This document shows positions 1 through 64,000 of a DNA stretch of 64,000 nt, in pieces. The notes beneath the pieces were generated by a model, which had not been told where the DNA came from, searched no databases, and saw only the letters and a program-made list of their open reading frames with translations. The stretch is from Gammaproteobacteria bacterium. GTDB taxonomy: Bacteria; Pseudomonadota; Gammaproteobacteria; Pseudomonadales; Pseudomonadaceae. Position 1 is the stretch's first letter. Each line of letters opens with the position of its first letter. The position numbers were made by a program, and so were the translations under genes. The stretch is taken from NCBI GenBank assembly GCA_012728415.1, contig JAAYFD010000047.1:77562-141561 (forward strand), given 5' to 3'.

Positions 1-326
1 CTGTAACGATCCAGTCTAATGCGGGTTTCGCGGAGAGTTGAGGCCGCTAGGTTTCGGGACGGCAAGTACTCTTCTTCAAATCGATCAATTATGCGGCTAA
101 CTGTTTCTGCCTGTTCGCCCGTGATGGCCTCAAGCAGCTCTGTATCGGATACTAGCGGCATAAGCTTTGCGTTCGCGGCCTTGGCCAGCCTGACGGCCTC
201 CTGTCGCGTCCGGTTCACGCTTATGCGCTGACCGGTGACAGGATTCACGTACAGGAAGTATTTTCCGTTCACATAAAGGTTGGGTGGAAGGTCGCGCGCA
301 CCAGCCCCCCTTGGTCTTGCTGCCAT
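1..326 (-). CDS. int: Tyrosine integrase, N-terminal part (gene continues past the left edge)
   Basis: The reverse frame is open from the window edge to the ATG at 326-324. The translation MAARPRGAGARDLPPNLYVNGKYFLYVNPVTGQRISV resembles the arm-binding N-terminus of lambda Int (RRDLPPNLY..). It is absent from the ORF track because it has no stop inside the window. Confidence 0.8.
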   Translation of the reverse strand, partial: MAARPRGAGARDLPPNLYVNGKYFLYVNPVTGQRISVNRTRQEAVRLAKAANAKLMPLVSDTELLEAITGEQAETVSRIIDRFEEEYLPSRNLAASTLRETRIRLDRY

Positions 327-327
327 A

Positions 328-558
328 TCATCCCACCTTCAGCATTTCGCTCAACAGCGGATCATCACTGCCCAGCAGCTCGGCAGAAAGGTCCACGAAG
401 TACATGCCGTCTTTGACTTCGCCAACAATAATGCCTTGGTCGATCCATTTCTTCAGCTGCTGGACGCTGGGCTTTCTTCCCTCAAAGCGAGCGGCCCTGT
501 ATGCACTGACCTCCATCAGCCTGGGCATTTTAACCAGCTTTTCAGATATGACCTTCAT
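328..558 (-). CDS. xis: Excisionase-like small DNA-binding protein
   Basis: 76-aa ORF whose stop lies 1 nt from the int start codon. The position and the ..VKDGMYFVDL.. motif resemble phage excisionases. Confidence 0.55.
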   Translation of the reverse strand: MKVISEKLVKMPRLMEVSAYRAARFEGRKPSVQQLKKWIDQGIIVGEVKDGMYFVDLSAELLGSDDPLLSEMLKVG

Positions 559-575
559 ATCGCTCTCCTTTTATC

Positions 576-866
576 TCAAAGCGCCGCATCGCCTGCAGCG
601 CCCGTTCTTTTCTTTCGGACACAGTTCAGCGTCCCGCCGCGTTTTGCGGCAGATAGTTTTCGGTTTGTTCGTTTCACGCGCCTATTCCATTTTTCAGCTG
701 CCTCCTGCTTGCTTTGCTGCGGCGAAAATCCACCGCTGGCCGGGCAGATACCGACTCGGCAGCAGGCCACTGATGAGTACTCAAGGCCGTCATGTTCTGC
801 GCATTTAAGCACAGCTCTGCCGCCACAAAACGGGCACGGCTTCAGCTCAGGCTGCTTCGTTTGCAT
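576..866 (-). CDS. lar: Lar-family restriction alleviation protein
   Basis: N-terminus MQTKQPELKPCPFCGG..., with later C/W-N-RR features typical of the Lar family. Confidence 0.65.
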   Translation of the reverse strand: MQTKQPELKPCPFCGGRAVLKCAEHDGLEYSSVACCRVGICPASGGFSPQQSKQEAAEKWNRRVKRTNRKLSAAKRGGTLNCVRKKRTGAAGDAAL

Positions 867-872
867 CGCGGC

Positions 873-1310
873 TCACTCCCCTTGCTCCTGGGCATCCTCA
901 AATTTAACCAGCAGGCGCCGGTTGTCGTCTGTACAACCGTGCTCCCGAACCTCGTACCTGCCCGGCGGGTTCTTGCATATGCCGGTGATTATGCCCTCGG
1001 CAATTTCCGCCCCGATTTCGAGCGGTGGTTGAATGTTGTTTTCTTCAACCCATGCTTTTTCAAGCTCGAGAGCAATATGGTTAATCTTCCACCGCATCCC
1101 GCCAAACACTTCAATGTCGTCTTCGTGTAGGTCCCAGCCGTCTCGATCCAGCTCTTTTGCAATGCGGAACCCGTCGGGACCGTAGCCCACATACGCGTCC
1201 GCAATGCATTCTGCGCTGTCTTCTGGCCAGCGCAGCTCGCGTGCCGTCTCGGCGGCCACTTTCAGAATGATTGCTCGGGTTACTTTTGGCCGTGGTGGAT
1301 ATTTGTTCAT
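873..1310 (-). CDS. Hypothetical phage early protein
   Basis: 145-aa ORF, tightly packed in the leftward operon. No family recognised. Confidence 0.55.
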   Translation of the reverse strand: MNKYPPRPKVTRAIILKVAAETARELRWPEDSAECIADAYVGYGPDGFRIAKELDRDGWDLHEDDIEVFGGMRWKINHIALELEKAWVEENNIQPPLEIGAEIAEGIITGICKNPPGRYEVREHGCTDDNRRLLVKFEDAQEQGE

Positions 1311-1334
1311 TTCTTTGCCTTTGATAAGTTTTGG

Positions 1335-1793
1335 TCATGCTTCCATCATCAAAATTGCTTCCAGCAGCTGAATGTTTTCCGCCGGTACCGGGCAGTGCTC
1401 AGGCACAGTGTTGGATTGAATGTCACGAACAATCACGGTCCGGATGTTTTCCGGCAGATGCGGCCATGCTGCTGGCAGTTCGTATTTCAGGAAGGCGTAA
1501 CTAGAAATGGTCGTGCGGTACATCCAGTACCGCCATGCTCCCAATACCAGGCACGGCAGATCCATGTGCTTGAGCGCAGCGGAGTAATCCCGCAGGTGGT
1601 CTTGCTCTGCCGCCAGCGCTCGCATGCGTCGCTTGATTGCTGTCTCGACAGTTTTCTGTAGGCCGCTCAGCTCCAGCGCATCGAGGCACTGTTTCAGCGT
1701 GAAGGTTTTGACGCGCTCCTGGCGGTCGCTGGCGGTCACGGTGAAAGTGTCGTGACCGTTGTATGTTCCGGAGTAAAACGGGTTTTTGTTCAT
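1335..1793 (-). CDS. Hypothetical phage early protein
   Basis: ORF 1335..1901 trimmed to the internal ATG (MNKNPFYSG..) that follows the upstream stop at 1796. Confidence 0.55.
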   Translation of the reverse strand: MNKNPFYSGTYNGHDTFTVTASDRQERVKTFTLKQCLDALELSGLQKTVETAIKRRMRALAAEQDHLRDYSAALKHMDLPCLVLGAWRYWMYRTTISSYAFLKYELPAAWPHLPENIRTVIVRDIQSNTVPEHCPVPAENIQLLEAILMMEA

Positions 1794-1795
1794 GG

Positions 1796-2269
1796 TTATT
1801 CCTCTTTCACAAACGCCCCGCCGGGCACCATGCGGCCTTTCCTGTCCTTGATTTCCAGCCATGCCGCTTCGCAACACTCCATGAATTGCATGTCGTGCCA
1901 TTCGGCTAGCGTTCGCAGCAGGCCGATAGCCGAGTCATAACTCACGTCACGATCATCCAGTGCTTGCGCAAAAAAACCGCACAGGCTGGCTATGATCTGG
2001 TCTACCCTGCTGTATCCGTACGCAATGGCTGGCTCGTCTCTGCGAATGCTGCCCACGCTAACATTCATGTGCGAGGCATTTACAAGGCACACAGCCACGT
2101 CACCGATTGCGTCTTTGAGCGCATCACGGTCGCCTTTGATGATGGCGTCTGCCAGTTCGCCCAATTCGGACAGGGCCTTCAGTAGTTGAGCGGTGATTGT
2201 GCTGTGCTCATAAATGCCGCGGTCGGTGGCCCACTGCACTACGTTTGCTTTGAATTCAGTGAAGTTCAT
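1796..2269 (-). CDS. MazG-like nucleotide pyrophosphohydrolase
   Basis: MNFTEFKANVVQWATDRGI..LSELGELADAI..DAIGDVAVCL pattern, typical of phage MazG-like NTP-PPases. Start moved to the ATG at 2269. Confidence 0.6.
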   Translation of the reverse strand: MNFTEFKANVVQWATDRGIYEHSTITAQLLKALSELGELADAIIKGDRDALKDAIGDVAVCLVNASHMNVSVGSIRRDEPAIAYGYSRVDQIIASLCGFFAQALDDRDVSYDSAIGLLRTLAEWHDMQFMECCEAAWLEIKDRKGRMVPGGAFVKEE

Positions 2270-2391
2270 GTGATCTCCTTGCGGGCACGGCAAAGCGTCC
2301 CGCGTGTTCGAGTGGATATTTCTGGTCGATGGTCAAACCGCTGTGCAGCGCTTGCTGGCCTCTATGGCTTCACGCAGTTGCTTATTGGTTG

Positions 2392-2763
2392 TCATTTGGA
2401 ACCTCCCCAATCAGCGCCATCGCATCCATGAGCCATGCTCCATGCCTTGCGGTAAACCTTCTCGACTTGGATGTTTGCGTCCGCCAGATGCTTGGTGGTC
2501 TCAACCATTTGGGAAAGCTGTTCGACGGTGAATTCCTTGATCGTGTCCGCTTTGTGGCTCTCATAAAGCATCGTGACCGCCACCCCCGCTGTCTCGGCCA
2601 AGCAGGTGCGCAGCTTCTCGCACTCGGCTTGCAGGGCTTCGTAATCGCTGAGGCGGATCAGCGACTGACCATTTCCGTTTCGTGCGTTGAGTGAGACAAC
2701 TGGCAGCGTCGTCTTTGAGCTGGGAAAGTACCACGCTACCACCTCCGGCTTATTGGTTGTCAT
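2392..2763 (-). CDS. Hypothetical phage early protein (MTTNKP.. N-terminus)
   Basis: The ATG at 2763 overlaps the upstream stop (ATGA). No family recognised. Confidence 0.5.
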   Translation of the reverse strand: MTTNKPEVVAWYFPSSKTTLPVVSLNARNGNGQSLIRLSDYEALQAECEKLRTCLAETAGVAVTMLYESHKADTIKEFTVEQLSQMVETTKHLADANIQVEKVYRKAWSMAHGCDGADWGGSK

Positions 2764-3023
2764 GACCACGCCTCATCAATTTCATACAGCGCACTGGCGA
2801 CCTCGAACGGCCCGAACGAAAGATCCTCCAGAGACTCGGCAAGTCCTGGCTCGTCCGGCAGCATGTCATCCCAATCGCCCCGTTCACCATCCGCCTTAGC
2901 CCTTCCTCTGGAGATCATAATCTTGCGCTGCTCAGCAATTACTTGGTCGCCGGAATACACGCGCTCTGACCATCCTTGTGCGGTGATTTCGATTACTACT
3001 TTTGTTGGTTTATTGGTTGTCAT
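2760..3023 (-). CDS. Hypothetical phage early protein (MTTNKP.. N-terminus)
   Basis: ORF trimmed to the ATG at 3023. It shares its first five codons with the next gene downstream. Confidence 0.5.
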   Translation of the reverse strand: MTTNKPTKVVIEITAQGWSERVYSGDQVIAEQRKIMISRGRAKADGERGDWDDMLPDEPGLAESLEDLSFGPFEVASALYEIDEAWS

Positions 3024-3246
3024 AGCTGGGATCCTCTTTCTCCACCTCACGCATCAGGTCACGCAGCAGACCAAGCATTTTTTGAGCGCTCTCTTCGCGC
3101 ATGGGCATGGAAACGGCCACGCGCCCTCTGTGCAAATCAGCCTGCTCCTTCCTGATCGACCTCTCGGCAAATGACTTGCCCCAGCCGAAGCCGGCGGCGA
3201 ATATGACGGCAACGGCGCAGGCTATTGCGGTTGGATCGTAGCTCAT
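3010..3246 (-). CDS. Small membrane protein, hypothetical
   Basis: 78-aa ORF with a hydrophobic N-terminal helix (IACAVAVIFAAGFGW). Coupled to the upstream gene by an ATGA overlap at 3243-3246. Confidence 0.5.
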   Translation of the reverse strand: MSYDPTAIACAVAVIFAAGFGWGKSFAERSIRKEQADLHRGRVAVSMPMREESAQKMLGLLRDLMREVEKEDPSYDNQ

Positions 3247-3860
3247 GGCTGGGCTCCCTGCTTGCGGTGGGCGGCCAGGGGTGCCTCAATCGACGGCAGT
3301 GTTCCATGCGCAGGGTCTGGCGTGTCCGCGTCGGGCATCTGAATACAGCCAAGTGCGACTCCGTTTGTGATGAACTGATGCGCGGCTTCCAGCGCCTCCA
3401 CTAGTGCTGATACGTCCGGCGAATCTTGGCGGGCATCCCAGTAGCCTTGGTGATACCCGTCACCGTAACGAACGTTTCGGTCGCCCAGCATTGCGTTCAG
3501 GATGCGCTCTTGCTCATGCGTATGAAGCTCTCCATTGAACTGGATGCGAGCAACCCAGTTTCCTGTCGGTCTGCTCAGTGTGTAAAAATTCGGTTCACCA
3601 TCTGCTCGGTGTTCAAGTCCACCAAGCGGGTCATCAGGTGGTGATTGCGGCGCCGGCTTCCCCTGCACAGCAGGCGCGGCTGCGATCACGGACAGGATTG
3701 CGTCAGCCGTGATGCCTTCTGACTGACCACGGGTTGCCAACAGGCACTGGATCAGGTCGTCGCGGGACAGCACCACCCCGCTGGCCGGCTCACCCCGTAC
3801 CATTTTGCGGGCGTCAGCAATATGGTCAGGCGCGGCCGCCAAAACATTTTGATTGTTCAT
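3243..3860 (-). CDS. Hypothetical phage early protein
   Basis: 205-aa ORF immediately downstream of ssb in the same operon. Confidence 0.55.
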   Translation of the reverse strand: MNNQNVLAAAPDHIADARKMVRGEPASGVVLSRDDLIQCLLATRGQSEGITADAILSVIAAAPAVQGKPAPQSPPDDPLGGLEHRADGEPNFYTLSRPTGNWVARIQFNGELHTHEQERILNAMLGDRNVRYGDGYHQGYWDARQDSPDVSALVEALEAAHQFITNGVALGCIQMPDADTPDPAHGTLPSIEAPLAAHRKQGAQP

Positions 3861-3875
3861 AAATTCTTGCCCTCG

Positions 3876-4334
3876 TCAGAACGGGATGTCGTCGTCAAAG
3901 TTATCGAATTGTCCGCCAGCCTGTGGACGCTGCTGGCTTTGCTGCTGTGCAGGACGCGCTGCTGCCTGCTGGTCACCGCCGGCATTGTCGCCCTTGCTGT
4001 CCAGCATCTGCATAGTGCCGCCGATATCCACGATGACTTCCGTGGTGTAGCGTTTGATTCCATCCTTTTCCCATTCGCGGGTTTGCAGTCGGCCTTCGAC
4101 ATACACCTTGGAGCCTTTGCGCAAATATTGGCCGGCAATCTCGGCCAGCTTTCCGAAAAACACCACGCGGTGCCATTCGGTGCGCTCCTGCTGCTCGCCG
4201 GTTTGCTTATCTTTCCAGCTGTCGCTGGTGGCCAGGGCGATATTGCACACTGCGTTTCCGTTGGGCATGTAGCGCACTTCAGGGTCTGCGCCCAAGTTGC
4301 CAATAAGAATGCATTTATTTACTCCGCGAGCCAT
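3876..4334 (-). CDS. ssb: Single-stranded DNA-binding protein
   Basis: [46 protein letters not shown].., a Gly/Gln-rich linker and the acidic tail DDDIPF. Confidence 0.93.
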
Positions 4335-4336
4335 TT

Positions 4337-4621
4337 CTAAGCCTCCACCTGGGTATTAAAACGGTGGTGGCCATAATCGGCCAGGTCACCGTAGTCATTG
4401 CGCAACTTGTAATATGAATCACTGCCATAGTGAGTGATGCCCTGCACCTCGTACTGAGAACCGATCGACAGCTGGCCCTCAACATCGCGATTGTCAGTGC
4501 AGGTCACAATGATGGCCCGCGCCCTTCTGTATTCAGCCTGCTTTTCCACTTTCAGCCTCCATGCGCCTCCGTAAGCGCTCAAGAATCTCTCTGGTTTCCC
4601 GCCTGCACTCCTCTTCTTCAC
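4337..4621 (-). CDS. Hypothetical protein
   Basis: 94-aa ORF. Its 5' end overlaps the upstream ORF by 89 nt, so the true start may be further in. Confidence 0.4.
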
Positions 4622-4937
4622 GCTCAGTAACTAGCTGAGCGATCCTTTCAACCAGGGGCAGGGTCCAGCGTTTTTTGCCGTTAAATCCGACGTCGTCAGG
4701 CGCCGGCAGCAGGCCTTCGCTGCGCAGGGTGTTTAACACGCCAACCTTTATTCCGTTCCTGTGTGCAATCTGGCCCAGTGTTAGCGAGGTAACGACGGGT
4801 CGCGACGCTTTCGCTTGCCTGGCCTTGCCTTTTGCTGGCGCTGATCTGTGCGGGGGCAGTGGTTTGTACTCAAAGCTGGGCAGCTTGTGAATCTTGCCAC
4901 CCCGATTTATGAATGCCCTTACAGACTCGGTTGTCAT
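4533..4937 (-). CDS. Hypothetical protein with possible HTH
   Basis: 134-aa ORF, ATGA-coupled to the exonuclease gene. The segment LTLGQIAHRNGIKVGVLNTLRSEGLLP looks like a MerR-type HTH. Confidence 0.5.
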   Translation of the reverse strand: MTTESVRAFINRGGKIHKLPSFEYKPLPPHRSAPAKGKARQAKASRPVVTSLTLGQIAHRNGIKVGVLNTLRSEGLLPAPDDVGFNGKKRWTLPLVERIAQLVTEREEEECRRETREILERLRRRMEAESGKAG

Positions 4938-5563
4938 GCCGCCATCCTTTCGCGCATTTCCTTTTCCAGCTCGTCCAGCTCCTGCAGGAACTCGACAATG
5001 GCGCGCTCCATTTCGGTGATGCGCCGGTCATCACGCTCGAAACGGTAACAGGCGTAATCCAGCGGTGCCGGCAGGCGGTCGTCGTAGCTCACGAAGTCCA
5101 CCCACTCAAGTTCTGCGCAGGACATTTGGGCCAGCATTTGCCACTCGTATTGCGGGTCATGCTTGCCAGACTGGATTACGGCAACGTGCTGGGCGGTGTT
5201 GGGGCATTTGATCTCGATGCCGCCTTTGGCCCCGGGCAGAATGACGATGCCATCCGGCGATGCGCCAAACATCAGAATGGACGGGTGATCAATCAGCCCG
5301 ACTTCTTTCACATCATGCGGGCTGTCCATTTCGTACATGCCGCGCGCCACTGGCTCCAGCTCAAGGCCGCGCCGGATTGATGGCGTGCTGAATGATGGTG
5401 CTGTTTCGCCTGACAGCCGCTCGCAAAGCAGCTCCATCATGTAATTCTTGCGGGTAGCGGAGGGCGCACCACCGCGCCCTGTGGCCATCACATCCTTGAC
5501 TCGACTGGCAGTTACTTTGCCAATCCTGGCGGCAAACCATTCGTCAGACCCCTGGGATATCAT
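4934..5563 (-). CDS. YqaJ-type viral recombinase exonuclease
   Basis: GSDEWFAARIGKVTASRV.., ..GASPDG.., ..GIEIKCP.. motifs of the YqaJ/lambda-Exo PD-(D/E)xK family. Paired with recT. Confidence 0.85.
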   Translation of the reverse strand: MISQGSDEWFAARIGKVTASRVKDVMATGRGGAPSATRKNYMMELLCERLSGETAPSFSTPSIRRGLELEPVARGMYEMDSPHDVKEVGLIDHPSILMFGASPDGIVILPGAKGGIEIKCPNTAQHVAVIQSGKHDPQYEWQMLAQMSCAELEWVDFVSYDDRLPAPLDYACYRFERDDRRITEMERAIVEFLQELDELEKEMRERMAA

Positions 5564-6344
5564 CGTTATTCACCTCTTCGTATTCAGCATCAATGGCTTC
5601 TGCCTTGGCAGCCTGCTCGAACTCGTCCAGTGCCTTTTTGCGCTCGTTGTATGCAGCGATAAAGGCGGCTCGGTGCTGCGGGTGCTTGTCGTTTGCGGCC
5701 TTTCCAGCTGCCTTCAGCTCTTCAACTGATTGCGCGTTCGCGATGGTTTCCAGCTCTGGTGAAATATCCACTGTGCTTTGTGCTGCCGGACCAGCAGCGT
5801 CCAGCGTCACGCCCTGCATGCGGTCCGCCTCGTCTGGATCAACAATGCCTGATAGGCCGAATGCGTAACGTGCGGCTTGAATGGTCGCCTTGTGACGTAA
5901 CATGCGCACCGGCCACTTCCTCCACGGCTCGCTTGAGCCTTTGCACTCGGCCAGATATTCGGTTACTTCTGTGGCGCGGCCGCGGTCTTTGCGATAAATC
6001 CGGCAGGTAATGGCCTGCAGTTTTCCGTCATCATCTTTATGGTCTTCAAACTCCATACCATCAAACTGCGGGTGCGAGTTGATGATTTTCAGCCAGCCAT
6101 CCACTGACACAATCGGTTGAATTGCACCGCGATTGTTGAATGCGTAGATTTCTTTGCTCAGCGGGTTGAGCTTGTACTCGTTGGCGATGGACATAAAAAC
6201 CATCAGTTCGTCATCGGATACCTGGCCATTGTTTTTCGCTTTCATCAGCGTGTTGACCATCAGGTTTTTTACGGCAACCGGGTCCATGGATAGGCGGCCA
6301 GCCATTACGTCAAAGGGTTTTGCTGTTGCGACTTGTGTGCTCAT
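5544..6344 (-). CDS. recT: RecT-family single-strand annealing protein
   Basis: ..YKLNPLSKEIYAF..IVSVDGW..MLRHKATIQAARYAFG.. The track start at 6359 is a TTG. The ATG at 6344 (MSTQV) has a GAGGA SD 8 nt upstream. Confidence 0.85.
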   Translation of the reverse strand: MSTQVATAKPFDVMAGRLSMDPVAVKNLMVNTLMKAKNNGQVSDDELMVFMSIANEYKLNPLSKEIYAFNNRGAIQPIVSVDGWLKIINSHPQFDGMEFEDHKDDDGKLQAITCRIYRKDRGRATEVTEYLAECKGSSEPWRKWPVRMLRHKATIQAARYAFGLSGIVDPDEADRMQGVTLDAAGPAAQSTVDISPELETIANAQSVEELKAAGKAANDKHPQHRAAFIAAYNERKKALDEFEQAAKAEAIDAEYEEVNNDDIPGV

Positions 6345-6355
6345 TGTTCTGATCC

Positions 6356-7369
6356 TCAATAATTGATTGTTACGTTCGGCACCTGGCCCTTAACGATTGC
6401 CCGAATAACTTCCCGCGCCTGCTCGTCAGACAGTGATCCGGCCTGCTGTATGGCTTCCATGGCGGCGCGATTGATGTTGCCCTGATGCTCGCGGTCGGCT
6501 TCACGCGCTGCCTTCTCTGCATCTGCTTTTGCCTGTTCAGCAGCAATGCGGTCACGCTCTGCCTGGGCTGCGGCTTCTGCCTGCTGCTTTGCCCTGGCTT
6601 GCGCCTCAATGCGGTCAAGCTCAGCTTGTTTTTCTGCTGCGATTCTGCGCTGCTCGGCCAGCTCCTTTTCAGCTTGTGCCTTGGCCAGGGCTTCGGCCTG
6701 TTCTTGTCTGGCTTTCTCGGCAGCTTCGCGAGCAATGCGTTCCTCACGCTCTTTCTGCTCGCGTTCAGCGGCCTCTTGGCGCAGCCGTTCCAGCTCTGCC
6801 TGCTCAGCTTCCCGCTGCTCGGTAACTGCAAGCAGCTCACGCAGGCCCGTCAGTGCCTTATCTTTGGCTCGGGCTGCCTCAGCTTCGTACTCTTGCCATG
6901 ACTCACCCAGCTCGACTGCCTCAACTTCGGCCATGCGCTGCTTGATGATTTCGGACGGCGCGTGTTCCAGCTGGTCATCCCAGTTATTCAGCCAGTCGAT
7001 TTTCTGCTCATGAGCCCGCTTGCGTGACTTTTCGACTGCCTCCCACTCATTCAGCGGGGCGCGCACTTCGTCACGCAAAGCATCCATGGCGGTAACGAAC
7101 TCGCGTAATTCGGCTTCAACAACCTTGGGCATTTCCTTCAGCTTGCGTAGATAGTCACGCCCTGGCTTTTCGACTGCTGATTTGCTGCGAGAAATTGAGT
7201 ACGCAAGGCTGGCAATCCGGTCGCGGCCTTTCTTTGTGCTCAGGTCCGGCACTTCGCCGGCCACTTCCTCACGAACCCGGTCAATAAACTTTTGCAGGCC
7301 ACCTGCAACGTAAATGGTTGGTGCGTTTTCTTCGGTGATGCTGTCCAGCTCAATCAGTTCGGTGCTCAT
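6356..7369 (-). CDS. Hypothetical protein with long E/A/Q/R-rich coiled coil, upstream of recT
   Basis: The start ATG at 7369 overlaps the upstream stop (ATGA). The low-complexity AEQA/KAE-type region explains the many spurious antisense ORFs at 6485-7013. Confidence 0.6.
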   Translation of the reverse strand: MSTELIELDSITEENAPTIYVAGGLQKFIDRVREEVAGEVPDLSTKKGRDRIASLAYSISRSKSAVEKPGRDYLRKLKEMPKVVEAELREFVTAMDALRDEVRAPLNEWEAVEKSRKRAHEQKIDWLNNWDDQLEHAPSEIIKQRMAEVEAVELGESWQEYEAEAARAKDKALTGLRELLAVTEQREAEQAELERLRQEAAEREQKEREERIAREAAEKARQEQAEALAKAQAEKELAEQRRIAAEKQAELDRIEAQARAKQQAEAAAQAERDRIAAEQAKADAEKAAREADREHQGNINRAAMEAIQQAGSLSDEQAREVIRAIVKGQVPNVTINY

Positions 7370-7596
7370 GCTTCGGCTTCCTCTTCTTCCGGCCACTGCT
7401 GGGCCGCCGATATGATTGCATTGGCGATTTCCAGTGCCTTGCTTTTGTCGTTTATGTACAGCATGACGCCGGATGCTCCGCCAGCACCCAGGGTCATGTA
7501 TCTGCGGCCTTCCAGATCATTCATTCCGGCTTTGATCTCGTGCTGACGCCAGATGTGCACGTTCACTGATGCGTGTATCGGCATGCTCATTTGCAA
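7366..7596 (-). CDS. Hypothetical protein
   Basis: 76-aa ORF, translationally coupled on both sides. Confidence 0.5.
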   Translation of the reverse strand: MQMSMPIHASVNVHIWRQHEIKAGMNDLEGRRYMTLGAGGASGVMLYINDKSKALEIANAIISAAQQWPEEEEAEA

Positions 7597-7808
7597 TTCC
7601 TCTTCTCAAAATCCGGCCAGCCCCTGCGCTGCGCTGGCTCCACATTCAGCGCCGCATCTGCTTTCCACAGCGCTACCATTTCGCAGTACTCGCGGTGTGC
7701 GTTTTCTGCATCTTGCACGTCAGCCGTTGAAACCATGGCCCAGCCGAATATTGCGCTGGCGATTACTGCCAATGCGAAAAATCCCTGCTTATCCTGTGTA
7801 TGCATATC
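7587..7808 (-). CDS. Small membrane protein, hypothetical
   Basis: ORF trimmed to MHTQDKQGFFALAVIASAIFGWAMV.. (one TM helix). Confidence 0.42.
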   Translation of the reverse strand, partial: DMHTQDKQGFFALAVIASAIFGWAMVSTADVQDAENAHREYCEMVALWKADAALNVEPAQRRGWPDFEKRNCK

Positions 7809-8064
7809 TTTCCTCTGCGCGTTCGATTGCCGTTTCAGTCCGGCTTTCCTGCTGGCCATGCTCTATCGCTGCCAGCAGGCGCTCTTCGATTTCATTTGCG
7901 ATGCCGAACTCGTCAATTACGGCATCGACCAGATCATCTTTGGCGTGCCACTCGATATACGGTGGCTCTGCTGGCTCGCCCCACGTCGCGAGACTGCCAG
8001 GTAAATAGTCTGTAATGCTGAAAACGACAGGTTTGCCGCCCAGCTTTAAAGTGATTTCGGTCAT
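7789..8064 (-). CDS. Hypothetical protein
   Basis: 91-aa acidic ORF starting 15 nt after the T-tract of the terminator at 8079-8109. Confidence 0.55.
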   Translation of the reverse strand: MTEITLKLGGKPVVFSITDYLPGSLATWGEPAEPPYIEWHAKDDLVDAVIDEFGIANEIEERLLAAIEHGQQESRTETAIERAEERYAYTG

Positions 8065-8078
8065 ATTTCACCCACGAC

Positions 8079-8109
8079 AAAAAAGACCGGCGGCCTGGCT
8101 GCTGCCGGT
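8079..8109 (-). terminator. Intrinsic terminator within the early-left transcription unit (tL-like)
   Basis: The reverse strand reads ACCGGCAGC-AGCCAG-GCCGCCGGT followed by CTTTTTT. Confidence 0.7.
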
Positions 8110-8630
8110 GTGTGATGGAAAAGGGTAGGGTGGCCGTCTGTGGCCAGTGATGGCAGCGCCGGGGAGTGGTACAAGCTCGTGCCGCTGGATAAACATCGAA
8201 AAGCCTGCTGCCGCACAGTCGCCAGACCGGATTCTAGGGTTAGAAAATTCCGGCAACAGGCTTTTCAATGCCCACCAGATTGCGCACTGGTGGGGCTGCG
8301 GATGCGCCGCGCCGTATCGACACGACTCAAGATCATGCGGCGGCATCGAAGTACGCCCTGAGCCACTCCAAGCCCCTTGATTTGCTTAAAAAGCCCAAGG
8401 CGCACTTCGATGGCCAGCAGGTTACCCACTGCTGGCGCTGGGTCGCTGCTCTGTCGCCGCCGGCGCAACTACCGGCCTATGCAGGCTGGTAAGCCCTGTG
8501 GCTGGCCGATTACTCTTAATGGCTCACGGTTTAGCCGGGTGTGATACCGGCAGTCCGAATAAAGGAGTTCGGCCCTAATGAGTCATGTGCTCCATGCTGC
8601 GATCGGTTGGCGCTGCCGTTGCCATGCTGT
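8110..8630 (-). other. ORF-poor, hairpin-rich segment (candidate ncRNA or antitermination/terminator module)
   Basis: No convincing ORF in any frame. Contains a 10-bp long-range inverted repeat (GAAAAGCCTG 8198-8207 / CAGGCTTTTC 8257-8266) and hairpins at 8271-8294 and 8414-8435. Confidence 0.3.
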
Positions 8631-8912
8631 TTATGTAACATCTTTGGCGTACTTTTTGAGCCATATTTCACTGAGAATTCTGCTCTGCGCTTGTCGAGCC
8701 AGCTCAATCAGTTCTTCGGCCAGTATTCTGGCGTTGTTATCGTCGGCGGCCAGGCTCAGTGCGTCCAAGCCCTCGATCAATCCAGCCAGAGAGCCCAAGT
8801 TATTGTTCAGGCTTTCAATGCTGTTGGCTGTCAAATCAACCAACGCATAATGCTCGGCTGTCTCGATGTATCGAGTGACCCGAGCCCTGCACCTTTCTCT
8901 GTATTCAGGCAT
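8631..8912 (-). CDS. Hypothetical helical protein
   Basis: ORF 8631..8999 trimmed to the ATG at 8912 (MPEYRERC..), which has an AGGAGA SD 7 nt upstream. Confidence 0.5.
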   Translation of the reverse strand: MPEYRERCRARVTRYIETAEHYALVDLTANSIESLNNNLGSLAGLIEGLDALSLAADDNNARILAEELIELARQAQSRILSEIWLKKYAKDVT

Positions 8913-8941
8913 GGTGCTCTCCTGGTTACTCCCGTTGTGTT

Positions 8942-9244
8942 TCAGGTGCCCACTGTTGCCAATGGGCACGAAAAACATTTGGTCGGTGTTTTGCGCCACC
9001 GCCGACTGGGCGCACTGTCAAATAATCTGACAGTGATCTCCACAACGCTTTCTTGTCGGGCTTCCCCACCGCTCATAACACTCACCAACTGGGCATCTTG
9101 TGCTATGGACCTGCGTTGCTTCGCGTGACCACATGCCGGGTCACGACAGGTTCCAGAGCCTGCATGGCCACGGGTATTTATTGCTCGCACTGCCTCAAAG
9201 AGAGGGTTGCCCGTGGGCGAGGATCTTGAGTTTTTAAAGAACAT
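8942..9244 (-). CDS. Possible first gene of the PL operon (basic, low-complexity; N-like only by position)
   Basis: 100-aa ORF starting about 35 nt after the predicted PL start. Its stop lies 30 nt before the next gene's ATG. The composition is unconvincing. Confidence 0.3.
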   Translation of the reverse strand: MFFKNSRSSPTGNPLFEAVRAINTRGHAGSGTCRDPACGHAKQRRSIAQDAQLVSVMSGGEARQESVVEITVRLFDSAPSRRWRKTPTKCFSCPLATVGT

Positions 9245-9285
9245 TCCGGATTCCCGGTAGCAGTGGTTGCTGCTGATGGGTGTAG

Positions 9286-9313
9286 ATTACAACTTAAAGT
9301 TGATTCATTGCAA
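9286..9313 (-). promoter_or_regulatory. PL-like leftward early promoter
   Basis: The reverse strand reads TTGCAA (9313-9308), 16 nt, TGTAAT (9291-9286). It is overlapped by an operator palindrome. Confidence 0.5.
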
Positions 9314-9349
9314 GCAAAATTTGCCATTGTTGTGATTTAAAGTTGTAAG
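9288..9349. promoter_or_regulatory. OL operators (two 17-bp imperfect palindromes)
   Basis: TACAACTTAAAGTTGAT (9288-9304) and GATTTAAAGTTGTAA (9334-9348). Same half-site as the OR sites. Confidence 0.55.
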
Positions 9350-9441
9350 TGTTTGATCTGAAAAGAATGGAAAGGTGTGGCCTGGAGTTGTGAGCGTAAG
9401 AAAAACTTGCAGTTTAGGTTGCAGGTCTAGTTTTTTGTCAC

Positions 9442-9464
9442 AAAAAAGCCCGCTCGGGGCGGGC
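9442..9464 (-). terminator. Intrinsic terminator of the cI transcript
   Basis: The reverse strand reads GCCCGC-CCCGA-GCGGGC followed by TTTTTT. Confidence 0.75.
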
Positions 9465-9496
9465 TGCTGGCTGCTGGCTGCTGGCTGCTGGCTGCT
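9464..9496. repeat. Heptamer microsatellite (CTGCTGG) x 4.7
   Basis: Read directly. It lies between the cI stop codon (9502-9504) and the cI terminator. Confidence 0.9.
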
Positions 9497-9501
9497 CAGC
9501 G

Positions 9502-10140
9502 TTACATGGGTTCGTACTTACCGATAACCACGCCAGCTATGTGGCAGTTGCTATTGATTTGAAAAATACGTTCAGGCCAGTCAGGATTCAAAGCCTTTAA
9601 AAAGTGATTGTCACCCTCGATCACCAGCTCCTTGAATGTGGCCTCCCGGCCGCCCGTCAGCTTGGCTATGACAAGACTTCCATGCCCGGCAGGGCGTTCG
9701 GGATCAACAAAGATCAGGTCGCCATCTTTAAATGATCTCTTGCCTCGCGGATCAAGCATCGACTCGCCTCGCACGCGAAGCACGAACGCCCTAGGGCTGT
9801 GTGCGACCGGGCAATGCAGCCAGTCCTCCGCCTCCGATGGGTCAAACACGTCCGCTATCTCCGTCCATTCTCCTGCTTGCACCCAGCTAATGAGCGGCAG
9901 CCTGCCTTTAATGCTCGGGCCGTGCTCTATGTTTCCAGACAGATCACCAACCATCAGGTGGCTGACTGTCGTGGACAGAATAGAGGCCAAAAGCTCTAGG
10001 CGCTTACCGCGTGGCACGTTTTGCGCGCTTTCCCACTTTTGAACAGCTTGCGGGGAAACGGATAAACGTCGAGCCAGCTCCGACTGTGAGAGACCGGCGG
10101 CTTCACGGCATGCAATCAGTCGTTCAGGGAATTTCTTCAT
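9502..10140 (-). CDS. cI: CI-like prophage repressor (XRE HTH + S24 LexA-type autopeptidase)
   Basis: MKKFPERLIACREAAGLSQSELARRLSVSPQAVQKWE.. N-terminus and C-terminal ..VRGESM..GDLIFVDP..KLTGGREATFKEL.. Divergent from the cro-like gene. Confidence 0.92.
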   Translation of the reverse strand: MKKFPERLIACREAAGLSQSELARRLSVSPQAVQKWESAQNVPRGKRLELLASILSTTVSHLMVGDLSGNIEHGPSIKGRLPLISWVQAGEWTEIADVFDPSEAEDWLHCPVAHSPRAFVLRVRGESMLDPRGKRSFKDGDLIFVDPERPAGHGSLVIAKLTGGREATFKELVIEGDNHFLKALNPDWPERIFQINSNCHIAGVVIGKYEPM

Positions 10141-10150
10141 ACACCAACAA

Positions 10151-10226
10151 TACAACTCTGGGTTGTATCTGTCACTGCAATTGTAACTTGTAGCTGTTTC
10201 GTTTATTCTGTAACTTTAAGTTGAAG
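10151..10226. promoter_or_regulatory. OR operator cluster with divergent PRM/PR region
   Basis: TACAACTCTGGGTTGTA (10151-10167), TTGTAACTTGTAG (10181-10193) and GTAACTTTAAGTTGAAG (10210-10226). PR candidates are TTGTAA-17-TATTCT or TTGTAG-17-TAACTT. Confidence 0.55.
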
Positions 10227-10243
10227 CGTTGAAGGGAGAGATC

Positions 10244-10441
10244 ATGAAGAAAAACGCGATCCAGCGAGCGGCTGACGCTGTCGGAGGGCAGTCGGCATTG
10301 GCAAGGTTGCTGTCGTGCACGCCCCAAGCTGTTCAGAAAATGTGTGCGACCGGTCGCGTTCCGGCTGAACGAGTGCTGAAAATCGAGAAAGAGACCGGGG
10401 TGTCACGTCATGAGCTTAGGCCAGATCTGTACCCAGTTTAA
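10244..10441 (+). CDS. cro: Cro/YdaS-like HTH regulator
   Basis: MKKNAIQRAADAVGGQSALARLLSCTPQAVQKM.. GGAGAG SD before the ATG at 10244. Divergent from cI. Confidence 0.8.
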   Translation: MKKNAIQRAADAVGGQSALARLLSCTPQAVQKMCATGRVPAERVLKIEKETGVSRHELRPDLYPV

Positions 10442-10451
10442 AACACAGGCA

Positions 10452-10516
10452 ATAAAAAAGCCCCTGAGTCTCGACACCAAGGGGCTTTTCCGCGCGGCCA
10501 AGGCCGCCTCAACACG
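10452..10516 (-). ncRNA. Candidate sar/oop-like antisense RNA (about 64 nt)
   Basis: Reverse-strand promoter TTGTAA (10551-10546), 17 nt, TAATAT (10528-10523) sits over the antirepressor start codon. The predicted transcript runs to the minus-strand terminator. Confidence 0.35.
10454..10489. terminator. Bidirectional hairpin terminator (strong on the minus strand, weak on the plus strand)
   Basis: Stem GCCCCT/AGGGGC (10460-10465 / 10480-10485) flanked by A6 upstream and T4 downstream. Confidence 0.6.
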
Positions 10517-10529
10517 GAGTTGATATTAC

Positions 10530-11219
10530 ATGAGAGATTTAACGGTTACAACAGCGGCAAGCATGAGCAGCAGGGAAATTGCTGATCTGGTTGAGTCGCG
10601 CCATGACAACGTGCGAGTGACCATCGAGCGGCTGGCTTCGCGGGCTGTAATTGCTTTACCTGCAATGCAGGAAAAGGCCACTGCAGGCCGTCCGGCCAAG
10701 GAGTACATCTTCAGCGGAGAGCAGGGCAAGCGCGACAGCATTATTGTGGTGGCCCAGCTATCCCCGGAGTTCACCGCTCGACTGGTTGACCGGTGGCAAG
10801 AGCTGGAGTCACGGCAGCATGTCGCGATTCCGCAAACCTACGCTGAAGCACTTCTCGAAGCCGGCCGCCTGGCGAAGATCGCCGAGGAGCAGGCCGCGCA
10901 ACTGGCCATCGCCGCACCCAAAGCCGAGTTCGTCGACAAGTACGTTGAATCCACCGGTCTGAAAGGCTTTCGCCAGGTCGCCAAGCTGCTCAAGGCCAAC
11001 GAGGCGCGTTTTCGTGAGTTCCTGGTAGACCGAAAGATCATGTACCGCCTGGGAGGCGAATGGCACGCCTACCAGAACCACATCGACGCTGGCCGCTTCG
11101 ACGTGAAGACCGGCTCCAGTGATTCCGGCCACGCCTTCAACCAAACCAAATTCACACCCAAGGGCGTCAACTGGATTGCCGGCCTATGGGCGCAGCACAA
11201 CCTGCAAGGGGCGGCGTAA
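10530..11219 (+). CDS. Antirepressor-type protein (Rha N-terminal domain + KilAC/ANT C-terminal domain)
   Basis: ..MSSREIADLVESRHDNVRVTIERL.. (Rha-like) and ..PKAEFVDKYVESTGLKGFRQVAKLL..NEARFREFL (KilAC-like). Confidence 0.75.
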   Translation: MRDLTVTTAASMSSREIADLVESRHDNVRVTIERLASRAVIALPAMQEKATAGRPAKEYIFSGEQGKRDSIIVVAQLSPEFTARLVDRWQELESRQHVAIPQTYAEALLEAGRLAKIAEEQAAQLAIAAPKAEFVDKYVESTGLKGFRQVAKLLKANEARFREFLVDRKIMYRLGGEWHAYQNHIDAGRFDVKTGSSDSGHAFNQTKFTPKGVNWIAGLWAQHNLQGAA

Positions 11220-12226
11220 TGCAGTACGCACTCACCATCAATCAAGCCAGGGCGTTGGAGTGGGGCTTAAATGCCCAGCAAGCGCTGCTGTTCTCATTTG
11301 TCTATGAATGCCCGAGCTGGGCCAAGTCGATATCGAGTGAAGATGGCGTCTTCTTCGCGTTGAGCAAGGCCAAAATCGTTGAAGAGCTGCCCCTTTTAAC
11401 TGACAAACCAGACACTGCTTACAGGCTTTTGAAGCAATTACAGGCGGCCGGTTTAATTGAGCTATCCAGCACATCAAAAATCACCCTTGTGCGACTGACT
11501 GAAAAAGCTAAGTGCTGGAATAAAAAGCATGACGGGTCGGAAATATATCCGAGCAAGAGGCGCGGAAAAAAATCCGAGGTCGGAAATAAATCCGATGTAG
11601 GTCGGAAAAATATCCGAGGTAAGGTCGGAAAAATATCCGAGCTGAGGTCGGAAAAAAATCCGACAAATCAGTATACCAATAATCAGGGTACCAATAATCA
11701 GGATACCAGTAATACTTTGGCGCAGGCCGCTGACGCGACCATGCCTGCCGTGGGTGAGCTGATGCCAGCCGACGACCCTGTCCAGCCCAAAGTCGAAATC
11801 CCTGCGGACATGCCAGGGCCGAAAGACCCGAAAGCCAAAACGTTCAAGACCTGGGCCAACTACGCAATCACTTATCGCCGTCGTTACGGTGTCTGGCCGG
11901 TGTGGAATGCCAGAGTCGCAGGACAACTTGGCAACTTGATCGACCGCATTGGCCATGACGCCGCGCCGAAGGTGGCCGCGTACTACCTGAGTATTTCCGA
12001 TCAGCGGTTTATCACTGAGCAGCACAGCGTTGGTCTGCTGCTGGCCCGTGCCGAAGCACTGCACACCCAATGGGCTACCGGCACCCGTGTCAATTCAACC
12101 ACAGCACGCCAGAACGAGCGCACAGCAGCAAACTTTGAAGCTGCCCAGACTGCAATCGGCAGACTGACTGGTGAAGCTCCAGCAGCAGGAGGATCGATTT
12201 ATGACAACCCGTTCTACGTCCGCTGA
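11219..12226 (+). CDS. Replication initiator (lambda O-like architecture with internal iterons)
   Basis: MQYALTINQARALEWGLNAQQALLFSF.. winged-helix-like N-terminus. The start ATG overlaps the upstream TAA. Iterons lie in the linker-coding region. Confidence 0.7.
   Translation: MQYALTINQARALEWGLNAQQALLFSFVYECPSWAKSISSEDGVFFALSKAKIVEELPLLTDKPDTAYRLLKQLQAAGLIELSSTSKITLVRLTEKAKCWNKKHDGSEIYPSKRRGKKSEVGNKSDVGRKNIRGKVGKISELRSEKNPTNQYTNNQGTNNQDTSNTLAQAADATMPAVGELMPADDPVQPKVEIPADMPGPKDPKAKTFKTWANYAITYRRRYGVWPVWNARVAGQLGNLIDRIGHDAAPKVAAYYLSISDQRFITEQHSVGLLLARAEALHTQWATGTRVNSTTARQNERTAANFEAAQTAIGRLTGEAPAAGGSIYDNPFYVR
11535..11712. repeat. Putative phage origin: six iterons GGTCGGAAAWAWATCCGA plus a tandem GGTACCAATAATCA-type repeat
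   Basis: Iterons at 11535, 11562, 11578, 11600, 11623 and 11646. Each contains the TCGGA..TCCGA inverted pair. They are followed by an A/T-richer tandem repeat at 11671-11712. Confidence 0.75.
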
Positions 12227-13001
12227 CCGCTTGGCTGGAATTGCCCAAATCATCACGGCAACCGCTGAGGTGCTTGGCCATGAAATCACTCCAGCAGCAG
12301 TCGAGATGATGGCGCTGGACTTGGCTGAATACCCTGACCAGCAAATCGCACTGGCCCTGCAAGCGTGCCGCCGCGAACTGACTGGCCGCCTGACTCTGGC
12401 CGCCATACTTGAGCGCATTGCCGTGCTGGATGGCCACCCCGAACCGAATGAGGCATGGGCAATCGCTCTGAGAGCGTCAGATGAAACCGCATCAGCAGCT
12501 ATGACGGCAGAAATCGCAACGGCCCTGCATGCCTCCAGCCCTGTACTGGCCGCCGGTGACGAAGTGGGTGCCCGCATGGCTTTCATCGACAGTTACAAGC
12601 GCTGCTTGATGGAGTCGCGGCGGGAGCGCAAACCGGTGCGCTGGTACTTGTCGCCCGGCCATTGTCCGCATGGTCGCCTTAGCGAAATTGAGCGCATGAA
12701 GCGGGAAGGGATGATCGGAGAGACCGAGAAAACCCAGCTGATCGAGCAGCACACGCAGCAGGCCTTGTTGACTTCGCCGGAAGTGGGCGCGGTTGTCGCC
12801 CTGATTACCGGAAAGCCGGCCAGCCAGTCGCTGACGAATGCGGAGCAGATCGAGCGCGCAAGAATGCTGCGTGAACAGGTCGAGAAACAAAATCAGAAAA
12901 CCCTGCAGCAGCAGGAAGAGACCAGGCAGCAGGAGCGCGCCCGTCACGAGCAGCTGCTGAAGCGTCACGCCGAAGCACTGGCCATTTTGGAGGGTCACTG
13001 A
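12201..13001 (+). CDS. Replication-module protein (possible helicase-loader or accessory protein)
   Basis: AGGAGGA SD before the ATG at 12201. Sits downstream of the initiator. The function is positional only. Confidence 0.5.
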   Translation: MTTRSTSADRLAGIAQIITATAEVLGHEITPAAVEMMALDLAEYPDQQIALALQACRRELTGRLTLAAILERIAVLDGHPEPNEAWAIALRASDETASAAMTAEIATALHASSPVLAAGDEVGARMAFIDSYKRCLMESRRERKPVRWYLSPGHCPHGRLSEIERMKREGMIGETEKTQLIEQHTQQALLTSPEVGAVVALITGKPASQSLTNAEQIERARMLREQVEKQNQKTLQQQEETRQQERARHEQLLKRHAEALAILEGH

Positions 13002-13474
13002 TGGAGCTGATGCTGATGAAAACACCTGCCGGCGCACTGGTTCCTGTGGACAGCGAAAGCCAGGAGCTGCTGGGCAAACTGCCTGTCGGCCAAGGGTTGC
13101 GCGGCAAGTACAGCAGGGCGCGAAACCTACAATTTCACCGAAAAATGTTTGCCCTGTTCAAGCTGGCTTTTGACGCATGGGAGCCTGACGACAGCATGCA
13201 ATACAAGGGCCAGCCAGTGGCCAAGGACTTTGACCGGTTCCGCAAGGACATGACGATTCTGGCGGGGTTTTTTAACCCGGTGGTGAATGTTCGGGGCGAG
13301 ATTCGACTTGAGGCGGAAAGCCTGTCGTTTGCATCAATGAAGGAAGAGCGTTTCGAGCAGGTGTTCAAGGCGGTGCTGACAGCGGTTTGGACCCGGGTAC
13401 TGCAAACGGCTGGGTACAGGAATGAGCAGGAAGTTGAGCGGGTTCTGGAAGAATTATTGAGGTTTGAGCAGTGA
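13001..13474 (+). CDS. DUF1367-like nin-region protein
   Basis: ..KTPAGALVPVD..LRGKYSRARNLQFHRKMFALFKLAFDAWEP.. resembles lambdoid DUF1367 proteins. Confidence 0.6.
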   Translation: MELMLMKTPAGALVPVDSESQELLGKLPVGQGLRGKYSRARNLQFHRKMFALFKLAFDAWEPDDSMQYKGQPVAKDFDRFRKDMTILAGFFNPVVNVRGEIRLEAESLSFASMKEERFEQVFKAVLTAVWTRVLQTAGYRNEQEVERVLEELLRFEQ

Positions 13475-13767
13475 GTAAATTGCGGAAAGCGGCAAAAGGC
13501 AGGCAGTGCCAGATCAGGATTACATGCGTGTGTAACGGAGACTCAGAGACGACCGTGCTAGCCCATTACCGGATGTCTGGCCTGTGCGGCACCGGCACCA
13601 AGCCGAGTGATTTTGTCGGGGCGCACGCCTGTTCTGCCTGCCATGACCAAGTTGATGGCCGGAGTAAGCCGCTCTACCCGAAGGACAAGCTGCGGCTATG
13701 GCACCTTGAGGGAGTGGTGCGCACGCTTTCGCAGCTGGAAAAAGAGGGCTTAGTGGGGGCGAAGTGA
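13471..13767 (+). CDS. DUF1364 (YbcO-like) nin-region protein
   Basis: MSKLRKAAKGRQCQIRI..CNGDSETTVLAHYR..GTKPSD..ACSACHD pattern. Confidence 0.6.
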   Translation: MSKLRKAAKGRQCQIRITCVCNGDSETTVLAHYRMSGLCGTGTKPSDFVGAHACSACHDQVDGRSKPLYPKDKLRLWHLEGVVRTLSQLEKEGLVGAK

Positions 13768-13868
13768 TGGCGTGGATCTGGAAAGGCTTGATCCTGTTTT
13801 TAGTGCTGGCGGTAACCGTTCCGCTGGTGGTCGGCAGTTTTATCGAGAAGGGCAGCAAACATGAGTGA
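13767..13868 (+). CDS. Possible 33-aa membrane peptide
   Basis: MAWIWKGLILFLVLAVTVPLVVGSFIEKGSKHE. Its start overlaps the upstream stop and it is below the ORF-track size cut-off. Confidence 0.3.
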   Translation: MAWIWKGLILFLVLAVTVPLVVGSFIEKGSKHE

Positions 13869-14415
13869 GATTCAAAAAACATTGGCCGATCGTGGCACAA
13901 CCTACGGCAGCTTCAAGGACGTGGCCAACTTGAGCCAAAGCTTGCAGGCGACCATGCGTAACAGCAAGAACTGGGGCAGCATGCAGAACGAAATGCGTGA
14001 AGCACTGCAGACAATCAGCTCGAAGATTGCCCGTATTCTGAACGGTGATCCGAATCATGCTGATAGCTGGCACGACATTGCCGGGTACGCGACGCTCGTT
14101 GAGAAAGAGCTATCGGGCCAGATCACGCCCGACTGGAATGCCGCAGAGAAGCGCATGGACATAATCGGCCCAAACGGCAACGACGGCACCCACTACGACA
14201 CGCTGGTACTGCCGGAAGACGTAATCATTCCCGAGTCGGCGCATTTTATTGACGTTTACGAAAACGGGCAGATGTTCGCGCACGATCTGAGGCCGGCTTT
14301 GGTGCAAGGCCGCTGGCATGCCGCTGCTGGTAACCAGTACATCGGCTTGGGTGACGGCTCGCAAGCGGGGCTGTATGAGCGCATGCCGGGGGATATCTGG
14401 GTAAGGGCTGACTGA
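13861..14415 (+). CDS. Hypothetical phage protein
   Basis: 184-aa ORF. The N-terminal ..RGTTYGSF..KIARILNGDPNHADSWHDIAGYATL.. resembles a phage domain of unknown function. Confidence 0.55.
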   Translation: MSEIQKTLADRGTTYGSFKDVANLSQSLQATMRNSKNWGSMQNEMREALQTISSKIARILNGDPNHADSWHDIAGYATLVEKELSGQITPDWNAAEKRMDIIGPNGNDGTHYDTLVLPEDVIIPESAHFIDVYENGQMFAHDLRPALVQGRWHAAAGNQYIGLGDGSQAGLYERMPGDIWVRAD

Positions 14416-14624
14416 TGCGTTGGCAGCAGAGAAAAGACCGAGACGGCAACCCAGTACCTAACTGCTGGGTGTCTGGTGATTACATCGTTGCCCGAGTGAC
14501 GATCGGAACAGCGAAGCGTTTCATCGTCACGGCACCAGGGCAGCGCAAGCCGTTCCTGTATGCAGACAGTCGTGACGAAGTAATCCAAGGGATCAAAGAA
14601 CATAGGCAGGAGATGGCAGCGTGA
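14415..14624 (+). CDS. Hypothetical phage protein
   Basis: 69-aa ORF, ATGA-coupled at both ends. Confidence 0.5.
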   Translation: MRWQQRKDRDGNPVPNCWVSGDYIVARVTIGTAKRFIVTAPGQRKPFLYADSRDEVIQGIKEHRQEMAA

Positions 14625-15007
14625 GCAAAGCAGAGGAAGAGCTGAGTTTGCACTTACGGGCGGAAGATATTGAGTTTGTGCGAGAGCACCGATTTGGTGC
14701 TGAGGCAGCAGGTGGTCCGGGCAAGGGCCTGCGCCAACGGCTTGCCGATGCCGGACTGAAAGACTGGCGGTTCGACTTCGCCATGCCGGATCAAATGCTG
14801 GCCGTGGAAGTTGAGGGCGGCGGATGGTCCCAAGGAAGGCATACGCGGGGAAAAGGTTTTGCCGAAGACCTGCGCAAGTACGATGCAGCCATGCGCCTGG
14901 GCTGGGTTGTGTACCGGTGTTCGCCGGAGATGGTGAGCAGTGGCAGGGCGATAAACACGATCAAGTCTCTAATTGAAACTCGACGCAAGGAACAATCATG
15001 CGCTTAA
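14621..15007 (+). CDS. PD-(D/E)xK endonuclease-like protein (DUF559/Vsr-like)
   Basis: ..WRFDFAMPDQMLAVEVEGGGWSQGRHTRGKGFAEDLRKYDAAMRLGWVVYRC.. pattern. Confidence 0.55.
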   Translation: MSKAEEELSLHLRAEDIEFVREHRFGAEAAGGPGKGLRQRLADAGLKDWRFDFAMPDQMLAVEVEGGGWSQGRHTRGKGFAEDLRKYDAAMRLGWVVYRCSPEMVSSGRAINTIKSLIETRRKEQSCA

Positions 15008-15591
15008 TCTCCGCTCGCCAGGTGTGGCATGACGCAACACTGACAGGCTGCCGAAGCAGCTTTGAGGCGCTGGTCGAAGCCGAGCGCCTGGGTATTCGGG
15101 TGCAAACGACTGACATCAGCCACACTTCCGGACAGATCGTGCACAGCGTGCTTGCTGGTCACGTGCTATCTGCAATCGACAAACTGCCGAGTCATGTCCG
15201 GGCCTTCGGCAACGCTATGTATGCGGCCAACCCAAGTGCTGACGATCTGGATACAGCGCGGCACATAGTATTCAACATGGCGTACACGACCTACAACAGC
15301 CAGATGTATGCGAAGAAGTACGACAAAGCGCTGTATGTGGCCATGGCCGTGTTTGACGGGTACCGGAGACGGCACCAGGGCGGGCAGTCGGAAGGGCAGG
15401 ATATGTTTCCTTCGCCGGCAAGCTTCAGGGGGTATTTGGAGGATGAGTACGGAGTAAAGCTGCAATCAACAGCCTGGGATAGAGAATGGGGTGACTTTAT
15501 ACGCTGCTGCGAAACCGCGTGCGATGATATGGACAGGCTGTCACTGGCACCGATAGGAGCGCTGCTTTATCGACTGAAAGATACGGCTTGA
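14998..15591 (+). CDS. Putative late-gene regulator (Q-like by position only)
   Basis: Last gene before a promoter-plus-terminator unit and the late operon. No clear sequence match recalled. Confidence 0.4.
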   Translation: MRLISARQVWHDATLTGCRSSFEALVEAERLGIRVQTTDISHTSGQIVHSVLAGHVLSAIDKLPSHVRAFGNAMYAANPSADDLDTARHIVFNMAYTTYNSQMYAKKYDKALYVAMAVFDGYRRRHQGGQSEGQDMFPSPASFRGYLEDEYGVKLQSTAWDREWGDFIRCCETACDDMDRLSLAPIGALLYRLKDTA

Positions 15592-15605
15592 CTAAATGCA
15601 CGGAT

Positions 15606-15634
15606 TTGACGTACTATTTCTCACAATTCACAGT
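15606..15634 (+). promoter_or_regulatory. Putative late promoter (PR'-like)
   Basis: TTGACG (15606-15611), 17 nt, CACAGT (15629-15634). The -10 is weak. Confidence 0.35.
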
Positions 15635-15674
15635 TGCGCCTATGCAAAGCAAAGTCGCAAAAAACAGCATTTTA

Positions 15675-15704
15675 AGCCCTGGCCAATGTGCCGGGGCTTT
15701 TTTA
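15675..15704 (+). terminator. Intrinsic terminator (tR'-like) just upstream of the holin gene
   Basis: AGCCCTGG-CCAATGTG-CCGGGGCT followed by TTTTTT. Confidence 0.7.
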
Positions 15705-15729
15705 TTTCAGCCCCAGAAGGGTATTAGGG

Positions 15730-16053
15730 ATGATTAGGATGCCTGAGAAAAACCCCGACCTGTTGGCCAGCATTGCTGCCTGGTGGGCGCTCCATCAGGC
15801 GTCCATTCACGCCATGTTTTTGTCCATGGCTGTCGCCGTAGTCCGCGTAATCTACGGCGGTGGCAAGCTCAGGCAAATGATTCTCGAAGCTGTGCTGTGC
15901 GGACTTGCCACTCTGTCGCTGATACCTCTTCTGGAATGGCTGGGGCTTCCGCAGTCCATGGCCAGCTTTATCGGCGGCATGGTCGGATTCCTAGGTGTCG
16001 ATAAGCTGCGTGATCTGGCTGAGCAGTTCGGTAGGCGGCAGGTATCTAAGTAG
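15730..16053 (+). CDS. Holin, lambda S family, with dual-start motif
   Basis: MIRMPEKNPDLLASIAAWW.. parallels lambda S MKMPEKHDLLAAILAA.. There are two Met codons (15730, 15739) and predicted TM helices. Confidence 0.8.
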   Translation: MIRMPEKNPDLLASIAAWWALHQASIHAMFLSMAVAVVRVIYGGGKLRQMILEAVLCGLATLSLIPLLEWLGLPQSMASFIGGMVGFLGVDKLRDLAEQFGRRQVSK

Positions 16054-16451
16054 TGGCACGGCAGAGAGCGCTCAAACCCTGTGCGGCTCCGGCATGCGCA
16101 ACCCTGGTGCGTGGCGGCACGTACTGCCAGAGACATCAGGAAGAGTACGATCAGCGCAGAAAGCAAGCCCTGAAGCGCACTCACGCAAAGTACAATGAGC
16201 GCAGGGCAGAGTCGGATAAGTTCTACGGCACCAGCAGATGGCGCAAGCTGTCGCTGTATTACCGCCGCCTGCACCCGCTGTGTGTTCGGTGTAGAGAGCT
16301 TGGCCGGGCAACTCCGGCTCAGGTGGTTGACCATATCAAGCCGCTCAAGACGCACCCTGAGCTCGCGACAGAGTGGGATAACCTTCGCTCCCTGTGCCAT
16401 GCATGTCACAACCAGATTGGCGAGAAGGTTGGTCTGGGCCCGGGAGTGTAG
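16053..16451 (+). CDS. HNH endonuclease (packaging-associated)
   Basis: ..VDHIKPLK..WDNLRSLCHACHN.. HNH motif. Sits immediately upstream of the terminase genes. GTG start. Confidence 0.85.
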   Translation: MARQRALKPCAAPACATLVRGGTYCQRHQEEYDQRRKQALKRTHAKYNERRAESDKFYGTSRWRKLSLYYRRLHPLCVRCRELGRATPAQVVDHIKPLKTHPELATEWDNLRSLCHACHNQIGEKVGLGPGV

Positions 16452-16560
16452 GGGGGTAACCCCTTGAAAACTCTAGGACTATTTGGCCCCGAACGACAGG
16501 GGGAACCACATTTTTACGCCCGCGAATTTAAAAGTTTAGCTGGAACTGCCGGGAGGTCCC

Positions 16561-17031
16561 ATGGCGATAGCACCAGGGCGCGGCAGAAAGCCGAAGCCGA
16601 CAGCGCAAAAGAAGCTGGCCGGCAACCCCGGCAAGCGCGAGCTGAATCATGCCGAGCCAGATTTCACCAAGGTTACGAACATTGATCCACCAGAGTGGAT
16701 GGAGTGTCGTGCGCAAGATATGTGGCGGCACCTGGTACCTGAGCTGCTAAAGGAAAAGGTGCTCTGCGTCACAGACCTGCACAATGTTGAGGCGTTTTGT
16801 GTTTCGTATGACAAGTGGCGGATGGCTGAAGAGGCGGTTCAAGAGCACGGGATTTTAATAACCACGGAATCCGGCGCGGTAATCAAAAACCCCGCCTTGA
16901 CTGCGGCCAATGAGGCGTTGCGTCAGATTGCATCGTTCGGCGCTCAGTTGGGCCTTGATCCAAGCTCGCGCAGCAGGATTATTGGCGGAGGCAAAAAAAA
17001 CAAAGACAACCCATTCGAAGGACTTTTATAA
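16561..17031 (+). CDS. Terminase small subunit, P27 family
   Basis: ..GRGRKPKPTAQKKLAGNPGKR..PPEWM.., ..NPALTAANEALRQIASFGAQLGLDPSSRSRI.. are typical of P27-family TerS. Confidence 0.85.
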   Translation: MAIAPGRGRKPKPTAQKKLAGNPGKRELNHAEPDFTKVTNIDPPEWMECRAQDMWRHLVPELLKEKVLCVTDLHNVEAFCVSYDKWRMAEEAVQEHGILITTESGAVIKNPALTAANEALRQIASFGAQLGLDPSSRSRIIGGGKKNKDNPFEGLL

Positions 17032-17046
17032 AATCTGGATGCGCAT

Positions 17047-18777
17047 ATGGCATTTGCTCATGAAAACGTCGATGTGGCGTCTCAGTGGGCAAAGGAAGTT
17101 TTGCAGGGAAAGCACCCTGCATGCCTGTATATCAAGCAGGCAGTCCAGCGCCACTTTGACGACCTAAAAAAATCGAAGCGGGATGACTTCCCGTATTACT
17201 TTTGCCCGGCGACTGCTGAGCGCAAATTAAAACTGATCCAGCTGCTGCCTCATACAAAAGGCGAGTGGGGCATGAAGCGTCTGCCGCTCACGCTGGAGCC
17301 ATGGCAGCTGTTCGGCCTGTCCAGCATGTTCGGCTGGCTGCGAAAAACTGACAATTACCGAAGGTTCCGGGAGGCGTACTGGGAGGTGCCGCGTAAAAAC
17401 GGTAAATCCGCTATCGCTGCCGGTGTCGGCATCGCCATGTTTGTTGCTGACGGAGAGTTCGGGGCGGAAATCTATTCTGGTGCGACCACAGAAAAGCAAG
17501 CGTGGGAGGTTTTCAGGCCTGCGCGGCTAATGGTTGATCGCAGTCCGCTGCTGAAGTCTGCGAAAGGGATCGAAGTCAACGCTTCGAACCTGAATATCCC
17601 TGCGGACGGCAGTCGATTTGAGCCGATAATCGGCAATCCTGGCGACGGCTCGTCGCCTAGCTGCGCGCTAATAGATGAGTATCACGAGCACGACAGTGCG
17701 GCGATGTATGAAACCATGCTAACGGGCATGGGAGCCAGGAAGCAGCCGCTGATGTTCATTATCACAACGGCAGGGTCGAACATCGAGGGGCCTTGTTACG
17801 ACAAGCGCCGGCAGTGCGTTGAAATGCTTGACGGGCAAGTTCCGGATGATGAGTTGTTCGCCTGGATCTGGACGATTGACGAGGGTGATGACTGGACTGA
17901 CCCGAGCGTACTGGCCAAGGCCAATCCGAACTTCAATGTCTCGGTTTATCGTGAGTATTTGGAAAGCCAGCAGGCTCGCGCTATACGCTCGGCGCGGTTC
18001 ACAAACACGTTCAAAACCAAGCACCTGAACGTATGGACCAGTGCGAAAGCTGGTTTTTTCAATATTCAGTCCTGGGAAGCATGTCGCGACACCAGTCTGA
18101 CATTGGAAATGTTCAGCGGTGAGCCTAGTTTTGCCGGACTCGACTGCGCAAGAAAGCTCGACATGAACTCGTTTGTTCGGATTTTTAAGCGCGATATTGA
18201 CGGAATTACGCATTACTACTGCGTCTCCCCTATGTTTTTTGTCCCGGAAGATGCGGTCTGGCATAACGACAACCAGCGTCTGGCGGAGAGGTTTCAGGCC
18301 TGGGTTAGTCAGGGCTACCTTTTCGATACAGCAGGTGCAGAAGTCGATTACCGGGAGATTCTAGAGGAAGTGCAGGCTGCACATGAGGAAAACCCCATTC
18401 TTCAGGCTGGAATTGACCCGTTCGGTGCGACCGCCCTGCAGCACGCCCTGGATGACGAAGGAATAACTCCGGTTGTCATCAATCAGAATTACACCAACAT
18501 GTCGCCCGCGATGATGGAGCTTGAAGCTGCTATCGAGTCAGGCAGGTTTCATCATGACGGCAACCCGATTATGACCTGGTGTATTTCCTGTGTCGTGGGC
18601 AAGTACTTGCCTGGTAATGACGATATTGTGCGACCGGTAAAGCAGGGCGCGGATAACAAAATTGACGGCGCGGTGGCGCTTTTGATGGCCATAGGGAGAG
18701 CCATGTCGGAGCGTGTCGATGATGGCGAGGACTTCATGGACGCGATACGAAACAGCCTGAACAGGAAAAAGACATGA
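17047..18777 (+). CDS. Terminase large subunit
   Basis: 576 aa. Walker A-like ..[13 protein letters not shown].., ..LIDEYHEH.. and a C-terminal nuclease region. Confidence 0.92.
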
Positions 18778-18956
18778 ACACAGCTGTAATCGCATGCTTG
18801 CTGATGTACTGCATCGGCTTTGGCCTAATTGTGACTTCAATTTACATGCTGGTCGGCCAGCCGTGGGCTGTGCTGGCTGCGGGTATCGTGTTTGTCGGCG
18901 CGGCCTTCGACGCATCAAGAGGCTTGAAAGCGCCTGACAGTCGGGTAACGAAATGA
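18774..18956 (+). CDS. Small two-TM membrane protein
   Basis: 60-aa ORF, ATGA-coupled to both TerL and the portal gene. Confidence 0.5.
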
Positions 18957-20203
18957 TTTTGCTCCCTTTTTCAGGTCATCGCGCAGCGAGTCCGAAAGCG
19001 TCGGGACGGAAATCGCCAACAGTAACTGTGTCTGGCCTTAGCGCTTCGGAGTTTTCTTCAGTTACTGCTGATGCCGCGCTCAGGGTGTCCGCTGTTTGGG
19101 CCTGTGTCCGGCTGATTGCAGAGACCGTAGCGACGCTACCCTTGTCGATCTATCAGCGACAGCCGGACGGCGGCCGAACTGCGGCAAAAGACATGGCCCT
19201 ACACGGGATTATCAGCAGCTCCCCGAACGATAACATGACGGCGGTAAGCTTCTGGGAGTCTGTTTACGCCAGCATGCTGTTGGCAGGGTCTGCCTATGTC
19301 GAGATTCATCGGCGCCCTGTTTTTGGAGTAGTGGCACTGGATATTTTGCTGCCGGCAACAGTGACTTTCTGTAAGCAGCAAAAGAAATGGCGCGTCACCA
19401 AAGACGGGCGTCAGCGCTGGATTGAGCGAAAAAACATGATGCATATTCCGGCGTTTTCGCTGGACGGCATCAATGGTCTTTCGCCGATACGGTACGGCGC
19501 CCAAGCTATCGGGTCCGCACTGGATGCAGATCGGGCGGCGCGGAGCTCATTTAACCGCGGCCTAGCCCCTGTAGTAGCGTTCTTGGTAAACAGAAAGCTC
19601 TCCAGAGACCAGCGTGAAGAGTTTCGTGAATATGTCGAGACAGAGCTGGTTGGTCCAATGAACGCGGGTCGCAGCCCTGTTCTTGAAGAGGGTGTGAGCA
19701 CCCAAAGCATCGGTATTGACCCGCGTGACGCTCAATTACTGGAGTCTCGCAGCTGGAGCGTTGAAGACGTCTGCAGAATATTCCGCGTACCGCCCTGGAT
19801 GGTCGGTCACACCGAAAAAAGCACCAGCTGGGGCAGCGGGATGGAAGAGCAAATGATCGGCTTCCTGACCTTTACCCTGATGCCCTGGATGCGCCGAGTA
19901 GAGCAGGCGATTAACAAGCATCTTCTGACGATAGAAGAGCGGCAAACATATTACGCAGAGTATTCCGTAGAGGGCTTGCTGAGGGCAGACAGCGCTGCCC
20001 GCGCTGAGTTTTACGCCAAGATGACCAGCAACGGCATCTACACGCGAGATGATTGCCGTGTTCGGGAAAACCTTCCCCGCAGAGGCGGCAACGCTGACGA
20101 ACTTACCGTAATGAGTAATTTGACAACCATCGACAGCCTGGGGGCTGACAGCCCTGAGCAGGCGGCCCGTGCCGCCCTGCGAAACTGGCTACAAGAGGAA
20201 TGA
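18953..20203 (+). CDS. Portal protein, HK97 family
   Basis: 416 aa with ..AVWACVRLIAETVATLPL.., ..GLSPIRYGAQAIG.., ..FRVPPWMVGH.. motifs. Confidence 0.9.
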   Translation: MILLPFSGHRAASPKASGRKSPTVTVSGLSASEFSSVTADAALRVSAVWACVRLIAETVATLPLSIYQRQPDGGRTAAKDMALHGIISSSPNDNMTAVSFWESVYASMLLAGSAYVEIHRRPVFGVVALDILLPATVTFCKQQKKWRVTKDGRQRWIERKNMMHIPAFSLDGINGLSPIRYGAQAIGSALDADRAARSSFNRGLAPVVAFLVNRKLSRDQREEFREYVETELVGPMNAGRSPVLEEGVSTQSIGIDPRDAQLLESRSWSVEDVCRIFRVPPWMVGHTEKSTSWGSGMEEQMIGFLTFTLMPWMRRVEQAINKHLLTIEERQTYYAEYSVEGLLRADSAARAEFYAKMTSNGIYTRDDCRVRENLPRRGGNADELTVMSNLTTIDSLGADSPEQAARAALRNWLQEE

Positions 20204-20207
20204 CCCC

Positions 20208-21044
20208 ATGCCCAAAGCATTTGAACTGAACCCGCGCGCTCTTGAGCTGTGGAATCCCAGCCTCGCCCCTATCGAAAAGGAGGGCGAGCACAGCATAACG
20301 CTGACAGGTATCGTCGGTGACGAGTGGCCGTATGACGAAAACGCCCGTCCACTTACCGTTGCGCGTGTCGATGCCGCCCTGCGCTCCATTGGTGATAACC
20401 CGGTAACTGTCTACATCAACAGCCCGGGCGGCTCGATGTTTGAAGGCATTGCAATTTATAACCGCCTAAGCCAGCACAAAGCAGGCGTGACAATCAAGGT
20501 GCTGGGTCTTGCCGGTTCGGCTGCCTCGGTGATTGCGATGGCTGGCCAGCGCCGTGAAATCGGCAAAACGGCATTCTTGTTCGTGCACAACAGCTGGACG
20601 ATTGCGGTCGGCAACCGTCACGAAATGCACCAGTGCGCCGCTGCCCTGACCGAGTTCGATCAAGCCATGTGCGATCTTTACATGGACACGTCCGGTCAAA
20701 CGCAAGAGCAGGTGACCGAATGGATGGATGGCGAAACTTACATGTCGGGCCGTACGGCAGTTGAGTCTGGGCTGATGACGCACTTGCTTGAAGATGACGA
20801 AATTACAACGAGCGTCAGCGGCAAAAGCGATCTGCCTGCAGCTCGCAAGATTGAAGCGGCCCTGATCCGTGCCGGATTGCCTCGCAGCGAGCGCCGCAAG
20901 TTGATAGCCGACTTCAAGGCCTCATTGGCGCCGATGACTCCGCCGACTCCGGAAGCTCTTGCGCCTGCTCTAAGCGCAGACGCTTTCAGCGAAGCAAGCG
21001 CAGAAATCGAAAACATCATGAGCTTTCTGCAAGACCAGAAATAG
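20208..21044 (+). CDS. Head maturation protease (ClpP/S14-like)
   Basis: ..VYINSPGGSMFEGIAIYNRL..GLAGSAASVIAMAG.. Confidence 0.85.
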   Translation: MPKAFELNPRALELWNPSLAPIEKEGEHSITLTGIVGDEWPYDENARPLTVARVDAALRSIGDNPVTVYINSPGGSMFEGIAIYNRLSQHKAGVTIKVLGLAGSAASVIAMAGQRREIGKTAFLFVHNSWTIAVGNRHEMHQCAAALTEFDQAMCDLYMDTSGQTQEQVTEWMDGETYMSGRTAVESGLMTHLLEDDEITTSVSGKSDLPAARKIEAALIRAGLPRSERRKLIADFKASLAPMTPPTPEALAPALSADAFSEASAEIENIMSFLQDQK

Positions 21045-21063
21045 CCCGAAAACCCAAATTCAC

Positions 21064-21087
21064 AACCGCCAGATGGCGGTTTTTTTA
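21064..21087 (+). terminator. Hairpin plus T-tract between the protease and capsid genes
   Basis: AACCGCC-AGAT-GGCGGTT followed by TTTTTT. Confidence 0.5.
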
Positions 21088-21212
21088 TGCCCAAAAACAA
21101 GCCCCGAACTACTGCAGTCCCGGGCGTGGCCACGCTTCGCGCTGTCCAGAACGGCAAGCTTCGCGCTGCCTGCGCAGTAACACCGCACACATGACATCAT
21201 CGGAGAATCACC

Positions 21213-22421
21213 ATGTCTGAAGACCTGAAGAAAATCGAAGAAACCCAAAAGCAAACCGTTGCTGCTTTAAAAGAAATCGGCGACAAACTCAAAGCGCAAG
21301 CAGAACAGTCCGAAAAGGAAATCAAACTGCATGCGAAAATGAGCGAAGAAACCAAAGCCAAGGTTGATGAGCTGCTGACCATTCAGGGCGAGCTCAAGGC
21401 CCGGCAGCAGGCGCTGGAACAGCAGCTTGTTGCTCAAGAAGGCTCCAAGTCCGGCCAAGAACAGCCTCAAACCGCCGGTCACCTGGTCGTAAGCTCTGAG
21501 CAAATGAGCGAAATGAGCTCATCCTTCAAGGGTACCGCCCGTATCGTGGTTCCGCGCGCCGCCATCACCAGCAGCGCTGATTCTGGTGGCGCGCTGGTTG
21601 CGCCCGACCGAGGCTACGGCATTCACGCCGCCCCTGAGCGACGCCTGACCATCCGTGATCTGATTGCCCCGGGCCGGACTGACAGTAACAGCTACGAGTT
21701 CGTGCAGGAGACCGGCTTTACCAACTCCGCCGCGCCGGTGGCTGAGGGTGCTGCCAAGCCATACTCTGAGCTGGAATTCGAGCTGAAGACGGCGCCTGTC
21801 CGCACTCTTGCTCACCTGTTCAAGGCTTCCCGTCAGATTCTTGATGACGCCCCAGCCCTGCAGAGCTTTATCGACGCGCGCGCATCCTACGGCCTGCGTC
21901 TGGCAGAAGAGCAGCAACTGCTGTACGGCAACGGCACCGGCGCAAACATCGGCGGCATTGTTGCCCTGGCAGAGGACTACTCAGCGCCGGGCGGCGTCAC
22001 TGTGACCGGCGAGCAGCAGATCGACCGCTTGCGTCTGGCTCTGTTGCAGGCTGAGCTGGCTGAGTTCCCGTCTGACGGTATCGTTCTGAACCCAATTGAC
22101 TGGGCACTGATCGAGCTGCTGAAAGATGAAAACGGCAACTACCTGATCGGCCAGCCTCAGGGTGACACACAGCCTCGCCTGTGGCGCCGCCCCGTCGTTG
22201 CAACTCAGTCCATGGTGCAGAATGACTTCCTGGTTGGTGCATTCGGCCTGGGTGCGCAGATTTTCGACCGCATGGATGTCGAGATTCTGATCTCCACCGA
22301 AAACGACAAAGACTTCGAAAACAACATGATCACTGTCCGCGCTGAACAGCGCCTGGCCTTGGCTGTGTACCGTCCGGAAGCCTTTGTTACTGGCAGCCTG
22401 ACCGATGCTGCTGGCGGCTAG
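21213..22421 (+). CDS. Major capsid protein, HK97 family
   Basis: 402 aa. An N-terminal coiled delta-like region is followed by ..PYSELEFELKTAPVRTLAHLFKASRQILDD.. and ..LNPIDWALIELLKD.. Confidence 0.9.
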   Translation: MSEDLKKIEETQKQTVAALKEIGDKLKAQAEQSEKEIKLHAKMSEETKAKVDELLTIQGELKARQQALEQQLVAQEGSKSGQEQPQTAGHLVVSSEQMSEMSSSFKGTARIVVPRAAITSSADSGGALVAPDRGYGIHAAPERRLTIRDLIAPGRTDSNSYEFVQETGFTNSAAPVAEGAAKPYSELEFELKTAPVRTLAHLFKASRQILDDAPALQSFIDARASYGLRLAEEQQLLYGNGTGANIGGIVALAEDYSAPGGVTVTGEQQIDRLRLALLQAELAEFPSDGIVLNPIDWALIELLKDENGNYLIGQPQGDTQPRLWRRPVVATQSMVQNDFLVGAFGLGAQIFDRMDVEILISTENDKDFENNMITVRAEQRLALAVYRPEAFVTGSLTDAAGG

Positions 22422-22472
22422 ACCGACTAACCAACCTGCGGCGGCCTTCGGGCCGCCTGCCTGGAGAGCGAA

Positions 22473-22841
22473 ATGAAAGAAGCATTGATTGCTCAAAAAC
22501 GTTTTTTGCATGACGCCGTCATTCTGGCCGTTGGCGCGCTGTTTTATGCGCACAAGTCAGTGGCTCGCGAGCTTATTGCGACAGGTCTTGCGCGCCAAGC
22601 AACGGCTGAAGAGCTGCAAGCAGCGCAAGGCATTGATGGCGAGCAGGGCAATGACGCAGACAGTGGTGACGCTGTAGATGGCGAGCCTGCTGCTGACGAA
22701 GTAGCGGAAAAAACGCCTGAGAACGAGCCAGCCAAAGAAAAGCAGGAGCAGAACAATGACGCAGACAGTGGTGACGCTGGAGCAAGTGAGGAATCAGCTG
22801 CGCCTGTGCCCAAGCGACGAGGCCGAAAATCAGCATCTTGA
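22473..22841 (+). CDS. Hypothetical acidic protein with an internal NDADSGDA duplication
   Basis: 122-aa ORF after the capsid gene. It overlaps the connector gene by 86 nt, so its extent is uncertain. Confidence 0.35.
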   Translation: MKEALIAQKRFLHDAVILAVGALFYAHKSVARELIATGLARQATAEELQAAQGIDGEQGNDADSGDAVDGEPAADEVAEKTPENEPAKEKQEQNNDADSGDAGASEESAAPVPKRRGRKSAS

Positions 22842-23076
22842 GCTGCTGATTAAAGCCGCTGTCTCACACGCCAGTCAGTACCTTGACCGGCCCATTCCTT
22901 GGACTAACAAGGACGGCGAGACCGTCCCTGTGCCGGAAGACGTTCAGTTGGCTATTTTGCTGATTATCGGTGATCTGTATGAAAACAGAGAGGGGCAGTT
23001 TGTCGGCATAGCGGTTAGCGAAAATCAAACCGTGCAAAACCTGCTGCACTTTCACCGCGTGGGGCTGGGCGTATGA
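22756..23076 (+). CDS. Head-tail connector (gp6-like)
   Basis: MTQTVVTLEQVRNQLRL..ENQHLELLIKAAVSHASQYL.. is typical of gp6-like connectors. Confidence 0.72.
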   Translation: MTQTVVTLEQVRNQLRLCPSDEAENQHLELLIKAAVSHASQYLDRPIPWTNKDGETVPVPEDVQLAILLIIGDLYENREGQFVGIAVSENQTVQNLLHFHRVGLGV

Positions 23077-23624
23077 GAGCTGGAAGGCTGCGCCATAAGG
23101 TGCAAATCGTCACTCTGGGTCATGACCTGCGCAAAACCTGTCACGGCACTATCTGGTGCGGCATCACCGCAAAGGATGGTGCTGCGCCACCAATGCCAGC
23201 AGGGCTGCGCACCGGTGCCAGGGTTGATGTTCGTGCTCGATACACTGATCGGCTGCAGCAAGGTGCGTACCTACTAACCGGTGACCGCATCCTGCACGTG
23301 ACCAGCGTGCGTGACGTGACTGGTAAGCGTGCCGGGCTGACTGCAAGCTGTGACGAGTTTGTCGGTCAGGCTGCGCTGTACCAGTCGCCCATGCGGGGTC
23401 AGATCAACTGCCGCGCCCACCTGACGCACGAGGCTCCGTTTCTGAACGATTTCGGCCAGATCACCGATTACCGTACTCGCGCCGAAGTGCTGGTGCTGGA
23501 GGTGGGCAGGCCCCAAGTCGATGACCGCATCACCATTGCTGGCACCACCTACATCGTCACGCAGTATGCAGGCGGCACCGATGACGGAGTAGTGCGCAGC
23601 CTATGGTTGCAGGCCATGGAGTAA
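23073..23624 (+). CDS. Head closure / head-tail joining protein
   Basis: MRAGRLRHKVQI.. N-terminus, typical of head-closure proteins. The C-terminal half may be a second joining domain. Confidence 0.6.
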   Translation: MRAGRLRHKVQIVTLGHDLRKTCHGTIWCGITAKDGAAPPMPAGLRTGARVDVRARYTDRLQQGAYLLTGDRILHVTSVRDVTGKRAGLTASCDEFVGQAALYQSPMRGQINCRAHLTHEAPFLNDFGQITDYRTRAEVLVLEVGRPQVDDRITIAGTTYIVTQYAGGTDDGVVRSLWLQAME

Positions 23625-23629
23625 CCGAC

Positions 23630-24190
23630 ATGCAAGTCAATGTGAAGCTGGAAGGTGTTGATGCGGCAAAACTCAAGCTAGCGCTGATGCGAAAGAGAAT
23701 CGACCCGGTGCTGCGTGGAGCGCTAAACACCACTGCAACAAAAACACGGACTGAGCGCTTCGTGAAGCCGCTGAACAAAACGCTGGCCGGCAAGCGGGTG
23801 CGTGCCGGCATGAAGGTTAAGCGTGCCCGCCGAGGGTTGATGAACTCAAGAATCATCCCGTCCAGCGCGGGCATCCCGGTTGTGATGTACAAGAACTGGG
23901 GCATGTCCGACCCGATCAGTCCTACCAGGGCGCGCATCTGGGTAGCCGGACCAAACGGACACAAGACAGCAGCGGGCTTTATAAACCCAGCATCTGCAAG
24001 AAAACTGCCACTGGCGACCAGAAGCCAGCGCGGCAAGTACCGGTACGACTACGAAAACCTTCAGCTGGCGCAGGGGCCAAGCCTGGCCTACTGGTTTAAA
24101 GGCCTTGCCGGGCCGTCAACGGCTGCATGGGCTGGCGAATTCCTCCGGAAAGAATTTGTGCGGCGAGCACAAAAGGAGCTCGACAAATGA
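23630..24190 (+). CDS. Tail completion / neck protein (gpZ or HK97 gp10-like by position)
   Basis: 186 aa. Position is between the head-closure and tail-terminator genes. Confidence 0.5.
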   Translation: MQVNVKLEGVDAAKLKLALMRKRIDPVLRGALNTTATKTRTERFVKPLNKTLAGKRVRAGMKVKRARRGLMNSRIIPSSAGIPVVMYKNWGMSDPISPTRARIWVAGPNGHKTAAGFINPASARKLPLATRSQRGKYRYDYENLQLAQGPSLAYWFKGLAGPSTAAWAGEFLRKEFVRRAQKELDK

Positions 24191-24621
24191 GCAAAGGCTC
24201 AGAACTTACCGACAGCCTTGTCGAATGCCTGGGGCGCATATCCACCGGCAACGGCTATGCCACCGACATTCAGGGCGGCTATGTGCATGCGGAAGCGGTG
24301 CCCGATGGTGCCCAGCTTCCTTGCGTGCTGATCAACATCGAGAGCGATGCAGTCACCGGCTCAGCCGGAGTGCAGGCCACTCGTGAGCGCACCTACAGCA
24401 TACAGGTCGCATTCAGGAGGGGCGCAACGGAGAAAGAGCTCAACGCAGCGGCCTGCGACATCTTGCGCGCAGTCGGCTTTGGTCGTCACGAGTACGAGCG
24501 CGAAATCAAAGGGCTGGTCACTGACGAGCAGGAAATCAACTACGACTTTGCCACCAACGGCAGTAGTTACACCACGGTCACCATGTTGGTGACGTTTGTA
24601 TATGTAGAAACCTACGCATAG
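24187..24621 (+). CDS. Tail terminator-like protein
   Basis: ATGA-coupled. 144 aa immediately before the major tail gene. Confidence 0.5.
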   Translation: MSKGSELTDSLVECLGRISTGNGYATDIQGGYVHAEAVPDGAQLPCVLINIESDAVTGSAGVQATRERTYSIQVAFRRGATEKELNAAACDILRAVGFGRHEYEREIKGLVTDEQEINYDFATNGSSYTTVTMLVTFVYVETYA

Positions 24622-24630
24622 GAGCCAATC

Positions 24631-25410
24631 ATGGCCGAACTCATGAAACACACCCAGCTTTTCCGGGGCCCCTGCCTGGTTGCAGATTGGCCGAGCCATA
24701 ACTACGAAGAGCTGTTCAAGCTGCAGGATGTGAGCGCAGAGCCGACCACCAACGAAATCACCATTGCCGACCCGACCCGTATCGGTCTGCCGCCACTGGA
24801 CACCGTTCAGACCGTCAGCCAGATCGACATCAATGGCGAGGCAGTGGATTTTTCCCCGCGTGCCGCAGCGGTCCTGATGTATGGCTCGGTGGCAGAAACC
24901 CCGTCCGGCAGCACAGTTGAAGAGCATGACGCATACATCGGTCGCGACATTGTGCTGTCGGAATTCCCGCTGGAAGTGGATACCGTGACGGACGAAGACG
25001 ATGTGGAGTACGAGCGCAACGTCGACTATGCGGTAACCCATGTGGGCCTGCGCATTCTTCCGGGCGGTGCGCTGGCAGCCAAGATTGCCGCGCAAACTTC
25101 GGTACCTGGTGAAATGAAAAAGACCGCCATCACGGTCGAGTACACCTACCCAGCCGCAGATGTGATCAAGCCGTTCATTGAAGGGCAAAAGCACTTCCGC
25201 GTCCTGTTTGGCCAGATCAACGAAGGTGGCAACAGCGAGCGCCGGCGCATCCGCTGCTTCTACTGCAAGATCAGCCTGAACGGTGGCCTGCCAATCAACC
25301 AGGGCACTGACTTCGGCACCGTGCCGGTCAAGATCACCCTGATGGGCGACCCGAACATTGTTGACGCTGGCGAAGCGTCCATGTGGGACTGGAAGGTCGA
25401 GCGCAAGTAA
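24631..25410 (+). CDS. Major tail (tube) protein
   Basis: 259 aa. Position is upstream of the chaperone and tape-measure genes. Confidence 0.6.
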   Translation: MAELMKHTQLFRGPCLVADWPSHNYEELFKLQDVSAEPTTNEITIADPTRIGLPPLDTVQTVSQIDINGEAVDFSPRAAAVLMYGSVAETPSGSTVEEHDAYIGRDIVLSEFPLEVDTVTDEDDVEYERNVDYAVTHVGLRILPGGALAAKIAAQTSVPGEMKKTAITVEYTYPAADVIKPFIEGQKHFRVLFGQINEGGNSERRRIRCFYCKISLNGGLPINQGTDFGTVPVKITLMGDPNIVDAGEASMWDWKVERK

Positions 25411-25443
25411 AGCGGGCTGAGCAGATGCCTAGTAGCTTCTGCA

Positions 25444-26364
25444 TTATTGCTCGCTGGCTGCCAATAGCTCCATTGCTCTTGGTAGCCGGTTGCGGATGTT
25501 TTTATCTGCAGATGTTCCGGTGAGCGGCTTTCTGGCACCTGATGCAACAAGCGGGTCAGCGTCATGCTTCCTGGCAAGTGCCAACCATGTCTGGGCAACT
25601 CTGATTTCGTGCTTATAGTTTTTGTCTTTGCGAGCAATGATGCAGGCACGAAGAAAGGGCGCGGGTGAGGGTGGTGATATATCGTTTAGGGAGTTTGTTT
25701 TGTACAAGTCCAGCTCGGCCTTGCAGCAAGCCAGCATTGCGCGGAAGTCTTGCGGGTGGCTTTCCAGCCATTCTTTGGTTGTTTTGCCATCATGTTTTGC
25801 AGTCAACAGAACGCGCCCATACCTGCCAGACGGCAACAGTTGGACGAGGCCTGCATCAGTGGCTTTGTGGTCAACGTATGAAGCGAAGTTCAGATATACG
25901 CCGGGCGGATTGCTGTAGACCACCTCTCGGACATTGCCCAAAACATAAAAAGCGGGATCATCAGCCAGCTCGGAATGGCGCTCGGCTACAGAGCGGCGCA
26001 GATATCCGATCTGAAAGCCGTGCACGTAAACCGCGATTGCATTTCGGTCATATGGGTTGTCTGGCTCGCGAACAAAATCGACGGTATCGCCAGGTCGCAC
26101 GCGAGCATGAATAAATGAACTGCGGGATTTTCCACCGGTATCAAAACTGGTGCCTGCAACCGCACAAACAAAACTGTCCAGTGCCTTGTCCCGCGGATGC
26201 GCTGAGCTTGGTGGTGCCACATGCTCAGCGAGATTGGCAGCAAGCGGCTTGCTTGGGAGGTCTGTAGATGCTCGAAAAATCAGGCGCAAAAGCGCAATAA
26301 ACGGGAGCGTGATCAGCGCTGCTATTCCGAGCAGCAGCTCAGTATCTTTGTGTTTCTTGGCCAT
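25444..26364 (-). CDS. Membrane-anchored HIRAN-domain protein with an unknown ~170-aa C-terminal domain
   Basis: N-terminal TM helix LLLGIAALITLPFIALLRLIF. HIRAN-like core ..VAGTSF..RPGDTVDFVREPDNPYDRNAIAVYVHGFQIGYL.. The ATG at 26364 has an AGGAA SD (the track start at 26391 is a TTG). It is the only reverse-strand gene inside the late operon. Confidence 0.75.
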   Translation of the reverse strand: MAKKHKDTELLLGIAALITLPFIALLRLIFRASTDLPSKPLAANLAEHVAPPSSAHPRDKALDSFVCAVAGTSFDTGGKSRSSFIHARVRPGDTVDFVREPDNPYDRNAIAVYVHGFQIGYLRRSVAERHSELADDPAFYVLGNVREVVYSNPPGVYLNFASYVDHKATDAGLVQLLPSGRYGRVLLTAKHDGKTTKEWLESHPQDFRAMLACCKAELDLYKTNSLNDISPPSPAPFLRACIIARKDKNYKHEIRVAQTWLALARKHDADPLVASGARKPLTGTSADKNIRNRLPRAMELLAASEQ

Positions 26365-26474
26365 GTAGTAATTCCTGACTGCCGCCTGCAAATGACCAGT
26401 CTTGCCCAGAAACCTCTTATCTTCCAGCTTATTGGGCTATAGTCTGCCTTTTAATCAAGTGCAGGGAGTAGCCC

Positions 26475-26951
26475 ATGAAATGCCCGAACTGTGATTTTAT
26501 CGAAAAGGACGAAGCCTTTGGGCAGCCGCCAACTTGCCCGAAGTGTGGCGCGATTTATGAGAAAGCGCTGAGGGTTCGCCAGCTGAAAGAGCTTCACCTG
26601 AAGAAGCTAAAGGCTGCGGCAGAGAAAAAGGCCCAGGAGCAGCCAGCCCAACAGCAAGCAGCTGAAAAGCAGGAGGCAGTTGAGCCGCCTGCAGAGCCCG
26701 AAGAAGTTAAAGTCCAGCCAGGAATGGCAGCCAGTATATCCGCTGGGATTGCTGAGGCTCGCGCCGAAAGGCAGCGCGAAGCTGATGAAATTGCAAATAG
26801 GGTGACGAGTAATGTTGTAATAACAGATGTTCAAATCCCGTTTTGGCCTTTGGTCTGGCTGATGATAAAGCTGGCCGTGGCGGCAGCGCCTGCAGCAATA
26901 GTGTTTACATTCGTTTTATCTGTTCTCGGCGAAATAATGCGAGGCATATAA
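26475..26951 (+). CDS. Zinc-ribbon protein with coiled linker and C-terminal TM segments
   Basis: MKCPNCDF..CPKCGAIYEKAL, a charged A/E/K/Q linker, then ..IPFWPLVWLMIKLAVAAAPAAIVFTFVLSVLGEIM. Divergent from the HIRAN gene. Confidence 0.7.
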   Translation: MKCPNCDFIEKDEAFGQPPTCPKCGAIYEKALRVRQLKELHLKKLKAAAEKKAQEQPAQQQAAEKQEAVEPPAEPEEVKVQPGMAASISAGIAEARAERQREADEIANRVTSNVVITDVQIPFWPLVWLMIKLAVAAAPAAIVFTFVLSVLGEIMRGI

Positions 26952-26980
26952 CGCCACACAAACAGAGATTAAAAAATCAA

Positions 26981-27001
26981 ACCCGCTCCGGCGGGTTTTT
27001 T
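26981..27001. terminator. Bidirectional intrinsic terminator closing the moron
   Basis: ACCCGC-TCCG-GCGGGT flanked by A6 and T5. Confidence 0.7.
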
Positions 27002-27015
27002 ATTGCAGGTAATTC

Positions 27016-27384
27016 ATGAAAGAACTGAAAACCATATACCCGGCTCCGGCCACAGAGACCGTAGGCGACCTAACCGCAGAGCTGTATCAGATCAAGATTC
27101 GTAACGCCCAGGCGTATGCCGAGCTTACCGGAGCACTTGCGCCGTTGCTGGCCAGCCCGTCTGAGGCAGCCTGTGCTGCGTTCTGCGCAAAGCACGGTGA
27201 CGCAGCCGTCAAACTGCTGCAAGACCAGACCAGCATAGATCCGGCATCTTTCGACACCATGAGCAGCAATGACCTGATCATCTGGATGGCTCTATTAATG
27301 CTGAGGAATGCCGAGGCTTTCAGTCACGCCCTGCCCGAAGCAATGCAAAACCTATCGGGTGGGGCGAAATCCACCAACGGCTGA
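27016..27384 (+). CDS. Tail assembly chaperone (gpG-like)
   Basis: 122-aa ORF directly upstream of the tape measure. A -1 frame continues to the TMP start. Confidence 0.6.
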   Translation: MKELKTIYPAPATETVGDLTAELYQIKIRNAQAYAELTGALAPLLASPSEAACAAFCAKHGDAAVKLLQDQTSIDPASFDTMSSNDLIIWMALLMLRNAEAFSHALPEAMQNLSGGAKSTNG

Positions 27385-27560
27385 TCAGTGCCGGTCACCC
27401 GCCTGCCGGTATCGGTGACTACACCCTCCCGCAGGTAGAGCTATATCTGGAAGCCATCAGCAAGGCAGACGGTCAGAAGCTGCACCTTGATGCCACGGCA
27501 GCTCGGGCGGCAAACATCAGCGATCAAGATTTCAAGAAATTTATCAAGAGCTTAAAGTAA
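27273..27560 (+). CDS. -1 frame extension of the chaperone (gpT-like part of a G-T fusion)
   Basis: The frame one back from the G frame is open from 27273 and stops at 27558-27560, overlapping the TMP ATG (TAATG). No canonical slippery heptamer was found. Confidence 0.4.
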   Translation, partial: PDHLDGSINAEECRGFQSRPARSNAKPIGWGEIHQRLISAGHPPAGIGDYTLPQVELYLEAISKADGQKLHLDATAARAANISDQDFKKFIKSLK

Positions 27561-29716
27561 TGGCCAGATCACCAAAAGTTCAGCTTGTCATCGATGGCAA
27601 GGACAATACAAAAAATGCTTTTGGGGCTATCGACAAGAGCTTGGGCGCACTTGAAAAGCGCACTGCATCAGTCGGCAAGGCCATGGCCGGAGCATTCGCC
27701 GGACTGGTTTCCATTGCTACGCTAAAGCGTATTGCCGACATCAACATGGAGTTTCGCGAGCTCGACAAGGTCTTGCGCCAGAACACCGGCAGCTTGGAAG
27801 AATTCAACTTTGCGCAAGACGAAACAAGTCGGATAGCGGATGAGCTGGGTGTTTCGCTGGACCAAGTGGTCAACAATTTCGGCAAAGTGAACGGCAGCCT
27901 GGCTGCATTAGGATACAGCAGCCGCGACTCCCTGAAGATGGTGGAAACCATCAGCAAGCTGATGTCGCTGGAGGGTGCAGACCCCGGCCCGACCATTGCC
28001 CGTTTCAACCGCGCCATGTCAAAAGGCGAGCTGCACGGCGCTCGCTTCAACCTGATGTTACAAGACCAGCCGGCGCTGCTGGATTTGATTGCAGAGGCTA
28101 CCGGCAAGACAATCGCTGAGCTTCGCGCCATGTCCGAGGCGGGCGAGCTGACTGCCGAAATTATGGGCGACTCGCTGCTTCAAATGGGCACGGCTATTGA
28201 CGAGCGGTTTAACGAACTGCCGAAAACCATCGAACAGGCCACTACCCGCATCAAAAATAATATTGCCGAAGCCTTCCGTGATGAAGAGCTGATGCAGCCG
28301 GTAGTGGATAGCCTCAACTCCCTGGCAGACACACTGAAAGACCCCGACGTTCAATCTGGCTTGGCCAATCTGGCCGCTGGTATGGCTGGCGCCGTAAAAA
28401 CTGGCGCCGGCCTGGCTGCTGAATTCGGCGCGCTTGGGCAGCAGGCGGGGTATTGGGCGGCATCGCTTTCTGGGCAAGTGACCGAGCTGGACAGGCTGGA
28501 AGCGGAGATCAAAGACGTTGACCGCGCCCTGAAGGCCAGTTTTCTGACCAGGCCGATTCGGTACCTCGGTACCAGTGATGAAGAGCTGAGCAAAATCAGA
28601 GCGCAGCTGGAAAAGCAGAAAGAAGCCGTCATTAACGACATGACCGGCACAACCGCTGCAATGCGCGAAGCAGAAGAGCAGCGGCAGCGCGAGCTTGCAG
28701 CCGAAAAAGAAAAAGAGATGGCCATCCATCGCAAGTACGTCAACGACTTAAAAAAGGCCAATAACGATGCCATCAAAGCGGTAGAAGATCGCGGCAAAGA
28801 GTTGGCCAAGGCCGAAAAAGACGCAGCCAAAAAAGTGCTGGATGCGAAAAAAGAAGCCGAAACCCTGCTCAAGCAGTTCGACGATATCCGGAAGGATATT
28901 GCTGGCGGCGGAGACAAAGAGCCATCCTTTGCTGATTACCAAGCGCTGGCGACTTCAGCGCGCCAGGCGCTAGCCGCTGGCGACACCAGGACAGCCAAAG
29001 AAGATGCGCTGGCCGCAGCCAACCTGCTCAAAGAGCTGGCCGCCGCTGGCGAGAATACCTTTGGCTTCCAGGGGCTGGTCAAATCGATGCAGGACGTGGC
29101 CAAAAGCGCGACCGACATCGAACAGAGCAATGCCGAAGCAGAGCTGGAAAAAATTAAAGCCGAGATGGCCGAACTGGCCGAACAAGCAGCAGCGCTCAAA
29201 GAGATGCCCGTCAGCATGCAGGCTGACGAAGAAAGCCTTGAGTCTGTGAAAAACCAGATCACCGCAATCCTGGAAAAGCTGAAAGTCGAAGCCGTGATTC
29301 CGGTCCGCATGGAGACATCAGGCGCAGCGCCAAGCGCCAACCCTGTGCCAGCTTTTGCCGAGGGCGGATGGACTGGGCCTGGATCGAAATATAAGTTCGC
29401 CGGTTTTGTGCATGCTGATGAGCACGTGCAGCCAAAGCGAATTGTTCGCGAGCCTGGCGCTTTGCAGTTCTTAGAAGAGGTCCGCCGCAATGGCTTTAGA
29501 AACACGATAAACAGGATCAATAACATGCAGATATCAAAGCTCGACACCGGCGGGCTGGCTGAACAGGTAGCGAATATCGAGCCAAGGCAGCCGCAATCAG
29601 TGGGTACTCTCAACTTTAACCTGCCCGGTGGAGAGTCCTTCAGCGTCAATACCGTTGGCGACTTCAGCGAAGACCTGCGCCGCGCTGCGCTCAAATACGG
29701 CAAGCCACGGAGGTAG
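27560..29716 (+). CDS. Tape measure protein
   Basis: 718 aa, highly helical and coiled. Standard position. Confidence 0.9.
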   Translation: MARSPKVQLVIDGKDNTKNAFGAIDKSLGALEKRTASVGKAMAGAFAGLVSIATLKRIADINMEFRELDKVLRQNTGSLEEFNFAQDETSRIADELGVSLDQVVNNFGKVNGSLAALGYSSRDSLKMVETISKLMSLEGADPGPTIARFNRAMSKGELHGARFNLMLQDQPALLDLIAEATGKTIAELRAMSEAGELTAEIMGDSLLQMGTAIDERFNELPKTIEQATTRIKNNIAEAFRDEELMQPVVDSLNSLADTLKDPDVQSGLANLAAGMAGAVKTGAGLAAEFGALGQQAGYWAASLSGQVTELDRLEAEIKDVDRALKASFLTRPIRYLGTSDEELSKIRAQLEKQKEAVINDMTGTTAAMREAEEQRQRELAAEKEKEMAIHRKYVNDLKKANNDAIKAVEDRGKELAKAEKDAAKKVLDAKKEAETLLKQFDDIRKDIAGGGDKEPSFADYQALATSARQALAAGDTRTAKEDALAAANLLKELAAAGENTFGFQGLVKSMQDVAKSATDIEQSNAEAELEKIKAEMAELAEQAAALKEMPVSMQADEESLESVKNQITAILEKLKVEAVIPVRMETSGAAPSANPVPAFAEGGWTGPGSKYKFAGFVHADEHVQPKRIVREPGALQFLEEVRRNGFRNTINRINNMQISKLDTGGLAEQVANIEPRQPQSVGTLNFNLPGGESFSVNTVGDFSEDLRRAALKYGKPRR

Positions 29717-29718
29717 TC

Positions 29719-30225
29719 ATGCGACCGCACATCACCCTAGGCGGCCTGCCCATAGATATACACGCAGGCGCACCGCAAGAACAATACAGCCCCGAAACGG
29801 GCTGGACTGACGTAAGGCTGTCACAGGGTGCGCTGGTACGCATGGCGCACTGGGTCAAAGAGTCCATCACGATATCCGGCACCGGCTGGATGGGTGCCGG
29901 GCTTGATGGCCTCGACTACACCCAGCCGCAGGAGCTGCGCTGCACAGCGCCGAAAACCGTCACCGGCCCGGACGTTACGCTGCACATCACCGGCACGCCA
30001 AGGCCAGACGTACCCCCGTGGGCGCACGCACTGGTAGGCAATCGCTGGGTGCGCACACCGGTAACCATGGCCGACAAGGTGGCCACGTGCACCCCAGTTC
30101 CCGGTGCCAGCACATACCGCGTCAGCTGGATGCCGGTGTTCATGGTGCTGTGCCAGCCGCCGCCGGAAGCGCTCGACTCCGGCGCTGCGGTCACTTCATG
30201 GAGCTTCACGGCGCGTGAAATATGA
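29719..30225 (+). CDS. Minor tail protein
   Basis: 168-aa ORF immediately after the TMP. Confidence 0.5.
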   Translation: MRPHITLGGLPIDIHAGAPQEQYSPETGWTDVRLSQGALVRMAHWVKESITISGTGWMGAGLDGLDYTQPQELRCTAPKTVTGPDVTLHITGTPRPDVPPWAHALVGNRWVRTPVTMADKVATCTPVPGASTYRVSWMPVFMVLCQPPPEALDSGAAVTSWSFTAREI

Positions 30226-30371
30226 TAGATTTACGCTATAGATAAAAACAGGCATTTACTGAGCTGTGGAATACATATTGCATTGCGCTGTGATGCCTGT
30301 ATTTAAAGGTGCCTAGCGATAAAGCAACAATCGTTCCACATAGCAAAAAGCGCACATAGAGAAAATCAATC

Positions 30372-32213
30372 ATGATTAACGGCTACCCGCTCAACACAGC
30401 AGCAATCAATAGTGCGGGCGGGAGTACCGATATTGACCCGGTCGATCCGACCCCGATTGATCCGCCGCCACCGCTGCCAGACCCGACACAGCCGGACCCA
30501 AGCACTCCCGCTTATCCCGGCTTCCCGCCGATCGATGCGCCGGAAGGATACAGCCTGCCCTGGACTGTGCACATCAGCCTGGGCGGTCAAGACGTTACGG
30601 ACTTCCTGACCGAGACTGTGCGTGTAGACCGCAGCGAAGGCGCGGCTGGCATGGCCGAGTTCTCGCTGTTTTACCCGGTCGGCACGCCGGTACCGCTTGA
30701 TTTGCATGACGGGCCGGTGGTGATTGTGTTCACCAGCAGGGGCGTTCAGCAGCTGCTGTTCACCGGCTGGGTCACGCGGCCCAGCTGGCACGCAGCCAGT
30801 CGTGTGATGCGGATCATCGCGACCGACCGACTACAGCAGCGTGTTGAAGCCATGTCGCTGGCTGACATCGAAGCATTAACCGGCGGCCTGTATTCGCCAG
30901 ATGTGTTCACCGATGAAATTGAGGACCACTGGCGTTACGCGCAAGACAGGCTCAGCACTCGCCCTGTATCGCTCGACTGCGACACGCACGGCAACATGCG
31001 CGTCACGAACTGGCAGTCAAAAAAGCACCCGGACTACACTTTCAACCCCGGCTCTACGGTGTATCAGTCAGTCGATGTGCGACTGGCCCAGCCCACGGAG
31101 ACCACGAACAGGGTCGAGCTGACAATCAAGTACCGGTATCCGCGCCTGTGGCAAGCGTCCGCAACCTTCGGCTGGGTTCACCCGGGCACCGGCGGCTTCG
31201 GCGGAATGCAAGGCTTCTGTGCTTGGCGGCCAGACTCGACCGAGCTGCCCACCATCGACATGTACTTGTCGGCTGTAGGCTCTACCGGCCTGACTCCGGT
31301 GTCGGCGAGCTGGCATCTGCTGCCGCCGTCAATGGGCGATCCCTGCGGCAATGGACAGCCATGGATCAACAATCAGTCCGAGCTGTTGATTTTAGGCGGC
31401 AGCGTAGTCGCACGCAGGCGCTGGGTGCAGCAGGTCACTGAGGAATACACAGTCACGCTGGCAACGGCAGCAGGCGAGCCTGAGCAGTCCAGAGTCGTCA
31501 GTCGGAGCAGCATCAACGCTTCGGTGGATTTTGGCGAAAGCTGGCCCAACAGTTTGAGGCCATACCAGTACTCACCCAGCGGCGGTGCCGGCATCGGCCC
31601 TGGCACACCGACAACTCCGGTCACGCCCGGCGATCACGCAGACGAGCCGCGCCGGCAGTTGGCCTTCAATACTGCGCTGAACAAGGCGCGCACAGAGATC
31701 ATTGAGGCGCACCGGCGTACGCAAGTTAGCTGGCAGGTGCCGACGGCACTGATTGCAGGTGTCGATCTAGTGCACACGCTGTATCTGGATGACCAAAACA
31801 CTGTGGCACAAGGAAAATGCGTGCAGCGCCTCGATGAGCTGAACATCGAAACCGGCTCAGCACTGGCTACGCTGACCATTGCGATTTTACGCGAAGCTTC
31901 GGGCGTAGCTGATCCGCTGTCAGTCCCGGCCCGCATGGGTGCAGACGAGTCAGAAAGCGCGGGCGTAATGTCCCGCAGTTACACGCTCGGCACGCAGCTC
32001 GGCGGAAAGTTCACATCGCCCGAATACGATGATGAGCTGGATGGATTTTCGGGCAACTACGATGCGAAGCAAGACGCCACGCTGGAAGTATTCCCGCGAA
32101 GATTTTCAGCAACCGGCCCCGAAATACCCGACGCGCGCACTGATGAGCACGTACTAACAGCAGCCGAAAAGACAATCAGAGTCGCCTTCACCGGCGACCT
32201 GCTGGAGATTTGA
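30372..32213 (+). CDS. Tail tip / baseplate-hub-like protein
   Basis: 613 aa with a Pro-rich N-terminal region. Function assigned by position. Confidence 0.6.
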   Translation: MINGYPLNTAAINSAGGSTDIDPVDPTPIDPPPPLPDPTQPDPSTPAYPGFPPIDAPEGYSLPWTVHISLGGQDVTDFLTETVRVDRSEGAAGMAEFSLFYPVGTPVPLDLHDGPVVIVFTSRGVQQLLFTGWVTRPSWHAASRVMRIIATDRLQQRVEAMSLADIEALTGGLYSPDVFTDEIEDHWRYAQDRLSTRPVSLDCDTHGNMRVTNWQSKKHPDYTFNPGSTVYQSVDVRLAQPTETTNRVELTIKYRYPRLWQASATFGWVHPGTGGFGGMQGFCAWRPDSTELPTIDMYLSAVGSTGLTPVSASWHLLPPSMGDPCGNGQPWINNQSELLILGGSVVARRRWVQQVTEEYTVTLATAAGEPEQSRVVSRSSINASVDFGESWPNSLRPYQYSPSGGAGIGPGTPTTPVTPGDHADEPRRQLAFNTALNKARTEIIEAHRRTQVSWQVPTALIAGVDLVHTLYLDDQNTVAQGKCVQRLDELNIETGSALATLTIAILREASGVADPLSVPARMGADESESAGVMSRSYTLGTQLGGKFTSPEYDDELDGFSGNYDAKQDATLEVFPRRFSATGPEIPDARTDEHVLTAAEKTIRVAFTGDLLEI

Positions 32214-32953
32214 ACATGGCATTTATCAACAACTGGGCCAGCCGGCTGGAGTTTGCGCTGGCCAGCGGCACCGGGCAAAGCCTGCCGGTACCGCCTGATG
32301 ACAAATCCAGGCTGGCTGGAGGCGTGTACCTGCTGACACTCAGTGATGAGGGCCAGCAGGTCGAAATCATCGAGTACGACGGCACGCAGGACGCAATCAC
32401 CGCGCGCGGGCTGGAGGGCACGCAAGAGCGCGCATGGCCAGCTGATGCCGTGATTTATGCGGCGGTTACTGCCGGACAGCTGACCGGCATCTTGTCTGCT
32501 ATTGAGCAGCTGGAGGTCAGCGTCACCAGCCTAGCGCAGCGTGTTGATGTGCTAGAACAGCAGGGCGGCGATGCCGGCAGTCGCACGATCACGGTAGAGG
32601 CAAGCCCAGACAATAGTACGGATGCTTATGAGTACGGCTTCAGGGAATGGTTGTCGTTCGGAGCGGTTAGCGATAAGAACATAGATGGGCGCGGCGAGAT
32701 TTCGGAGCTCTTCTGGAGCGAATCTTTAGTGAGCGGTGCGTGGTGGCGATACATGACTTTGCACATTGAAAATGGCACTGATTTGGACTTGGTGACCGCA
32801 GCTAAAGTAACAATAAACAGTACAGTATTCACGCTTGATGCGTACGCTGGCGACAGTAGCTATGTTCGTCTTAATTGTCAGATTACTGAAGGACAGTTTA
32901 ACTCACTGCCGCAGTCCGGCGATCATGCGTTTCAAGTGGAGCTGCTGCCATGA
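32210..32953 (+). CDS. Tail protein, hypothetical
   Basis: ATGA-coupled 247-aa ORF. Confidence 0.55.
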   Translation: MNMAFINNWASRLEFALASGTGQSLPVPPDDKSRLAGGVYLLTLSDEGQQVEIIEYDGTQDAITARGLEGTQERAWPADAVIYAAVTAGQLTGILSAIEQLEVSVTSLAQRVDVLEQQGGDAGSRTITVEASPDNSTDAYEYGFREWLSFGAVSDKNIDGRGEISELFWSESLVSGAWWRYMTLHIENGTDLDLVTAAKVTINSTVFTLDAYAGDSSYVRLNCQITEGQFNSLPQSGDHAFQVELLP

Positions 32954-33282
32954 CCGACAAGATCAAATCCGATATCAATGCCCTGATCGACAGCGAACCA
33001 CCCCGCACGGCACTCCCTGCTATCGAGCCGGTCGGCGGCTACCCTGCCCAGCGAGGGCGCTCCACCTACACAGCGGCCCAGCCGGCAGGCGGCGGTGGTG
33101 GCGGCATCGCCAGCCCGCTGACAGAAACGGACGCGAGCGCACGCACGTACCATGCCGATAGCTATATCCTTTCCGGAGACATGTTGTTCGGAATGATGCT
33201 GCACCCTGTCGACAGTATTTTCATGACGGACGCCAATGGCGGCAGCGTAGAGCTGAGATTTGATATCCCGCCGGAGAACTAG
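32950..33282 (+). CDS. Tail protein, hypothetical
   Basis: ATGA-coupled 110-aa ORF. Confidence 0.5.
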   Translation: MTDKIKSDINALIDSEPPRTALPAIEPVGGYPAQRGRSTYTAAQPAGGGGGGIASPLTETDASARTYHADSYILSGDMLFGMMLHPVDSIFMTDANGGSVELRFDIPPEN

Positions 33283-33283
33283 C

Positions 33284-34969
33284 GTGTTTGACTCAATAAT
33301 ATCGACGGCGATACCCGGCAGGGTTGTGCGTTTTGGAATATCACAGCACGGGCTTATACATTTTCCGCCTGACGGACAAGATCAACTATTGTCAGATAGA
33401 AAAGATCATTTCATAGAAACACGCGCTGGCAGACGTGTAGCTGTAAAGTACGACAAATACTCTATGGCGTACTTGCAAAAGGTATACAGACCTGAGTTCC
33501 TGCCTCGTCCATTTTTATACATGCACCCGTCCGCCAAGCTTGAGGCTGAAGACAGCAGCGGGCTTGATTGGTCAGGATATGTGATATTTTACCAAGGTTT
33601 TGCCGGAGGGTATCTAGATAAATACGACTCTGCATTCACGCCCGATGATTTCAGCCAGGGAATTGTATTAAATGGAAGATATGCCCGCGCGCCTCTACGC
33701 CTAGAGCTTATGACAGATGCGCTTTCCGAGGTAGATGGGTTTTGGCCGGATGCGGGGAGTTATTATCACATATCGACTGACGGAAGATTTCGTGTATTCG
33801 GAAGGCTTGCGAGTATCCGACAGGCAATTGAGTATTCTGACCCTGCCTCCGCTGATTTTCCTGCTAACTACTTTGAGCTATCAGCTGCAGAGCTTTCCGG
33901 AGGAAGCCTGAACAAGGAAGGGCTCCCAGAGATATACTCATCAAGAGTCTCAATTGCGCAGCCACCTCAACCGGAAAAACGACAAGAAAGCAGTTTCGAG
34001 CTGGGAGAGATTGAGGTTCTTGAGGTGCGAGGTGGTGGACATGGGGGGCTCTGCTACGATCCTGATTCTCTCGAAGATTATTACGCTGAAGTCACGCGAA
34101 TTCCCAGAAATCATTCGACTCCGGCTTATAGTTTTTCGAGTAGCGGCGCGACGACCCCTGTGGATGCGCATATAGATTCTGCTGGGGGCGCATCTTTTTT
34201 AACGCTGTCACTGGACTATAAAACCGAAACAACGCGAGAGCAGAGTGTGTCCTTCCTCGGTGGCGGAATGACCACGGAGGCATGCGACCTCTATGGAAGC
34301 GGTGACGGCAGGACGCCGGCCAGCGTTTGGTATAGCACGCGCGAGCAAGAGGGTGTTCACTCTGAGAGTGAGCGCGAAATCACGCTAACCGGCTGGGGCG
34401 AGTCTAGTAGCGCTGTATTCACCGAAACCAACGAGCGAAACACAACCGTCAATAGTAATTTTTTAGACTGGTCAGCGACAAGCACTACCGAGAGCCAAGC
34501 AGAGTTCCAATGGTCACTAACATTTGAGGGCCAAACGATTATGCAGGGTGATGGCGGTGCTAGCGAGGCATCGCTTACCAGCTATCCGGCAATCCCTGAG
34601 TGTGTACGCATTCAGGATATCGGCTCCCTGCCCGGCTATTTTGACTCGCAAGCTCAAATTTACCATGTGATGGATGCGGGGCTAGGGCGCGTTGTTTTTA
34701 TTCGGGTTTTGCCGACAAACCTCAGAGCGGACGGAGTTTGGGCGCTCGCTGCGCACATTGCAGAAGGAGAGCTCATACATTCCGGAGGGGTCAGCTCTAT
34801 TGAAGTTGATAGCGAACGCGTCATTGTGGGCCGCATTTTCGGCTTTGGGAAAAGCACGCCCGGATTTGAGGTGCCTACGGACATGATTCACAAAAAGCTG
34901 TTTATCGCATACGACCCCTTGGAAGAAAAATTCTCTGGTATCCACGAATACCCGATCTTTTATCAGTAA
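33284..34969 (+). CDS. Large tail or host-range protein, hypothetical (lower GC than its neighbours)
   Basis: The GTG at 33284 directly follows the upstream stop. 561 aa. No family recognised. Confidence 0.5.
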   Translation: MFDSIISTAIPGRVVRFGISQHGLIHFPPDGQDQLLSDRKDHFIETRAGRRVAVKYDKYSMAYLQKVYRPEFLPRPFLYMHPSAKLEAEDSSGLDWSGYVIFYQGFAGGYLDKYDSAFTPDDFSQGIVLNGRYARAPLRLELMTDALSEVDGFWPDAGSYYHISTDGRFRVFGRLASIRQAIEYSDPASADFPANYFELSAAELSGGSLNKEGLPEIYSSRVSIAQPPQPEKRQESSFELGEIEVLEVRGGGHGGLCYDPDSLEDYYAEVTRIPRNHSTPAYSFSSSGATTPVDAHIDSAGGASFLTLSLDYKTETTREQSVSFLGGGMTTEACDLYGSGDGRTPASVWYSTREQEGVHSESEREITLTGWGESSSAVFTETNERNTTVNSNFLDWSATSTTESQAEFQWSLTFEGQTIMQGDGGASEASLTSYPAIPECVRIQDIGSLPGYFDSQAQIYHVMDAGLGRVVFIRVLPTNLRADGVWALAAHIAEGELIHSGGVSSIEVDSERVIVGRIFGFGKSTPGFEVPTDMIHKKLFIAYDPLEEKFSGIHEYPIFYQ

Positions 34970-35024
34970 TGCAATTCTACAAAGCCGCCTTGAACGGTTT
35001 TTATGCCTAAAATTCGGAGCCATC

Positions 35025-35603
35025 ATGACCCCAGACACCTTAAACCTGCGTTTACAGCGCGGGACGGATACGGCTGTGCCGATTTTGTTGATGGCCAGCG
35101 ATTTTCGCTATGCCGAAATCACTGAAATCAACGCCACGGCCCCGCTCACAATCACCGCTCCGGCCCACGGCCTGCCCGCGCCGGAGTGGCCAGCATGGCT
35201 GGAGGGCACAAGCTCCAGCCAGCTTAACCGCGACAAGACACGCCAGCCGTTTCAACTGCTGACAGTGCTGGACGATGACACGCTGGAAATTAACAGCATC
35301 AACGGCCTGCAGCTTAAAGCGTCCGGCGGCAGCGTGGTGTATCACCCTCCGCTCGATACAGACGAATGGCAGTTTGAGGCGCTGTTTTATGCGGCAGATG
35401 CAGAGCTGCTGACCTTGCGACTTGGAGCCGGACTTACAGCCACTGCAGGCGGCATACGGCTGGATATTTCAGTCGATCAAGCCGAGCAGCTGGCCGCAGC
35501 TACCCGCTGGGAGCTGATCGTCATCAATGCATCTGGTCGCCAGCGGTATCTGTGCGGATCGGTCAACATCGTGGAGTGCCAGCGCCATGACAGCTGTCAT
35601 TGA
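35025..35603 (+). CDS. Tail-fibre module protein, hypothetical
   Basis: 192-aa ORF. Confidence 0.55.
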   Translation: MTPDTLNLRLQRGTDTAVPILLMASDFRYAEITEINATAPLTITAPAHGLPAPEWPAWLEGTSSSQLNRDKTRQPFQLLTVLDDDTLEINSINGLQLKASGGSVVYHPPLDTDEWQFEALFYAADAELLTLRLGAGLTATAGGIRLDISVDQAEQLAAATRWELIVINASGRQRYLCGSVNIVECQRHDSCH

Positions 35604-36111
35604 AAAGCGCGTGACTGCGCTGCCGTGCGCTGAAAAAGTCAACACGGCAGTTGTCACTGAAACGGTTACGGCAGCTGTCCAGCTCGACAAAACCGTGGCC
35701 GTGGTCGTGGCCGGCACGCAAGGCCCAGTTGGCCCCCGTGGCCAGCCCGGCCCAGCCGGTGGCAGCGCTTTTATTCGCATTGCGGGCGAGCCTATCAGCG
35801 CCCTGCGTGCTGTGTATGAGCTGCCCAGCGGTGCAGTACACCCGCTGTCCGCTGACGATGCTGAACACATCGACCTGCTGGCCGGCATCACGATCACCAG
35901 CGCATCGGCAGGGCAGGAAATAACCGTGCAGCGAGCCGGCCCGCTTGATGCCAGCGGACTCAATTTACAGCCCGGCCGCGTATGGCTGGGCACGGACGGG
36001 GCACTCACGCAGACCCCGCCAGAAAGCGGCTTTGACACCCTGCTGGGCTACGCCACGGCAGAACAAAGGCTTTACATCGACATATCCGAAACAATCCAAC
36101 TGGAGCAATAA
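35587..36111 (+). CDS. Tail fibre protein with a short collagen-like GXY run
   Basis: ..GTQGPVGPRGQPGPAGG.. ATG at 35587 (MTAVIEK..). Confidence 0.6.
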   Translation: MTAVIEKRVTALPCAEKVNTAVVTETVTAAVQLDKTVAVVVAGTQGPVGPRGQPGPAGGSAFIRIAGEPISALRAVYELPSGAVHPLSADDAEHIDLLAGITITSASAGQEITVQRAGPLDASGLNLQPGRVWLGTDGALTQTPPESGFDTLLGYATAEQRLYIDISETIQLEQ

Positions 36112-36113
36112 CC

Positions 36114-36635
36114 ATGACCGCACAACGTTTTTTAACCCGCACCGGCGGCAAGACCAAGCAGGCACAAGGCAAGGCCACATCAACCGGCGCAACAGACGCG
36201 GGCGCTCTTGTAGCGCTTGACGATACCGGCCGACTTGATCCGTCTGTAATGCCGCTGGGTATCGGTGTTCAGGTGGATATTCTGCCAGCCGGCGAGGCGC
36301 TGGATGCAGGCGACTTTGTAAATATTTTCGATGATGCTGGCGTGGCCAAGGCCCGAAAGGCTGATAACAGCAATGGGCGTCCGGCTGATGGCTTTGTCAC
36401 CGCCGCCGTATCCAGCGCGGCAGACGCTACTGTCCACCCGCTGGACGGCGTGAACGCTGCAATGAGCGCGCTGCTGCCCGGCAAAGAATACTGGCTCGGC
36501 ACAGCTGGCGATGTCACTGATACCCCGCTGGACGAAACCGACCCAGCGAACGCAAACAAAATCAGCCAGCAGCTGGGCAAGGCTTTGTCCGACACTGAGC
36601 TGCGCACTGATGACTACGGTTACGTCATTCTTTAA
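36114..36635 (+). CDS. Tail-fibre module protein, hypothetical
   Basis: 173-aa ORF. Confidence 0.55.
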   Translation: MTAQRFLTRTGGKTKQAQGKATSTGATDAGALVALDDTGRLDPSVMPLGIGVQVDILPAGEALDAGDFVNIFDDAGVAKARKADNSNGRPADGFVTAAVSSAADATVHPLDGVNAAMSALLPGKEYWLGTAGDVTDTPLDETDPANANKISQQLGKALSDTELRTDDYGYVIL

Positions 36636-36648
36636 AAAGGAGTCTGCT

Positions 36649-37911
36649 ATGCGGCCTTTGATTCGATCCGGCGGCAAGACGATACAGGGGCCGCGGACTG
36701 TCACAGAGGCACCCCTTGACGGCAAGCAGTACGTCCGAAAAGACGGGGGATGGTCTGAGACAGACTTCACGGGGGCGCTACGCGACAAGCTGGTTGGCCT
36801 TGATGGACCGACCAGCATTTACATCACCCAGACCACCGAGTACACGATCACCGACTACGACGTATTCAGTGGCTACGAGGTGCAGGTAAGCGCCGGCACT
36901 GTCAGCATAGATGGCGATACCATCACGTATACAGCTCCAGGCGTTGCGGGTCCCGTGGTGCTCACGGTGATTGTCGGGGATCACCAGCGCAATATAGAAC
37001 TGGAGGTTCTACCCGAGAAGCCGGCCGCCCCTGTCATTACCTCGCCCGAGACCACGGGAGTCATGGGCGACCCGCTGCTCGCGGCTGGGCCTTTTGAGAT
37101 GATCGGTCCGAACGCGGACACGCATGCCGCAACGGACTGGGAGGTCTGGACCGGGCCTGGTCGGACTGGCGAGCTCGTCTGGTCATCGATAGGCAACACG
37201 GTTGATCTGCTGAGCATCCGGATGCCGGATATTCTCAATGTATCGACTGACTACTACGTGTCAGTTAGGTACGCCGGGGAAACTTTCGGTTACGGTGATT
37301 GGTCGGAAAGGGGGTTCAGAACTGCCGACCAGTTCCTGCCAACCGTTATCGGGCAACCTTTCGGTGGCGGGTTCTACGCCGGAAAGGTGCAGCAGAGTGA
37401 CGGTATATACGTGCTCATCGTCGCGCCCAAGGCGTCAGAGGCATCACTGGCGTGGAAGGATGCAAACACTGCAACTGCCGGCACAGACAGCCTGAATGAC
37501 GGCCTGGCCAACAGTGACGCGATGAACAACGCGACCCATGCCGCAGCTCAATATTGCCGTGCGTATAACGGCGGCGGATTCAGCGACTGGTATCTGCCAG
37601 CCAAGGATGAACTTGAGGTCTGCTACCGGAACCTCAAACCGGACTCGACAGAGAACAATACGTCTAGCGGGGAGAATACGAACAGCGTACCCGCTGCCGC
37701 CAATTACACCGCAGGAAGCCCCGCCCAGACAACTGCCGCAGCATTCAAGGAGGGCGGGGCTGAGGCGTTCACGGTGCCCGACTACTACTGGTCCTCGACT
37801 GAGGCCTCCGCGAGCACCGCCTGGTTCCAGCGCTTCAGCGATGGCCGCCAGCTCAACAACCTCAAGCTATACACGAGGCTGGTGCGCCCCGTCCGCAGAT
37901 TAAAAATTTAG
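36649..37911 (+). CDS. Tail fibre / receptor-binding protein with a DUF1566 (C-type-lectin-fold) C-terminus
   Basis: AGGAG SD before the ATG at 36649. C-terminus ..GGFSDWYLPAKDELEVCYRNL..YYWSSTEASASTAWFQRFSDGRQLNNLKLYTRLVRPVRR. Confidence 0.7.
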   Translation: MRPLIRSGGKTIQGPRTVTEAPLDGKQYVRKDGGWSETDFTGALRDKLVGLDGPTSIYITQTTEYTITDYDVFSGYEVQVSAGTVSIDGDTITYTAPGVAGPVVLTVIVGDHQRNIELEVLPEKPAAPVITSPETTGVMGDPLLAAGPFEMIGPNADTHAATDWEVWTGPGRTGELVWSSIGNTVDLLSIRMPDILNVSTDYYVSVRYAGETFGYGDWSERGFRTADQFLPTVIGQPFGGGFYAGKVQQSDGIYVLIVAPKASEASLAWKDANTATAGTDSLNDGLANSDAMNNATHAAAQYCRAYNGGGFSDWYLPAKDELEVCYRNLKPDSTENNTSSGENTNSVPAAANYTAGSPAQTTAAAFKEGGAEAFTVPDYYWSSTEASASTAWFQRFSDGRQLNNLKLYTRLVRPVRRLKI

Positions 37912-37929
37912 CCTTTAATCCTTTAATTT

Positions 37930-37943
37930 CCCGCGCTTGCGGG
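37930..37943 (+). other. Short GC hairpin (CCCGC-GCTT-GCGGG) 19 nt after the fibre gene stop
   Basis: Read directly. Preceded by a tandem CCTTTAAT x2 (37912-37927). Confidence 0.6.
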
Positions 37944-38245
37944 TAGCTCTTAACCCGACCAAAACCGTGTTACAGCCCATCGACCGTGGCGTGGATTTTG
38001 TCGGCCAGGTCATCAAGCCCTGGCGGCGAGTGCTGCGCGGCAGGATGCTGCCAGCCGCAATCCACAGGATCAGCGCCACTGATGACCCTGCAGCTCGCCG
38101 CAGCAGCGCAAACAGCTATCTAGGCCTGATGCGCCAGTGCAGCGCCTACCGCGAGCGAACGAACATAGCTCGCCGCATGCTTCGTTATGGGCACCCTGTA
38201 GACAGTAAGTTCACCCGTGCTTTCGCGCATCCTGGAGATAAGTAA
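37937..38245 (+). pseudogene. Reverse transcriptase C-terminal fragment (DGR-type), lacking the catalytic N-terminal ~2/3
   Basis: ..LNPTKTVLQPIDRGVDFVGQVIKPW.. (RT motif-7/thumb-like) and ..SYLGLMRQCSAYRER.. There are in-frame stops immediately upstream. Confidence 0.55.
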
Positions 38246-38871
38246 TGCGATATCTGAAATACACCTACGTCGACGCTGTGACCGGCGTACCGATCACTGA
38301 TGCACCTGCCCGAAACGGCCCAGCAGCGCCTGCTGTCGGCGGGCTCGCGTTCGGCTTCGCGCTGGAGTCACTATATCCCGCTGCTGTCCCAGTGCTGTAC
38401 GGCACCTGCCCAGACGGCGTCGCGCTGGACGTGCCAGGCGTAATCGCCGAGCTGACCGAGGCGGAATACACATCAGCCCTGGATGCCGAAATGATCAGCC
38501 GGCTTGAGCGGGCGAGGGTGGACGCAACCGCTGCGAACAATGCGGCTTACGAGCAGGCCATTGCACTGATGACTGCCGACTACCCGCCCGCTGAGATTCA
38601 GACGTGGGAGCGTCAGCGTGCCGAGGCCTTGGCCTGGAACGAGGACGCTTCTGCCGAAACGCCATGGATTGACTTGGCAGCGCTGGCGCGCGGACTCGAT
38701 CGTGAAGAGTACCTGGTCCGCACGCTGGCGAAGGTCAGCGCTTTCGCCCAGGCCAGCGCGTGGCTGACAGGGCGCCGCCAAGGGATCGACGACGCCATAC
38801 GTGCAGCTACTTCCGCCGTAGAAGTCCGGGCTGTCGTGATTGATTACGCCTTACCGGGAGGGTTCGCATGA
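38245..38871 (+). CDS. Hypothetical protein (possible DUF4376-like tail-fibre accessory or chaperone domain)
   Basis: ..IQTWERQRAEALAW..LAALARGL..KVSAFAQASAWLTGRRQGI.. pattern. Confidence 0.45.
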   Translation: MRYLKYTYVDAVTGVPITDAPARNGPAAPAVGGLAFGFALESLYPAAVPVLYGTCPDGVALDVPGVIAELTEAEYTSALDAEMISRLERARVDATAANNAAYEQAIALMTADYPPAEIQTWERQRAEALAWNEDASAETPWIDLAALARGLDREEYLVRTLAKVSAFAQASAWLTGRRQGIDDAIRAATSAVEVRAVVIDYALPGGFA

Positions 38872-39308
38872 CCGTTCATCTTGCGCTGCGCAAGCACGAC
38901 ACGCGAGCATCGGCCCGGCTGATTCAGCTGTGGACGGGTTCGATTTACAGTCACTGCGAGCTGCTGGTTGACGGGTGGTGCTATTCCAGCTCAGCAGTGG
39001 ACGGCGGTGTTCGCCGCAAGCAGATCAGCCTGGACCCAGAGAAGTGGGATGTTATGAGCCTGCCCTGGGCTGATAGTCGACAGGTACTGGAGTTCTTTTC
39101 GGAGACGGATCACTACCGCTACGGCTGGACTGGGCTGGTCTTGAGCCAGCTCTTCAACCTAAACCGCGCCCAGGACAAGGCGCAGTTCTGTAGTCACTGG
39201 TGCGCTGCCGCCCTGCAGCTACCAAACCCTGCGACCTTCAGTCCGGGCACGCTGGCGGGGATTTGTGATTTTATTGGCGGCCTAGTGTGCAAGGAGATCA
39301 CCGCATGA
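38868..39308 (+). CDS. Permuted papain-like (YiiX/C92, NlpC/P60-related) peptidase-like protein
   Basis: ..GSIYSHCELLVDG.. (His region) and ..AQFCSHWCAAAL.. (Cys region). Confidence 0.45.
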   Translation: MTVHLALRKHDTRASARLIQLWTGSIYSHCELLVDGWCYSSSAVDGGVRRKQISLDPEKWDVMSLPWADSRQVLEFFSETDHYRYGWTGLVLSQLFNLNRAQDKAQFCSHWCAAALQLPNPATFSPGTLAGICDFIGGLVCKEITA

Positions 39309-39605
39309 AGATAGCTCTTGCCGGATTCCGCGGCGAAATGCCAATTATTGATGAGCGTCTTCTGCCGCCACGTTTGTGGTGGCGTGGTGGTGGAGCCGAG
39401 AGAAGACGCAGCATGAGTACCGAGTTAAGGATGGCAAGCCTACCTACACAGTCTGGCATAAGGGATGGCTACCGACAGAATGGGATAGACACTCTATTCT
39501 TGATTTTGCTTTACCCGCAGTCGCTGTGGTTCTGTTTTCGATTCTTATCAACTGATTCACTCCTGCCATGCGGGGCGGTGATCAAAGTTGAGCATAAGGA
39601 GTTAG

Positions 39606-40127
39606 ATGATGATTCCAATTAAATACACACTCAGCGACGTAGTTGAAAAAGCAATCAAGCCGGCATATGCACTGCTGCCGGTAAGCATGCGCAGCCGAGA
39701 AGCCACGGCCATGCTACTGGCCATTGGCTTGCAGGAATCCGCTTTTAAGTATCGCCGGCAGATCAAGGGGCCAGCGCGGGGCTTCTGGCAGTTCGAAGCA
39801 GCTGGCGGGTTTCGCGGCGTTCTCCAGCACCGGTCAACCGAGCGGCACGCAGCTGCGCTGCTGGTCGAGCGTGGCCATGGCGGCATGATTGAGCGGGAGC
39901 AATTCGACCTGCTGGAGCATGACGACGTGCTTGCTGCCGGTATGGCCCGGCTGCTGCTGTGGACCGACCCGAAAGCACTGCCGGCGCTGAATCGCCCTGA
40001 TGATGCCTTCGAGTACTACCTGCGCACATGGCGACCAGGTGCATATACCCGAGGCGCAACCGAGCAGCGAACCGAGATCCGCGCGCGCTGGAATCGAGCC
40101 TACGGCGAGGCCATGCAGTATGCGTAA
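39606..40127 (+). CDS. Endolysin, lytic transglycosylase-like
   Basis: ..AMLLAIGLQESAFKYRRQ..GPARGFWQFE.. SLT-type catalytic Glu context. AAGGAG SD. Confidence 0.72.
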   Translation: MMIPIKYTLSDVVEKAIKPAYALLPVSMRSREATAMLLAIGLQESAFKYRRQIKGPARGFWQFEAAGGFRGVLQHRSTERHAAALLVERGHGGMIEREQFDLLEHDDVLAAGMARLLLWTDPKALPALNRPDDAFEYYLRTWRPGAYTRGATEQRTEIRARWNRAYGEAMQYA

Positions 40128-40569
40128 TTTAAGCCTTTACGCCCTGGTAGCCGTATCAGCAGCCATTGGCCTGTGGCTGCTTGCTGCTGCGCCCCGCATT
40201 GAGCTTGCGCAGACACAGCTGGATAACGCACTGGCCCGAATTGAGTCAGCAGAACGTCTGGATGCCGAGCGAATAGCCGTCATCGAAGCGCAGGCCGGCC
40301 AGCTTTCAAATTTGTTGGTGGCAGAAACTAAAAACAGAGAACTGCTGGCGCAAATCGCCAGCCAGGGCAGGGCGCACACGCAAGCACTGCAGGAGTTGAA
40401 AAGACATGATGCGCAGATTATTGATTACCTTCGGCAGCCTGTTCCTGCCGACCTTGGCCGGCTGTACCAGCGCACCGAAACCACCGACCCCGCTAGTTAT
40501 CGAAAGCAGGTCGGCCTGCCCGCTGACTCCGTGCGTGCTGCCGGGCCGGATGATGATCGTCACGAATGA
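40120..40569 (+). CDS. i-spanin (Rz-like)
   Basis: MRNLSLYALVAVSAAIGLWLLAA.. N-terminal TM helix followed by a coiled coil. Its start overlaps the endolysin stop. Confidence 0.7.
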   Translation: MRNLSLYALVAVSAAIGLWLLAAAPRIELAQTQLDNALARIESAERLDAERIAVIEAQAGQLSNLLVAETKNRELLAQIASQGRAHTQALQELKRHDAQIIDYLRQPVPADLGRLYQRTETTDPASYRKQVGLPADSVRAAGPDDDRHE

Positions 40570-40660
40570 CGACTGGGTGCGCAGCGTGGACGAGCTGGAA
40601 GCGGCACTGGCAATCTGTGCTGCTCAGGTGCTGGACTGTATCGAGCGGCAGCGGGAATAA
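40406..40660 (+). CDS. o-spanin (Rz1-like lipoprotein), overlapped architecture
   Basis: Lipobox ..FLPTLAGCTS.., Pro-rich mature part. Starts inside the Rz frame and extends beyond it. Confidence 0.75.
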   Translation: MMRRLLITFGSLFLPTLAGCTSAPKPPTPLVIESRSACPLTPCVLPGRMMIVTNDDWVRSVDELEAALAICAAQVLDCIERQRE

Positions 40661-40840
40661 ACCACGAATTCCAGGCAATAAAAACCGCTCACGATGGAGC
40701 GGTTTCGGGGTATGCTTGCAGCCGAGGCGTTTGGAAAAATGAAGCGCTAAGTTATTGATTGTTATAGCCTGTTTGTGTTGGTTTTCACGCTATTAATTGC
40801 TCGACATTTCCCTTTTAGATCATGCCGTTATGCGTTGGAA

Positions 40841-40894
40841 GCAGCCACCTTGACATGGTGGGGGTCGGTGGTTCGAATCCACTTGTGCCTACCA
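40841..40894 (+). other. tRNA-Val(GAC) 3' fragment (anticodon arm through CCA); likely attR core
   Basis: CCACC-TTGACAT-GGTGG, GGGTC, GGTGG-TTCGAAT-CCACT, TGTGCCT-A-CCA. Near-identical to the E. coli tRNA-Val(GAC) anticodon/T arms as recalled from memory. No 5' acceptor strand complementary to TGTGCCT lies upstream. Confidence 0.7.
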
Positions 40895-40910
40895 AATCAA
40901 ACAACAAAAG

Positions 40911-40945
40911 CAGCCGCTTACGAGTAAAATCGAGCGGCTGTTTTT
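40911..40945 (+). terminator. Intrinsic terminator downstream of the tRNA remnant
   Basis: CAGCCGCT..AGCGGCTG followed by TTTTT. Confidence 0.65.
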
Positions 40946-41521
40946 GTTTGTGCTGCAAAAAACCGCGGCACAAAACAGCCCGTTCCAGCGCTTTGCCTGC
41001 TTTTCTGGTAATGGAAGGAGAGGTGGCCATGTCACTGAATGTTGTACACCTGCTGCGCACAGCGGCCACGTCGGAGCAAGCTCTGATAGCCATCAAGGGA
41101 CTAGCTGGAGCTGAAAGAAGCATTACAAAATAGCCTGTTGCCAATATTGGTCGAAGTGCATCTTTGGTCTGAACTACCCAAGGCTTTTCATGCCAACATA
41201 GAGCAGGCGTACGTAGTGTTGCAGCCGGGCGTTAAGTCTGAATCCAGAAACATAGGCAACACAAGGTTTGTTGGTAGTTGGCGTCTGCATGCCTACCAGC
41301 GCAGGTAATTATTCAGGCCTTCCTTGGGTCTTGTCAGGCGTAATCGGCCTAATGTCTGCTGGGCTAAGATACTGGAGCCATTGGGGTATCAGGCCGCAAA
41401 CCAAAACACCCGAGCCCAGTGCGTACCATGACCCAGCCTGTACCCCGTTGTCACATCGGCTTTTCCTGGCTGCAAATTCGTAATAGGCTACGCAGCAGTT
41501 ATTGCCCTGGAGCCGTTTTCC

Positions 41522-41941
41522 GTGAAGCACCTGATCGAGTTTTTCAAGATTCTTGCCGTGGCTATCCCTTTCAGTCTGGTGGTTTCCAGTATCGAGCCGT
41601 ACCCGAACCACAGCGAGCTGCTTGTGATGCCGGCCAGTCTGGTGCTGTTTATGGTTGTGGCCTATCTATTCAAGCGGCCACAAAGCCGGCGTCGCTGGCT
41701 GGTATTTGGCCTGATCACGGTGGTTTGTTATGTGATTGCGCTGCTATGGTTCTGGCAGGGGGCCATGCGCGGTTTGTGGTTTCCGCCGGTGCTGCCGGTC
41801 ATTGAGCAGTTTTTCACCGTGGACGGTGAAGGCAAGCTGGATGCGGCGGTCAGTAACCTGTTCCTGATGCTGTGGTTTGTAGGGCTGGTGCTGGGCGGGT
41901 TGCGCTTGTTACAGGCGCAAAAGCCCGTAGTTGTTGACTGA
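41522..41941 (+). CDS. Integral membrane protein, hypothetical
   Basis: 139 aa with about four hydrophobic helices. GTG start. Confidence 0.5.
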   Translation: MKHLIEFFKILAVAIPFSLVVSSIEPYPNHSELLVMPASLVLFMVVAYLFKRPQSRRRWLVFGLITVVCYVIALLWFWQGAMRGLWFPPVLPVIEQFFTVDGEGKLDAAVSNLFLMLWFVGLVLGGLRLLQAQKPVVVD

Positions 41942-41997
41942 TGCTGCATCGCTGCCTGCCTTGACAAGCCGCACAGAAAACGGATAATCCCACCCTC

Positions 41998-42019
41998 GGG
42001 CCGCCAATGCGGCCTTTTT
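41998..42019 (+). terminator. Hairpin plus T5 (terminator of the upstream gene, or a leader element of thrS)
   Basis: GGGCCGC-CAAT-GCGGCC(T) followed by TTTTT. Preceded by TTGACA-16-GATAAT (41961-41988). Confidence 0.5.
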
Positions 42020-42083
42020 GATTTGTATCGCAGCCAAGGCTGCGTCCAGTAACTCCGGTTTGCCATGCCAGGGGAACTCCCGT

Positions 42084-42161
42084 CTGCCACTGTAGGGCAG
42101 GAGGCACGCAGGCCGATCTTGCTGGCTCATCCCAACCCATGTGACCTTTGGTAGGGGTCAC
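42084..42161 (+). promoter_or_regulatory. thrS leader with two anticodon-arm-like hairpins (putative ThrRS translational operator)
   Basis: CTGCC-ACTGTAG-GGCAG (loop centred on UGU) at 42084-42100. GTGACC(T)-TTGGTAG-(G)GGTCAC (loop centred on GGU) at 42141-42161, next to the AGGAGAGGAGG SD. Confidence 0.45.
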
Positions 42162-42181
42162 CACTAGGAGAGGAGGCGCCA

Positions 42182-44098
42182 ATGCCCGTTATTACCCTTC
42201 CTGACGGAAGTCAGCGCAGTTTTGATCATCCCGTATCCATCATGCAGGTTGCCGAGTCTATCGGTGCTGGCCTGGCCAAGGCCACGGTCGCTGGCCGCGT
42301 CAATGGCCGTTTGCTGGATGCCTGTGACCTGATCACCGAAGATTCCGAGCTGCAAATTATTACGCCCAAAGATCAGGAAGGACTGGAAATTATTCGTCAC
42401 TCCTGTGCGCACCTGATCGGTCATGCGGTCAAGCAGCTGTATCCTGACACCAAAATGGTGATCGGGCCGGTGATTGAGGACGGCTTTTATTACGATGTTT
42501 ACAGTGAGCGTCCCTTTAACCCGGAAGACCTGGAAGCCATCGACAAGCGCATGCGCGAACTGATTGGCCAGGACTATGATGTCATCAAAAAGCTGACACC
42601 CCGTGCCGAGGTGATCAAGACTTTCCAGGAGCGTGGTGAAGAGTACAAGTTGCGCCTGATTGACGACATGCCCGATGAAACCGAAATGGGCCTGTACTAT
42701 CACCAGGAATATGTGGACATGTGCCGTGGCCCGCATGTGCCCAATACCCGTTTTCTCAAGCACTTCAAGCTGACCCGTTTTTCCGGTGCCTACTGGCGCG
42801 GCGACTCAAAAAATGAGCAGTTGCAGCGCATTTATGGCACTGCCTGGGCCGACAAGAAGCAGCTGGCCGAGTACATCAAGCGCATTGAAGAAGCCGAAAA
42901 GCGCGACCACCGCCGCCTTGGCAAGCGTCTTGACCTGTTCCACACCCAGGAAGAAGCAGCCGGCATGGTGTTCTGGCACCCCAAGGGCTGGACGCTGTAT
43001 CAGGTGCTTGAGCAATACATGCGCAAGGTGCAGAACGATAACGGCTACCAGGAAATCCGCACACCGCAGATTGTTGACCGCATTCTCTGGGAAAAGTCCG
43101 GTCACTGGACCAACTACGCAGAGAATATGTTCATTACCGAGTCCGAGGCCCGCGATTACGCGATCAAGCCGATGAACTGTCCCTGTCACGTGCAGGTGTA
43201 CAACCAGGGCCTGAAGAGCTACCGCGAGCTGCCGCTGCGTCTGGCCGAGTTTGGTTCCTGTCACCGTAATGAGCCATCAGGAGCATTGCACGGCATCATG
43301 CGGGTGCGTGGTTTCACCCAGGATGATGCGCATATTTTCTGTACCGAAGAGCAGATGCAGTCAGAGTCGGCAGCTTTCATCAGGTTGACTCAGCAGGTAT
43401 ACCGTGATTTTGGCTTTGATGATATCGAGCTTAAATTGTCCACCCGCCCTGAGCAGCGCATTGGTTCGGATGATCAGTGGGACCGGGCTGAAAAGGCGCT
43501 GGAAGAAGCCTTGAAAGAAGCGGGTCTGGCCTATGAGCTGCAGCCGGGCGAGGGTGCTTTTTACGGCCCGAAAATCGAGTTTTCTTTGCGTGATAGCCTG
43601 GGCCGGGTCTGGCAGTGCGGTACCTTGCAGCTGGACTTCAACCTGCCGGTGCGTCTGGGTGCCGAGTTTGTCACTGAAGACAACAGCCGTGCCCATCCGG
43701 TGATGCTGCACCGGGCCATTCTCGGTTCGTTCGAGCGCTTTATCGGTATTCTGATCGAACACTACGAGGGTGCATTTCCTGCCTGGTTGGCACCGGTGCA
43801 GGCCGTGGTGATGAACATCAGTGAAAAACAGTCGGACTTTGTTCGTCAGGTGCACAAAGCCCTGCAAGAGCGTGGTTATCGGGTGAAAACTGATCTGCGT
43901 AATGAAAAAATCGGTTTTAAAATCCGTGAGCATACCCTGCAGAAAATCCCGTATCTGCTGGTGGTGGGCGACAAGGAAGTGGAAAACAACCAGCTGGCGG
44001 TGCGTACCCGTTGTGGCCAGAATCTGGGCTCTATCAGCCTGGACGAGTTTGCTGCAACGCTGGATGCGGCCATCGCCAAGCGGGGACGTTTGGACTGA
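42182..44098 (+). CDS. thrS: Threonyl-tRNA synthetase
   Basis: 638 aa with TGS, editing, class II core (..[26 protein letters not shown]..) and anticodon-binding domains. Confidence 0.97.
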
Positions 44099-44124
44099 TC
44101 GATCGTTTCTATGCAGTAACCCAA

Positions 44125-44157
44125 AGCGCCAGAAGCTATGCCCTGGCGCTTTTTTTT
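44125..44157 (+). terminator. thrS intrinsic terminator
   Basis: AGCGCCAG..CTGGCGCT followed by TTTTTTT. Confidence 0.8.
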
Positions 44158-44185
44158 GCCTGCATGTTTAGCCAGTGTCGGCCGG

Positions 44186-44671
44186 TTATGGGGCCTGCTG
44201 CTCTTTTGCCACAAAATTGCGAATAAGCCGTGCAAAACCCCACGGAATGGAGCCCAGTACAAGCAGTACCAGGCTACTGGGCAGGTCGGGCCCAGTACGC
44301 AGCACGCTGATGGATGGCATGGCATTCAGTACATATACCGGCACAGCAGTGTTGGGGTCGATAGTTTCAAAAATCCCAATGGGCAGGCAGAAGCAGGGCA
44401 ACCAGCTGTTGTAGGTCTTGCCCTGGTAGTGATAGCTATACTGAATCAGTTGAACGTTTACTGAGTAGGCCTTGGTTGCGCGCGGCGTGTTATAGCCGCC
44501 GCCGGAACTGCGTATGCTGCCTTGTTGCATAATTGTGCCGGGGACGGCTGGCCAATACACACTATAGATACCCAGTGCGAAAATCAGGATAGTGGCCAAA
44601 CCAATTGATCGGGCTAGCAGATCAAGCCAAGAGGCCAATTTGAGCAAAGAGCGGGCATCCGAAGAGGGCAT
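44186..44671 (-). CDS. Membrane protein (DUF3592-like)
   Basis: 161 aa with TM helices at both ends flanking a beta-rich segment ..YSVNVQLIQYSYHYQGKTY.. Confidence 0.5.
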   Translation of the reverse strand: MPSSDARSLLKLASWLDLLARSIGLATILIFALGIYSVYWPAVPGTIMQQGSIRSSGGGYNTPRATKAYSVNVQLIQYSYHYQGKTYNSWLPCFCLPIGIFETIDPNTAVPVYVLNAMPSISVLRTGPDLPSSLVLLVLGSIPWGFARLIRNFVAKEQQAP

Positions 44672-44725
44672 GTGCCGAGTCCTTTCACAGACAGCGAGTG
44701 AGCAACCAATACGATCAGGACAGGC

Positions 44726-45220
44726 TTATGCGTAGCCAAGCTGCTGTTCAGCCGCTGCTTGCCCCAAGCTTTCCACCGTACGCCAGAGCCATTGGGGCAG
44801 GCTTTCCGGGTCCAGACTGTCGATCAGGTTTTTCACAGCCAGACCCAGCTCGGTGTCGCCATCAATTTGCAAACGGCGGCGGAAGAACAGGGTGTCAGGG
44901 TCTTCCTGGCGGCTGGCCAACAGCAAAAACTCCCGCCAGTTGCCGCCAATGGTCACTTCCACCGGAGCTTGCCGGGCCACTTGCAGCTGGTTGGTACGCG
45001 GGCTTTTGGTGATGCACCATTGCAGCCCCAGGTCATGGATGTGCAACTGTACCCAGCGGTCATCAAGGATGTCAAACAGGCCGTCTGCAATGGCTTCGGC
45101 AAATACCTTGTTTAGGCCTCTCTGCACGGCCAGACGCTGGGCGGCATAGGGTGTATGGCGGGCCAGCGGCAGTACACGATCACCAGCCGACAGCAACAGG
45201 GGTAGGGTTTTCTTTAGCAT
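44726..45220 (-). CDS. ubiT: SCP2-domain ubiquinone biosynthesis accessory factor UbiT
   Basis: ..LQIDGDTELGLAVKNLIDSLD.. SCP2-like. Its start overlaps the ubiV stop (ATGCTAA). Gene context with the U32 pair. Confidence 0.72.
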   Translation of the reverse strand: MLKKTLPLLLSAGDRVLPLARHTPYAAQRLAVQRGLNKVFAEAIADGLFDILDDRWVQLHIHDLGLQWCITKSPRTNQLQVARQAPVEVTIGGNWREFLLLASRQEDPDTLFFRRRLQIDGDTELGLAVKNLIDSLDPESLPQWLWRTVESLGQAAAEQQLGYA

Positions 45221-46104
45221 AGTCCGGCCTCCTCGGCGGTTACCATTCCGGGGCGTCCGTGCCAATAACCGTTACAGCCCTGCACGGCCAGCGGCGGTTG
45301 CTCACCCTGGCGGACGCGGTCCCAGGACTGGATGATGTCGCCCATGCCACGTGCGCGCGGGCTCAGGCGGGCAATGTCGGCACCCTGCTGTTTGAGCGAA
45401 GGGAAGTCAGCCAGCAGATTGTTGACCTCGGCAGACATGGTTTGAATGCCGTTGATGGTAAACAGCGGTTGTCCTTCCTGGCTGGCCAGGGGGATGCCTT
45501 CTTCATAGTTGATGCAGCAAAATTCGCATTCGTCTTTGGGACGGTTTTCCGCGCGGGCGGTAAAGCAGCGGGCCGAATAAGCCAGCGGCAGGTGGCCATA
45601 AGCAAAGACTTCGACTTCGGGCCGCTGAATGCCCATGTCGTCCAGCTGGCTGAGGGTGCTGTGGATCAGCTGACCCGAGCACTCGACCGGCGGAGCCCAG
45701 CGGCTCATGCCGCTTTTGATGAACTCGGCCAGTGCGCGTCCGCTATAGATGTTTAGCGCCGGACCGCCGGCAAACGGCAGCTTGCGCTCGGACAGAAACT
45801 GCACGGCAGCCATGTCGTTGGCTTCAACCATGAACTCGCCGTTATCGCACAGGCGCTTGAGGCTGGAAACTTCGGAGTTGGCTTCGATCAGGGTTAGGCC
45901 GGACAGCACGATTTGTGCCTTGGTGGCCTGCTGCAGTTCGCGGGCCAGTCCGATCCAGCCGTCCAGGTTGAACTCGCGGCGTTTAGAACAGACGGTTTCG
46001 CCCATGTAGATGATGTCGAGTGGCTGCTCGGCCATGTCGGCATAAAACCGTGTGACCTGGTCGCGGGGCCAGAAAAACAGGATGGGGCCCAGGGATAGTT
46101 TCAT
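45214..46104 (-). CDS. ubiV: U32-family protein UbiV (O2-independent ubiquinone hydroxylation)
   Basis: MKLSLGPILFFWPRD.. YhbV-like, with a Cys cluster ..CFTARAENRPKDECEFCC.. Confidence 0.82.
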   Translation of the reverse strand: MKLSLGPILFFWPRDQVTRFYADMAEQPLDIIYMGETVCSKRREFNLDGWIGLARELQQATKAQIVLSGLTLIEANSEVSSLKRLCDNGEFMVEANDMAAVQFLSERKLPFAGGPALNIYSGRALAEFIKSGMSRWAPPVECSGQLIHSTLSQLDDMGIQRPEVEVFAYGHLPLAYSARCFTARAENRPKDECEFCCINYEEGIPLASQEGQPLFTINGIQTMSAEVNNLLADFPSLKQQGADIARLSPRARGMGDIIQSWDRVRQGEQPPLAVQGCNGYWHGRPGMVTAEEAGLC

Positions 46105-46118
46105 TGTTTAATCAACTC

Positions 46119-47114
46119 CTATTGCCAGGCGCGGTGGTAGGCACCCAGGGTGGTCTGGCTGCCTTCGGACAGGCCGGCCAGGGTCTGGCGCCAGTTGTCT
46201 TCGACACGGAAGCCGGATGGGTTGCGTTTGTAGCTGTCCAGCGCTTCGCGCCAGGCGCGGGTGACCTGTTCGGTATAGGCCGGGCTGCGCTGGCGGCCTT
46301 CGATTTTCACCGCGCTGACGCCAATCTTGGCCAGCTCGGGGATCAGGTCCATGGTGTCCAGGCTGGTCGGCTCTTCCAGTGCGTGAAATTTCTTGCCGTT
46401 GACGATGAAACGGCCTTTGCACAGGGTGGGGTAGCCGGCAGACTCGCCTTCTTCGTATCGGTCGATCAGTACTTCGTTCAGGCGCGAGCTGAGTTTGCCG
46501 TCTTCGTTGCTCCAGCGCACCGCTTTGGCTGGCGAGCAGACGCCGCACAGGTTGGGAGACTCGCCGGTCATGTAGGATGACAGGTGGCAACGGCCTTCGG
46601 CCATGATGCACAGGCTGCCAAAGGCAAAGACTTCAATGGGTACGGTGGTGCTTTCTGCCACCTGGCGGACTTGCGCCAGCGACAGCACCCGTGGCAGTAC
46701 CGCCCGCTTGATATTGTAGCGTTGCTGGTAGAAGGACAGCGCCGGGCCATTGGTGGCCGATCCTTGCACCGAGAGGTGCAGGCTGAGGTCTGGATGCTTT
46801 TCGCTGGCGTAACCCAGAACTGCCGGGTCGGCGGCGATGAGGGCATCGACACCCAGAGCGGCGGCCTGATCGACGGCACGCTGCCAGCGTTCCCAGCCAT
46901 CAGACTGGGCGTAGGTGTTGACGGCAATATAGAGTTTTCTGTTGTTTTTTCGGATCAGGTCGATGCCTTCGGCCAGTTGTTTGTCGGTCAGGTTGAGGCC
47001 GGCAAAGTGGCGGGCGTTGGTGTCGTCCTTGAATCCTACATAGATGGCGTCGGCGCCTTGGCGCACGGCGGCTTTCAGTGCCGGCAAGCTGCCGGCTGGG
47101 CAAACCAGTTGCAT
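46119..47114 (-). CDS. ubiU: U32-family protein UbiU
   Basis: MQLVCPAGSLPALKAAVRQGADAIYVGFKDDTNARHFAGLN.. closely parallels E. coli YhbU. Start trimmed to 47114. Confidence 0.85.
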   Translation of the reverse strand: MQLVCPAGSLPALKAAVRQGADAIYVGFKDDTNARHFAGLNLTDKQLAEGIDLIRKNNRKLYIAVNTYAQSDGWERWQRAVDQAAALGVDALIAADPAVLGYASEKHPDLSLHLSVQGSATNGPALSFYQQRYNIKRAVLPRVLSLAQVRQVAESTTVPIEVFAFGSLCIMAEGRCHLSSYMTGESPNLCGVCSPAKAVRWSNEDGKLSSRLNEVLIDRYEEGESAGYPTLCKGRFIVNGKKFHALEEPTSLDTMDLIPELAKIGVSAVKIEGRQRSPAYTEQVTRAWREALDSYKRNPSGFRVEDNWRQTLAGLSEGSQTTLGAYHRAWQ

Positions 47115-47286
47115 GAAGACTCCCGAAAAGCAAAGGGTGGGAGAGGCCATGGCAGGACTAGCAATGCATGGGGTGCCGGCCTCAAGCGATGGACCAGACT
47201 ATGCGGGTGGCTGGTGACAAGGCGGCAGATAACCGCTTTGCCCAGGTCACACTTGTTACTGCATGGTGCTCTGGTTACAGCAGGTT

Positions 47287-47328
47287 AATCTAGGGGCTTT
47301 GGCGCGGAATAGCCTTGACCGAAGTCAA
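47287..47328 (-). promoter_or_regulatory. FNR/ANR box with class II spacing to a -10 element, upstream of ubiUVT
   Basis: Perfect palindrome TTGAC-N4-GTCAA (47315-47328), then 22 nt to TAGATT (47292-47287, reverse strand). Confidence 0.6.
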
Positions 47329-47375
47329 AGGGCACAAACGGGATGCGAGGAAAGCGGCTGCATCCCGGTGCAGAT

Positions 47376-48218
47376 TTAGGCTTGCAGCATTTGGGTGGCA
47401 GCTTCCATGGATGCGGACAGGTCCTCGTCGGCAGACAGGCTTTGCTCAATGACTTCAAGGCCCAGCTTGCGGAAAGCATCAACGCCGGTCCAGTCGATCT
47501 TGCCCAGGGGGTGTTCGCTACCGGCATAGCTTTGCAGCAAGGCGACCTGAACGATATCCACGAGGTCTTGTTGTGGCGTCTGGCGGTCAAAGTCGAGATG
47601 CTCGACGGGTACGCAGGCCAGTGCTGGTGGAAAATCCCAGGCTTGCAAAATACGCTGGCCCAGCTCCGGGTGTAGCCGTTCGATGACTTTTTCCAGGGTG
47701 AAAGAATCGTTCAGCAGCTGACCGTTGTCTTCTGCATACGTCAGGATCGGCAGAATTCCGATCTGGTGTACCAGGCCGGCCAGCGTGGCCTGGTCAGGAG
47801 GCAGGCGGGTAAAGTGGCGACACAGCACATGGCTGATGCCGGCAATTTCGGTGCTGCGCTGCCAGACTTCGCGCAGGCGCCGGTCAATGACATCGGAGGT
47901 GGCCTGAAACATCTGTTCCATGGCCAGACCCATCGCCAGGTTGGTGGTGTAGCCCATGCCGAGACGGGCAACTGCCATGTTCAGGTCGCTGATTTCACTG
48001 CTGCTGCGCAGTAACGGGCTGTTGACCACCTTGATGATGCGGGCGGTTAGTGCAGCATCATTGCTGATCACTTTGCTCAGTTCGCTAATACCGACATCCG
48101 GGTCTTCGGCTGCTTCCCGCACTTGTAGCGCGACTTCAGGCAGGGTTGGCAAAATGAGTTCGTCGTTGTTAATTGCATCCATCAATTCTGACTGGACTGT
48201 TGCAATCAGTGTGCTCAT
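47376..48218 (-). CDS. HDOD-domain signalling protein
   Basis: ..LPTLPEVALQVREAAEDPDV..LSKVISNDAALTARIIKVVNSPL.. and ..HVLCRHF..LAGLVHQIG.. Confidence 0.8.
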   Translation of the reverse strand: MSTLIATVQSELMDAINNDELILPTLPEVALQVREAAEDPDVGISELSKVISNDAALTARIIKVVNSPLLRSSSEISDLNMAVARLGMGYTTNLAMGLAMEQMFQATSDVIDRRLREVWQRSTEIAGISHVLCRHFTRLPPDQATLAGLVHQIGILPILTYAEDNGQLLNDSFTLEKVIERLHPELGQRILQAWDFPPALACVPVEHLDFDRQTPQQDLVDIVQVALLQSYAGSEHPLGKIDWTGVDAFRKLGLEVIEQSLSADEDLSASMEAATQMLQA

Positions 48219-48365
48219 GGTTACTCCAAAAAGAACAGGCAGGGGGCCAGGCCGGGATAGCCGCTTGCACTCTCAACTGCTGGCATGGAAATTCTTGCGT
48301 ATGACCTGGCCTGATCATGCAGGCTGTCGTGTGTTATTAGCTGTTAGTTGGAACTGCCTTGCCGG

Positions 48366-49304
48366 CTAACGTTGAATCTCGCGTTCGACATCAATCTGGT
48401 ATGGCAGGTCAAGCAATTTTGTTTGTGGTCGCCCGTCAACATCAAGGAACAGGGGTTGTTCCTGTGCTGTCTCGACCAGGACTATTGCCAGCAGCTCAAT
48501 AGTGTCGCCGCTGTGGGCAGCACTGAGTACCTCGCCGGCTTTGCTGCCGTCTGCCTGCAACAGGGCCGTGCCTGTCACGGGCAGTTCGCTGGTCGTGCTG
48601 CCAAAGCGCAGCATGTGGCGCTTTTGTTTGCCAAGATATTGCATGCGTGCAACGATTTCCTGGCCGCTGTAGCAGCCTTTTTTGAAGCTTACTGCATCCA
48701 GGGCTGGCAGGTTCAGCATCTGGGGGATGTAGCTTTCGTAGGTTGCTTGCGTTACCTGGGCAATGCCTGCAGCGATCAGCCCAAGTTGCCAGGCGTTGTC
48801 GTCCAGCTCTTTTACGCGGGTGGCGAGCTGACGCTGGGTGCAGGGTGCGTCTGCAGCAGGTATCCAGAGTTCGGCCAGTTCGCGGTTGATGCGAATCGCC
48901 AGCATCTGGTTGTGCTGGGTGACAGCTCCGGGGGTGTCTGCCAGCTCGATGCCAAGCTCTTGCAGGCTGTGTTCGGGGTTGATCAGGCCAAGCTGGACCC
49001 ACTGGTCACTCTCATCCTGCAGTGTGGACTTGGAAAAAACCGCAAATTTTTTTATTTCGGCCAGCTGGGGCTGAACCAGTTCGCGAGCCATTGATAGCAG
49101 AAAGCCGTCCCCCTGCATGGCCAGCCGGAAGCTCGACTGCATGCGCCCCTTGGGGTTGCAGCGGGCGCCCAGGCTGCTTTGGTCATAACTGACATAGTTG
49201 AGGTTGCAGGTCAGCTGACCTTGCAGGAATTTGCTGGCATCTGTGCCGCGCACTGCAAGCATGCCCTGCCGGTTGAGAACTACAAAGGCTGGCGTCTGGC
49301 TCAT
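48366..49304 (-). CDS. ygfZ: Folate-binding tRNA-modification / Fe-S repair protein YgfZ
   Basis: ..[19 protein letters not shown].. and ..[21 protein letters not shown].. Start trimmed to MSQTPAF. Confidence 0.8.
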
Positions 49305-49426
49305 GGTCGAATCTCGTGATAAGTATAGCGGGCCCACATGATAGAGCTTTCGCGCCGGCTTGTCAGTGGGTGCCAAATATAGACGGCTGGCTTATACTTG
49401 CGCGCATATTCAAGCGGAGACTCCCA

Positions 49427-49687
49427 ATGAGTAAAGAAACTGAACTAAATCGCCTGTTCTGGCACAGCCGTCGTGGCATGCTGGAGCTGGATGAGCTGCT
49501 GGTACCTTTTGTGCGCGAAGCCTACACAGAGCTGGCTGCCGATGATCAGGCACGTTACGAAAAGTTGCTGAGCTGTGAGGATCAGGACATGTTTGCCTGG
49601 TTTATGCGCCGCAGTCAGCCTGATGATGCTGATCTCCAGAGAATTATCGGGCTGGTGCTTGAGCACAGTCGTACGCGGCGGGCGTAA
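49427..49687 (+). CDS. sdhE: FAD assembly factor SdhE
   Basis: ..[20 protein letters not shown].. includes the RGxxE motif. Start trimmed to MSKETEL. Confidence 0.82.
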
Positions 49688-49692
49688 CACTG

Positions 49693-50169
49693 GTGCAAGC
49701 CTGCTTTTGGCAACCATCGGCCATGCTGGCTGGGTTGCAGGGCATGCTGGCCTTGCTGGCAGGACTGGCTGTCGCCGGCAGCGGCATGCCGCAACCTGCA
49801 GCGGGTGTGCTGGTGGTGTTTTGCATGGCCTGGGGCGTCTGGTGCTTGCTGCGTAGCCGGAGAAGACACTGCGCAAGCGAGCGCAAGGGGCTGCGCTATC
49901 AGCGGAACACCGGCTGGGAGCTGTGGCAGCCAGGTACTGGCTGGCAGCCGGTCCGGGTGCTGGCCGGCAGTCTGGTTACCAGACATCTGGTGGTACTGCA
50001 TTTGGCTGAGGTCGGCCGGCGCACGATGCGTCTGCCAGTACCGGCTGATGTGCTGGATGCCGACAGTCACCGGCGTTTGCGCGTGTCGTTGCGCCTTATT
50101 CCCTTGGCGGAGCGGGTTGCAGGATCGTCTCCAGCGCTTCCGGCAGAAGTTCGGGATAGTCCAAAGTAA
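49693..50169 (+). CDS. YgfX-like inner-membrane protein (CptA family)
   Basis: Two N-terminal TM helices, then ..[33 protein letters not shown]. The 3' end overlaps the convergent nadB by 74 nt. Confidence 0.5.
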
Positions 50170-51712
50170 AGTGCAGGCCGCGGCTTTCCTTGCGCTGCAT
50201 TGCACAACGAATCATCAGCTCGGCGACCAGTGCCAGGTTGCGCAACTCCAGCAAGTCGGGGCTGACCCGGTAGTTGCTGTAAAACTCGTCAATTTCCTTG
50301 TGTAGCAGGCGTACACGGTGCAATGCCCGCTGCAGTCGTTTGTCGGTGCGTACAATACCGACATAGTTCCACATAAAGCGGCGCAGTTCGTCCCAGTTGT
50401 GGGAGATCACAACGTCTTCGTCCGAATCTGTTACCTGGCTGGCATCCCAGGCCGGCGGCAGCCTGGGCAATTCAATGTGCGTCTGACAGCTGTCGATGTG
50501 CTCGGCTGCCGACTGGGCGTAGACGAAACACTCCAATAGCGAGTTGCTGGCCATGCGGTTGGCGCCATGCAGGCCGGTGTAGCTGGCTTCGCCGATGGCA
50601 TAGAGCCCCGGCAGGTCGGTACGGCCCTGCTGGTCCACCATTATGCCACCACAGGTGTAGTGTGCGGCCGGCACTACCGGGATGGGCTCGCGGGCAATGT
50701 CCAGGCCAAACTTGAGACAGTTCCGGTAGACGGTGGGAAAGTGTTCGCGAATGAAACTGGCCGGTTTGTGGCTGATATCAAGATAGACGTGATCCAGCCC
50801 CAGACGTTTCATTTCGTGGTCGATGGCGCGGGCCACAATGTCGCGTGGAGCCAGCTCCATGCGCTCGTCGTAGCGCTCCATAAAGCGTTCACCACTGGGC
50901 AGGCGGAGTACGGCACCTTCGCCACGCAACGCCTCAGTCAGCAGAAAACTCTTGGCTTGCGGGTGGTACAGACAGGTCGGGTGAAACTGGTTGAATTCCA
51001 GATTGGCCACGCGGCAACCAGCACGCCAGGCCATGGCGATACCATCACCACAGGCACCATCGGGATTGCTGGTGTAAAGGTAAACCTTGGCAGCGCCGCC
51101 CGTGGCCAGAATTACGAAGCGTGCGGCATGGGTGTCCACTTCACCGGTTGCGGTGTTCAGGACATAGGCGCCGATACAGCGCCGTTCGCCTCCCGTACTG
51201 GTCTGGCGGCTGATCAGGTCGACTGCTACCTGGTTTTCCAGCAGCCGGATATTGTTGCGCAGGCGGGTGTGGCGGAGCAGGGTGTCGAAGATGGCCGCAC
51301 CAGTGGCATCGGCTGCATGGATGATACGCCTGTGGCTGTGGCCGCCCTCGCGGGTCAGGTGGTAGGCGTAGTGCTGCTCCAGCTCCTGCTCGGGAGTGTT
51401 GCGGGTAAAAGGAACACCCAGCTCAAGTAACCAGTTGATGGCGTCTTTGCTGTTGGCTACGGTAAACTGTACGGCATCTTCACGGCATAGGCCGGCCCCG
51501 GCGCTCAGGGTGTCGCGTACGTGGGCTTCAATGCTGTCGGTTTCGTCCAGCACCGCAGCAACACCACCCTGGGCATAATAGGTAGAGCCACTATTGAGCT
51601 TGCCTTTGCTAAGTACGGCAATGCTGAGGTTGCCGGGCAGCTTAAGGGCGGCGGCGAGGCCGGCAGCGCCGCTGCCAATGATAAGTACATCGTGCCTGTA
51701 GGATTGGCTCAT
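50096..51712 (-). CDS. nadB: L-aspartate oxidase
   Basis: ..[16 protein letters not shown].., ..YAQGGVAAV.., ..RMASNSLLE.. Confidence 0.95.
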
Positions 51713-51780
51713 GTCGTGAAGTCCGTCAGGAAGTGGCGTTGCTAGTATAACGCTGCTGGCGGAGCAAAATGCACTTCATG

Positions 51781-51808
51781 GAACTTTTTCTGCAGCAGCG
51801 GCTCAATA
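51781..51808 (+). promoter_or_regulatory. SigmaE-type (autoregulated) promoter upstream of rpoE
   Basis: GGAACTT, 15 nt, cTCAAT. Matches the GGAACTT-N15/16-TCAAA consensus. Confidence 0.55.
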
Positions 51809-51953
51809 CAGGCAACCTGTGGCCTGTCTACTGCAGATAGACAGCCGAATTACGGGTGATCCTTGCCGCAAGACAGGCAGGGTCCGGGGGGATAAAACGA
51901 ATGAACATCAAAATACACGGGCGGGGCGTATGCGGTTTGACCGGGTACGGTAG

Positions 51954-52532
51954 ATGACCGCTGAAGATGACAAGCTGCTGGTTAAGCGGGTACAAAAAGG
52001 CGACAAGCGTGCCTTTGACCTGCTGGTGCTGAAGTACCAAAGCCGCATCATGGCGCTGGTGATACGTTTCGTACAGGATTCACACGAGGCGCAGGATGTG
52101 ACTCAGGAGGCATTCGTCAAGGCTTATCGGGCACTGGGGAACTTTCGTGGCGACAGTGCTTTTTATACCTGGTTATACCGGATCGCCGTTAATACGGCAA
52201 AAAACTATCTGGTATCACGTAACCGGCGACCGCCGAGCTTTGACGTAGATGCGGATGATGCCGAGTTTTATGACGGGGACCACGGGCTAAAAAGCCTGGA
52301 GACCCCAGAGCGTTTGCTGTTGCGTGACGAAATTGAGCAGACCGTACAGGAGAGTATTCGCCGCCTGCCGGAAGACTTGCGGGTGGCGCTGACCTTGCGC
52401 GAATACGAAGGCATGAGCTATGAGGATATTGCCCATGTCATGCAGTGTCCGGTGGGGACGGTACGCTCGCGCATTTTCAGGGCCCGTGAAGCAGTTGATA
52501 AAGCCTTGCGTCCTTTGCTGCATGAAAGCTGA
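51954..52532 (+). CDS. rpoE: ECF sigma factor RpoE/AlgU
   Basis: ..LVKRVQKGDKRAFDLLVLKYQ..AQDVTQEAFVKAYRALGNFRGDSAFYTWLYRIAVNTAKN.. Confidence 0.96.
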   Translation: MTAEDDKLLVKRVQKGDKRAFDLLVLKYQSRIMALVIRFVQDSHEAQDVTQEAFVKAYRALGNFRGDSAFYTWLYRIAVNTAKNYLVSRNRRPPSFDVDADDAEFYDGDHGLKSLETPERLLLRDEIEQTVQESIRRLPEDLRVALTLREYEGMSYEDIAHVMQCPVGTVRSRIFRAREAVDKALRPLLHES

Positions 52533-52554
52533 ATTTTCTTGAGGAAATTGTGAC

Positions 52555-53172
52555 ATGACTGAACATAGCCTAGAACAGGCCCTTTCCGCCCTGATGGATG
52601 GTGAGGCCAGTGAGCTGGAGCTGCAGCGCATTCTTGGGCGCCTGGATGAGCCTGAGGTGCGCCAGACATGGCAGAACCTGCATCTGGTGCGCTCCGCAAT
52701 GCACCAGGAGCCGGTAATGGCAGTGGATGTGTCTGCTGGTGTTAGAGAGGCGCTGAACAGCATCGCGATGGATGAAAAACAGCCCGGAGATGATGCTTCT
52801 GCTCCGCAAGTGGCCGGCTGGAAAACCTGGCAGCGCATGGCGGTGGCTGCCTCGGTAACCCTGGCGGTGCTGGGTGGGGTGCGCTTTTATAATCAGGTGC
52901 AGCTGGAGCCGGCAGAGCAGGTGCTGGCCGGTACGCCGGCCCCGGCCACACCCCTGGCAGCACCTGCTTACGTGCGGGAGCAGCCTGTAGTGCTGGCCAG
53001 CTACGGTGGTCAGCAGCTTCAGAAAGAAGAGCAGCAAAGCGAGATAAACTCAAATGACTGGTATCGCGAACATTTGCCGCTGTACCTGAAGCAGCATGCT
53101 CGCCAGAGCGGCATTGGCGGTGCCGACAGTGCTTTGCCGTATGCGCGTGCTGCCAGCATGGAAGGTCGCTGA
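52555..53172 (+). CDS. rseA: Anti-sigma-E factor RseA/MucA
   Basis: ..LSALMDGEASELELQRIL.. N-terminus, a central TM helix and gene order. Confidence 0.8.
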   Translation: MTEHSLEQALSALMDGEASELELQRILGRLDEPEVRQTWQNLHLVRSAMHQEPVMAVDVSAGVREALNSIAMDEKQPGDDASAPQVAGWKTWQRMAVAASVTLAVLGGVRFYNQVQLEPAEQVLAGTPAPATPLAAPAYVREQPVVLASYGGQQLQKEEQQSEINSNDWYREHLPLYLKQHARQSGIGGADSALPYARAASMEGR

Positions 53173-53176
53173 TACT

Positions 53177-54133
53177 GTGTGGTGCCGGCTTGCCTGGTTG
53201 ATAACCCTGGCTGTGCTTCTGGTGGGTGGGCGTGCCGTATCTGCACAGCCTTTGGGCCAGCAGCTATTATTGTGGCAGCAGCTGCAGGAGCGTGCGAGCT
53301 ATCACGGCAGTTTCGTTTATGAACGCAAGGGCGTCTTTTCTACTCATGAGGTTTGGCGTCAGGCTGCTGCTGACGGCAATTATCGCGAGCGTTTTTTGCG
53401 CCTGAATGGCAGCAGGCTTGAGGCGTTGCGCCATAATGGCCAGCTTGCCTGTATGGTGCACGCCCGGCCCGGCGCTTTGTTGGGCGGTCCGGCCGAGCCG
53501 GCTTTGCCACTGAACCGGCTGGACCTGGAGCGCCTTGAAACCGGCTACCATACCGAGCATATTGGGCGTGGCCGGGTGGCTGCCCGTGAGGCAGCAATTC
53601 TTCTATTTACTCCACGTGACATTCACCGCTACCCGCTTGAGGTTCACTTTGATTTGGACACGGGTGTGGTGCTGAAGTCGTTGCTGCTAAATGAAGAGGG
53701 CGAGCTTTTAGAGCGCTTTCAGTTTGTCAGCTTCACAGTTGGCGAACAGCCTGACGACGCGCTGCAGGTAGAGGGCTGTCAGTCAGTGCTGGCAGGTGCC
53801 CGGCTGAAGGATGCTCCCGCTCTGGGCTGGCAGGCAGCCTGGGTGCCGGATGGCTTTGTTCCCGTGACTGAACGTCTGCAGGAGCAAGGTGGCACAAGCA
53901 GCCGGTTGTTTTTTGACGGACTGGCGCATTTCAGTATTTTTGTAACACAGACCGAACGCGGCGCAATGGATCTGGAGCACCGCCAGCTGGGACCCACAGT
54001 GGTGATCTCACGCCCCATGGAGCAGGACGCGCTGCATTACATGGTGACTGTGCTGGGCGAGATCCCGCCTGCGACCGCTCAGCGCATAGCCTTGTCTGTT
54101 TCGCTAGATGACCACGGGAGCAAGGATGATTGA
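53177..54133 (+). CDS. rseB: Sigma-E regulatory protein RseB/MucB
   Basis: Signal peptide VWCRLAWLITLAVLLVGGRAVSA. GTG start at 53177 with a GGAAGG SD (an ATG at 53141 is also possible). ..YHGSFVYERKG.. motif. Confidence 0.78.
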   Translation: MWCRLAWLITLAVLLVGGRAVSAQPLGQQLLLWQQLQERASYHGSFVYERKGVFSTHEVWRQAAADGNYRERFLRLNGSRLEALRHNGQLACMVHARPGALLGGPAEPALPLNRLDLERLETGYHTEHIGRGRVAAREAAILLFTPRDIHRYPLEVHFDLDTGVVLKSLLLNEEGELLERFQFVSFTVGEQPDDALQVEGCQSVLAGARLKDAPALGWQAAWVPDGFVPVTERLQEQGGTSSRLFFDGLAHFSIFVTQTERGAMDLEHRQLGPTVVISRPMEQDALHYMVTVLGEIPPATAQRIALSVSLDDHGSKDD

Positions 54134-54593
54134 GGAGCGTGGCCAGGTTATGGCAGTGGAGAGGGGGCAGGTCAGGGTTGCTGTAAGCCGGCAAAGCTCC
54201 TGCGGCAGTTGCAAGGCGCGTGCCGCTTGTGGGCAGGGACTGATGCAGGGCCTCAAACCAGGACGGATACATGAAGTGCTGGCCCTGTGTGAGTTGCCCG
54301 TACAGGCAGGTGATGTCGTGGTGCTGGGCGTTGACGAGTCGCTGGCGTTGCGTGGTGCGTTTCTGGTCTATTTGCTCCCTTTGCTGGCCCTGCTGGCCGG
54401 TGCGCTGCTGGCAGAGCGGACTGGGCTGGGTGAGGGCTGGGCGATTATCGGCGGGCTGGTCGGGTTTTCTTCCGCGGTTGCCGGGCTGTACCTGTACAAC
54501 CGCAGCCTGGCTGGCCGTGATGGCATGTTGCCGCGCGTGTTGCGGGTTGAGCCGGCCACGGAGCAGGTGACTGCTGTGCGCTGGTTGCCCTGA
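54126..54593 (+). CDS. rseC: RseC/MucC
   Basis: ..CGSCKARAACG.. plus two TM helices. Its ATG overlaps the rseB stop. Confidence 0.7.
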   Translation: MIEERGQVMAVERGQVRVAVSRQSSCGSCKARAACGQGLMQGLKPGRIHEVLALCELPVQAGDVVVLGVDESLALRGAFLVYLLPLLALLAGALLAERTGLGEGWAIIGGLVGFSSAVAGLYLYNRSLAGRDGMLPRVLRVEPATEQVTAVRWLP

Positions 54594-54598
54594 GTTCT

Positions 54599-54625
54599 GA
54601 ACTTGTAGCCATAGTGCAGGTCAGA
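54599..54625 (+). promoter_or_regulatory. SigmaE-type promoter upstream of the DegP/MucD gene
   Basis: GAACTT, 16 nt, TCAGA. Confidence 0.5.
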
Positions 54626-54708
54626 AAATCGTATCCCGGCTGGTGACACTTTTATACTGTGCCGGGCTGTTCACTTTAGAAGCAAATCTTGTACTGGAGT
54701 AATAAAGG

Positions 54709-56139
54709 ATGCGTACAGCGAAAGCAATCGTTGCCGGGTTGTGTGCCAGCCTGCTGATCATTCTGGCGCCGGCTGTTCATGCAAAGCTGCCAGACTTCAC
54801 TGAGCTGGTGGAAGAGTCATCACCAGCGGTGGTTAACATCAGTACCCGGCAGAAGCCGCAAGCAGTCATCAGCAGCAGGCGCGGGCAGCAGATGTTTCCG
54901 GAGCTGGAGGGATTGCCGCCCATTTTCCGTGATTTTTTTGAACACGCATTTCCGATGCCGCGCTCGCCCAACAATCCGCGTCGCCAGGAGTCCCAGTCGC
55001 TCGGCTCCGGTTTCATCATTTCTCCGGATGGTTATATTTTGACTAATAACCATGTGGTGGCCGATGCGGATGAAATTATTGTCCGCCTGTCTGACCGCAG
55101 TGAGCTGGTGGCCGAGCTGGTGGGTACTGACTCACGCACTGACGTGGCGCTGCTCAAGGTCAAGGGCAAAGGGTTGCCGGTGGTCAGAATTGGCAAGTCA
55201 CGTGACTTGAAAGTAGGTGAGTGGGTACTGGCAATAGGTTCTCCTTTTGGCTTTGACCACTCAGTAACGGCCGGAATTGTATCGGCCACAGGCCGTAATC
55301 TGCCCAGCGACAACTATGTCCCCTTCATCCAGACTGATGTAGCGATCAATCCGGGCAACTCCGGTGGTCCACTGTTTAACCTGAAAGGCGAGGTGGTGGG
55401 CATCAACTCGCAAATTTTCACCCGCTCGGGTGGTTTCATGGGGCTATCCTTCGCCATTCCGATGGAAATGGCAATGGATGTGGCTGACCAGTTGAAGAGC
55501 AGTGGCAAGGTTGAGCGGGGCTGGCTGGGGGTAGTGATCCAGGAAGTTAACAAGGATCTTGCCGAGTCCTTTGGGCTGGACAAGCCGGCTGGGGCACTGG
55601 TAGTCCAGATGCTTGAAGACAGTCCCGCCAGCAAGGGAGGGATTCGTCTGGGTGATGTCATCCTGAGCATGAACGATAAGCCTGTAGTGATGTCGGCAGA
55701 TTTGCCACACCTGATTGGTGCCTTGAAGCCGGGCGCAACCGCAAGGCTTGAAGTAATGCGGGAGGGCAAGCGCCAGACCTTAAAGATCAAGGTGGGGGCT
55801 GCACCCGGTGAGGATGGCGAGTCTGTGGCGGATGCTTCGAGCCCGGGTGGCCAGCGCATGAAAAACCCTCTGGGTATCACGGTTGGAGAGCTGAGCGCTG
55901 AACAGAAGAAGATGATCGACCTGGAAACGGGCGTGCTGATTCAGGATGTTCAGGAAGGGCCTGCGGCAATGATCGGGTTGCGTCCGGGGGATGTCATCAC
56001 CCATTTGAATAATCAGCAGGTCGATTCGGTCAAGTCGTTTAATGCTATCGTGCAAAAGCTGCCGCGTAATCGTTCATTGTCCATGCGTGTGCTTCGACAG
56101 GGCAGGGCCAGCTTCATTACTTTCAAGCTGTCGCGCTAG
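54709..56139 (+). CDS. degP: Periplasmic serine endoprotease DegP/MucD (trypsin domain + two PDZ)
   Basis: Signal peptide, ..TNNHVVADAD.., ..DVALLKV.., ..GNSGGPLFN.. Confidence 0.92.
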   Translation: MRTAKAIVAGLCASLLIILAPAVHAKLPDFTELVEESSPAVVNISTRQKPQAVISSRRGQQMFPELEGLPPIFRDFFEHAFPMPRSPNNPRRQESQSLGSGFIISPDGYILTNNHVVADADEIIVRLSDRSELVAELVGTDSRTDVALLKVKGKGLPVVRIGKSRDLKVGEWVLAIGSPFGFDHSVTAGIVSATGRNLPSDNYVPFIQTDVAINPGNSGGPLFNLKGEVVGINSQIFTRSGGFMGLSFAIPMEMAMDVADQLKSSGKVERGWLGVVIQEVNKDLAESFGLDKPAGALVVQMLEDSPASKGGIRLGDVILSMNDKPVVMSADLPHLIGALKPGATARLEVMREGKRQTLKIKVGAAPGEDGESVADASSPGGQRMKNPLGITVGELSAEQKKMIDLETGVLIQDVQEGPAAMIGLRPGDVITHLNNQQVDSVKSFNAIVQKLPRNRSLSMRVLRQGRASFITFKLSR

Positions 56140-56160
56140 ACAGCGCTGAAGGATCAGTAA

Positions 56161-56194
56161 CAGAAACCGGAGTTTGCTCCGGTTTCTGTTTTTT
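56161..56194 (+). terminator. Intrinsic terminator after degP
   Basis: 12-bp stem CAGAAACCGGAG-TTTG-CTCCGGTTTCTG followed by TTTTTT. Confidence 0.85.
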
Positions 56195-56335
56195 GGGCTG
56201 CCCAAAGTGCCCTTATCCTGCTGGAGCAGGCTGTAAATACACGGCAAAGATGACTAAAGCAGGGCGCATCAGGTAAACTTGCCTACTATTTTTACCGGCT
56301 TTGGCCGTCTGGTTCTTAAATTAGAGTGAAGTTCT

Positions 56336-58135
56336 GTGAGCGACCTGAGTCATATTCGTAATTTTTCAATCATTGCCCATATCGACCACGGCAAGTCCAC
56401 CCTGGCTGATCGCCTGATTCAGATTTGCGGTGGTTTGACCGAGCGTGAAATGGAGTCTCGCGTGCTGGATTCCATGGATCTGGAGCGTGAGCGCGGTATC
56501 ACCATCAAGGCTCACAGCGTTACCCTGGACTATCAGGCCCGTGATGGACAAACCTATCAGCTCAACTTTATTGACACGCCTGGCCACGTTGACTTTACCT
56601 ATGAAGTCAGCCGCTCGCTGGCCGCCTGTGAAGGTGCACTGCTGGTGGTGGATGCCGGGCAGGGCGTAGAAGCACAGTCTGTCGCCAACTGCTACACCGC
56701 CATTGAAATGGGGCTGGAAGTAATGCCGGTCCTGAACAAAATTGATCTGCCGCAGGCCGAGCCGGAGCGCGTGCAGGAAGAAATTGAAAATGTAATCGGG
56801 ATTGATGCCACCGATGCAGTGCAGTGCAGTGCCAAAACCGGACTGGGTGTGGAAGATGTCATCGAAAAACTGATTGAACAGATTCCTCCGCCTGAAGGCC
56901 AGATTGAGGCACCCCTGCAAGCCTTGATTATCGACTCCTGGTTTGACAACTACCTGGGCGTAGTCTCGCTGGTACGGGTCAAGCACGGCAGGGTAAAAAA
57001 GGGGGACCGGATTCTGGTCAAGTCAACCGGTCGTGTGCACCAGGTGGACAGTGTTGGTGTATTTAATCCCAAACACACCCAGACGGAACATTTGCAAGCG
57101 GGTGAAGTTGGCTTTGTTATTGCCGGAATCAAAGACATTCAGGGTGCGCCGGTGGGCGATACCCTGACTTTATCCAATACGCCCGAAGTCGAAGCCTTGC
57201 CCGGCTTCCAGCGTGTCAAGCCGCAAGTGTATGCAGGGTTGTTTCCAGTCAGTTCTGACGATTTTGAAGATTTCCGTGATGCCCTGGAGAAACTGACTCT
57301 GAATGATGCCGCACTGCAGTACGAACCCGAGACCTCAGAGGCATTGGGCTTTGGTTTTCGCATCGGCTTTCTTGGCATGCTGCACATGGAAATCATCCAG
57401 GAACGTCTTGAACGCGAATATAACCTTGACCTGATCACTACTGCGCCAACCGTGGTGTTTGAAACCGTACTCAAGAACGGTGACATTATTTATGTAGACA
57501 ACCCGTCACGCATGCCGGACCCGTCACTGATCGAGGAAATGCGCGAACCGATAGTCAAGGCCACCATTCTGGTACCGCAAGAGCACCTGGGCAATGTTAT
57601 TACGCTCTGTGTCGAGAAGCGCGGAGTTCAGGTTGACATGAGTTTTCTCGGCGCCCAGGTGCAGGTGGTGTACGAGCTGCCAATGAACGAGGTCGTGCTG
57701 GATTTCTTTGACCGGCTGAAATCGGTCAGTCGTGGCTATGCTTCGCTGGAGTATAGTTTTGACCGCTTCCAGGTGGCCAACCTGACACGTCTGGACATGC
57801 TGATCAACGGTGACCGAGTGGATGCTTTGGCACTGATTGTGCACCGTGACCAGGCCGCTGCCAAAGGCCGGATTCTGACAGAAAAAATGAAAGAACTGAT
57901 TCCGCGACAAATGTATGATGTGGCCATTCAGGCTGCCATTGGCGGACAGATCGTTGCCAGAACCAACGTCAAGGCATTACGTAAAAATGTACTGGCCAAG
58001 TGTTATGGTGGTGATGTCAGCCGCAAGAAAAAACTGCTGGAAAAACAGAAGGCCGGTAAAAAGCGCATGAAACAGGTGGGTAATGTGGAAATACCACAGG
58101 AAGCTTTCCTTGCCGTACTGCGGGTGGATGACTAA
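56336..58135 (+). CDS. lepA: Elongation factor 4
   Basis: ..[29 protein letters not shown].. 599 aa. GTG start. Confidence 0.97.
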
Positions 58136-58138
58136 ACC

Positions 58139-58990
58139 ATGAATCTGGACTTTCCGCTTATTCTGGTCATTGCTGTTGCTGTCAGCGGAGCGTTGACGCT
58201 GGCTGACCGCCTGTGGCTGGCGCCACGGCGCCGCCAGGCGATAGAAGCCTACAAACAGCAGGTGGCCACCCCGGACGAAAAAGTTTTGCAGCGGCTGAAC
58301 AAGGAGCCAACCGCAGTTGAGTATGGCAAGTCCCTGTTTCCGGTGCTGGCGATCGTGTTTGTATTGCGTTCGTTTTTGTTCGAGCCGTTTCAGATTCCCT
58401 CTGGGTCGATGATTCCAACCCTGCAGGTGGGTGACTTTATTCTGGTAAACAAGTTTTCTTATGGTATCCGCCTGCCAGTAATCGACAAGAAAATCATTCC
58501 GCTGGGTAATCCGCAACGGGGTGATGTCATGGTGTTCAAATATCCGGAAGACCCGCGTATCAACTACATCAAGCGCGTAGTCGGCGTGCCCGGTGATATT
58601 GTTACTTACAGCTTTGACAAGCAGCTGTACATCAATGGCGAGCGGGTGACTGAAACGCTGCTGGGTGAGGAGCCGGGCAGCCTGGGCCGGGCCAGTTTGT
58701 ATACTGAGCAGCTGGGCGATCACACATACCAGATTCGCAAGGAGAACAGGCGTCGTATGGAGCCAACCCGGGAGTGGGTGGTGCCAGACGGGCATTATTT
58801 TATGCTCGGTGATAACCGCGATAACTCCAAAGACAGCCGCTACTGGAACGATCCGCATATTGCACCCGAGTTTATGGGAATGGTGCCGGACTCCTATATA
58901 GTAGGCAAAGCTTCCATCATCTGGTTAAGCTGGCCGTCACCCAAGACCGGCAACCTGCCCGGCCTGTCGCGTGCCGGCCTGATTGACTGA
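58139..58990 (+). CDS. lepB: Signal peptidase I
   Basis: ..IPSGSMIPTL.., ..YIKRVVGVPGD.., ..GDNRDNSKDSRYW.. Confidence 0.95.
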   Translation: MNLDFPLILVIAVAVSGALTLADRLWLAPRRRQAIEAYKQQVATPDEKVLQRLNKEPTAVEYGKSLFPVLAIVFVLRSFLFEPFQIPSGSMIPTLQVGDFILVNKFSYGIRLPVIDKKIIPLGNPQRGDVMVFKYPEDPRINYIKRVVGVPGDIVTYSFDKQLYINGERVTETLLGEEPGSLGRASLYTEQLGDHTYQIRKENRRRMEPTREWVVPDGHYFMLGDNRDNSKDSRYWNDPHIAPEFMGMVPDSYIVGKASIIWLSWPSPKTGNLPGLSRAGLID

Positions 58991-59020
58991 CATCTGCAAC
59001 ACCAATCCGGAGAGGAGTTT

Positions 59021-59401
59021 ATGAATAGCGCAAAGCAGCGTGGCATCTCGCTGACAGGTTGGCTGGTCATTCTGGTTCTAACGGGGTTTTTTGCCAGTGT
59101 TGGTTTCAAAATCCTGCCGCATTACATGGACAATCGTGCACTGGACAAAATGATCCGTGCTGTAGATCGTGATGTGGCCAGTGGTATCAGCGTACGCAAT
59201 GCCGGCGAGTTCCGCAGTTATATCAACAAAAACATGCAAATCAACAACATTCGTAACCTGAATGCTGCCGATATCATGGAGGTTCGCGCCGAGGGGCCGG
59301 AGCTGTTTGTTCACCTCGATTACGAAGTGCGTGAAAAGATCCTGAAAAATATCGATCTGGTGGTATCTTTTGATAAAAAGTATCGGGTGCGTACCCAGTG
59401 A
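59021..59401 (+). CDS. DUF4845-like membrane-anchored protein
   Basis: N-terminal TM helix. Conserved position between lepB and rnc, as in pseudomonad-like genomes. Confidence 0.6.
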
Positions 59402-60093
59402 GTAATCCATTGAGCAGTCTGCAGCGCAAGCTGGGTTACGAATTCAAGGACAGCAGCCTGCTGACACTGGCGCTGACTCATCGCAGTTTTTCCGGGCGCA
59501 ACAATGAGCGTCTGGAGTTTCTCGGTGATGCTGTTCTCAATTTTGTAGCTGGCGAAGCGCTGTTCCATCATTTTGATCAAGCCCGCGAAGGACAGCTGTC
59601 ACGTTTGCGTGCCCGCCTGGTCAAGGGGGAAACACTTGCTATCCTGGCGCGCGAAATGGACCTTGGCAATTATTTGCGTCTTGGTTCGGGAGAGCTGAAA
59701 AGCGGCGGTTTCCGCCGTGACTCCATTTTGGCTGATGCTACCGAAGCAATCATTGGTGCAATTTATCTTGATGGCGGCATGGATGTGGCCCGTGAGCGGG
59801 TGTTGGCATGGCTGGAGCAGCAGTTTGCCGGGCTGACTCTCGTCGATACCAATAAAGATTCGAAAACCCGTCTGCAGGAATTTTTGCAATCACGCGGCTG
59901 TGAGCTGCCCGGTTACGAAGTCGTCGATATTCAGGGTGAGCCGCACTGTCGTACTTTCCACGTCGAGTGCGAGGTCAAGCTGCTTGATTACAAAACCCGT
60001 GGACAGGGCGGCAGCCGGCGGATTGCCGAACAGGTGGCGGCAACTGCAGCCCTGGTAGCTCTTGGTGTTGAAAACGGAAACAATCATGACTGA
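59398..60093 (+). CDS. rnc: Ribonuclease III
   Basis: ..[14 protein letters not shown].. signature and a dsRBD C-terminus. Confidence 0.96.
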
Positions 60094-60985
60094 AACACAA
60101 ACCAGCCGTTGCGGCTATGTGGCTGTCGTTGGCCGGCCCAATGTTGGCAAGTCAACGCTGGTCAACCATATTTTGGGCCAGAAGCTGGCGATCACCTCGC
60201 GCAAGCCGCAAACCACACGTCATAACATGCTTGGCATCAAAACCGAGGGCAGTGTACAAGCCATCTATATTGATACGCCAGGTTTGCATACGGGCGGCCA
60301 GACGGCCCTGAACCGCTTTATGAACCGCAGTGTACTGACTGCGTTGCGCGATATTGATGTGTGCGTATTTGTCGTTGACCGTATGCGCTGGACCGAAGAG
60401 GACGAGCTGGTATTTGAGCGTATCAGGCACCTGAAATGCCCCATACTGATTGCCGTCAACAAAGCTGACCGCCTGGATGACAAGTCACAGTTGCTGTCGC
60501 ACCTGCAATGGCTCAACGAAAAGCTGCCGCAGGCCGAGATTGTTCCGGTTTCTGCCTTGCACCAGCAAAATCTGGATACGCTGGAGCGACTGATCGGTGA
60601 GCGTCTGCCTGAAAATGAACACTTTTATCCGGAAGACCAGATTACTGACCGTTCCAGCCGCTTCCTGGCAGCCGAGCTGATTCGTGAAAAAATCATGCGC
60701 CAGCTGGGTGCCGAGCTGCCGTACCAGATGACGGTGGAAATTGAAGACTTTAAACATGAAGGCCGCATCCTGCATATTCATGGCCTGATCCTGGTCGAAC
60801 GGGAAGGGCAGAAAAAAATCCTGATCGGTGAAAAAGGTGAGCGTATCAAGCTGATTGGCCAGGAAGCGCGCAAAGATATGGAAGCGTTATTTGACAACAA
60901 GGTTATGCTTAACCTCTGGGTCAAGGTCAAGAAGGGCTGGTCTGACGATGAACGTGCCCTGCGCTCCCTGGGCTATCAGGACTGA
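60086..60985 (+). CDS. era: GTPase Era
   Basis: ..[27 protein letters not shown].. plus a KH domain. The ATG at 60086 overlaps the rnc 3' end. Confidence 0.95.
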
Positions 60986-61002
60986 CTGCAGGGCAGTACG
61001 GC

Positions 61003-61704
61003 ATGGACAGGCAGGCAGCAGACAGGGCGTTTGTCCTGCATGTGCGGCCCTACAAGGAAACCAGTGCACTGGTCGATCTGTTTACCCGCCGGCAAGGACG
61101 CCTTCGTACGGTGTTGCGTGGCTATCGCAGTCATAAAGGCAGTGCGGCACGGCCATTCAACTGCCTTGAGGTCGAGTTGCGCGGGCGCGGCGAACTGAAA
61201 ACCCTGGCCAGACTTGAGCCGGCAGAAAGCTTTCTGCTGCTGCAGGGCCAGCGGCTGATGTGTGCTCTTTATCTGAATGAGCTGAGCATGCGCTTGTTAC
61301 CACTGGCTGATCCGCAGCCGCAGGTGTTTGACCATTACGGACTGACCCTGCAGGCACTGGCTGCGGGCCAGCCGCTGGAGCCTTTGCTGCGTACGTATGA
61401 GTGGCGTTTGCTGGAGCAGCTGGGTTATGGCTTTTCTCTGGAACAGGACGCCGAAGGCAGCCCGCTGGAGCCACAGCAGTGGTACCTGTTGCAACCGGAG
61501 AGCGGTTTGTTGCCGGTTGGCGGTGTGCGCCCGGGTGCCTTTCTGGGCGCCGAGCTGCAAGCGCTGGCAGCTGTACAATGGCAGCAGCCCGAAGTTGTTC
61601 GGGCTGCCAAACGCCTTATGCGCCAGGCCCTGGCACCACATCTGGGCAACCGCCCGTTAATGAGCCGCGAACTCTTTATGCGGCACAAGGAGTCTTCTGC
61701 ATGA
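61003..61704 (+). CDS. recO: DNA repair protein RecO
   Basis: ..[20 protein letters not shown]..; gene order era-recO-pdxJ. Confidence 0.9.
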
Positions 61705-62441
61705 ATATCAAACAACGCATTTTGCTGGGTGTAAATATTGATCATATTGCGACTGTGCGCCAGGCCCGCGGAGGCCGCGATCCTGATCCGGTGAAAGCGG
61801 CACTGCTGTGTGAGCAGGCTGGTGCCGACGGCATCACCATTCATTTGCGTGAAGACCGTCGGCATATCCAGGACCGGGATGTCGAGCTGCTGCGCGAGCT
61901 GATCCGCACACCAATGAACTTTGAAATGGCGGTCACCGAAGAAATGCTCGCCATTGCTGAGCGCATCAGGCCGGAAAATGTCTGTCTGGTACCTGAAACG
62001 GCAGAAGAGCTGACCACCGAAGGCGGACTCGATGTTGCCGGTCAGGAAGCCCGGGTTGCAGTAGCGGTAGAGCGCTTGCAAAAGGCTGGCTGTACGGTTT
62101 CAATTTTCCTTGATGCTGATGAGCAACAGATTCTTGCGGTGAAGCGCACCGGCGCGACAGTCATCGAACTGCATACGGGGCACTATGCAGCAGCCAGTGA
62201 CGCAGCCGAACAGCAGCAAGAACTGGAGAAAGTCCGCATGGCTGCAGCTTTTGCCCAGAAACAGGGGCTGGTGGTCAATGCAGGCCATGGCCTGAACTAC
62301 CATAACGTGGAAGCCATTGCTGCGATTCCCGGTATCAATGAGCTGAATATCGGGCACGCTATTGTGTCCCATGCCCTGTTCGTTGGGCTGGAAAACGCAG
62401 TAGCGGAAATGAAAGCGCTGATGCTTGGCGCCGCCGGCTGA
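61701..62441 (+). CDS. pdxJ: Pyridoxine 5'-phosphate synthase
   Basis: [24 protein letters not shown].. The true start is the ATG at 61701 (ATGA overlap with recO), not the long 61401 track ORF. Confidence 0.95.
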
Positions 62442-62531
62442 CCCATCCCCTTGCGTCATCCGGCGTCTGCCGGATGACAGTTGCCTGACCATAACCTGAA
62501 TCAAGAAACATCTTGGTCAGCTACTTGATAT

Positions 62532-62579
62532 CTACTATATCTGCGTATAGTATCTGCGCAGAATCCCTATAACTTGTGT
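62532..62579 (+). promoter_or_regulatory. Possible tandem NrdR boxes upstream of nrdJ
   Basis: CTACTATATCTGCGTA (62532-62547) and TCCCTATAACTTGTGT (62564-62579), 32 bp apart. Partial matches to acaCwAtATaTwGtgt. Confidence 0.35.
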
Positions 62580-62626
62580 TTTGCGCCTTGCTGTGTAAGC
62601 TGCAGGGCATCTACAGGAGTGCCCCC

Positions 62627-64000
62627 ATGAAACAGGCTTTGGAAACCCCAACATCAACCAGGCGTGGCATGGCCATTGCGCTGCAGCCAGCATCGGCAGA
62701 CATCTGGGACGCCAAATACCGCTTGAAAAGCAAGGATGGGCACCCGGTAGATGAAACCATTGGCGCGACCTACGAGCGGGTTGCCCGTGCGCTGGCTGAT
62801 ATCGAGCTGCCAGAGCAGCGTGAGCACTGGTACGAACAGTTTTTGTGGGCCTTGCATCGCGGTGCCATTCCGGCGGGTCGTATTATTTCCAATGCGGGCG
62901 CCCTGGCCTGGAAGCCGGCTACCTCGACCATCAACTGCACCGTCTCCGATACCATTGGCGACTCCATGGATGACATTCTGGCCAAGCTGCATCAGGCGGG
63001 TCTGACCCTCAAGGCTGGTTGCGGAATCGGCTACGAATTTTCCACTCTGCGCCCACGTGGTGCCTATGTATCCGGTGCGGGTGCCTATACTTCTGGCCCG
63101 CTGTCGTTCATGGATATCTACGACAAAATGTGTTTCACCGTCTCATCGGCGGGCGGCCGCCGCGGTGCGCAAATGGCAACCTTCGATGTGGGCCACCCCG
63201 ATGTGCTGGACTTTATCCGCGCCAAGCGTGAGGACGGTCGCTTGCGCCAGTTCAACCTGTCACTGCTGATTACCAGCGAGTTTATGCAGGCGGTTGAGCA
63301 GGATGCCGACTGGACGCTGGCGTTTCCGGTTAGTCCGGCAGAGCAACAGGCCGATCAGCTGGACCTGAATGACAGCTCGCAGATTGTCTGGCGTTACTGG
63401 CCTACCCATAAAAATTACATTGTGCGCGAAGACGGCAAGGTGGCTTGCCGCGTGTACCGTGTGCTTAAAGCCAGGCGCATCTGGGACTCGATCATGGCCT
63501 CCACCTATGATTTTGCCGAGCCGGGCTTTATTCTTATCGACCACGTTAACGAGATGAACAACAACTGGTTCTGTGAGGATATCCGTGCCACCAACCCCTG
63601 TGGGGAACAGCCGCTGCCGCCTCATGGTGCCTGCCTGCTGGGTTCGGTCAACCTGACCCGTTTTGTGCGTGATCCTTTTACTGCCGAAGCACGCTTCGAC
63701 TGGGAAGAGTACCGCAAGGTGGTCAGCCTGTTTACCCGCATGCTGGACAACGTCGTAGAGATTAACGGCTTGCCGCTGCCCGAGCAGCGTGACGAAATTT
63801 ACCGCAAGCGCCGTCACGGCATGGGGTTCCTTGGGCTGGGTTCGACCATGACACTGCTTGGCATGAAGTATGGTTCAGCGCAGTCGCTGGCGTTTACCGA
63901 ACAGGTATCCCGCGAAATGGCACTGGAAGGCTGGCGTGCGGCGCTTGAACTGAGCCGCGAAAAGGGTGCGGCACCCATTATGGATGAAGACTTCACCGTA
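62627..64000 (+). CDS. nrdJ: Class II (adenosylcobalamin-dependent) ribonucleotide reductase, N-terminal 458 codons
   Basis: The frame is open from the ATG at 62627 to the window end, so it is not in the ORF track. ..TINCTVSDTIGDSMD..GCGIGYEFSTLRPRGA..GGRRGAQMATF..NPCGEQPLPPHGACLLGS.. Confidence 0.9.
   Translation, partial: MKQALETPTSTRRGMAIALQPASADIWDAKYRLKSKDGHPVDETIGATYERVARALADIELPEQREHWYEQFLWALHRGAIPAGRIISNAGALAWKPATSTINCTVSDTIGDSMDDILAKLHQAGLTLKAGCGIGYEFSTLRPRGAYVSGAGAYTSGPLSFMDIYDKMCFTVSSAGGRRGAQMATFDVGHPDVLDFIRAKREDGRLRQFNLSLLITSEFMQAVEQDADWTLAFPVSPAEQQADQLDLNDSSQIVWRYWPTHKNYIVREDGKVACRVYRVLKARRIWDSIMASTYDFAEPGFILIDHVNEMNNNWFCEDIRATNPCGEQPLPPHGACLLGSVNLTRFVRDPFTAEARFDWEEYRKVVSLFTRMLDNVVEINGLPLPEQRDEIYRKRRHGMGFLGLGSTMTLLGMKYGSAQSLAFTEQVSREMALEGWRAALELSREKGAAPIMDEDFTV

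Follow-up and report, generated by a model that had tools for sequence, protein, structure and literature searches.

Do two genes that diverge from each other in the middle of a prophage tail operon form one system, or did two separate genes come to lie side by side? The question is raised by a locus in the window, the whole stretch of 64,000 nucleotides that we analysed, in which a gene for a HIRAN protein (gene 1) and a gene for a zinc-ribbon membrane protein (gene 2) are found between the genes for the major tail protein and the tail assembly chaperone. The first-pass annotation had read them as a candidate for a single prophage defence or exclusion module, in which a membrane-tethered HIRAN sensor of incoming DNA ends would cooperate with a zinc-ribbon membrane effector. 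Divergent adjacency in one genome does suggest a two-gene system, but the comparative context points to two separate histories and so removes a tempting false lead. The explanation that we favour, and that we consider probable when taken as a whole, is that a siphovirus tail module here has a cargo slot between its major tail and chaperone genes, and that the two genes in this slot are independent, separately inherited accessory units rather than one system.

Layout and composition of the slot

Features of the locus are listed in Table 1. Two ORFs lie between flanks assigned by PHROGs and are arranged around a divergent intergenic region, exactly as had been described. Since both have homologues, they are, on comparative grounds, real genes and not chance ORFs. 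An AGGAA ribosome-binding site precedes the ATG of gene 1, and its homologues likewise begin with MAKK. The gene 1 product is identical to NCBI NLY16645.1, a hypothetical protein from a Gammaproteobacteria MAG; the exact sequence of the gene 2 product is missing from the public protein collection. The ORF map is also consistent with gene 1 being the sole reverse-strand gene of the late operon: between 16.5 and 40.5 kb, each of the other minus-strand ORFs that reach 110 aa overlaps with a longer ORF on the plus strand. Minus-strand ORFs at 24361-25194 and 25260-25649 were not accepted as genes, given their overlap with the major tail gene and gene 1. In related loci, chaperone homologues come after gene 2. 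Megablast of 24600-27500 against 50,697 phage records gave no match.

Table 1. Positions of the two genes, their parts and their surroundings in the window
Feature	Coordinates	Strand	Evidence or remark
Major tail protein gene	24631..25410	+	phrog_807, E 5.3e-41; left boundary of the slot
Spacer, 33 nt	25411..25443		Major tail stop codon to gene 1 stop codon
Gene 1	25444..26364	-	ORF, 306 aa counted from ATG
Gene 1 helical C-terminal domain (C-dom), aa 196-306	25447..25779	-	pLDDT above 90, all-helical
Gene 1 HIRAN domain, aa 60-165	25870..26187	-	Pfam PF08797, Foldseek
Gene 1 hydrophobic helix, aa 8-30, putative membrane anchor	26275..26343	-	Kyte-Doolittle maximum 2.4; AlphaFold2 helix 7-32
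Divergent intergenic region, 110 bp	26365..26474		Sequence
Motif GGGCTATAGTC, containing -10-like TATAGT	26434..26444	+	About 30 nt upstream of gene 2 homologues
Gene 2	26475..26951	+	ORF, 158 aa
Gene 2 zinc ribbon, CxxC..CxxC, aa 1-32	26475..26570	+	
Gene 2 C-terminal hydrophobic helical hairpin, aa 119-157	26829..26945	+	Putative tail anchor
Intrinsic terminator	26979..27001	+	Detected on both strands
Tail assembly chaperone gene	27016..27384	+	phrog_1442, E 6e-05; right boundary of the slot

The two genes differ in composition from their surroundings. GC3 is 0.53 in gene 1 and 0.50 in gene 2, against 0.73 in the major tail gene and 0.64 in both the chaperone and tape-measure genes, and the deviation of both genes lies chiefly at third codon positions. 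The lower GC content noted earlier therefore stands, although the drop had been overstated: overall the two-gene interval has 52.2% GC and the late operon 56.5%. Together with the membrane segments and the terminator, the deviant GC3 bears out the view of this interval as accessory cargo in a tail operon.

Blastn homology between the window and a close relative, L038, stops at 25438, inside the 33-nt spacer, so this spacer is probably a deletion or recombination junction; in a repeat search, no direct repeats indicative of site-specific insertion turned up around the gene 1 insert. A promoter scan revealed no sigma-70 consensus on either strand of the 110-bp spacer, no terminator for gene 1 was recognisable on the minus strand in 25411..25443, and the sequences preceding gene 1 homologues, when aligned, yielded no shared motif. 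The missing sigma-70 consensus and gene 1 terminator count against the favoured explanation.

Gene 2 is surrounded by conserved signals of its own. The motif GGGCTATAGTC is conserved in seven loci (the window, L003, L004, L007, L018, L023 and L038; the L003 version is AGGCTATAGTC) and occurs once in the window; the TATAGT within it is a candidate promoter-like element. The terminator, AAACCCGC-N4-GCGGGTTTTTT, consists of a hairpin plus a T-run, occurs once in the window against zero occurrences expected by chance, and is kept 3' of gene 2 homologues in all seven other loci examined, down to 37% protein identity. The description of this terminator as bidirectional agrees with the hairpin being found on both strands, but it does not close the pair, since it belongs to gene 2 and is conserved in loci without a reverse-strand gene. 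Judged by this conservation, gene 2 is a cassette composed of an upstream motif, the gene and a nearly invariant terminator.

The two genes in related loci

If the genes formed one module, it is their association in other genomes that should reveal it. Homologues of gene 2 with 37-85% identity occupy the same slot in L003-L013, L015, L018, L019 and L023-L026, where they run on the same strand, are set off by spacers of 55-75 nt and are not accompanied by a HIRAN gene; such HIRAN-free slots number about 20, although most gene 2 loci were retrieved via gene 2 itself, so that the conservation of the slot is partly a matter of ascertainment. Gene 1 homologues, in turn, are found at other sites and with other neighbours. 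Full-length homologues follow the tape-measure gene in antisense orientation in L014, L017, L020 and L021, the one in L016 lies, again antisense, between the major tail and tape-measure genes, and those in L001 and L002 adjoin P22_AR_N or Bro-N genes. Wherever tail genes are visible the gene 1 family, which is rare, is antisense, and it usually adjoins genes for Arc/Mnt-like repressors and Bro/pRha/KilA-N antirepressor-like proteins. Gene 2 is present in three of the four tail modules anchored by gene 1 (L020, L021 and L038), that is, in all three that reach the slot, and is absent from the more distant L016, in which the tail tube protein is nonetheless of the same Pfam type.

Co-occurrence of the two genes as neighbours thus essentially fails outside the window, the only other case being L038, a close relative with the same insertion. 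L038 shares 95.4% nucleotide identity with the window over 25438-26190 and 82% over 26394-26552, and the 26394-26474 portion of the spacer has its homologue just in front of L038 gene 2. Given this closeness, the adjacency in the window and L038 would represent one event and not a recurrent association, and because the genes are uncoupled in all other loci they do not appear to be a conserved pair. In L038 an IS21 element separates gene 1 from gene 2, and the opposite flank of gene 1 carries KilA-N, pRha and two Arc genes. A tblastn search (E<=1e-3 to 1e-4) found no homologue of the repressor/antirepressor genes anywhere in the window. As the window and L038 have in common both the divergent adjacency and a weak hairpin in front of gene 2, a lineage-specific functional coupling may exist in these two loci.

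The history of gene 2 also differs from that of the tail genes around it. Its GC3 stays at 0.42-0.50 across loci, against 0.58-0.73 for the flanks in high-GC phages, and equals the flanks in low-GC phages. The major tail protein of the window is closest to that of L009 (82% identity), whereas gene 2 is only 39% identical to its L009 homologue and closest to those of L023 (85%) and L004 (66%). More generally, the gene 2 phylogeny is discordant with those of the major tail, chaperone and tape-measure genes. The GC3 range, maintained whatever the flanks, and the phylogenetic discordance argue that the gene 2 cassette is exchanged among phages as a unit. The same slot is also filled by a 249-aa variant with a different C-terminal half.

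How do the two genes compare with morons in the sense of Juhala et al. 2000? Gene 1 is an extra gene: the distance from the tail tube gene to gene 2 is about 55-65 nt in L003, L004 and L007 and 1,064 nt in the window, where it includes gene 1, and the GC3 of gene 1 falls below the 0.64-0.73 of its flanks. Gene 2 has a terminator, a promoter-like element and deviant composition, but it is not absent from related phages at the same site, being present there in every locus retrieved through it and missing solely in L016.

The two proteins and the C-dom family

The HIRAN domain assigned earlier to gene 1 is well founded. Pfam PF08797 matches aa 64-149 with E 5.3e-15 (55.5 bits against a cutoff of 24.7), and the AlphaFold2 model (mean pLDDT 82.9, about 85-90 in the HIRAN region) confirms the HIRAN beta-barrel fold. 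Foldseek relates this fold to the HIRAN domain of HLTF and to lp_0118, a stand-alone HIRAN protein from bacteria (PDB 4s0n, 4xzg, 3k2y) with E 4e-7 to 1e-4 and target TM 0.65-0.80; the matches to HLTF reach E 4e-7 with target TM 0.68-0.71, and that to lp_0118 has E 6e-5. In HLTF, the 3'-end pocket includes Y93 and D94 of NPYD together with the basic residue that follows the GHL motif. NPYD..IGYLRR of gene 1 aligns with NPYD..VGHLKK of HLTF, so that both the NPYD and the basic motif are conserved, the pocket residues are retained as Y105 and D106, and D106 is invariant across the gene 1 family. The HIRAN domain of gene 1 would thus bind free 3'-OH DNA ends. Unlike HLTF, gene 1 has no SNF2 helicase or RING module and instead combines the domain with a hydrophobic N-terminal helix and the helical C-dom.

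The N-terminal helix is present in gene 1 as described, but it is not a general feature. It is found in gene 1 of the window, P0002, P0065 and L038 and is under threshold in P0003, P0004, P0050, P0066 and P0067, so it is not conserved family-wide. The net charge is +1 ahead of the helix and 0 past it, and the positive-inside rule leaves the topology unsettled. It is worth pointing out that DNA-end binding would be unlikely if the HIRAN domain were located in the periplasm. In a tblastn search of the 50,697 phage records, gene 1 gave HIRAN-only matches in Pseudomonas phages, and a scan of IMG/VR with the gene 1 alignment produced 54 pattern matches, none of them confirmed.

The C-terminal region that the first-pass annotation could not place turns out to contain a helical domain undescribed in the libraries searched. 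C-dom, about 110 aa at the C-terminus of gene 1, has no match in Pfam, PHROGs, PADLOC, NCBIfam or PDB sequences, and its profile finds nothing among PDB sequences even at E<=10. Foldseek returned TPR-like matches only, with E about 0.2; as these are non-significant, we did not file the domain as TPR and use 'TPR-like helical' as a description. At E<=1e-3 the family comprises at least 176 representative clusters, defined at 50% identity. Its broad alignment (A9) was too diverse for pattern scanning, and a narrower one (A10) worked. C-dom is found stand-alone or fused to HIRAN, DUF4236, PRC barrel or VRR-NUC domains, and its N-terminal partners also include transmembrane segments; the combination of HIRAN and C-dom in gene 1 is a rare natural fusion. 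In IMG/VR, the C-dom gene lies between the tail tube/chaperone and tape-measure genes in 11 of 11 loci and is antisense in 10 of them. Repressor/antirepressor neighbours accompany about half of all C-dom loci. In ten loci (L001, L002, L014, L016, L020, L021, L029, L032, L034 and L038) the C-dom gene is located directly 3' of an Arc/Mnt-like repressor gene and adjoins Bro-N, pRha, KilA-N or P22_AR_N genes.

Gene 2 has 45 homologues, 33 of them full length. The zinc ribbon and hydrophobic C-terminus proposed for it are both supported: C3, C6, C21 and C24 are invariant in 34 sequences, a charged helical linker joins the ribbon to the C-terminal hairpin, and the C-terminal helices are modelled by AlphaFold2 with pLDDT of about 90. 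The mean for the whole model is 64.5, and outside these helices it is too poor for a fold search. All zinc-ribbon matches in Pfam and NCBIfam are under the curated cutoffs, so gene 2 belongs to no named family there, NCBIfam has no match above cutoffs for either protein, and tblastn of gene 2 against the 50,697 phage records found nothing. In its relatives, the start codon is TTG or GTG and the ribosome-binding site is held inside a covarying hairpin of 13-15 bp (dG -17 to -20 kcal/mol, z -5 to -7), which together suggest tightly limited translation from an abundant late transcript. The hairpin is weak in exactly two loci, the window and L038.

Possible origins and roles

Based on these comparisons, gene 2 would be the long-term resident of the slot, a cassette on the late-operon strand swapped among phages as one unit, and its product would be an inner-membrane protein with the N-terminal zinc ribbon in the cytoplasm and a C-terminal hydrophobic anchor. 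Gene 1 would have been inserted later and on the opposite strand, and is probably what is left of a larger cassette resembling an immunity region, with two divergent Arc/Mnt-type repressors and pRha and KilA-N antirepressor-like genes, retained in L038 and lost from the window lineage. Its transcription would be independent of late transcription and would probably take place in the lysogen. In this lineage the N-terminal helix would put the protein at the inner membrane, HIRAN would bind free 3' ends, and C-dom, as the conserved working part of the family, would most likely bind a protein partner. If the two proteins act on incoming phage at all, they would do so separately. Both genes are probably independent accessory, moron-type cassettes, possibly with exclusion-type roles and possibly expressed in the lysogen, and either gene alone may have a defence or exclusion role.

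[quoted passage not shown] Gene 2 resembles gp15 in its type of location, terminator, GC3 deviation and membrane anchor, and by this analogy it would most likely be an inner-membrane exclusion-type protein. However, the two are unrelated in sequence: gene 2 carries a zinc ribbon, nothing of the YebO type matched it in the family libraries, and it is conserved across the whole tail-module family, whereas gp15 is sporadic. In Pfam, PHROGs and NCBIfam neither protein matches the HK97 gp15/YebO or P22 SieA families, so the similarity is positional and topological only. Another example is the 83-aa Tab protein of Pseudomonas phage JBD26, a constitutive late-operon moron whose gene lies between those for the terminase subunits and which blocks tail assembly via the tape-measure protein and confers defence (PMC10884400). 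As here, a single small gene in the late operon of a Pseudomonas prophage is concerned, but the site differs from that of either gene; compared by location, neither Tai nor Tab corresponds to our locus. No counter-defence partner was identified in our locus.

It is unlikely, but deserves serious consideration, that gene 2 is a regular late gene of the tail-module family serving the phage's own cycle, for example by exerting membrane-linked control over tail assembly, lysis timing or DNA ejection. Without exception, gene 2 runs on the late strand, tightly packed between the genes for the tail tube and the chaperone; its zinc ribbon is strongly conserved, and three of the four modules retrieved through gene 1 contain it. 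Late strand, tight spacing and, in relatives, the hairpin-locked ribosome-binding site with TTG/GTG starts fit a regulated late gene of this kind as well, and to that extent they count against the favoured explanation. On the other hand, the GC3 of gene 2 is decoupled from its flanks, its phylogeny disagrees with the adjoining structural genes, the C-terminal half is swapped wholesale in the 249-aa variants at the same site, L016 lacks the gene despite its same type of tail tube protein, and the 50,697 phage records hold no homologue.

For gene 1, the neighbouring genes suggest a comparison with the immI region of P22 (mnt-arc-ant), in which divergent Mnt/Arc repressors and an antirepressor lie within the late region, next to an exclusion gene. 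L014, L020, L021, L029, L032, L034 and L038 likewise combine the C-dom gene with an antirepressor-like gene and a divergent pair of Arc-type genes, whereas the window lost, or never had, the repressor/antirepressor genes. In P22, sieA adjoins mnt, and sieA, orf59a and mnt were together on one plasmid insert (PMC10883804); the analogy between sieA and the C-dom gene is positional only, with no SieA-type match in the family libraries. Gene 1 and the C-dom family might be part of the phage's own immunity or induction circuit, for instance as modulators of the antirepressor next to them, where HIRAN could link the switch to DNA damage via 3' ends at stalled forks. Such ends are recognised by eukaryotic HIRAN, to which gene 1 is a structural match, and the repressor/antirepressor neighbourhood recurs in the ten loci listed above. 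We nevertheless regard this as rather improbable: gene 1 is intact in the window without any such gene, eight of the 11 IMG/VR C-dom loci also lack them, and the N-terminal partners of C-dom are so diverse (transmembrane, DUF4236, PRC barrel, VRR-NUC) that a conflict or accessory role fits better than a dedicated switch component.

It is tempting to speculate further, although we would put little weight on it, that C-dom marks a widespread unrecognised class of accessory genes, possibly lysogen-expressed, antisense in siphovirus tail modules and equipped with interchangeable N-terminal targeting modules. HK97- and D3-type cos phages have 3'-protruding ends. The HIRAN version at the inner membrane could then capture the 3' end of incoming linear phage DNA, a new form of superinfection exclusion, with gene 2 as another exclusion factor that acts at the membrane on its own.

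Should one of these proteins prove to exclude phages, the family would join the few tail-operon morons whose role is known, HK97 gp15 being the best-known of them. Apart from function, the analysis defines a conserved cargo slot and its cassette (upstream motif, zinc-ribbon membrane gene, invariant terminator) for a family of Pseudomonas-type prophage tail modules, and a helical domain family that was situated in the tail-tube-to-tape-measure segment in all 11 viral loci retrieved, mostly antisense and often beside repressor/antirepressor genes.

There is little to recommend the idea that gene 1 is a counter-defence or DNA-protection factor in the phage's own infection, for example by capping 3' ends of its linear DNA against host exonucleases. 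The end-binding motif of HIRAN is intact and HIRAN-only proteins are common in both lytic and temperate Pseudomonas phages, but the antisense position in the late operon and the immunity-type cassettes beside gene 1 in relatives argue for expression uncoupled from the lytic programme, and a membrane anchor would be unexpected on a protein coating phage DNA ends. Least probable of all, and in our opinion very improbable, is the paired sensor and effector: the divergent adjacency and the weak gene 2 hairpin in the window and L038, the hydrophobic segments in both proteins of this lineage and the GC3 deviation of both genes speak for it, but gene 2 stands alone in some 20 slots, gene 1 homologues live elsewhere, L038 reflects a single event with an IS21 in between, the gene 1 helix is not conserved and PADLOC has no model for such a pair.

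The pair had not been recognised as any named defence system, and indeed neither gene belongs to one. HIRAN proteins beside HipA-type kinases are predicted antitoxins or defence genes (PMC11706625), and this 'HipI' arrangement of a HipA-like kinase and a HIRAN protein, PDC-M03, differs from our locus in that no kinase gene is adjacent to gene 1 and Pfam finds no kinase domain in the major tail gene or gene 2. PADLOC gave nothing for gene 2 or the C-dom proteins, and C-dom is outside the PDC-M03B model. The match of PDC-M03B to gene 1 is weak (E 5e-5 to 1e-2, best 21 bits) and covers profile positions of about 134-197 of 232, which correspond to the HIRAN part.

Siting of the two gene families

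The minus-strand HIRAN gene (gene 1) and the plus-strand zinc-ribbon membrane-protein gene (gene 2) were proposed in the first-pass annotation to form one two-gene prophage defence or exclusion module. This proposal is not supported: the two families do not recur as neighbours and are adjacent only in the window and in its close relative, L038. Since their homologues are sited apart, an observation with which a tblastn table across all loci agrees, the co-occurrence expected of a module is essentially refuted. Gene 1 and gene 2 are very probably independent cassettes and not a pair; as judged from sequence, the cargo slot between the major tail gene and the chaperone gene contains two accessory units that are independent of each other.

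The remaining instance of adjacency is L038, to which a protein from the 90% cluster of gene 1 led. Its nucleotide identity to the window is 95.4% across 25438-26190 and 82% across 26394-26552, so that L038 has the same divergent junction. An IS21-family element (IstA, IstB; L038 160-2600) lies in the spacer of its HIRAN gene and gene 2 homologue. The first ~58 codons of the two HIRAN genes have no detectable DNA similarity, the remainder being 95% identical. On the far side of gene 1, L038 carries KilA-N, pRha, a 53-aa Arc-like gene and a divergent 143-aa Arc-like gene, beyond which lie SocA/Panacea and then DUF4760 genes. These repressor/antirepressor-like genes have no homologue in the window, where homology to L038 ends 6 nt beyond the gene 1 stop codon, 27 nt short of that of the major tail gene. 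This is most simply read as one ancestral insertion of a larger cassette beside gene 2, of which the window lineage would then have lost everything except gene 1. The adjacency of gene 1 and gene 2 counts as a single event and not as a recurrent association.

Layout of the slot

The window contains an integrated siphovirus-type prophage, the main features of which are listed in the table together with those of related loci. Beyond the host gene thrS lie genes for a U32 peptidase and for a flavoprotein of the L-aspartate oxidase type (window 41000-52000); no tRNA genes occur anywhere in the window. The ORF map and the terminator scan agree with the layout described at first pass, that is, two ORFs with start codons 110 bp apart and a terminator. 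The ORF map is also consistent with gene 1 being the only reverse-strand gene, as claimed, the remaining late-region minus-strand ORFs of at least 110 aa all overlapping longer plus-strand ORFs. The scan gave no evident terminator for gene 1, and no consensus promoter was detected in the 110-bp spacer.

Features of the window and of related loci (L-numbers denote fetched genomic loci with homologues of gene 1, gene 2 or the C-terminal domain of gene 1)
Locus	Feature	Coordinates	Strand	Remarks
Window	terminase	17047-18777		prophage gene
Window	major tail protein gene	24631-25410	plus	phrog_807, E 5e-41
Window	gene 1	25444-26364	minus	ORF, 306 aa
Window	gene 2 leader hairpin	26441-26474
Window	gene 2	26475-26951	plus	ORF, 158 aa
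Window	terminator	26979-27001	detected on both strands	G+C-rich hairpin then T-run
Window	tail assembly chaperone gene	27016-27384	plus	phrog_1442
Window	thrS	42182-44098		first of host genes, shortly past prophage right end
L004	gene 2 leader hairpin	7773-7806
L018	gene 2 leader hairpin	1018-1051
L023	gene 2 leader hairpin	172-205
L025	249-aa variant of gene 2	1823-2572		C-terminal domain ~115 aa, motif CGEVNAKNxFGAYTGYKRF
L026	249-aa variant of gene 2	982-1731		as in L025
L014, L017, L020, L021	gene 1 homologues		antisense	3' of tape-measure gene; Arc-like gene upstream
L016	gene 1 homologue		antisense	tail tube to tape-measure interval; Bro-N gene adjoining
L001, L002	gene 1 homologues			adjoining P22_AR_N and Bro-N genes
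L009	second cargo hotspot	11744-12647
L011-L012	second cargo hotspot	11547-13266
L013	second cargo hotspot	9308-10681
L014	second cargo hotspot	11407-13785

The low GC content noted earlier for the pair is a real deviation, but the size of the contrast was overstated. Whole-gene GC is 53.1% for gene 1 and 51.8% for gene 2 versus 56.5% for the late operon, just 4-5 points lower. The contrast is clearer at third positions, where GC3 is 0.53 and 0.50 versus 0.73 in the major tail gene and 0.64 in both the chaperone and the tape-measure genes. Three plus-strand late ORFs also have low GC3 compared with neighbours at 0.60-0.74: 22473-22841 (0.45), 33260-34969 (0.49) and 39287-39622 (0.50). They may be further exchanged or accessory segments, and the 569-aa ORF among them may be a host-range determinant.

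The gene 2 cassette

Homologues of gene 2 (37-85% identity) are found in the same slot, on the tail-gene strand and directly 5' of a chaperone homologue. No HIRAN gene lies in the interval between the tail tube gene and gene 2 in L003-L013, L015, L018, L019 and L023-L024, whose head modules are HK97-like or lambda-like. Most gene 2 loci were retrieved via gene 2 itself, and its "universal" presence is best judged on gene 1-anchored loci: of these, L020, L021 and L038 have gene 2 and L016 lacks it.

The terminator 3' of gene 2, AAACCCGC-N4-GCGGGTTTTTTATTGC, is found once in the window and is near-invariant in 8/8 loci examined (window, L003, L004, L007, L009, L011, L018 and L023), even at 37% protein identity. 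Upstream of gene 2, GGGCTATAGTC is kept in seven loci; in the window this motif includes TATAGT (26438-26443), which resembles a -10 element. GC3 of gene 2 stays at 0.42-0.50 regardless of whether the flanks are at 0.58-0.73 or 0.47-0.52. The similarity pattern of gene 2 is discordant with that of neighbouring genes: the window major tail protein is nearest to that of L009 (82%), where gene 2 is 39% identical, and in L023 gene 2 is 85% and the chaperone 31% identical. Taken together, the upstream motif, terminator, GC3 and discordant similarity indicate that gene 2 behaves like a cassette that can be exchanged and that has conserved sequence at its borders. The terminator, previously thought to close the pair, belongs to this cassette. 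It may be a recombination boundary or, alternatively, an attenuator separating the highly expressed tail tube gene from the chaperone and tape-measure genes.

In L025 and L026 this slot is occupied by a 249-aa variant (cluster of 33 members) that combines the zinc ribbon of gene 2 with a transmembrane segment and a membrane and periplasmic half unlike those of gene 2. One sub-lineage (L009 7746-7928, with equivalents in L011-L015, L025 and L026) has a 59-60-aa ORF with GC3 of 0.31-0.38 and no family match; its place, downstream of the tail tube gene and upstream of the gene 2 homologue, is that of gene 1 in the window.

In L004, L018 and L023, the RBS of gene 2 (GGAG) is located inside a 13-15-bp leader hairpin (dG -17 to -20 kcal/mol, z -5 to -7); the sequences of these hairpins differ, the pairing being kept by compensatory changes. 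Start codons of gene 2 are TTG or GTG in L003, L004, L007 and L018. The hairpin is weak in the window and L038 (dG -7, z ~0), and this is the sole feature marking out the two loci with gene 1 next door. The hairpin and start codons would be as compatible with a late gene under tight translational limitation as with a moron.

The 33 full-length homologues share a near-invariant N-terminus, MKCPNCDFI[DE]KDEAFGxPxxCPKCGAIYEKAL, with four invariant cysteines, then a variable charged linker and a conserved hydrophobic C-terminus. The structure model has two C-terminal helices (aa 123-136 and 138-157, pLDDT ~90). Alignment and model thus bear out the zinc ribbon, charged linker and C-terminal hydrophobic segments seen initially; zinc-ribbon matches all fall under the curated cutoffs of Pfam and NCBIfam. 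Gene 2 is predicted to encode a tail-anchored zinc-ribbon membrane protein. The exact protein is missing from the 15-billion-sequence collection, which does contain gene 1 of the same MAG (NLY16645.1); the public record with gene 1 probably lacks an annotation for gene 2.

Gene 1, its C-terminal domain and possible functions

Gene 1 is assigned by its sequence to the HIRAN domain family, and the HIRAN-like core recognised by eye is confirmed by both Pfam (aa 64-149, E 5.3e-15) and Foldseek. In the AlphaFold2 model (seven input sequences, mean pLDDT 82.9), aa 7-32 form a helix, aa 60-165 a beta-rich domain and aa 196-305 a helical bundle whose pLDDT exceeds 90. The beta-rich domain resembles HLTF HIRAN structures (Foldseek E 4e-7, target TM ~0.7) and also Lactobacillus lp_0118. 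Gene 1 EPDNPYDRNAIAV...IGYLRR is aligned to HLTF DPNNPYDKNAIKV...VGHLKK, a segment whose tyrosine and aspartate grip the 3'-OH end in HLTF-DNA structures; D106 is invariant across the gene 1 family. The HIRAN domain thus keeps its end-binding motif intact. It would bind free 3' ends of DNA, and the family-defining helical C-terminal domain (C-domain) would have a protein as its partner.

Among gene 1 proteins, those of the window, P0002, P0065 and L038 have a strongly hydrophobic N-terminal helix and P0003, P0004, P0050, P0066 and P0067 one under the hydrophobicity threshold, which makes membrane tethering a lineage trait and not a family trait. The proposed transmembrane helix thus stands for the window as a putative anchor but is not kept across the family; net charge is +1 before this helix and 0 after it, which favours neither topology.

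Searches of Pfam, NCBIfam, PHROGs, PADLOC and PDB sequences gave no match for the C-domain, and its Foldseek matches, TPR-like, are non-significant (E ~0.2). With the C-terminal 138 aa as query, an exhaustive profile search gave 176 representative clusters at E<=1e-3, 75 of them at E<=1e-10. Most C-domain proteins are stand-alone (110-190 aa). Among the 98 scanned, none has a Pfam model over the C-domain; its N-terminal partners include HIRAN (8), DUF4236 with transmembrane segments (5), PRC barrel, VRR-NUC and zinc ribbon. Full-length gene 1 homologues are rare: four clusters at ~50% identity, P0050 and the P0066 cluster in 5.8 billion sequences.

A pattern scan of IMG/VR with the C-domain yielded 11 loci, with neighbours assigned by PHROGs and cross-tblastn. 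The C-domain gene lies in the tail tube/chaperone-to-tape-measure interval in all of them and is antisense in 10/11. In L029, L032 and L034 it is 3' of an Arc-like gene and opposite a Bro-N gene, and a divergent pRha gene accompanies gene 1 homologues wherever the locus reaches that far (L014, L020, L021). Outside the window, antirepressor-like neighbours occur in 10/19 C-domain loci and paired divergent Arc-type genes in 7/19. Such loci recall the P22 immI region, in which sieA neighbours mnt, arc and ant. In P22, sieA, orf59a and mnt have been described as adjacent (PMC10883804). Gene 1 is probably expressed in the lysogen, since it is antisense to late transcription and relatives have immunity-type cassettes. 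On short contigs, a conserved divergent pair of genes without Pfam or PHROG match is found upstream of the HIRAN/C-domain gene (L001 1324-2141, L002 4284-5047; 90 aa, 58% identical, and 164-182 aa, 44% identical).

The libraries searched gave no match of either gene to a characterised family of exclusion proteins. Membership of gene 1 in PADLOC PDC-M03 was rejected, its kinase partner being absent. The initial view that the pair is not any named defence system therefore holds. Gene 2 most resembles the HK97 gp15 moron, in position and type only; gp15 is encoded in the chaperone-tape-measure interval and is an inner-membrane protein that blocks DNA entry (PMC3594210). As Tab of JBD26 illustrates, a single moron in the late operon of a Pseudomonas prophage can be a constitutive defence (PMC10884400). 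For each of gene 1 and gene 2, an exclusion or defence role is considered less likely than not. The overall reading, two independent accessory cassettes with possible exclusion-type roles, is favoured somewhat. Accessory cassettes in tail operons are of a well-known kind; these particular families are uncharacterised.

Relatives have a second cargo hotspot directly 3' of the tape-measure gene. It is empty in the window, where 29716 is the last position of the tape-measure gene and 29719 the first of the next tail gene; in the relatives its cargo is SocA/Panacea, an HTH-containing M78 peptidase, Fic, or an Arc + HIRAN + pRha cassette.
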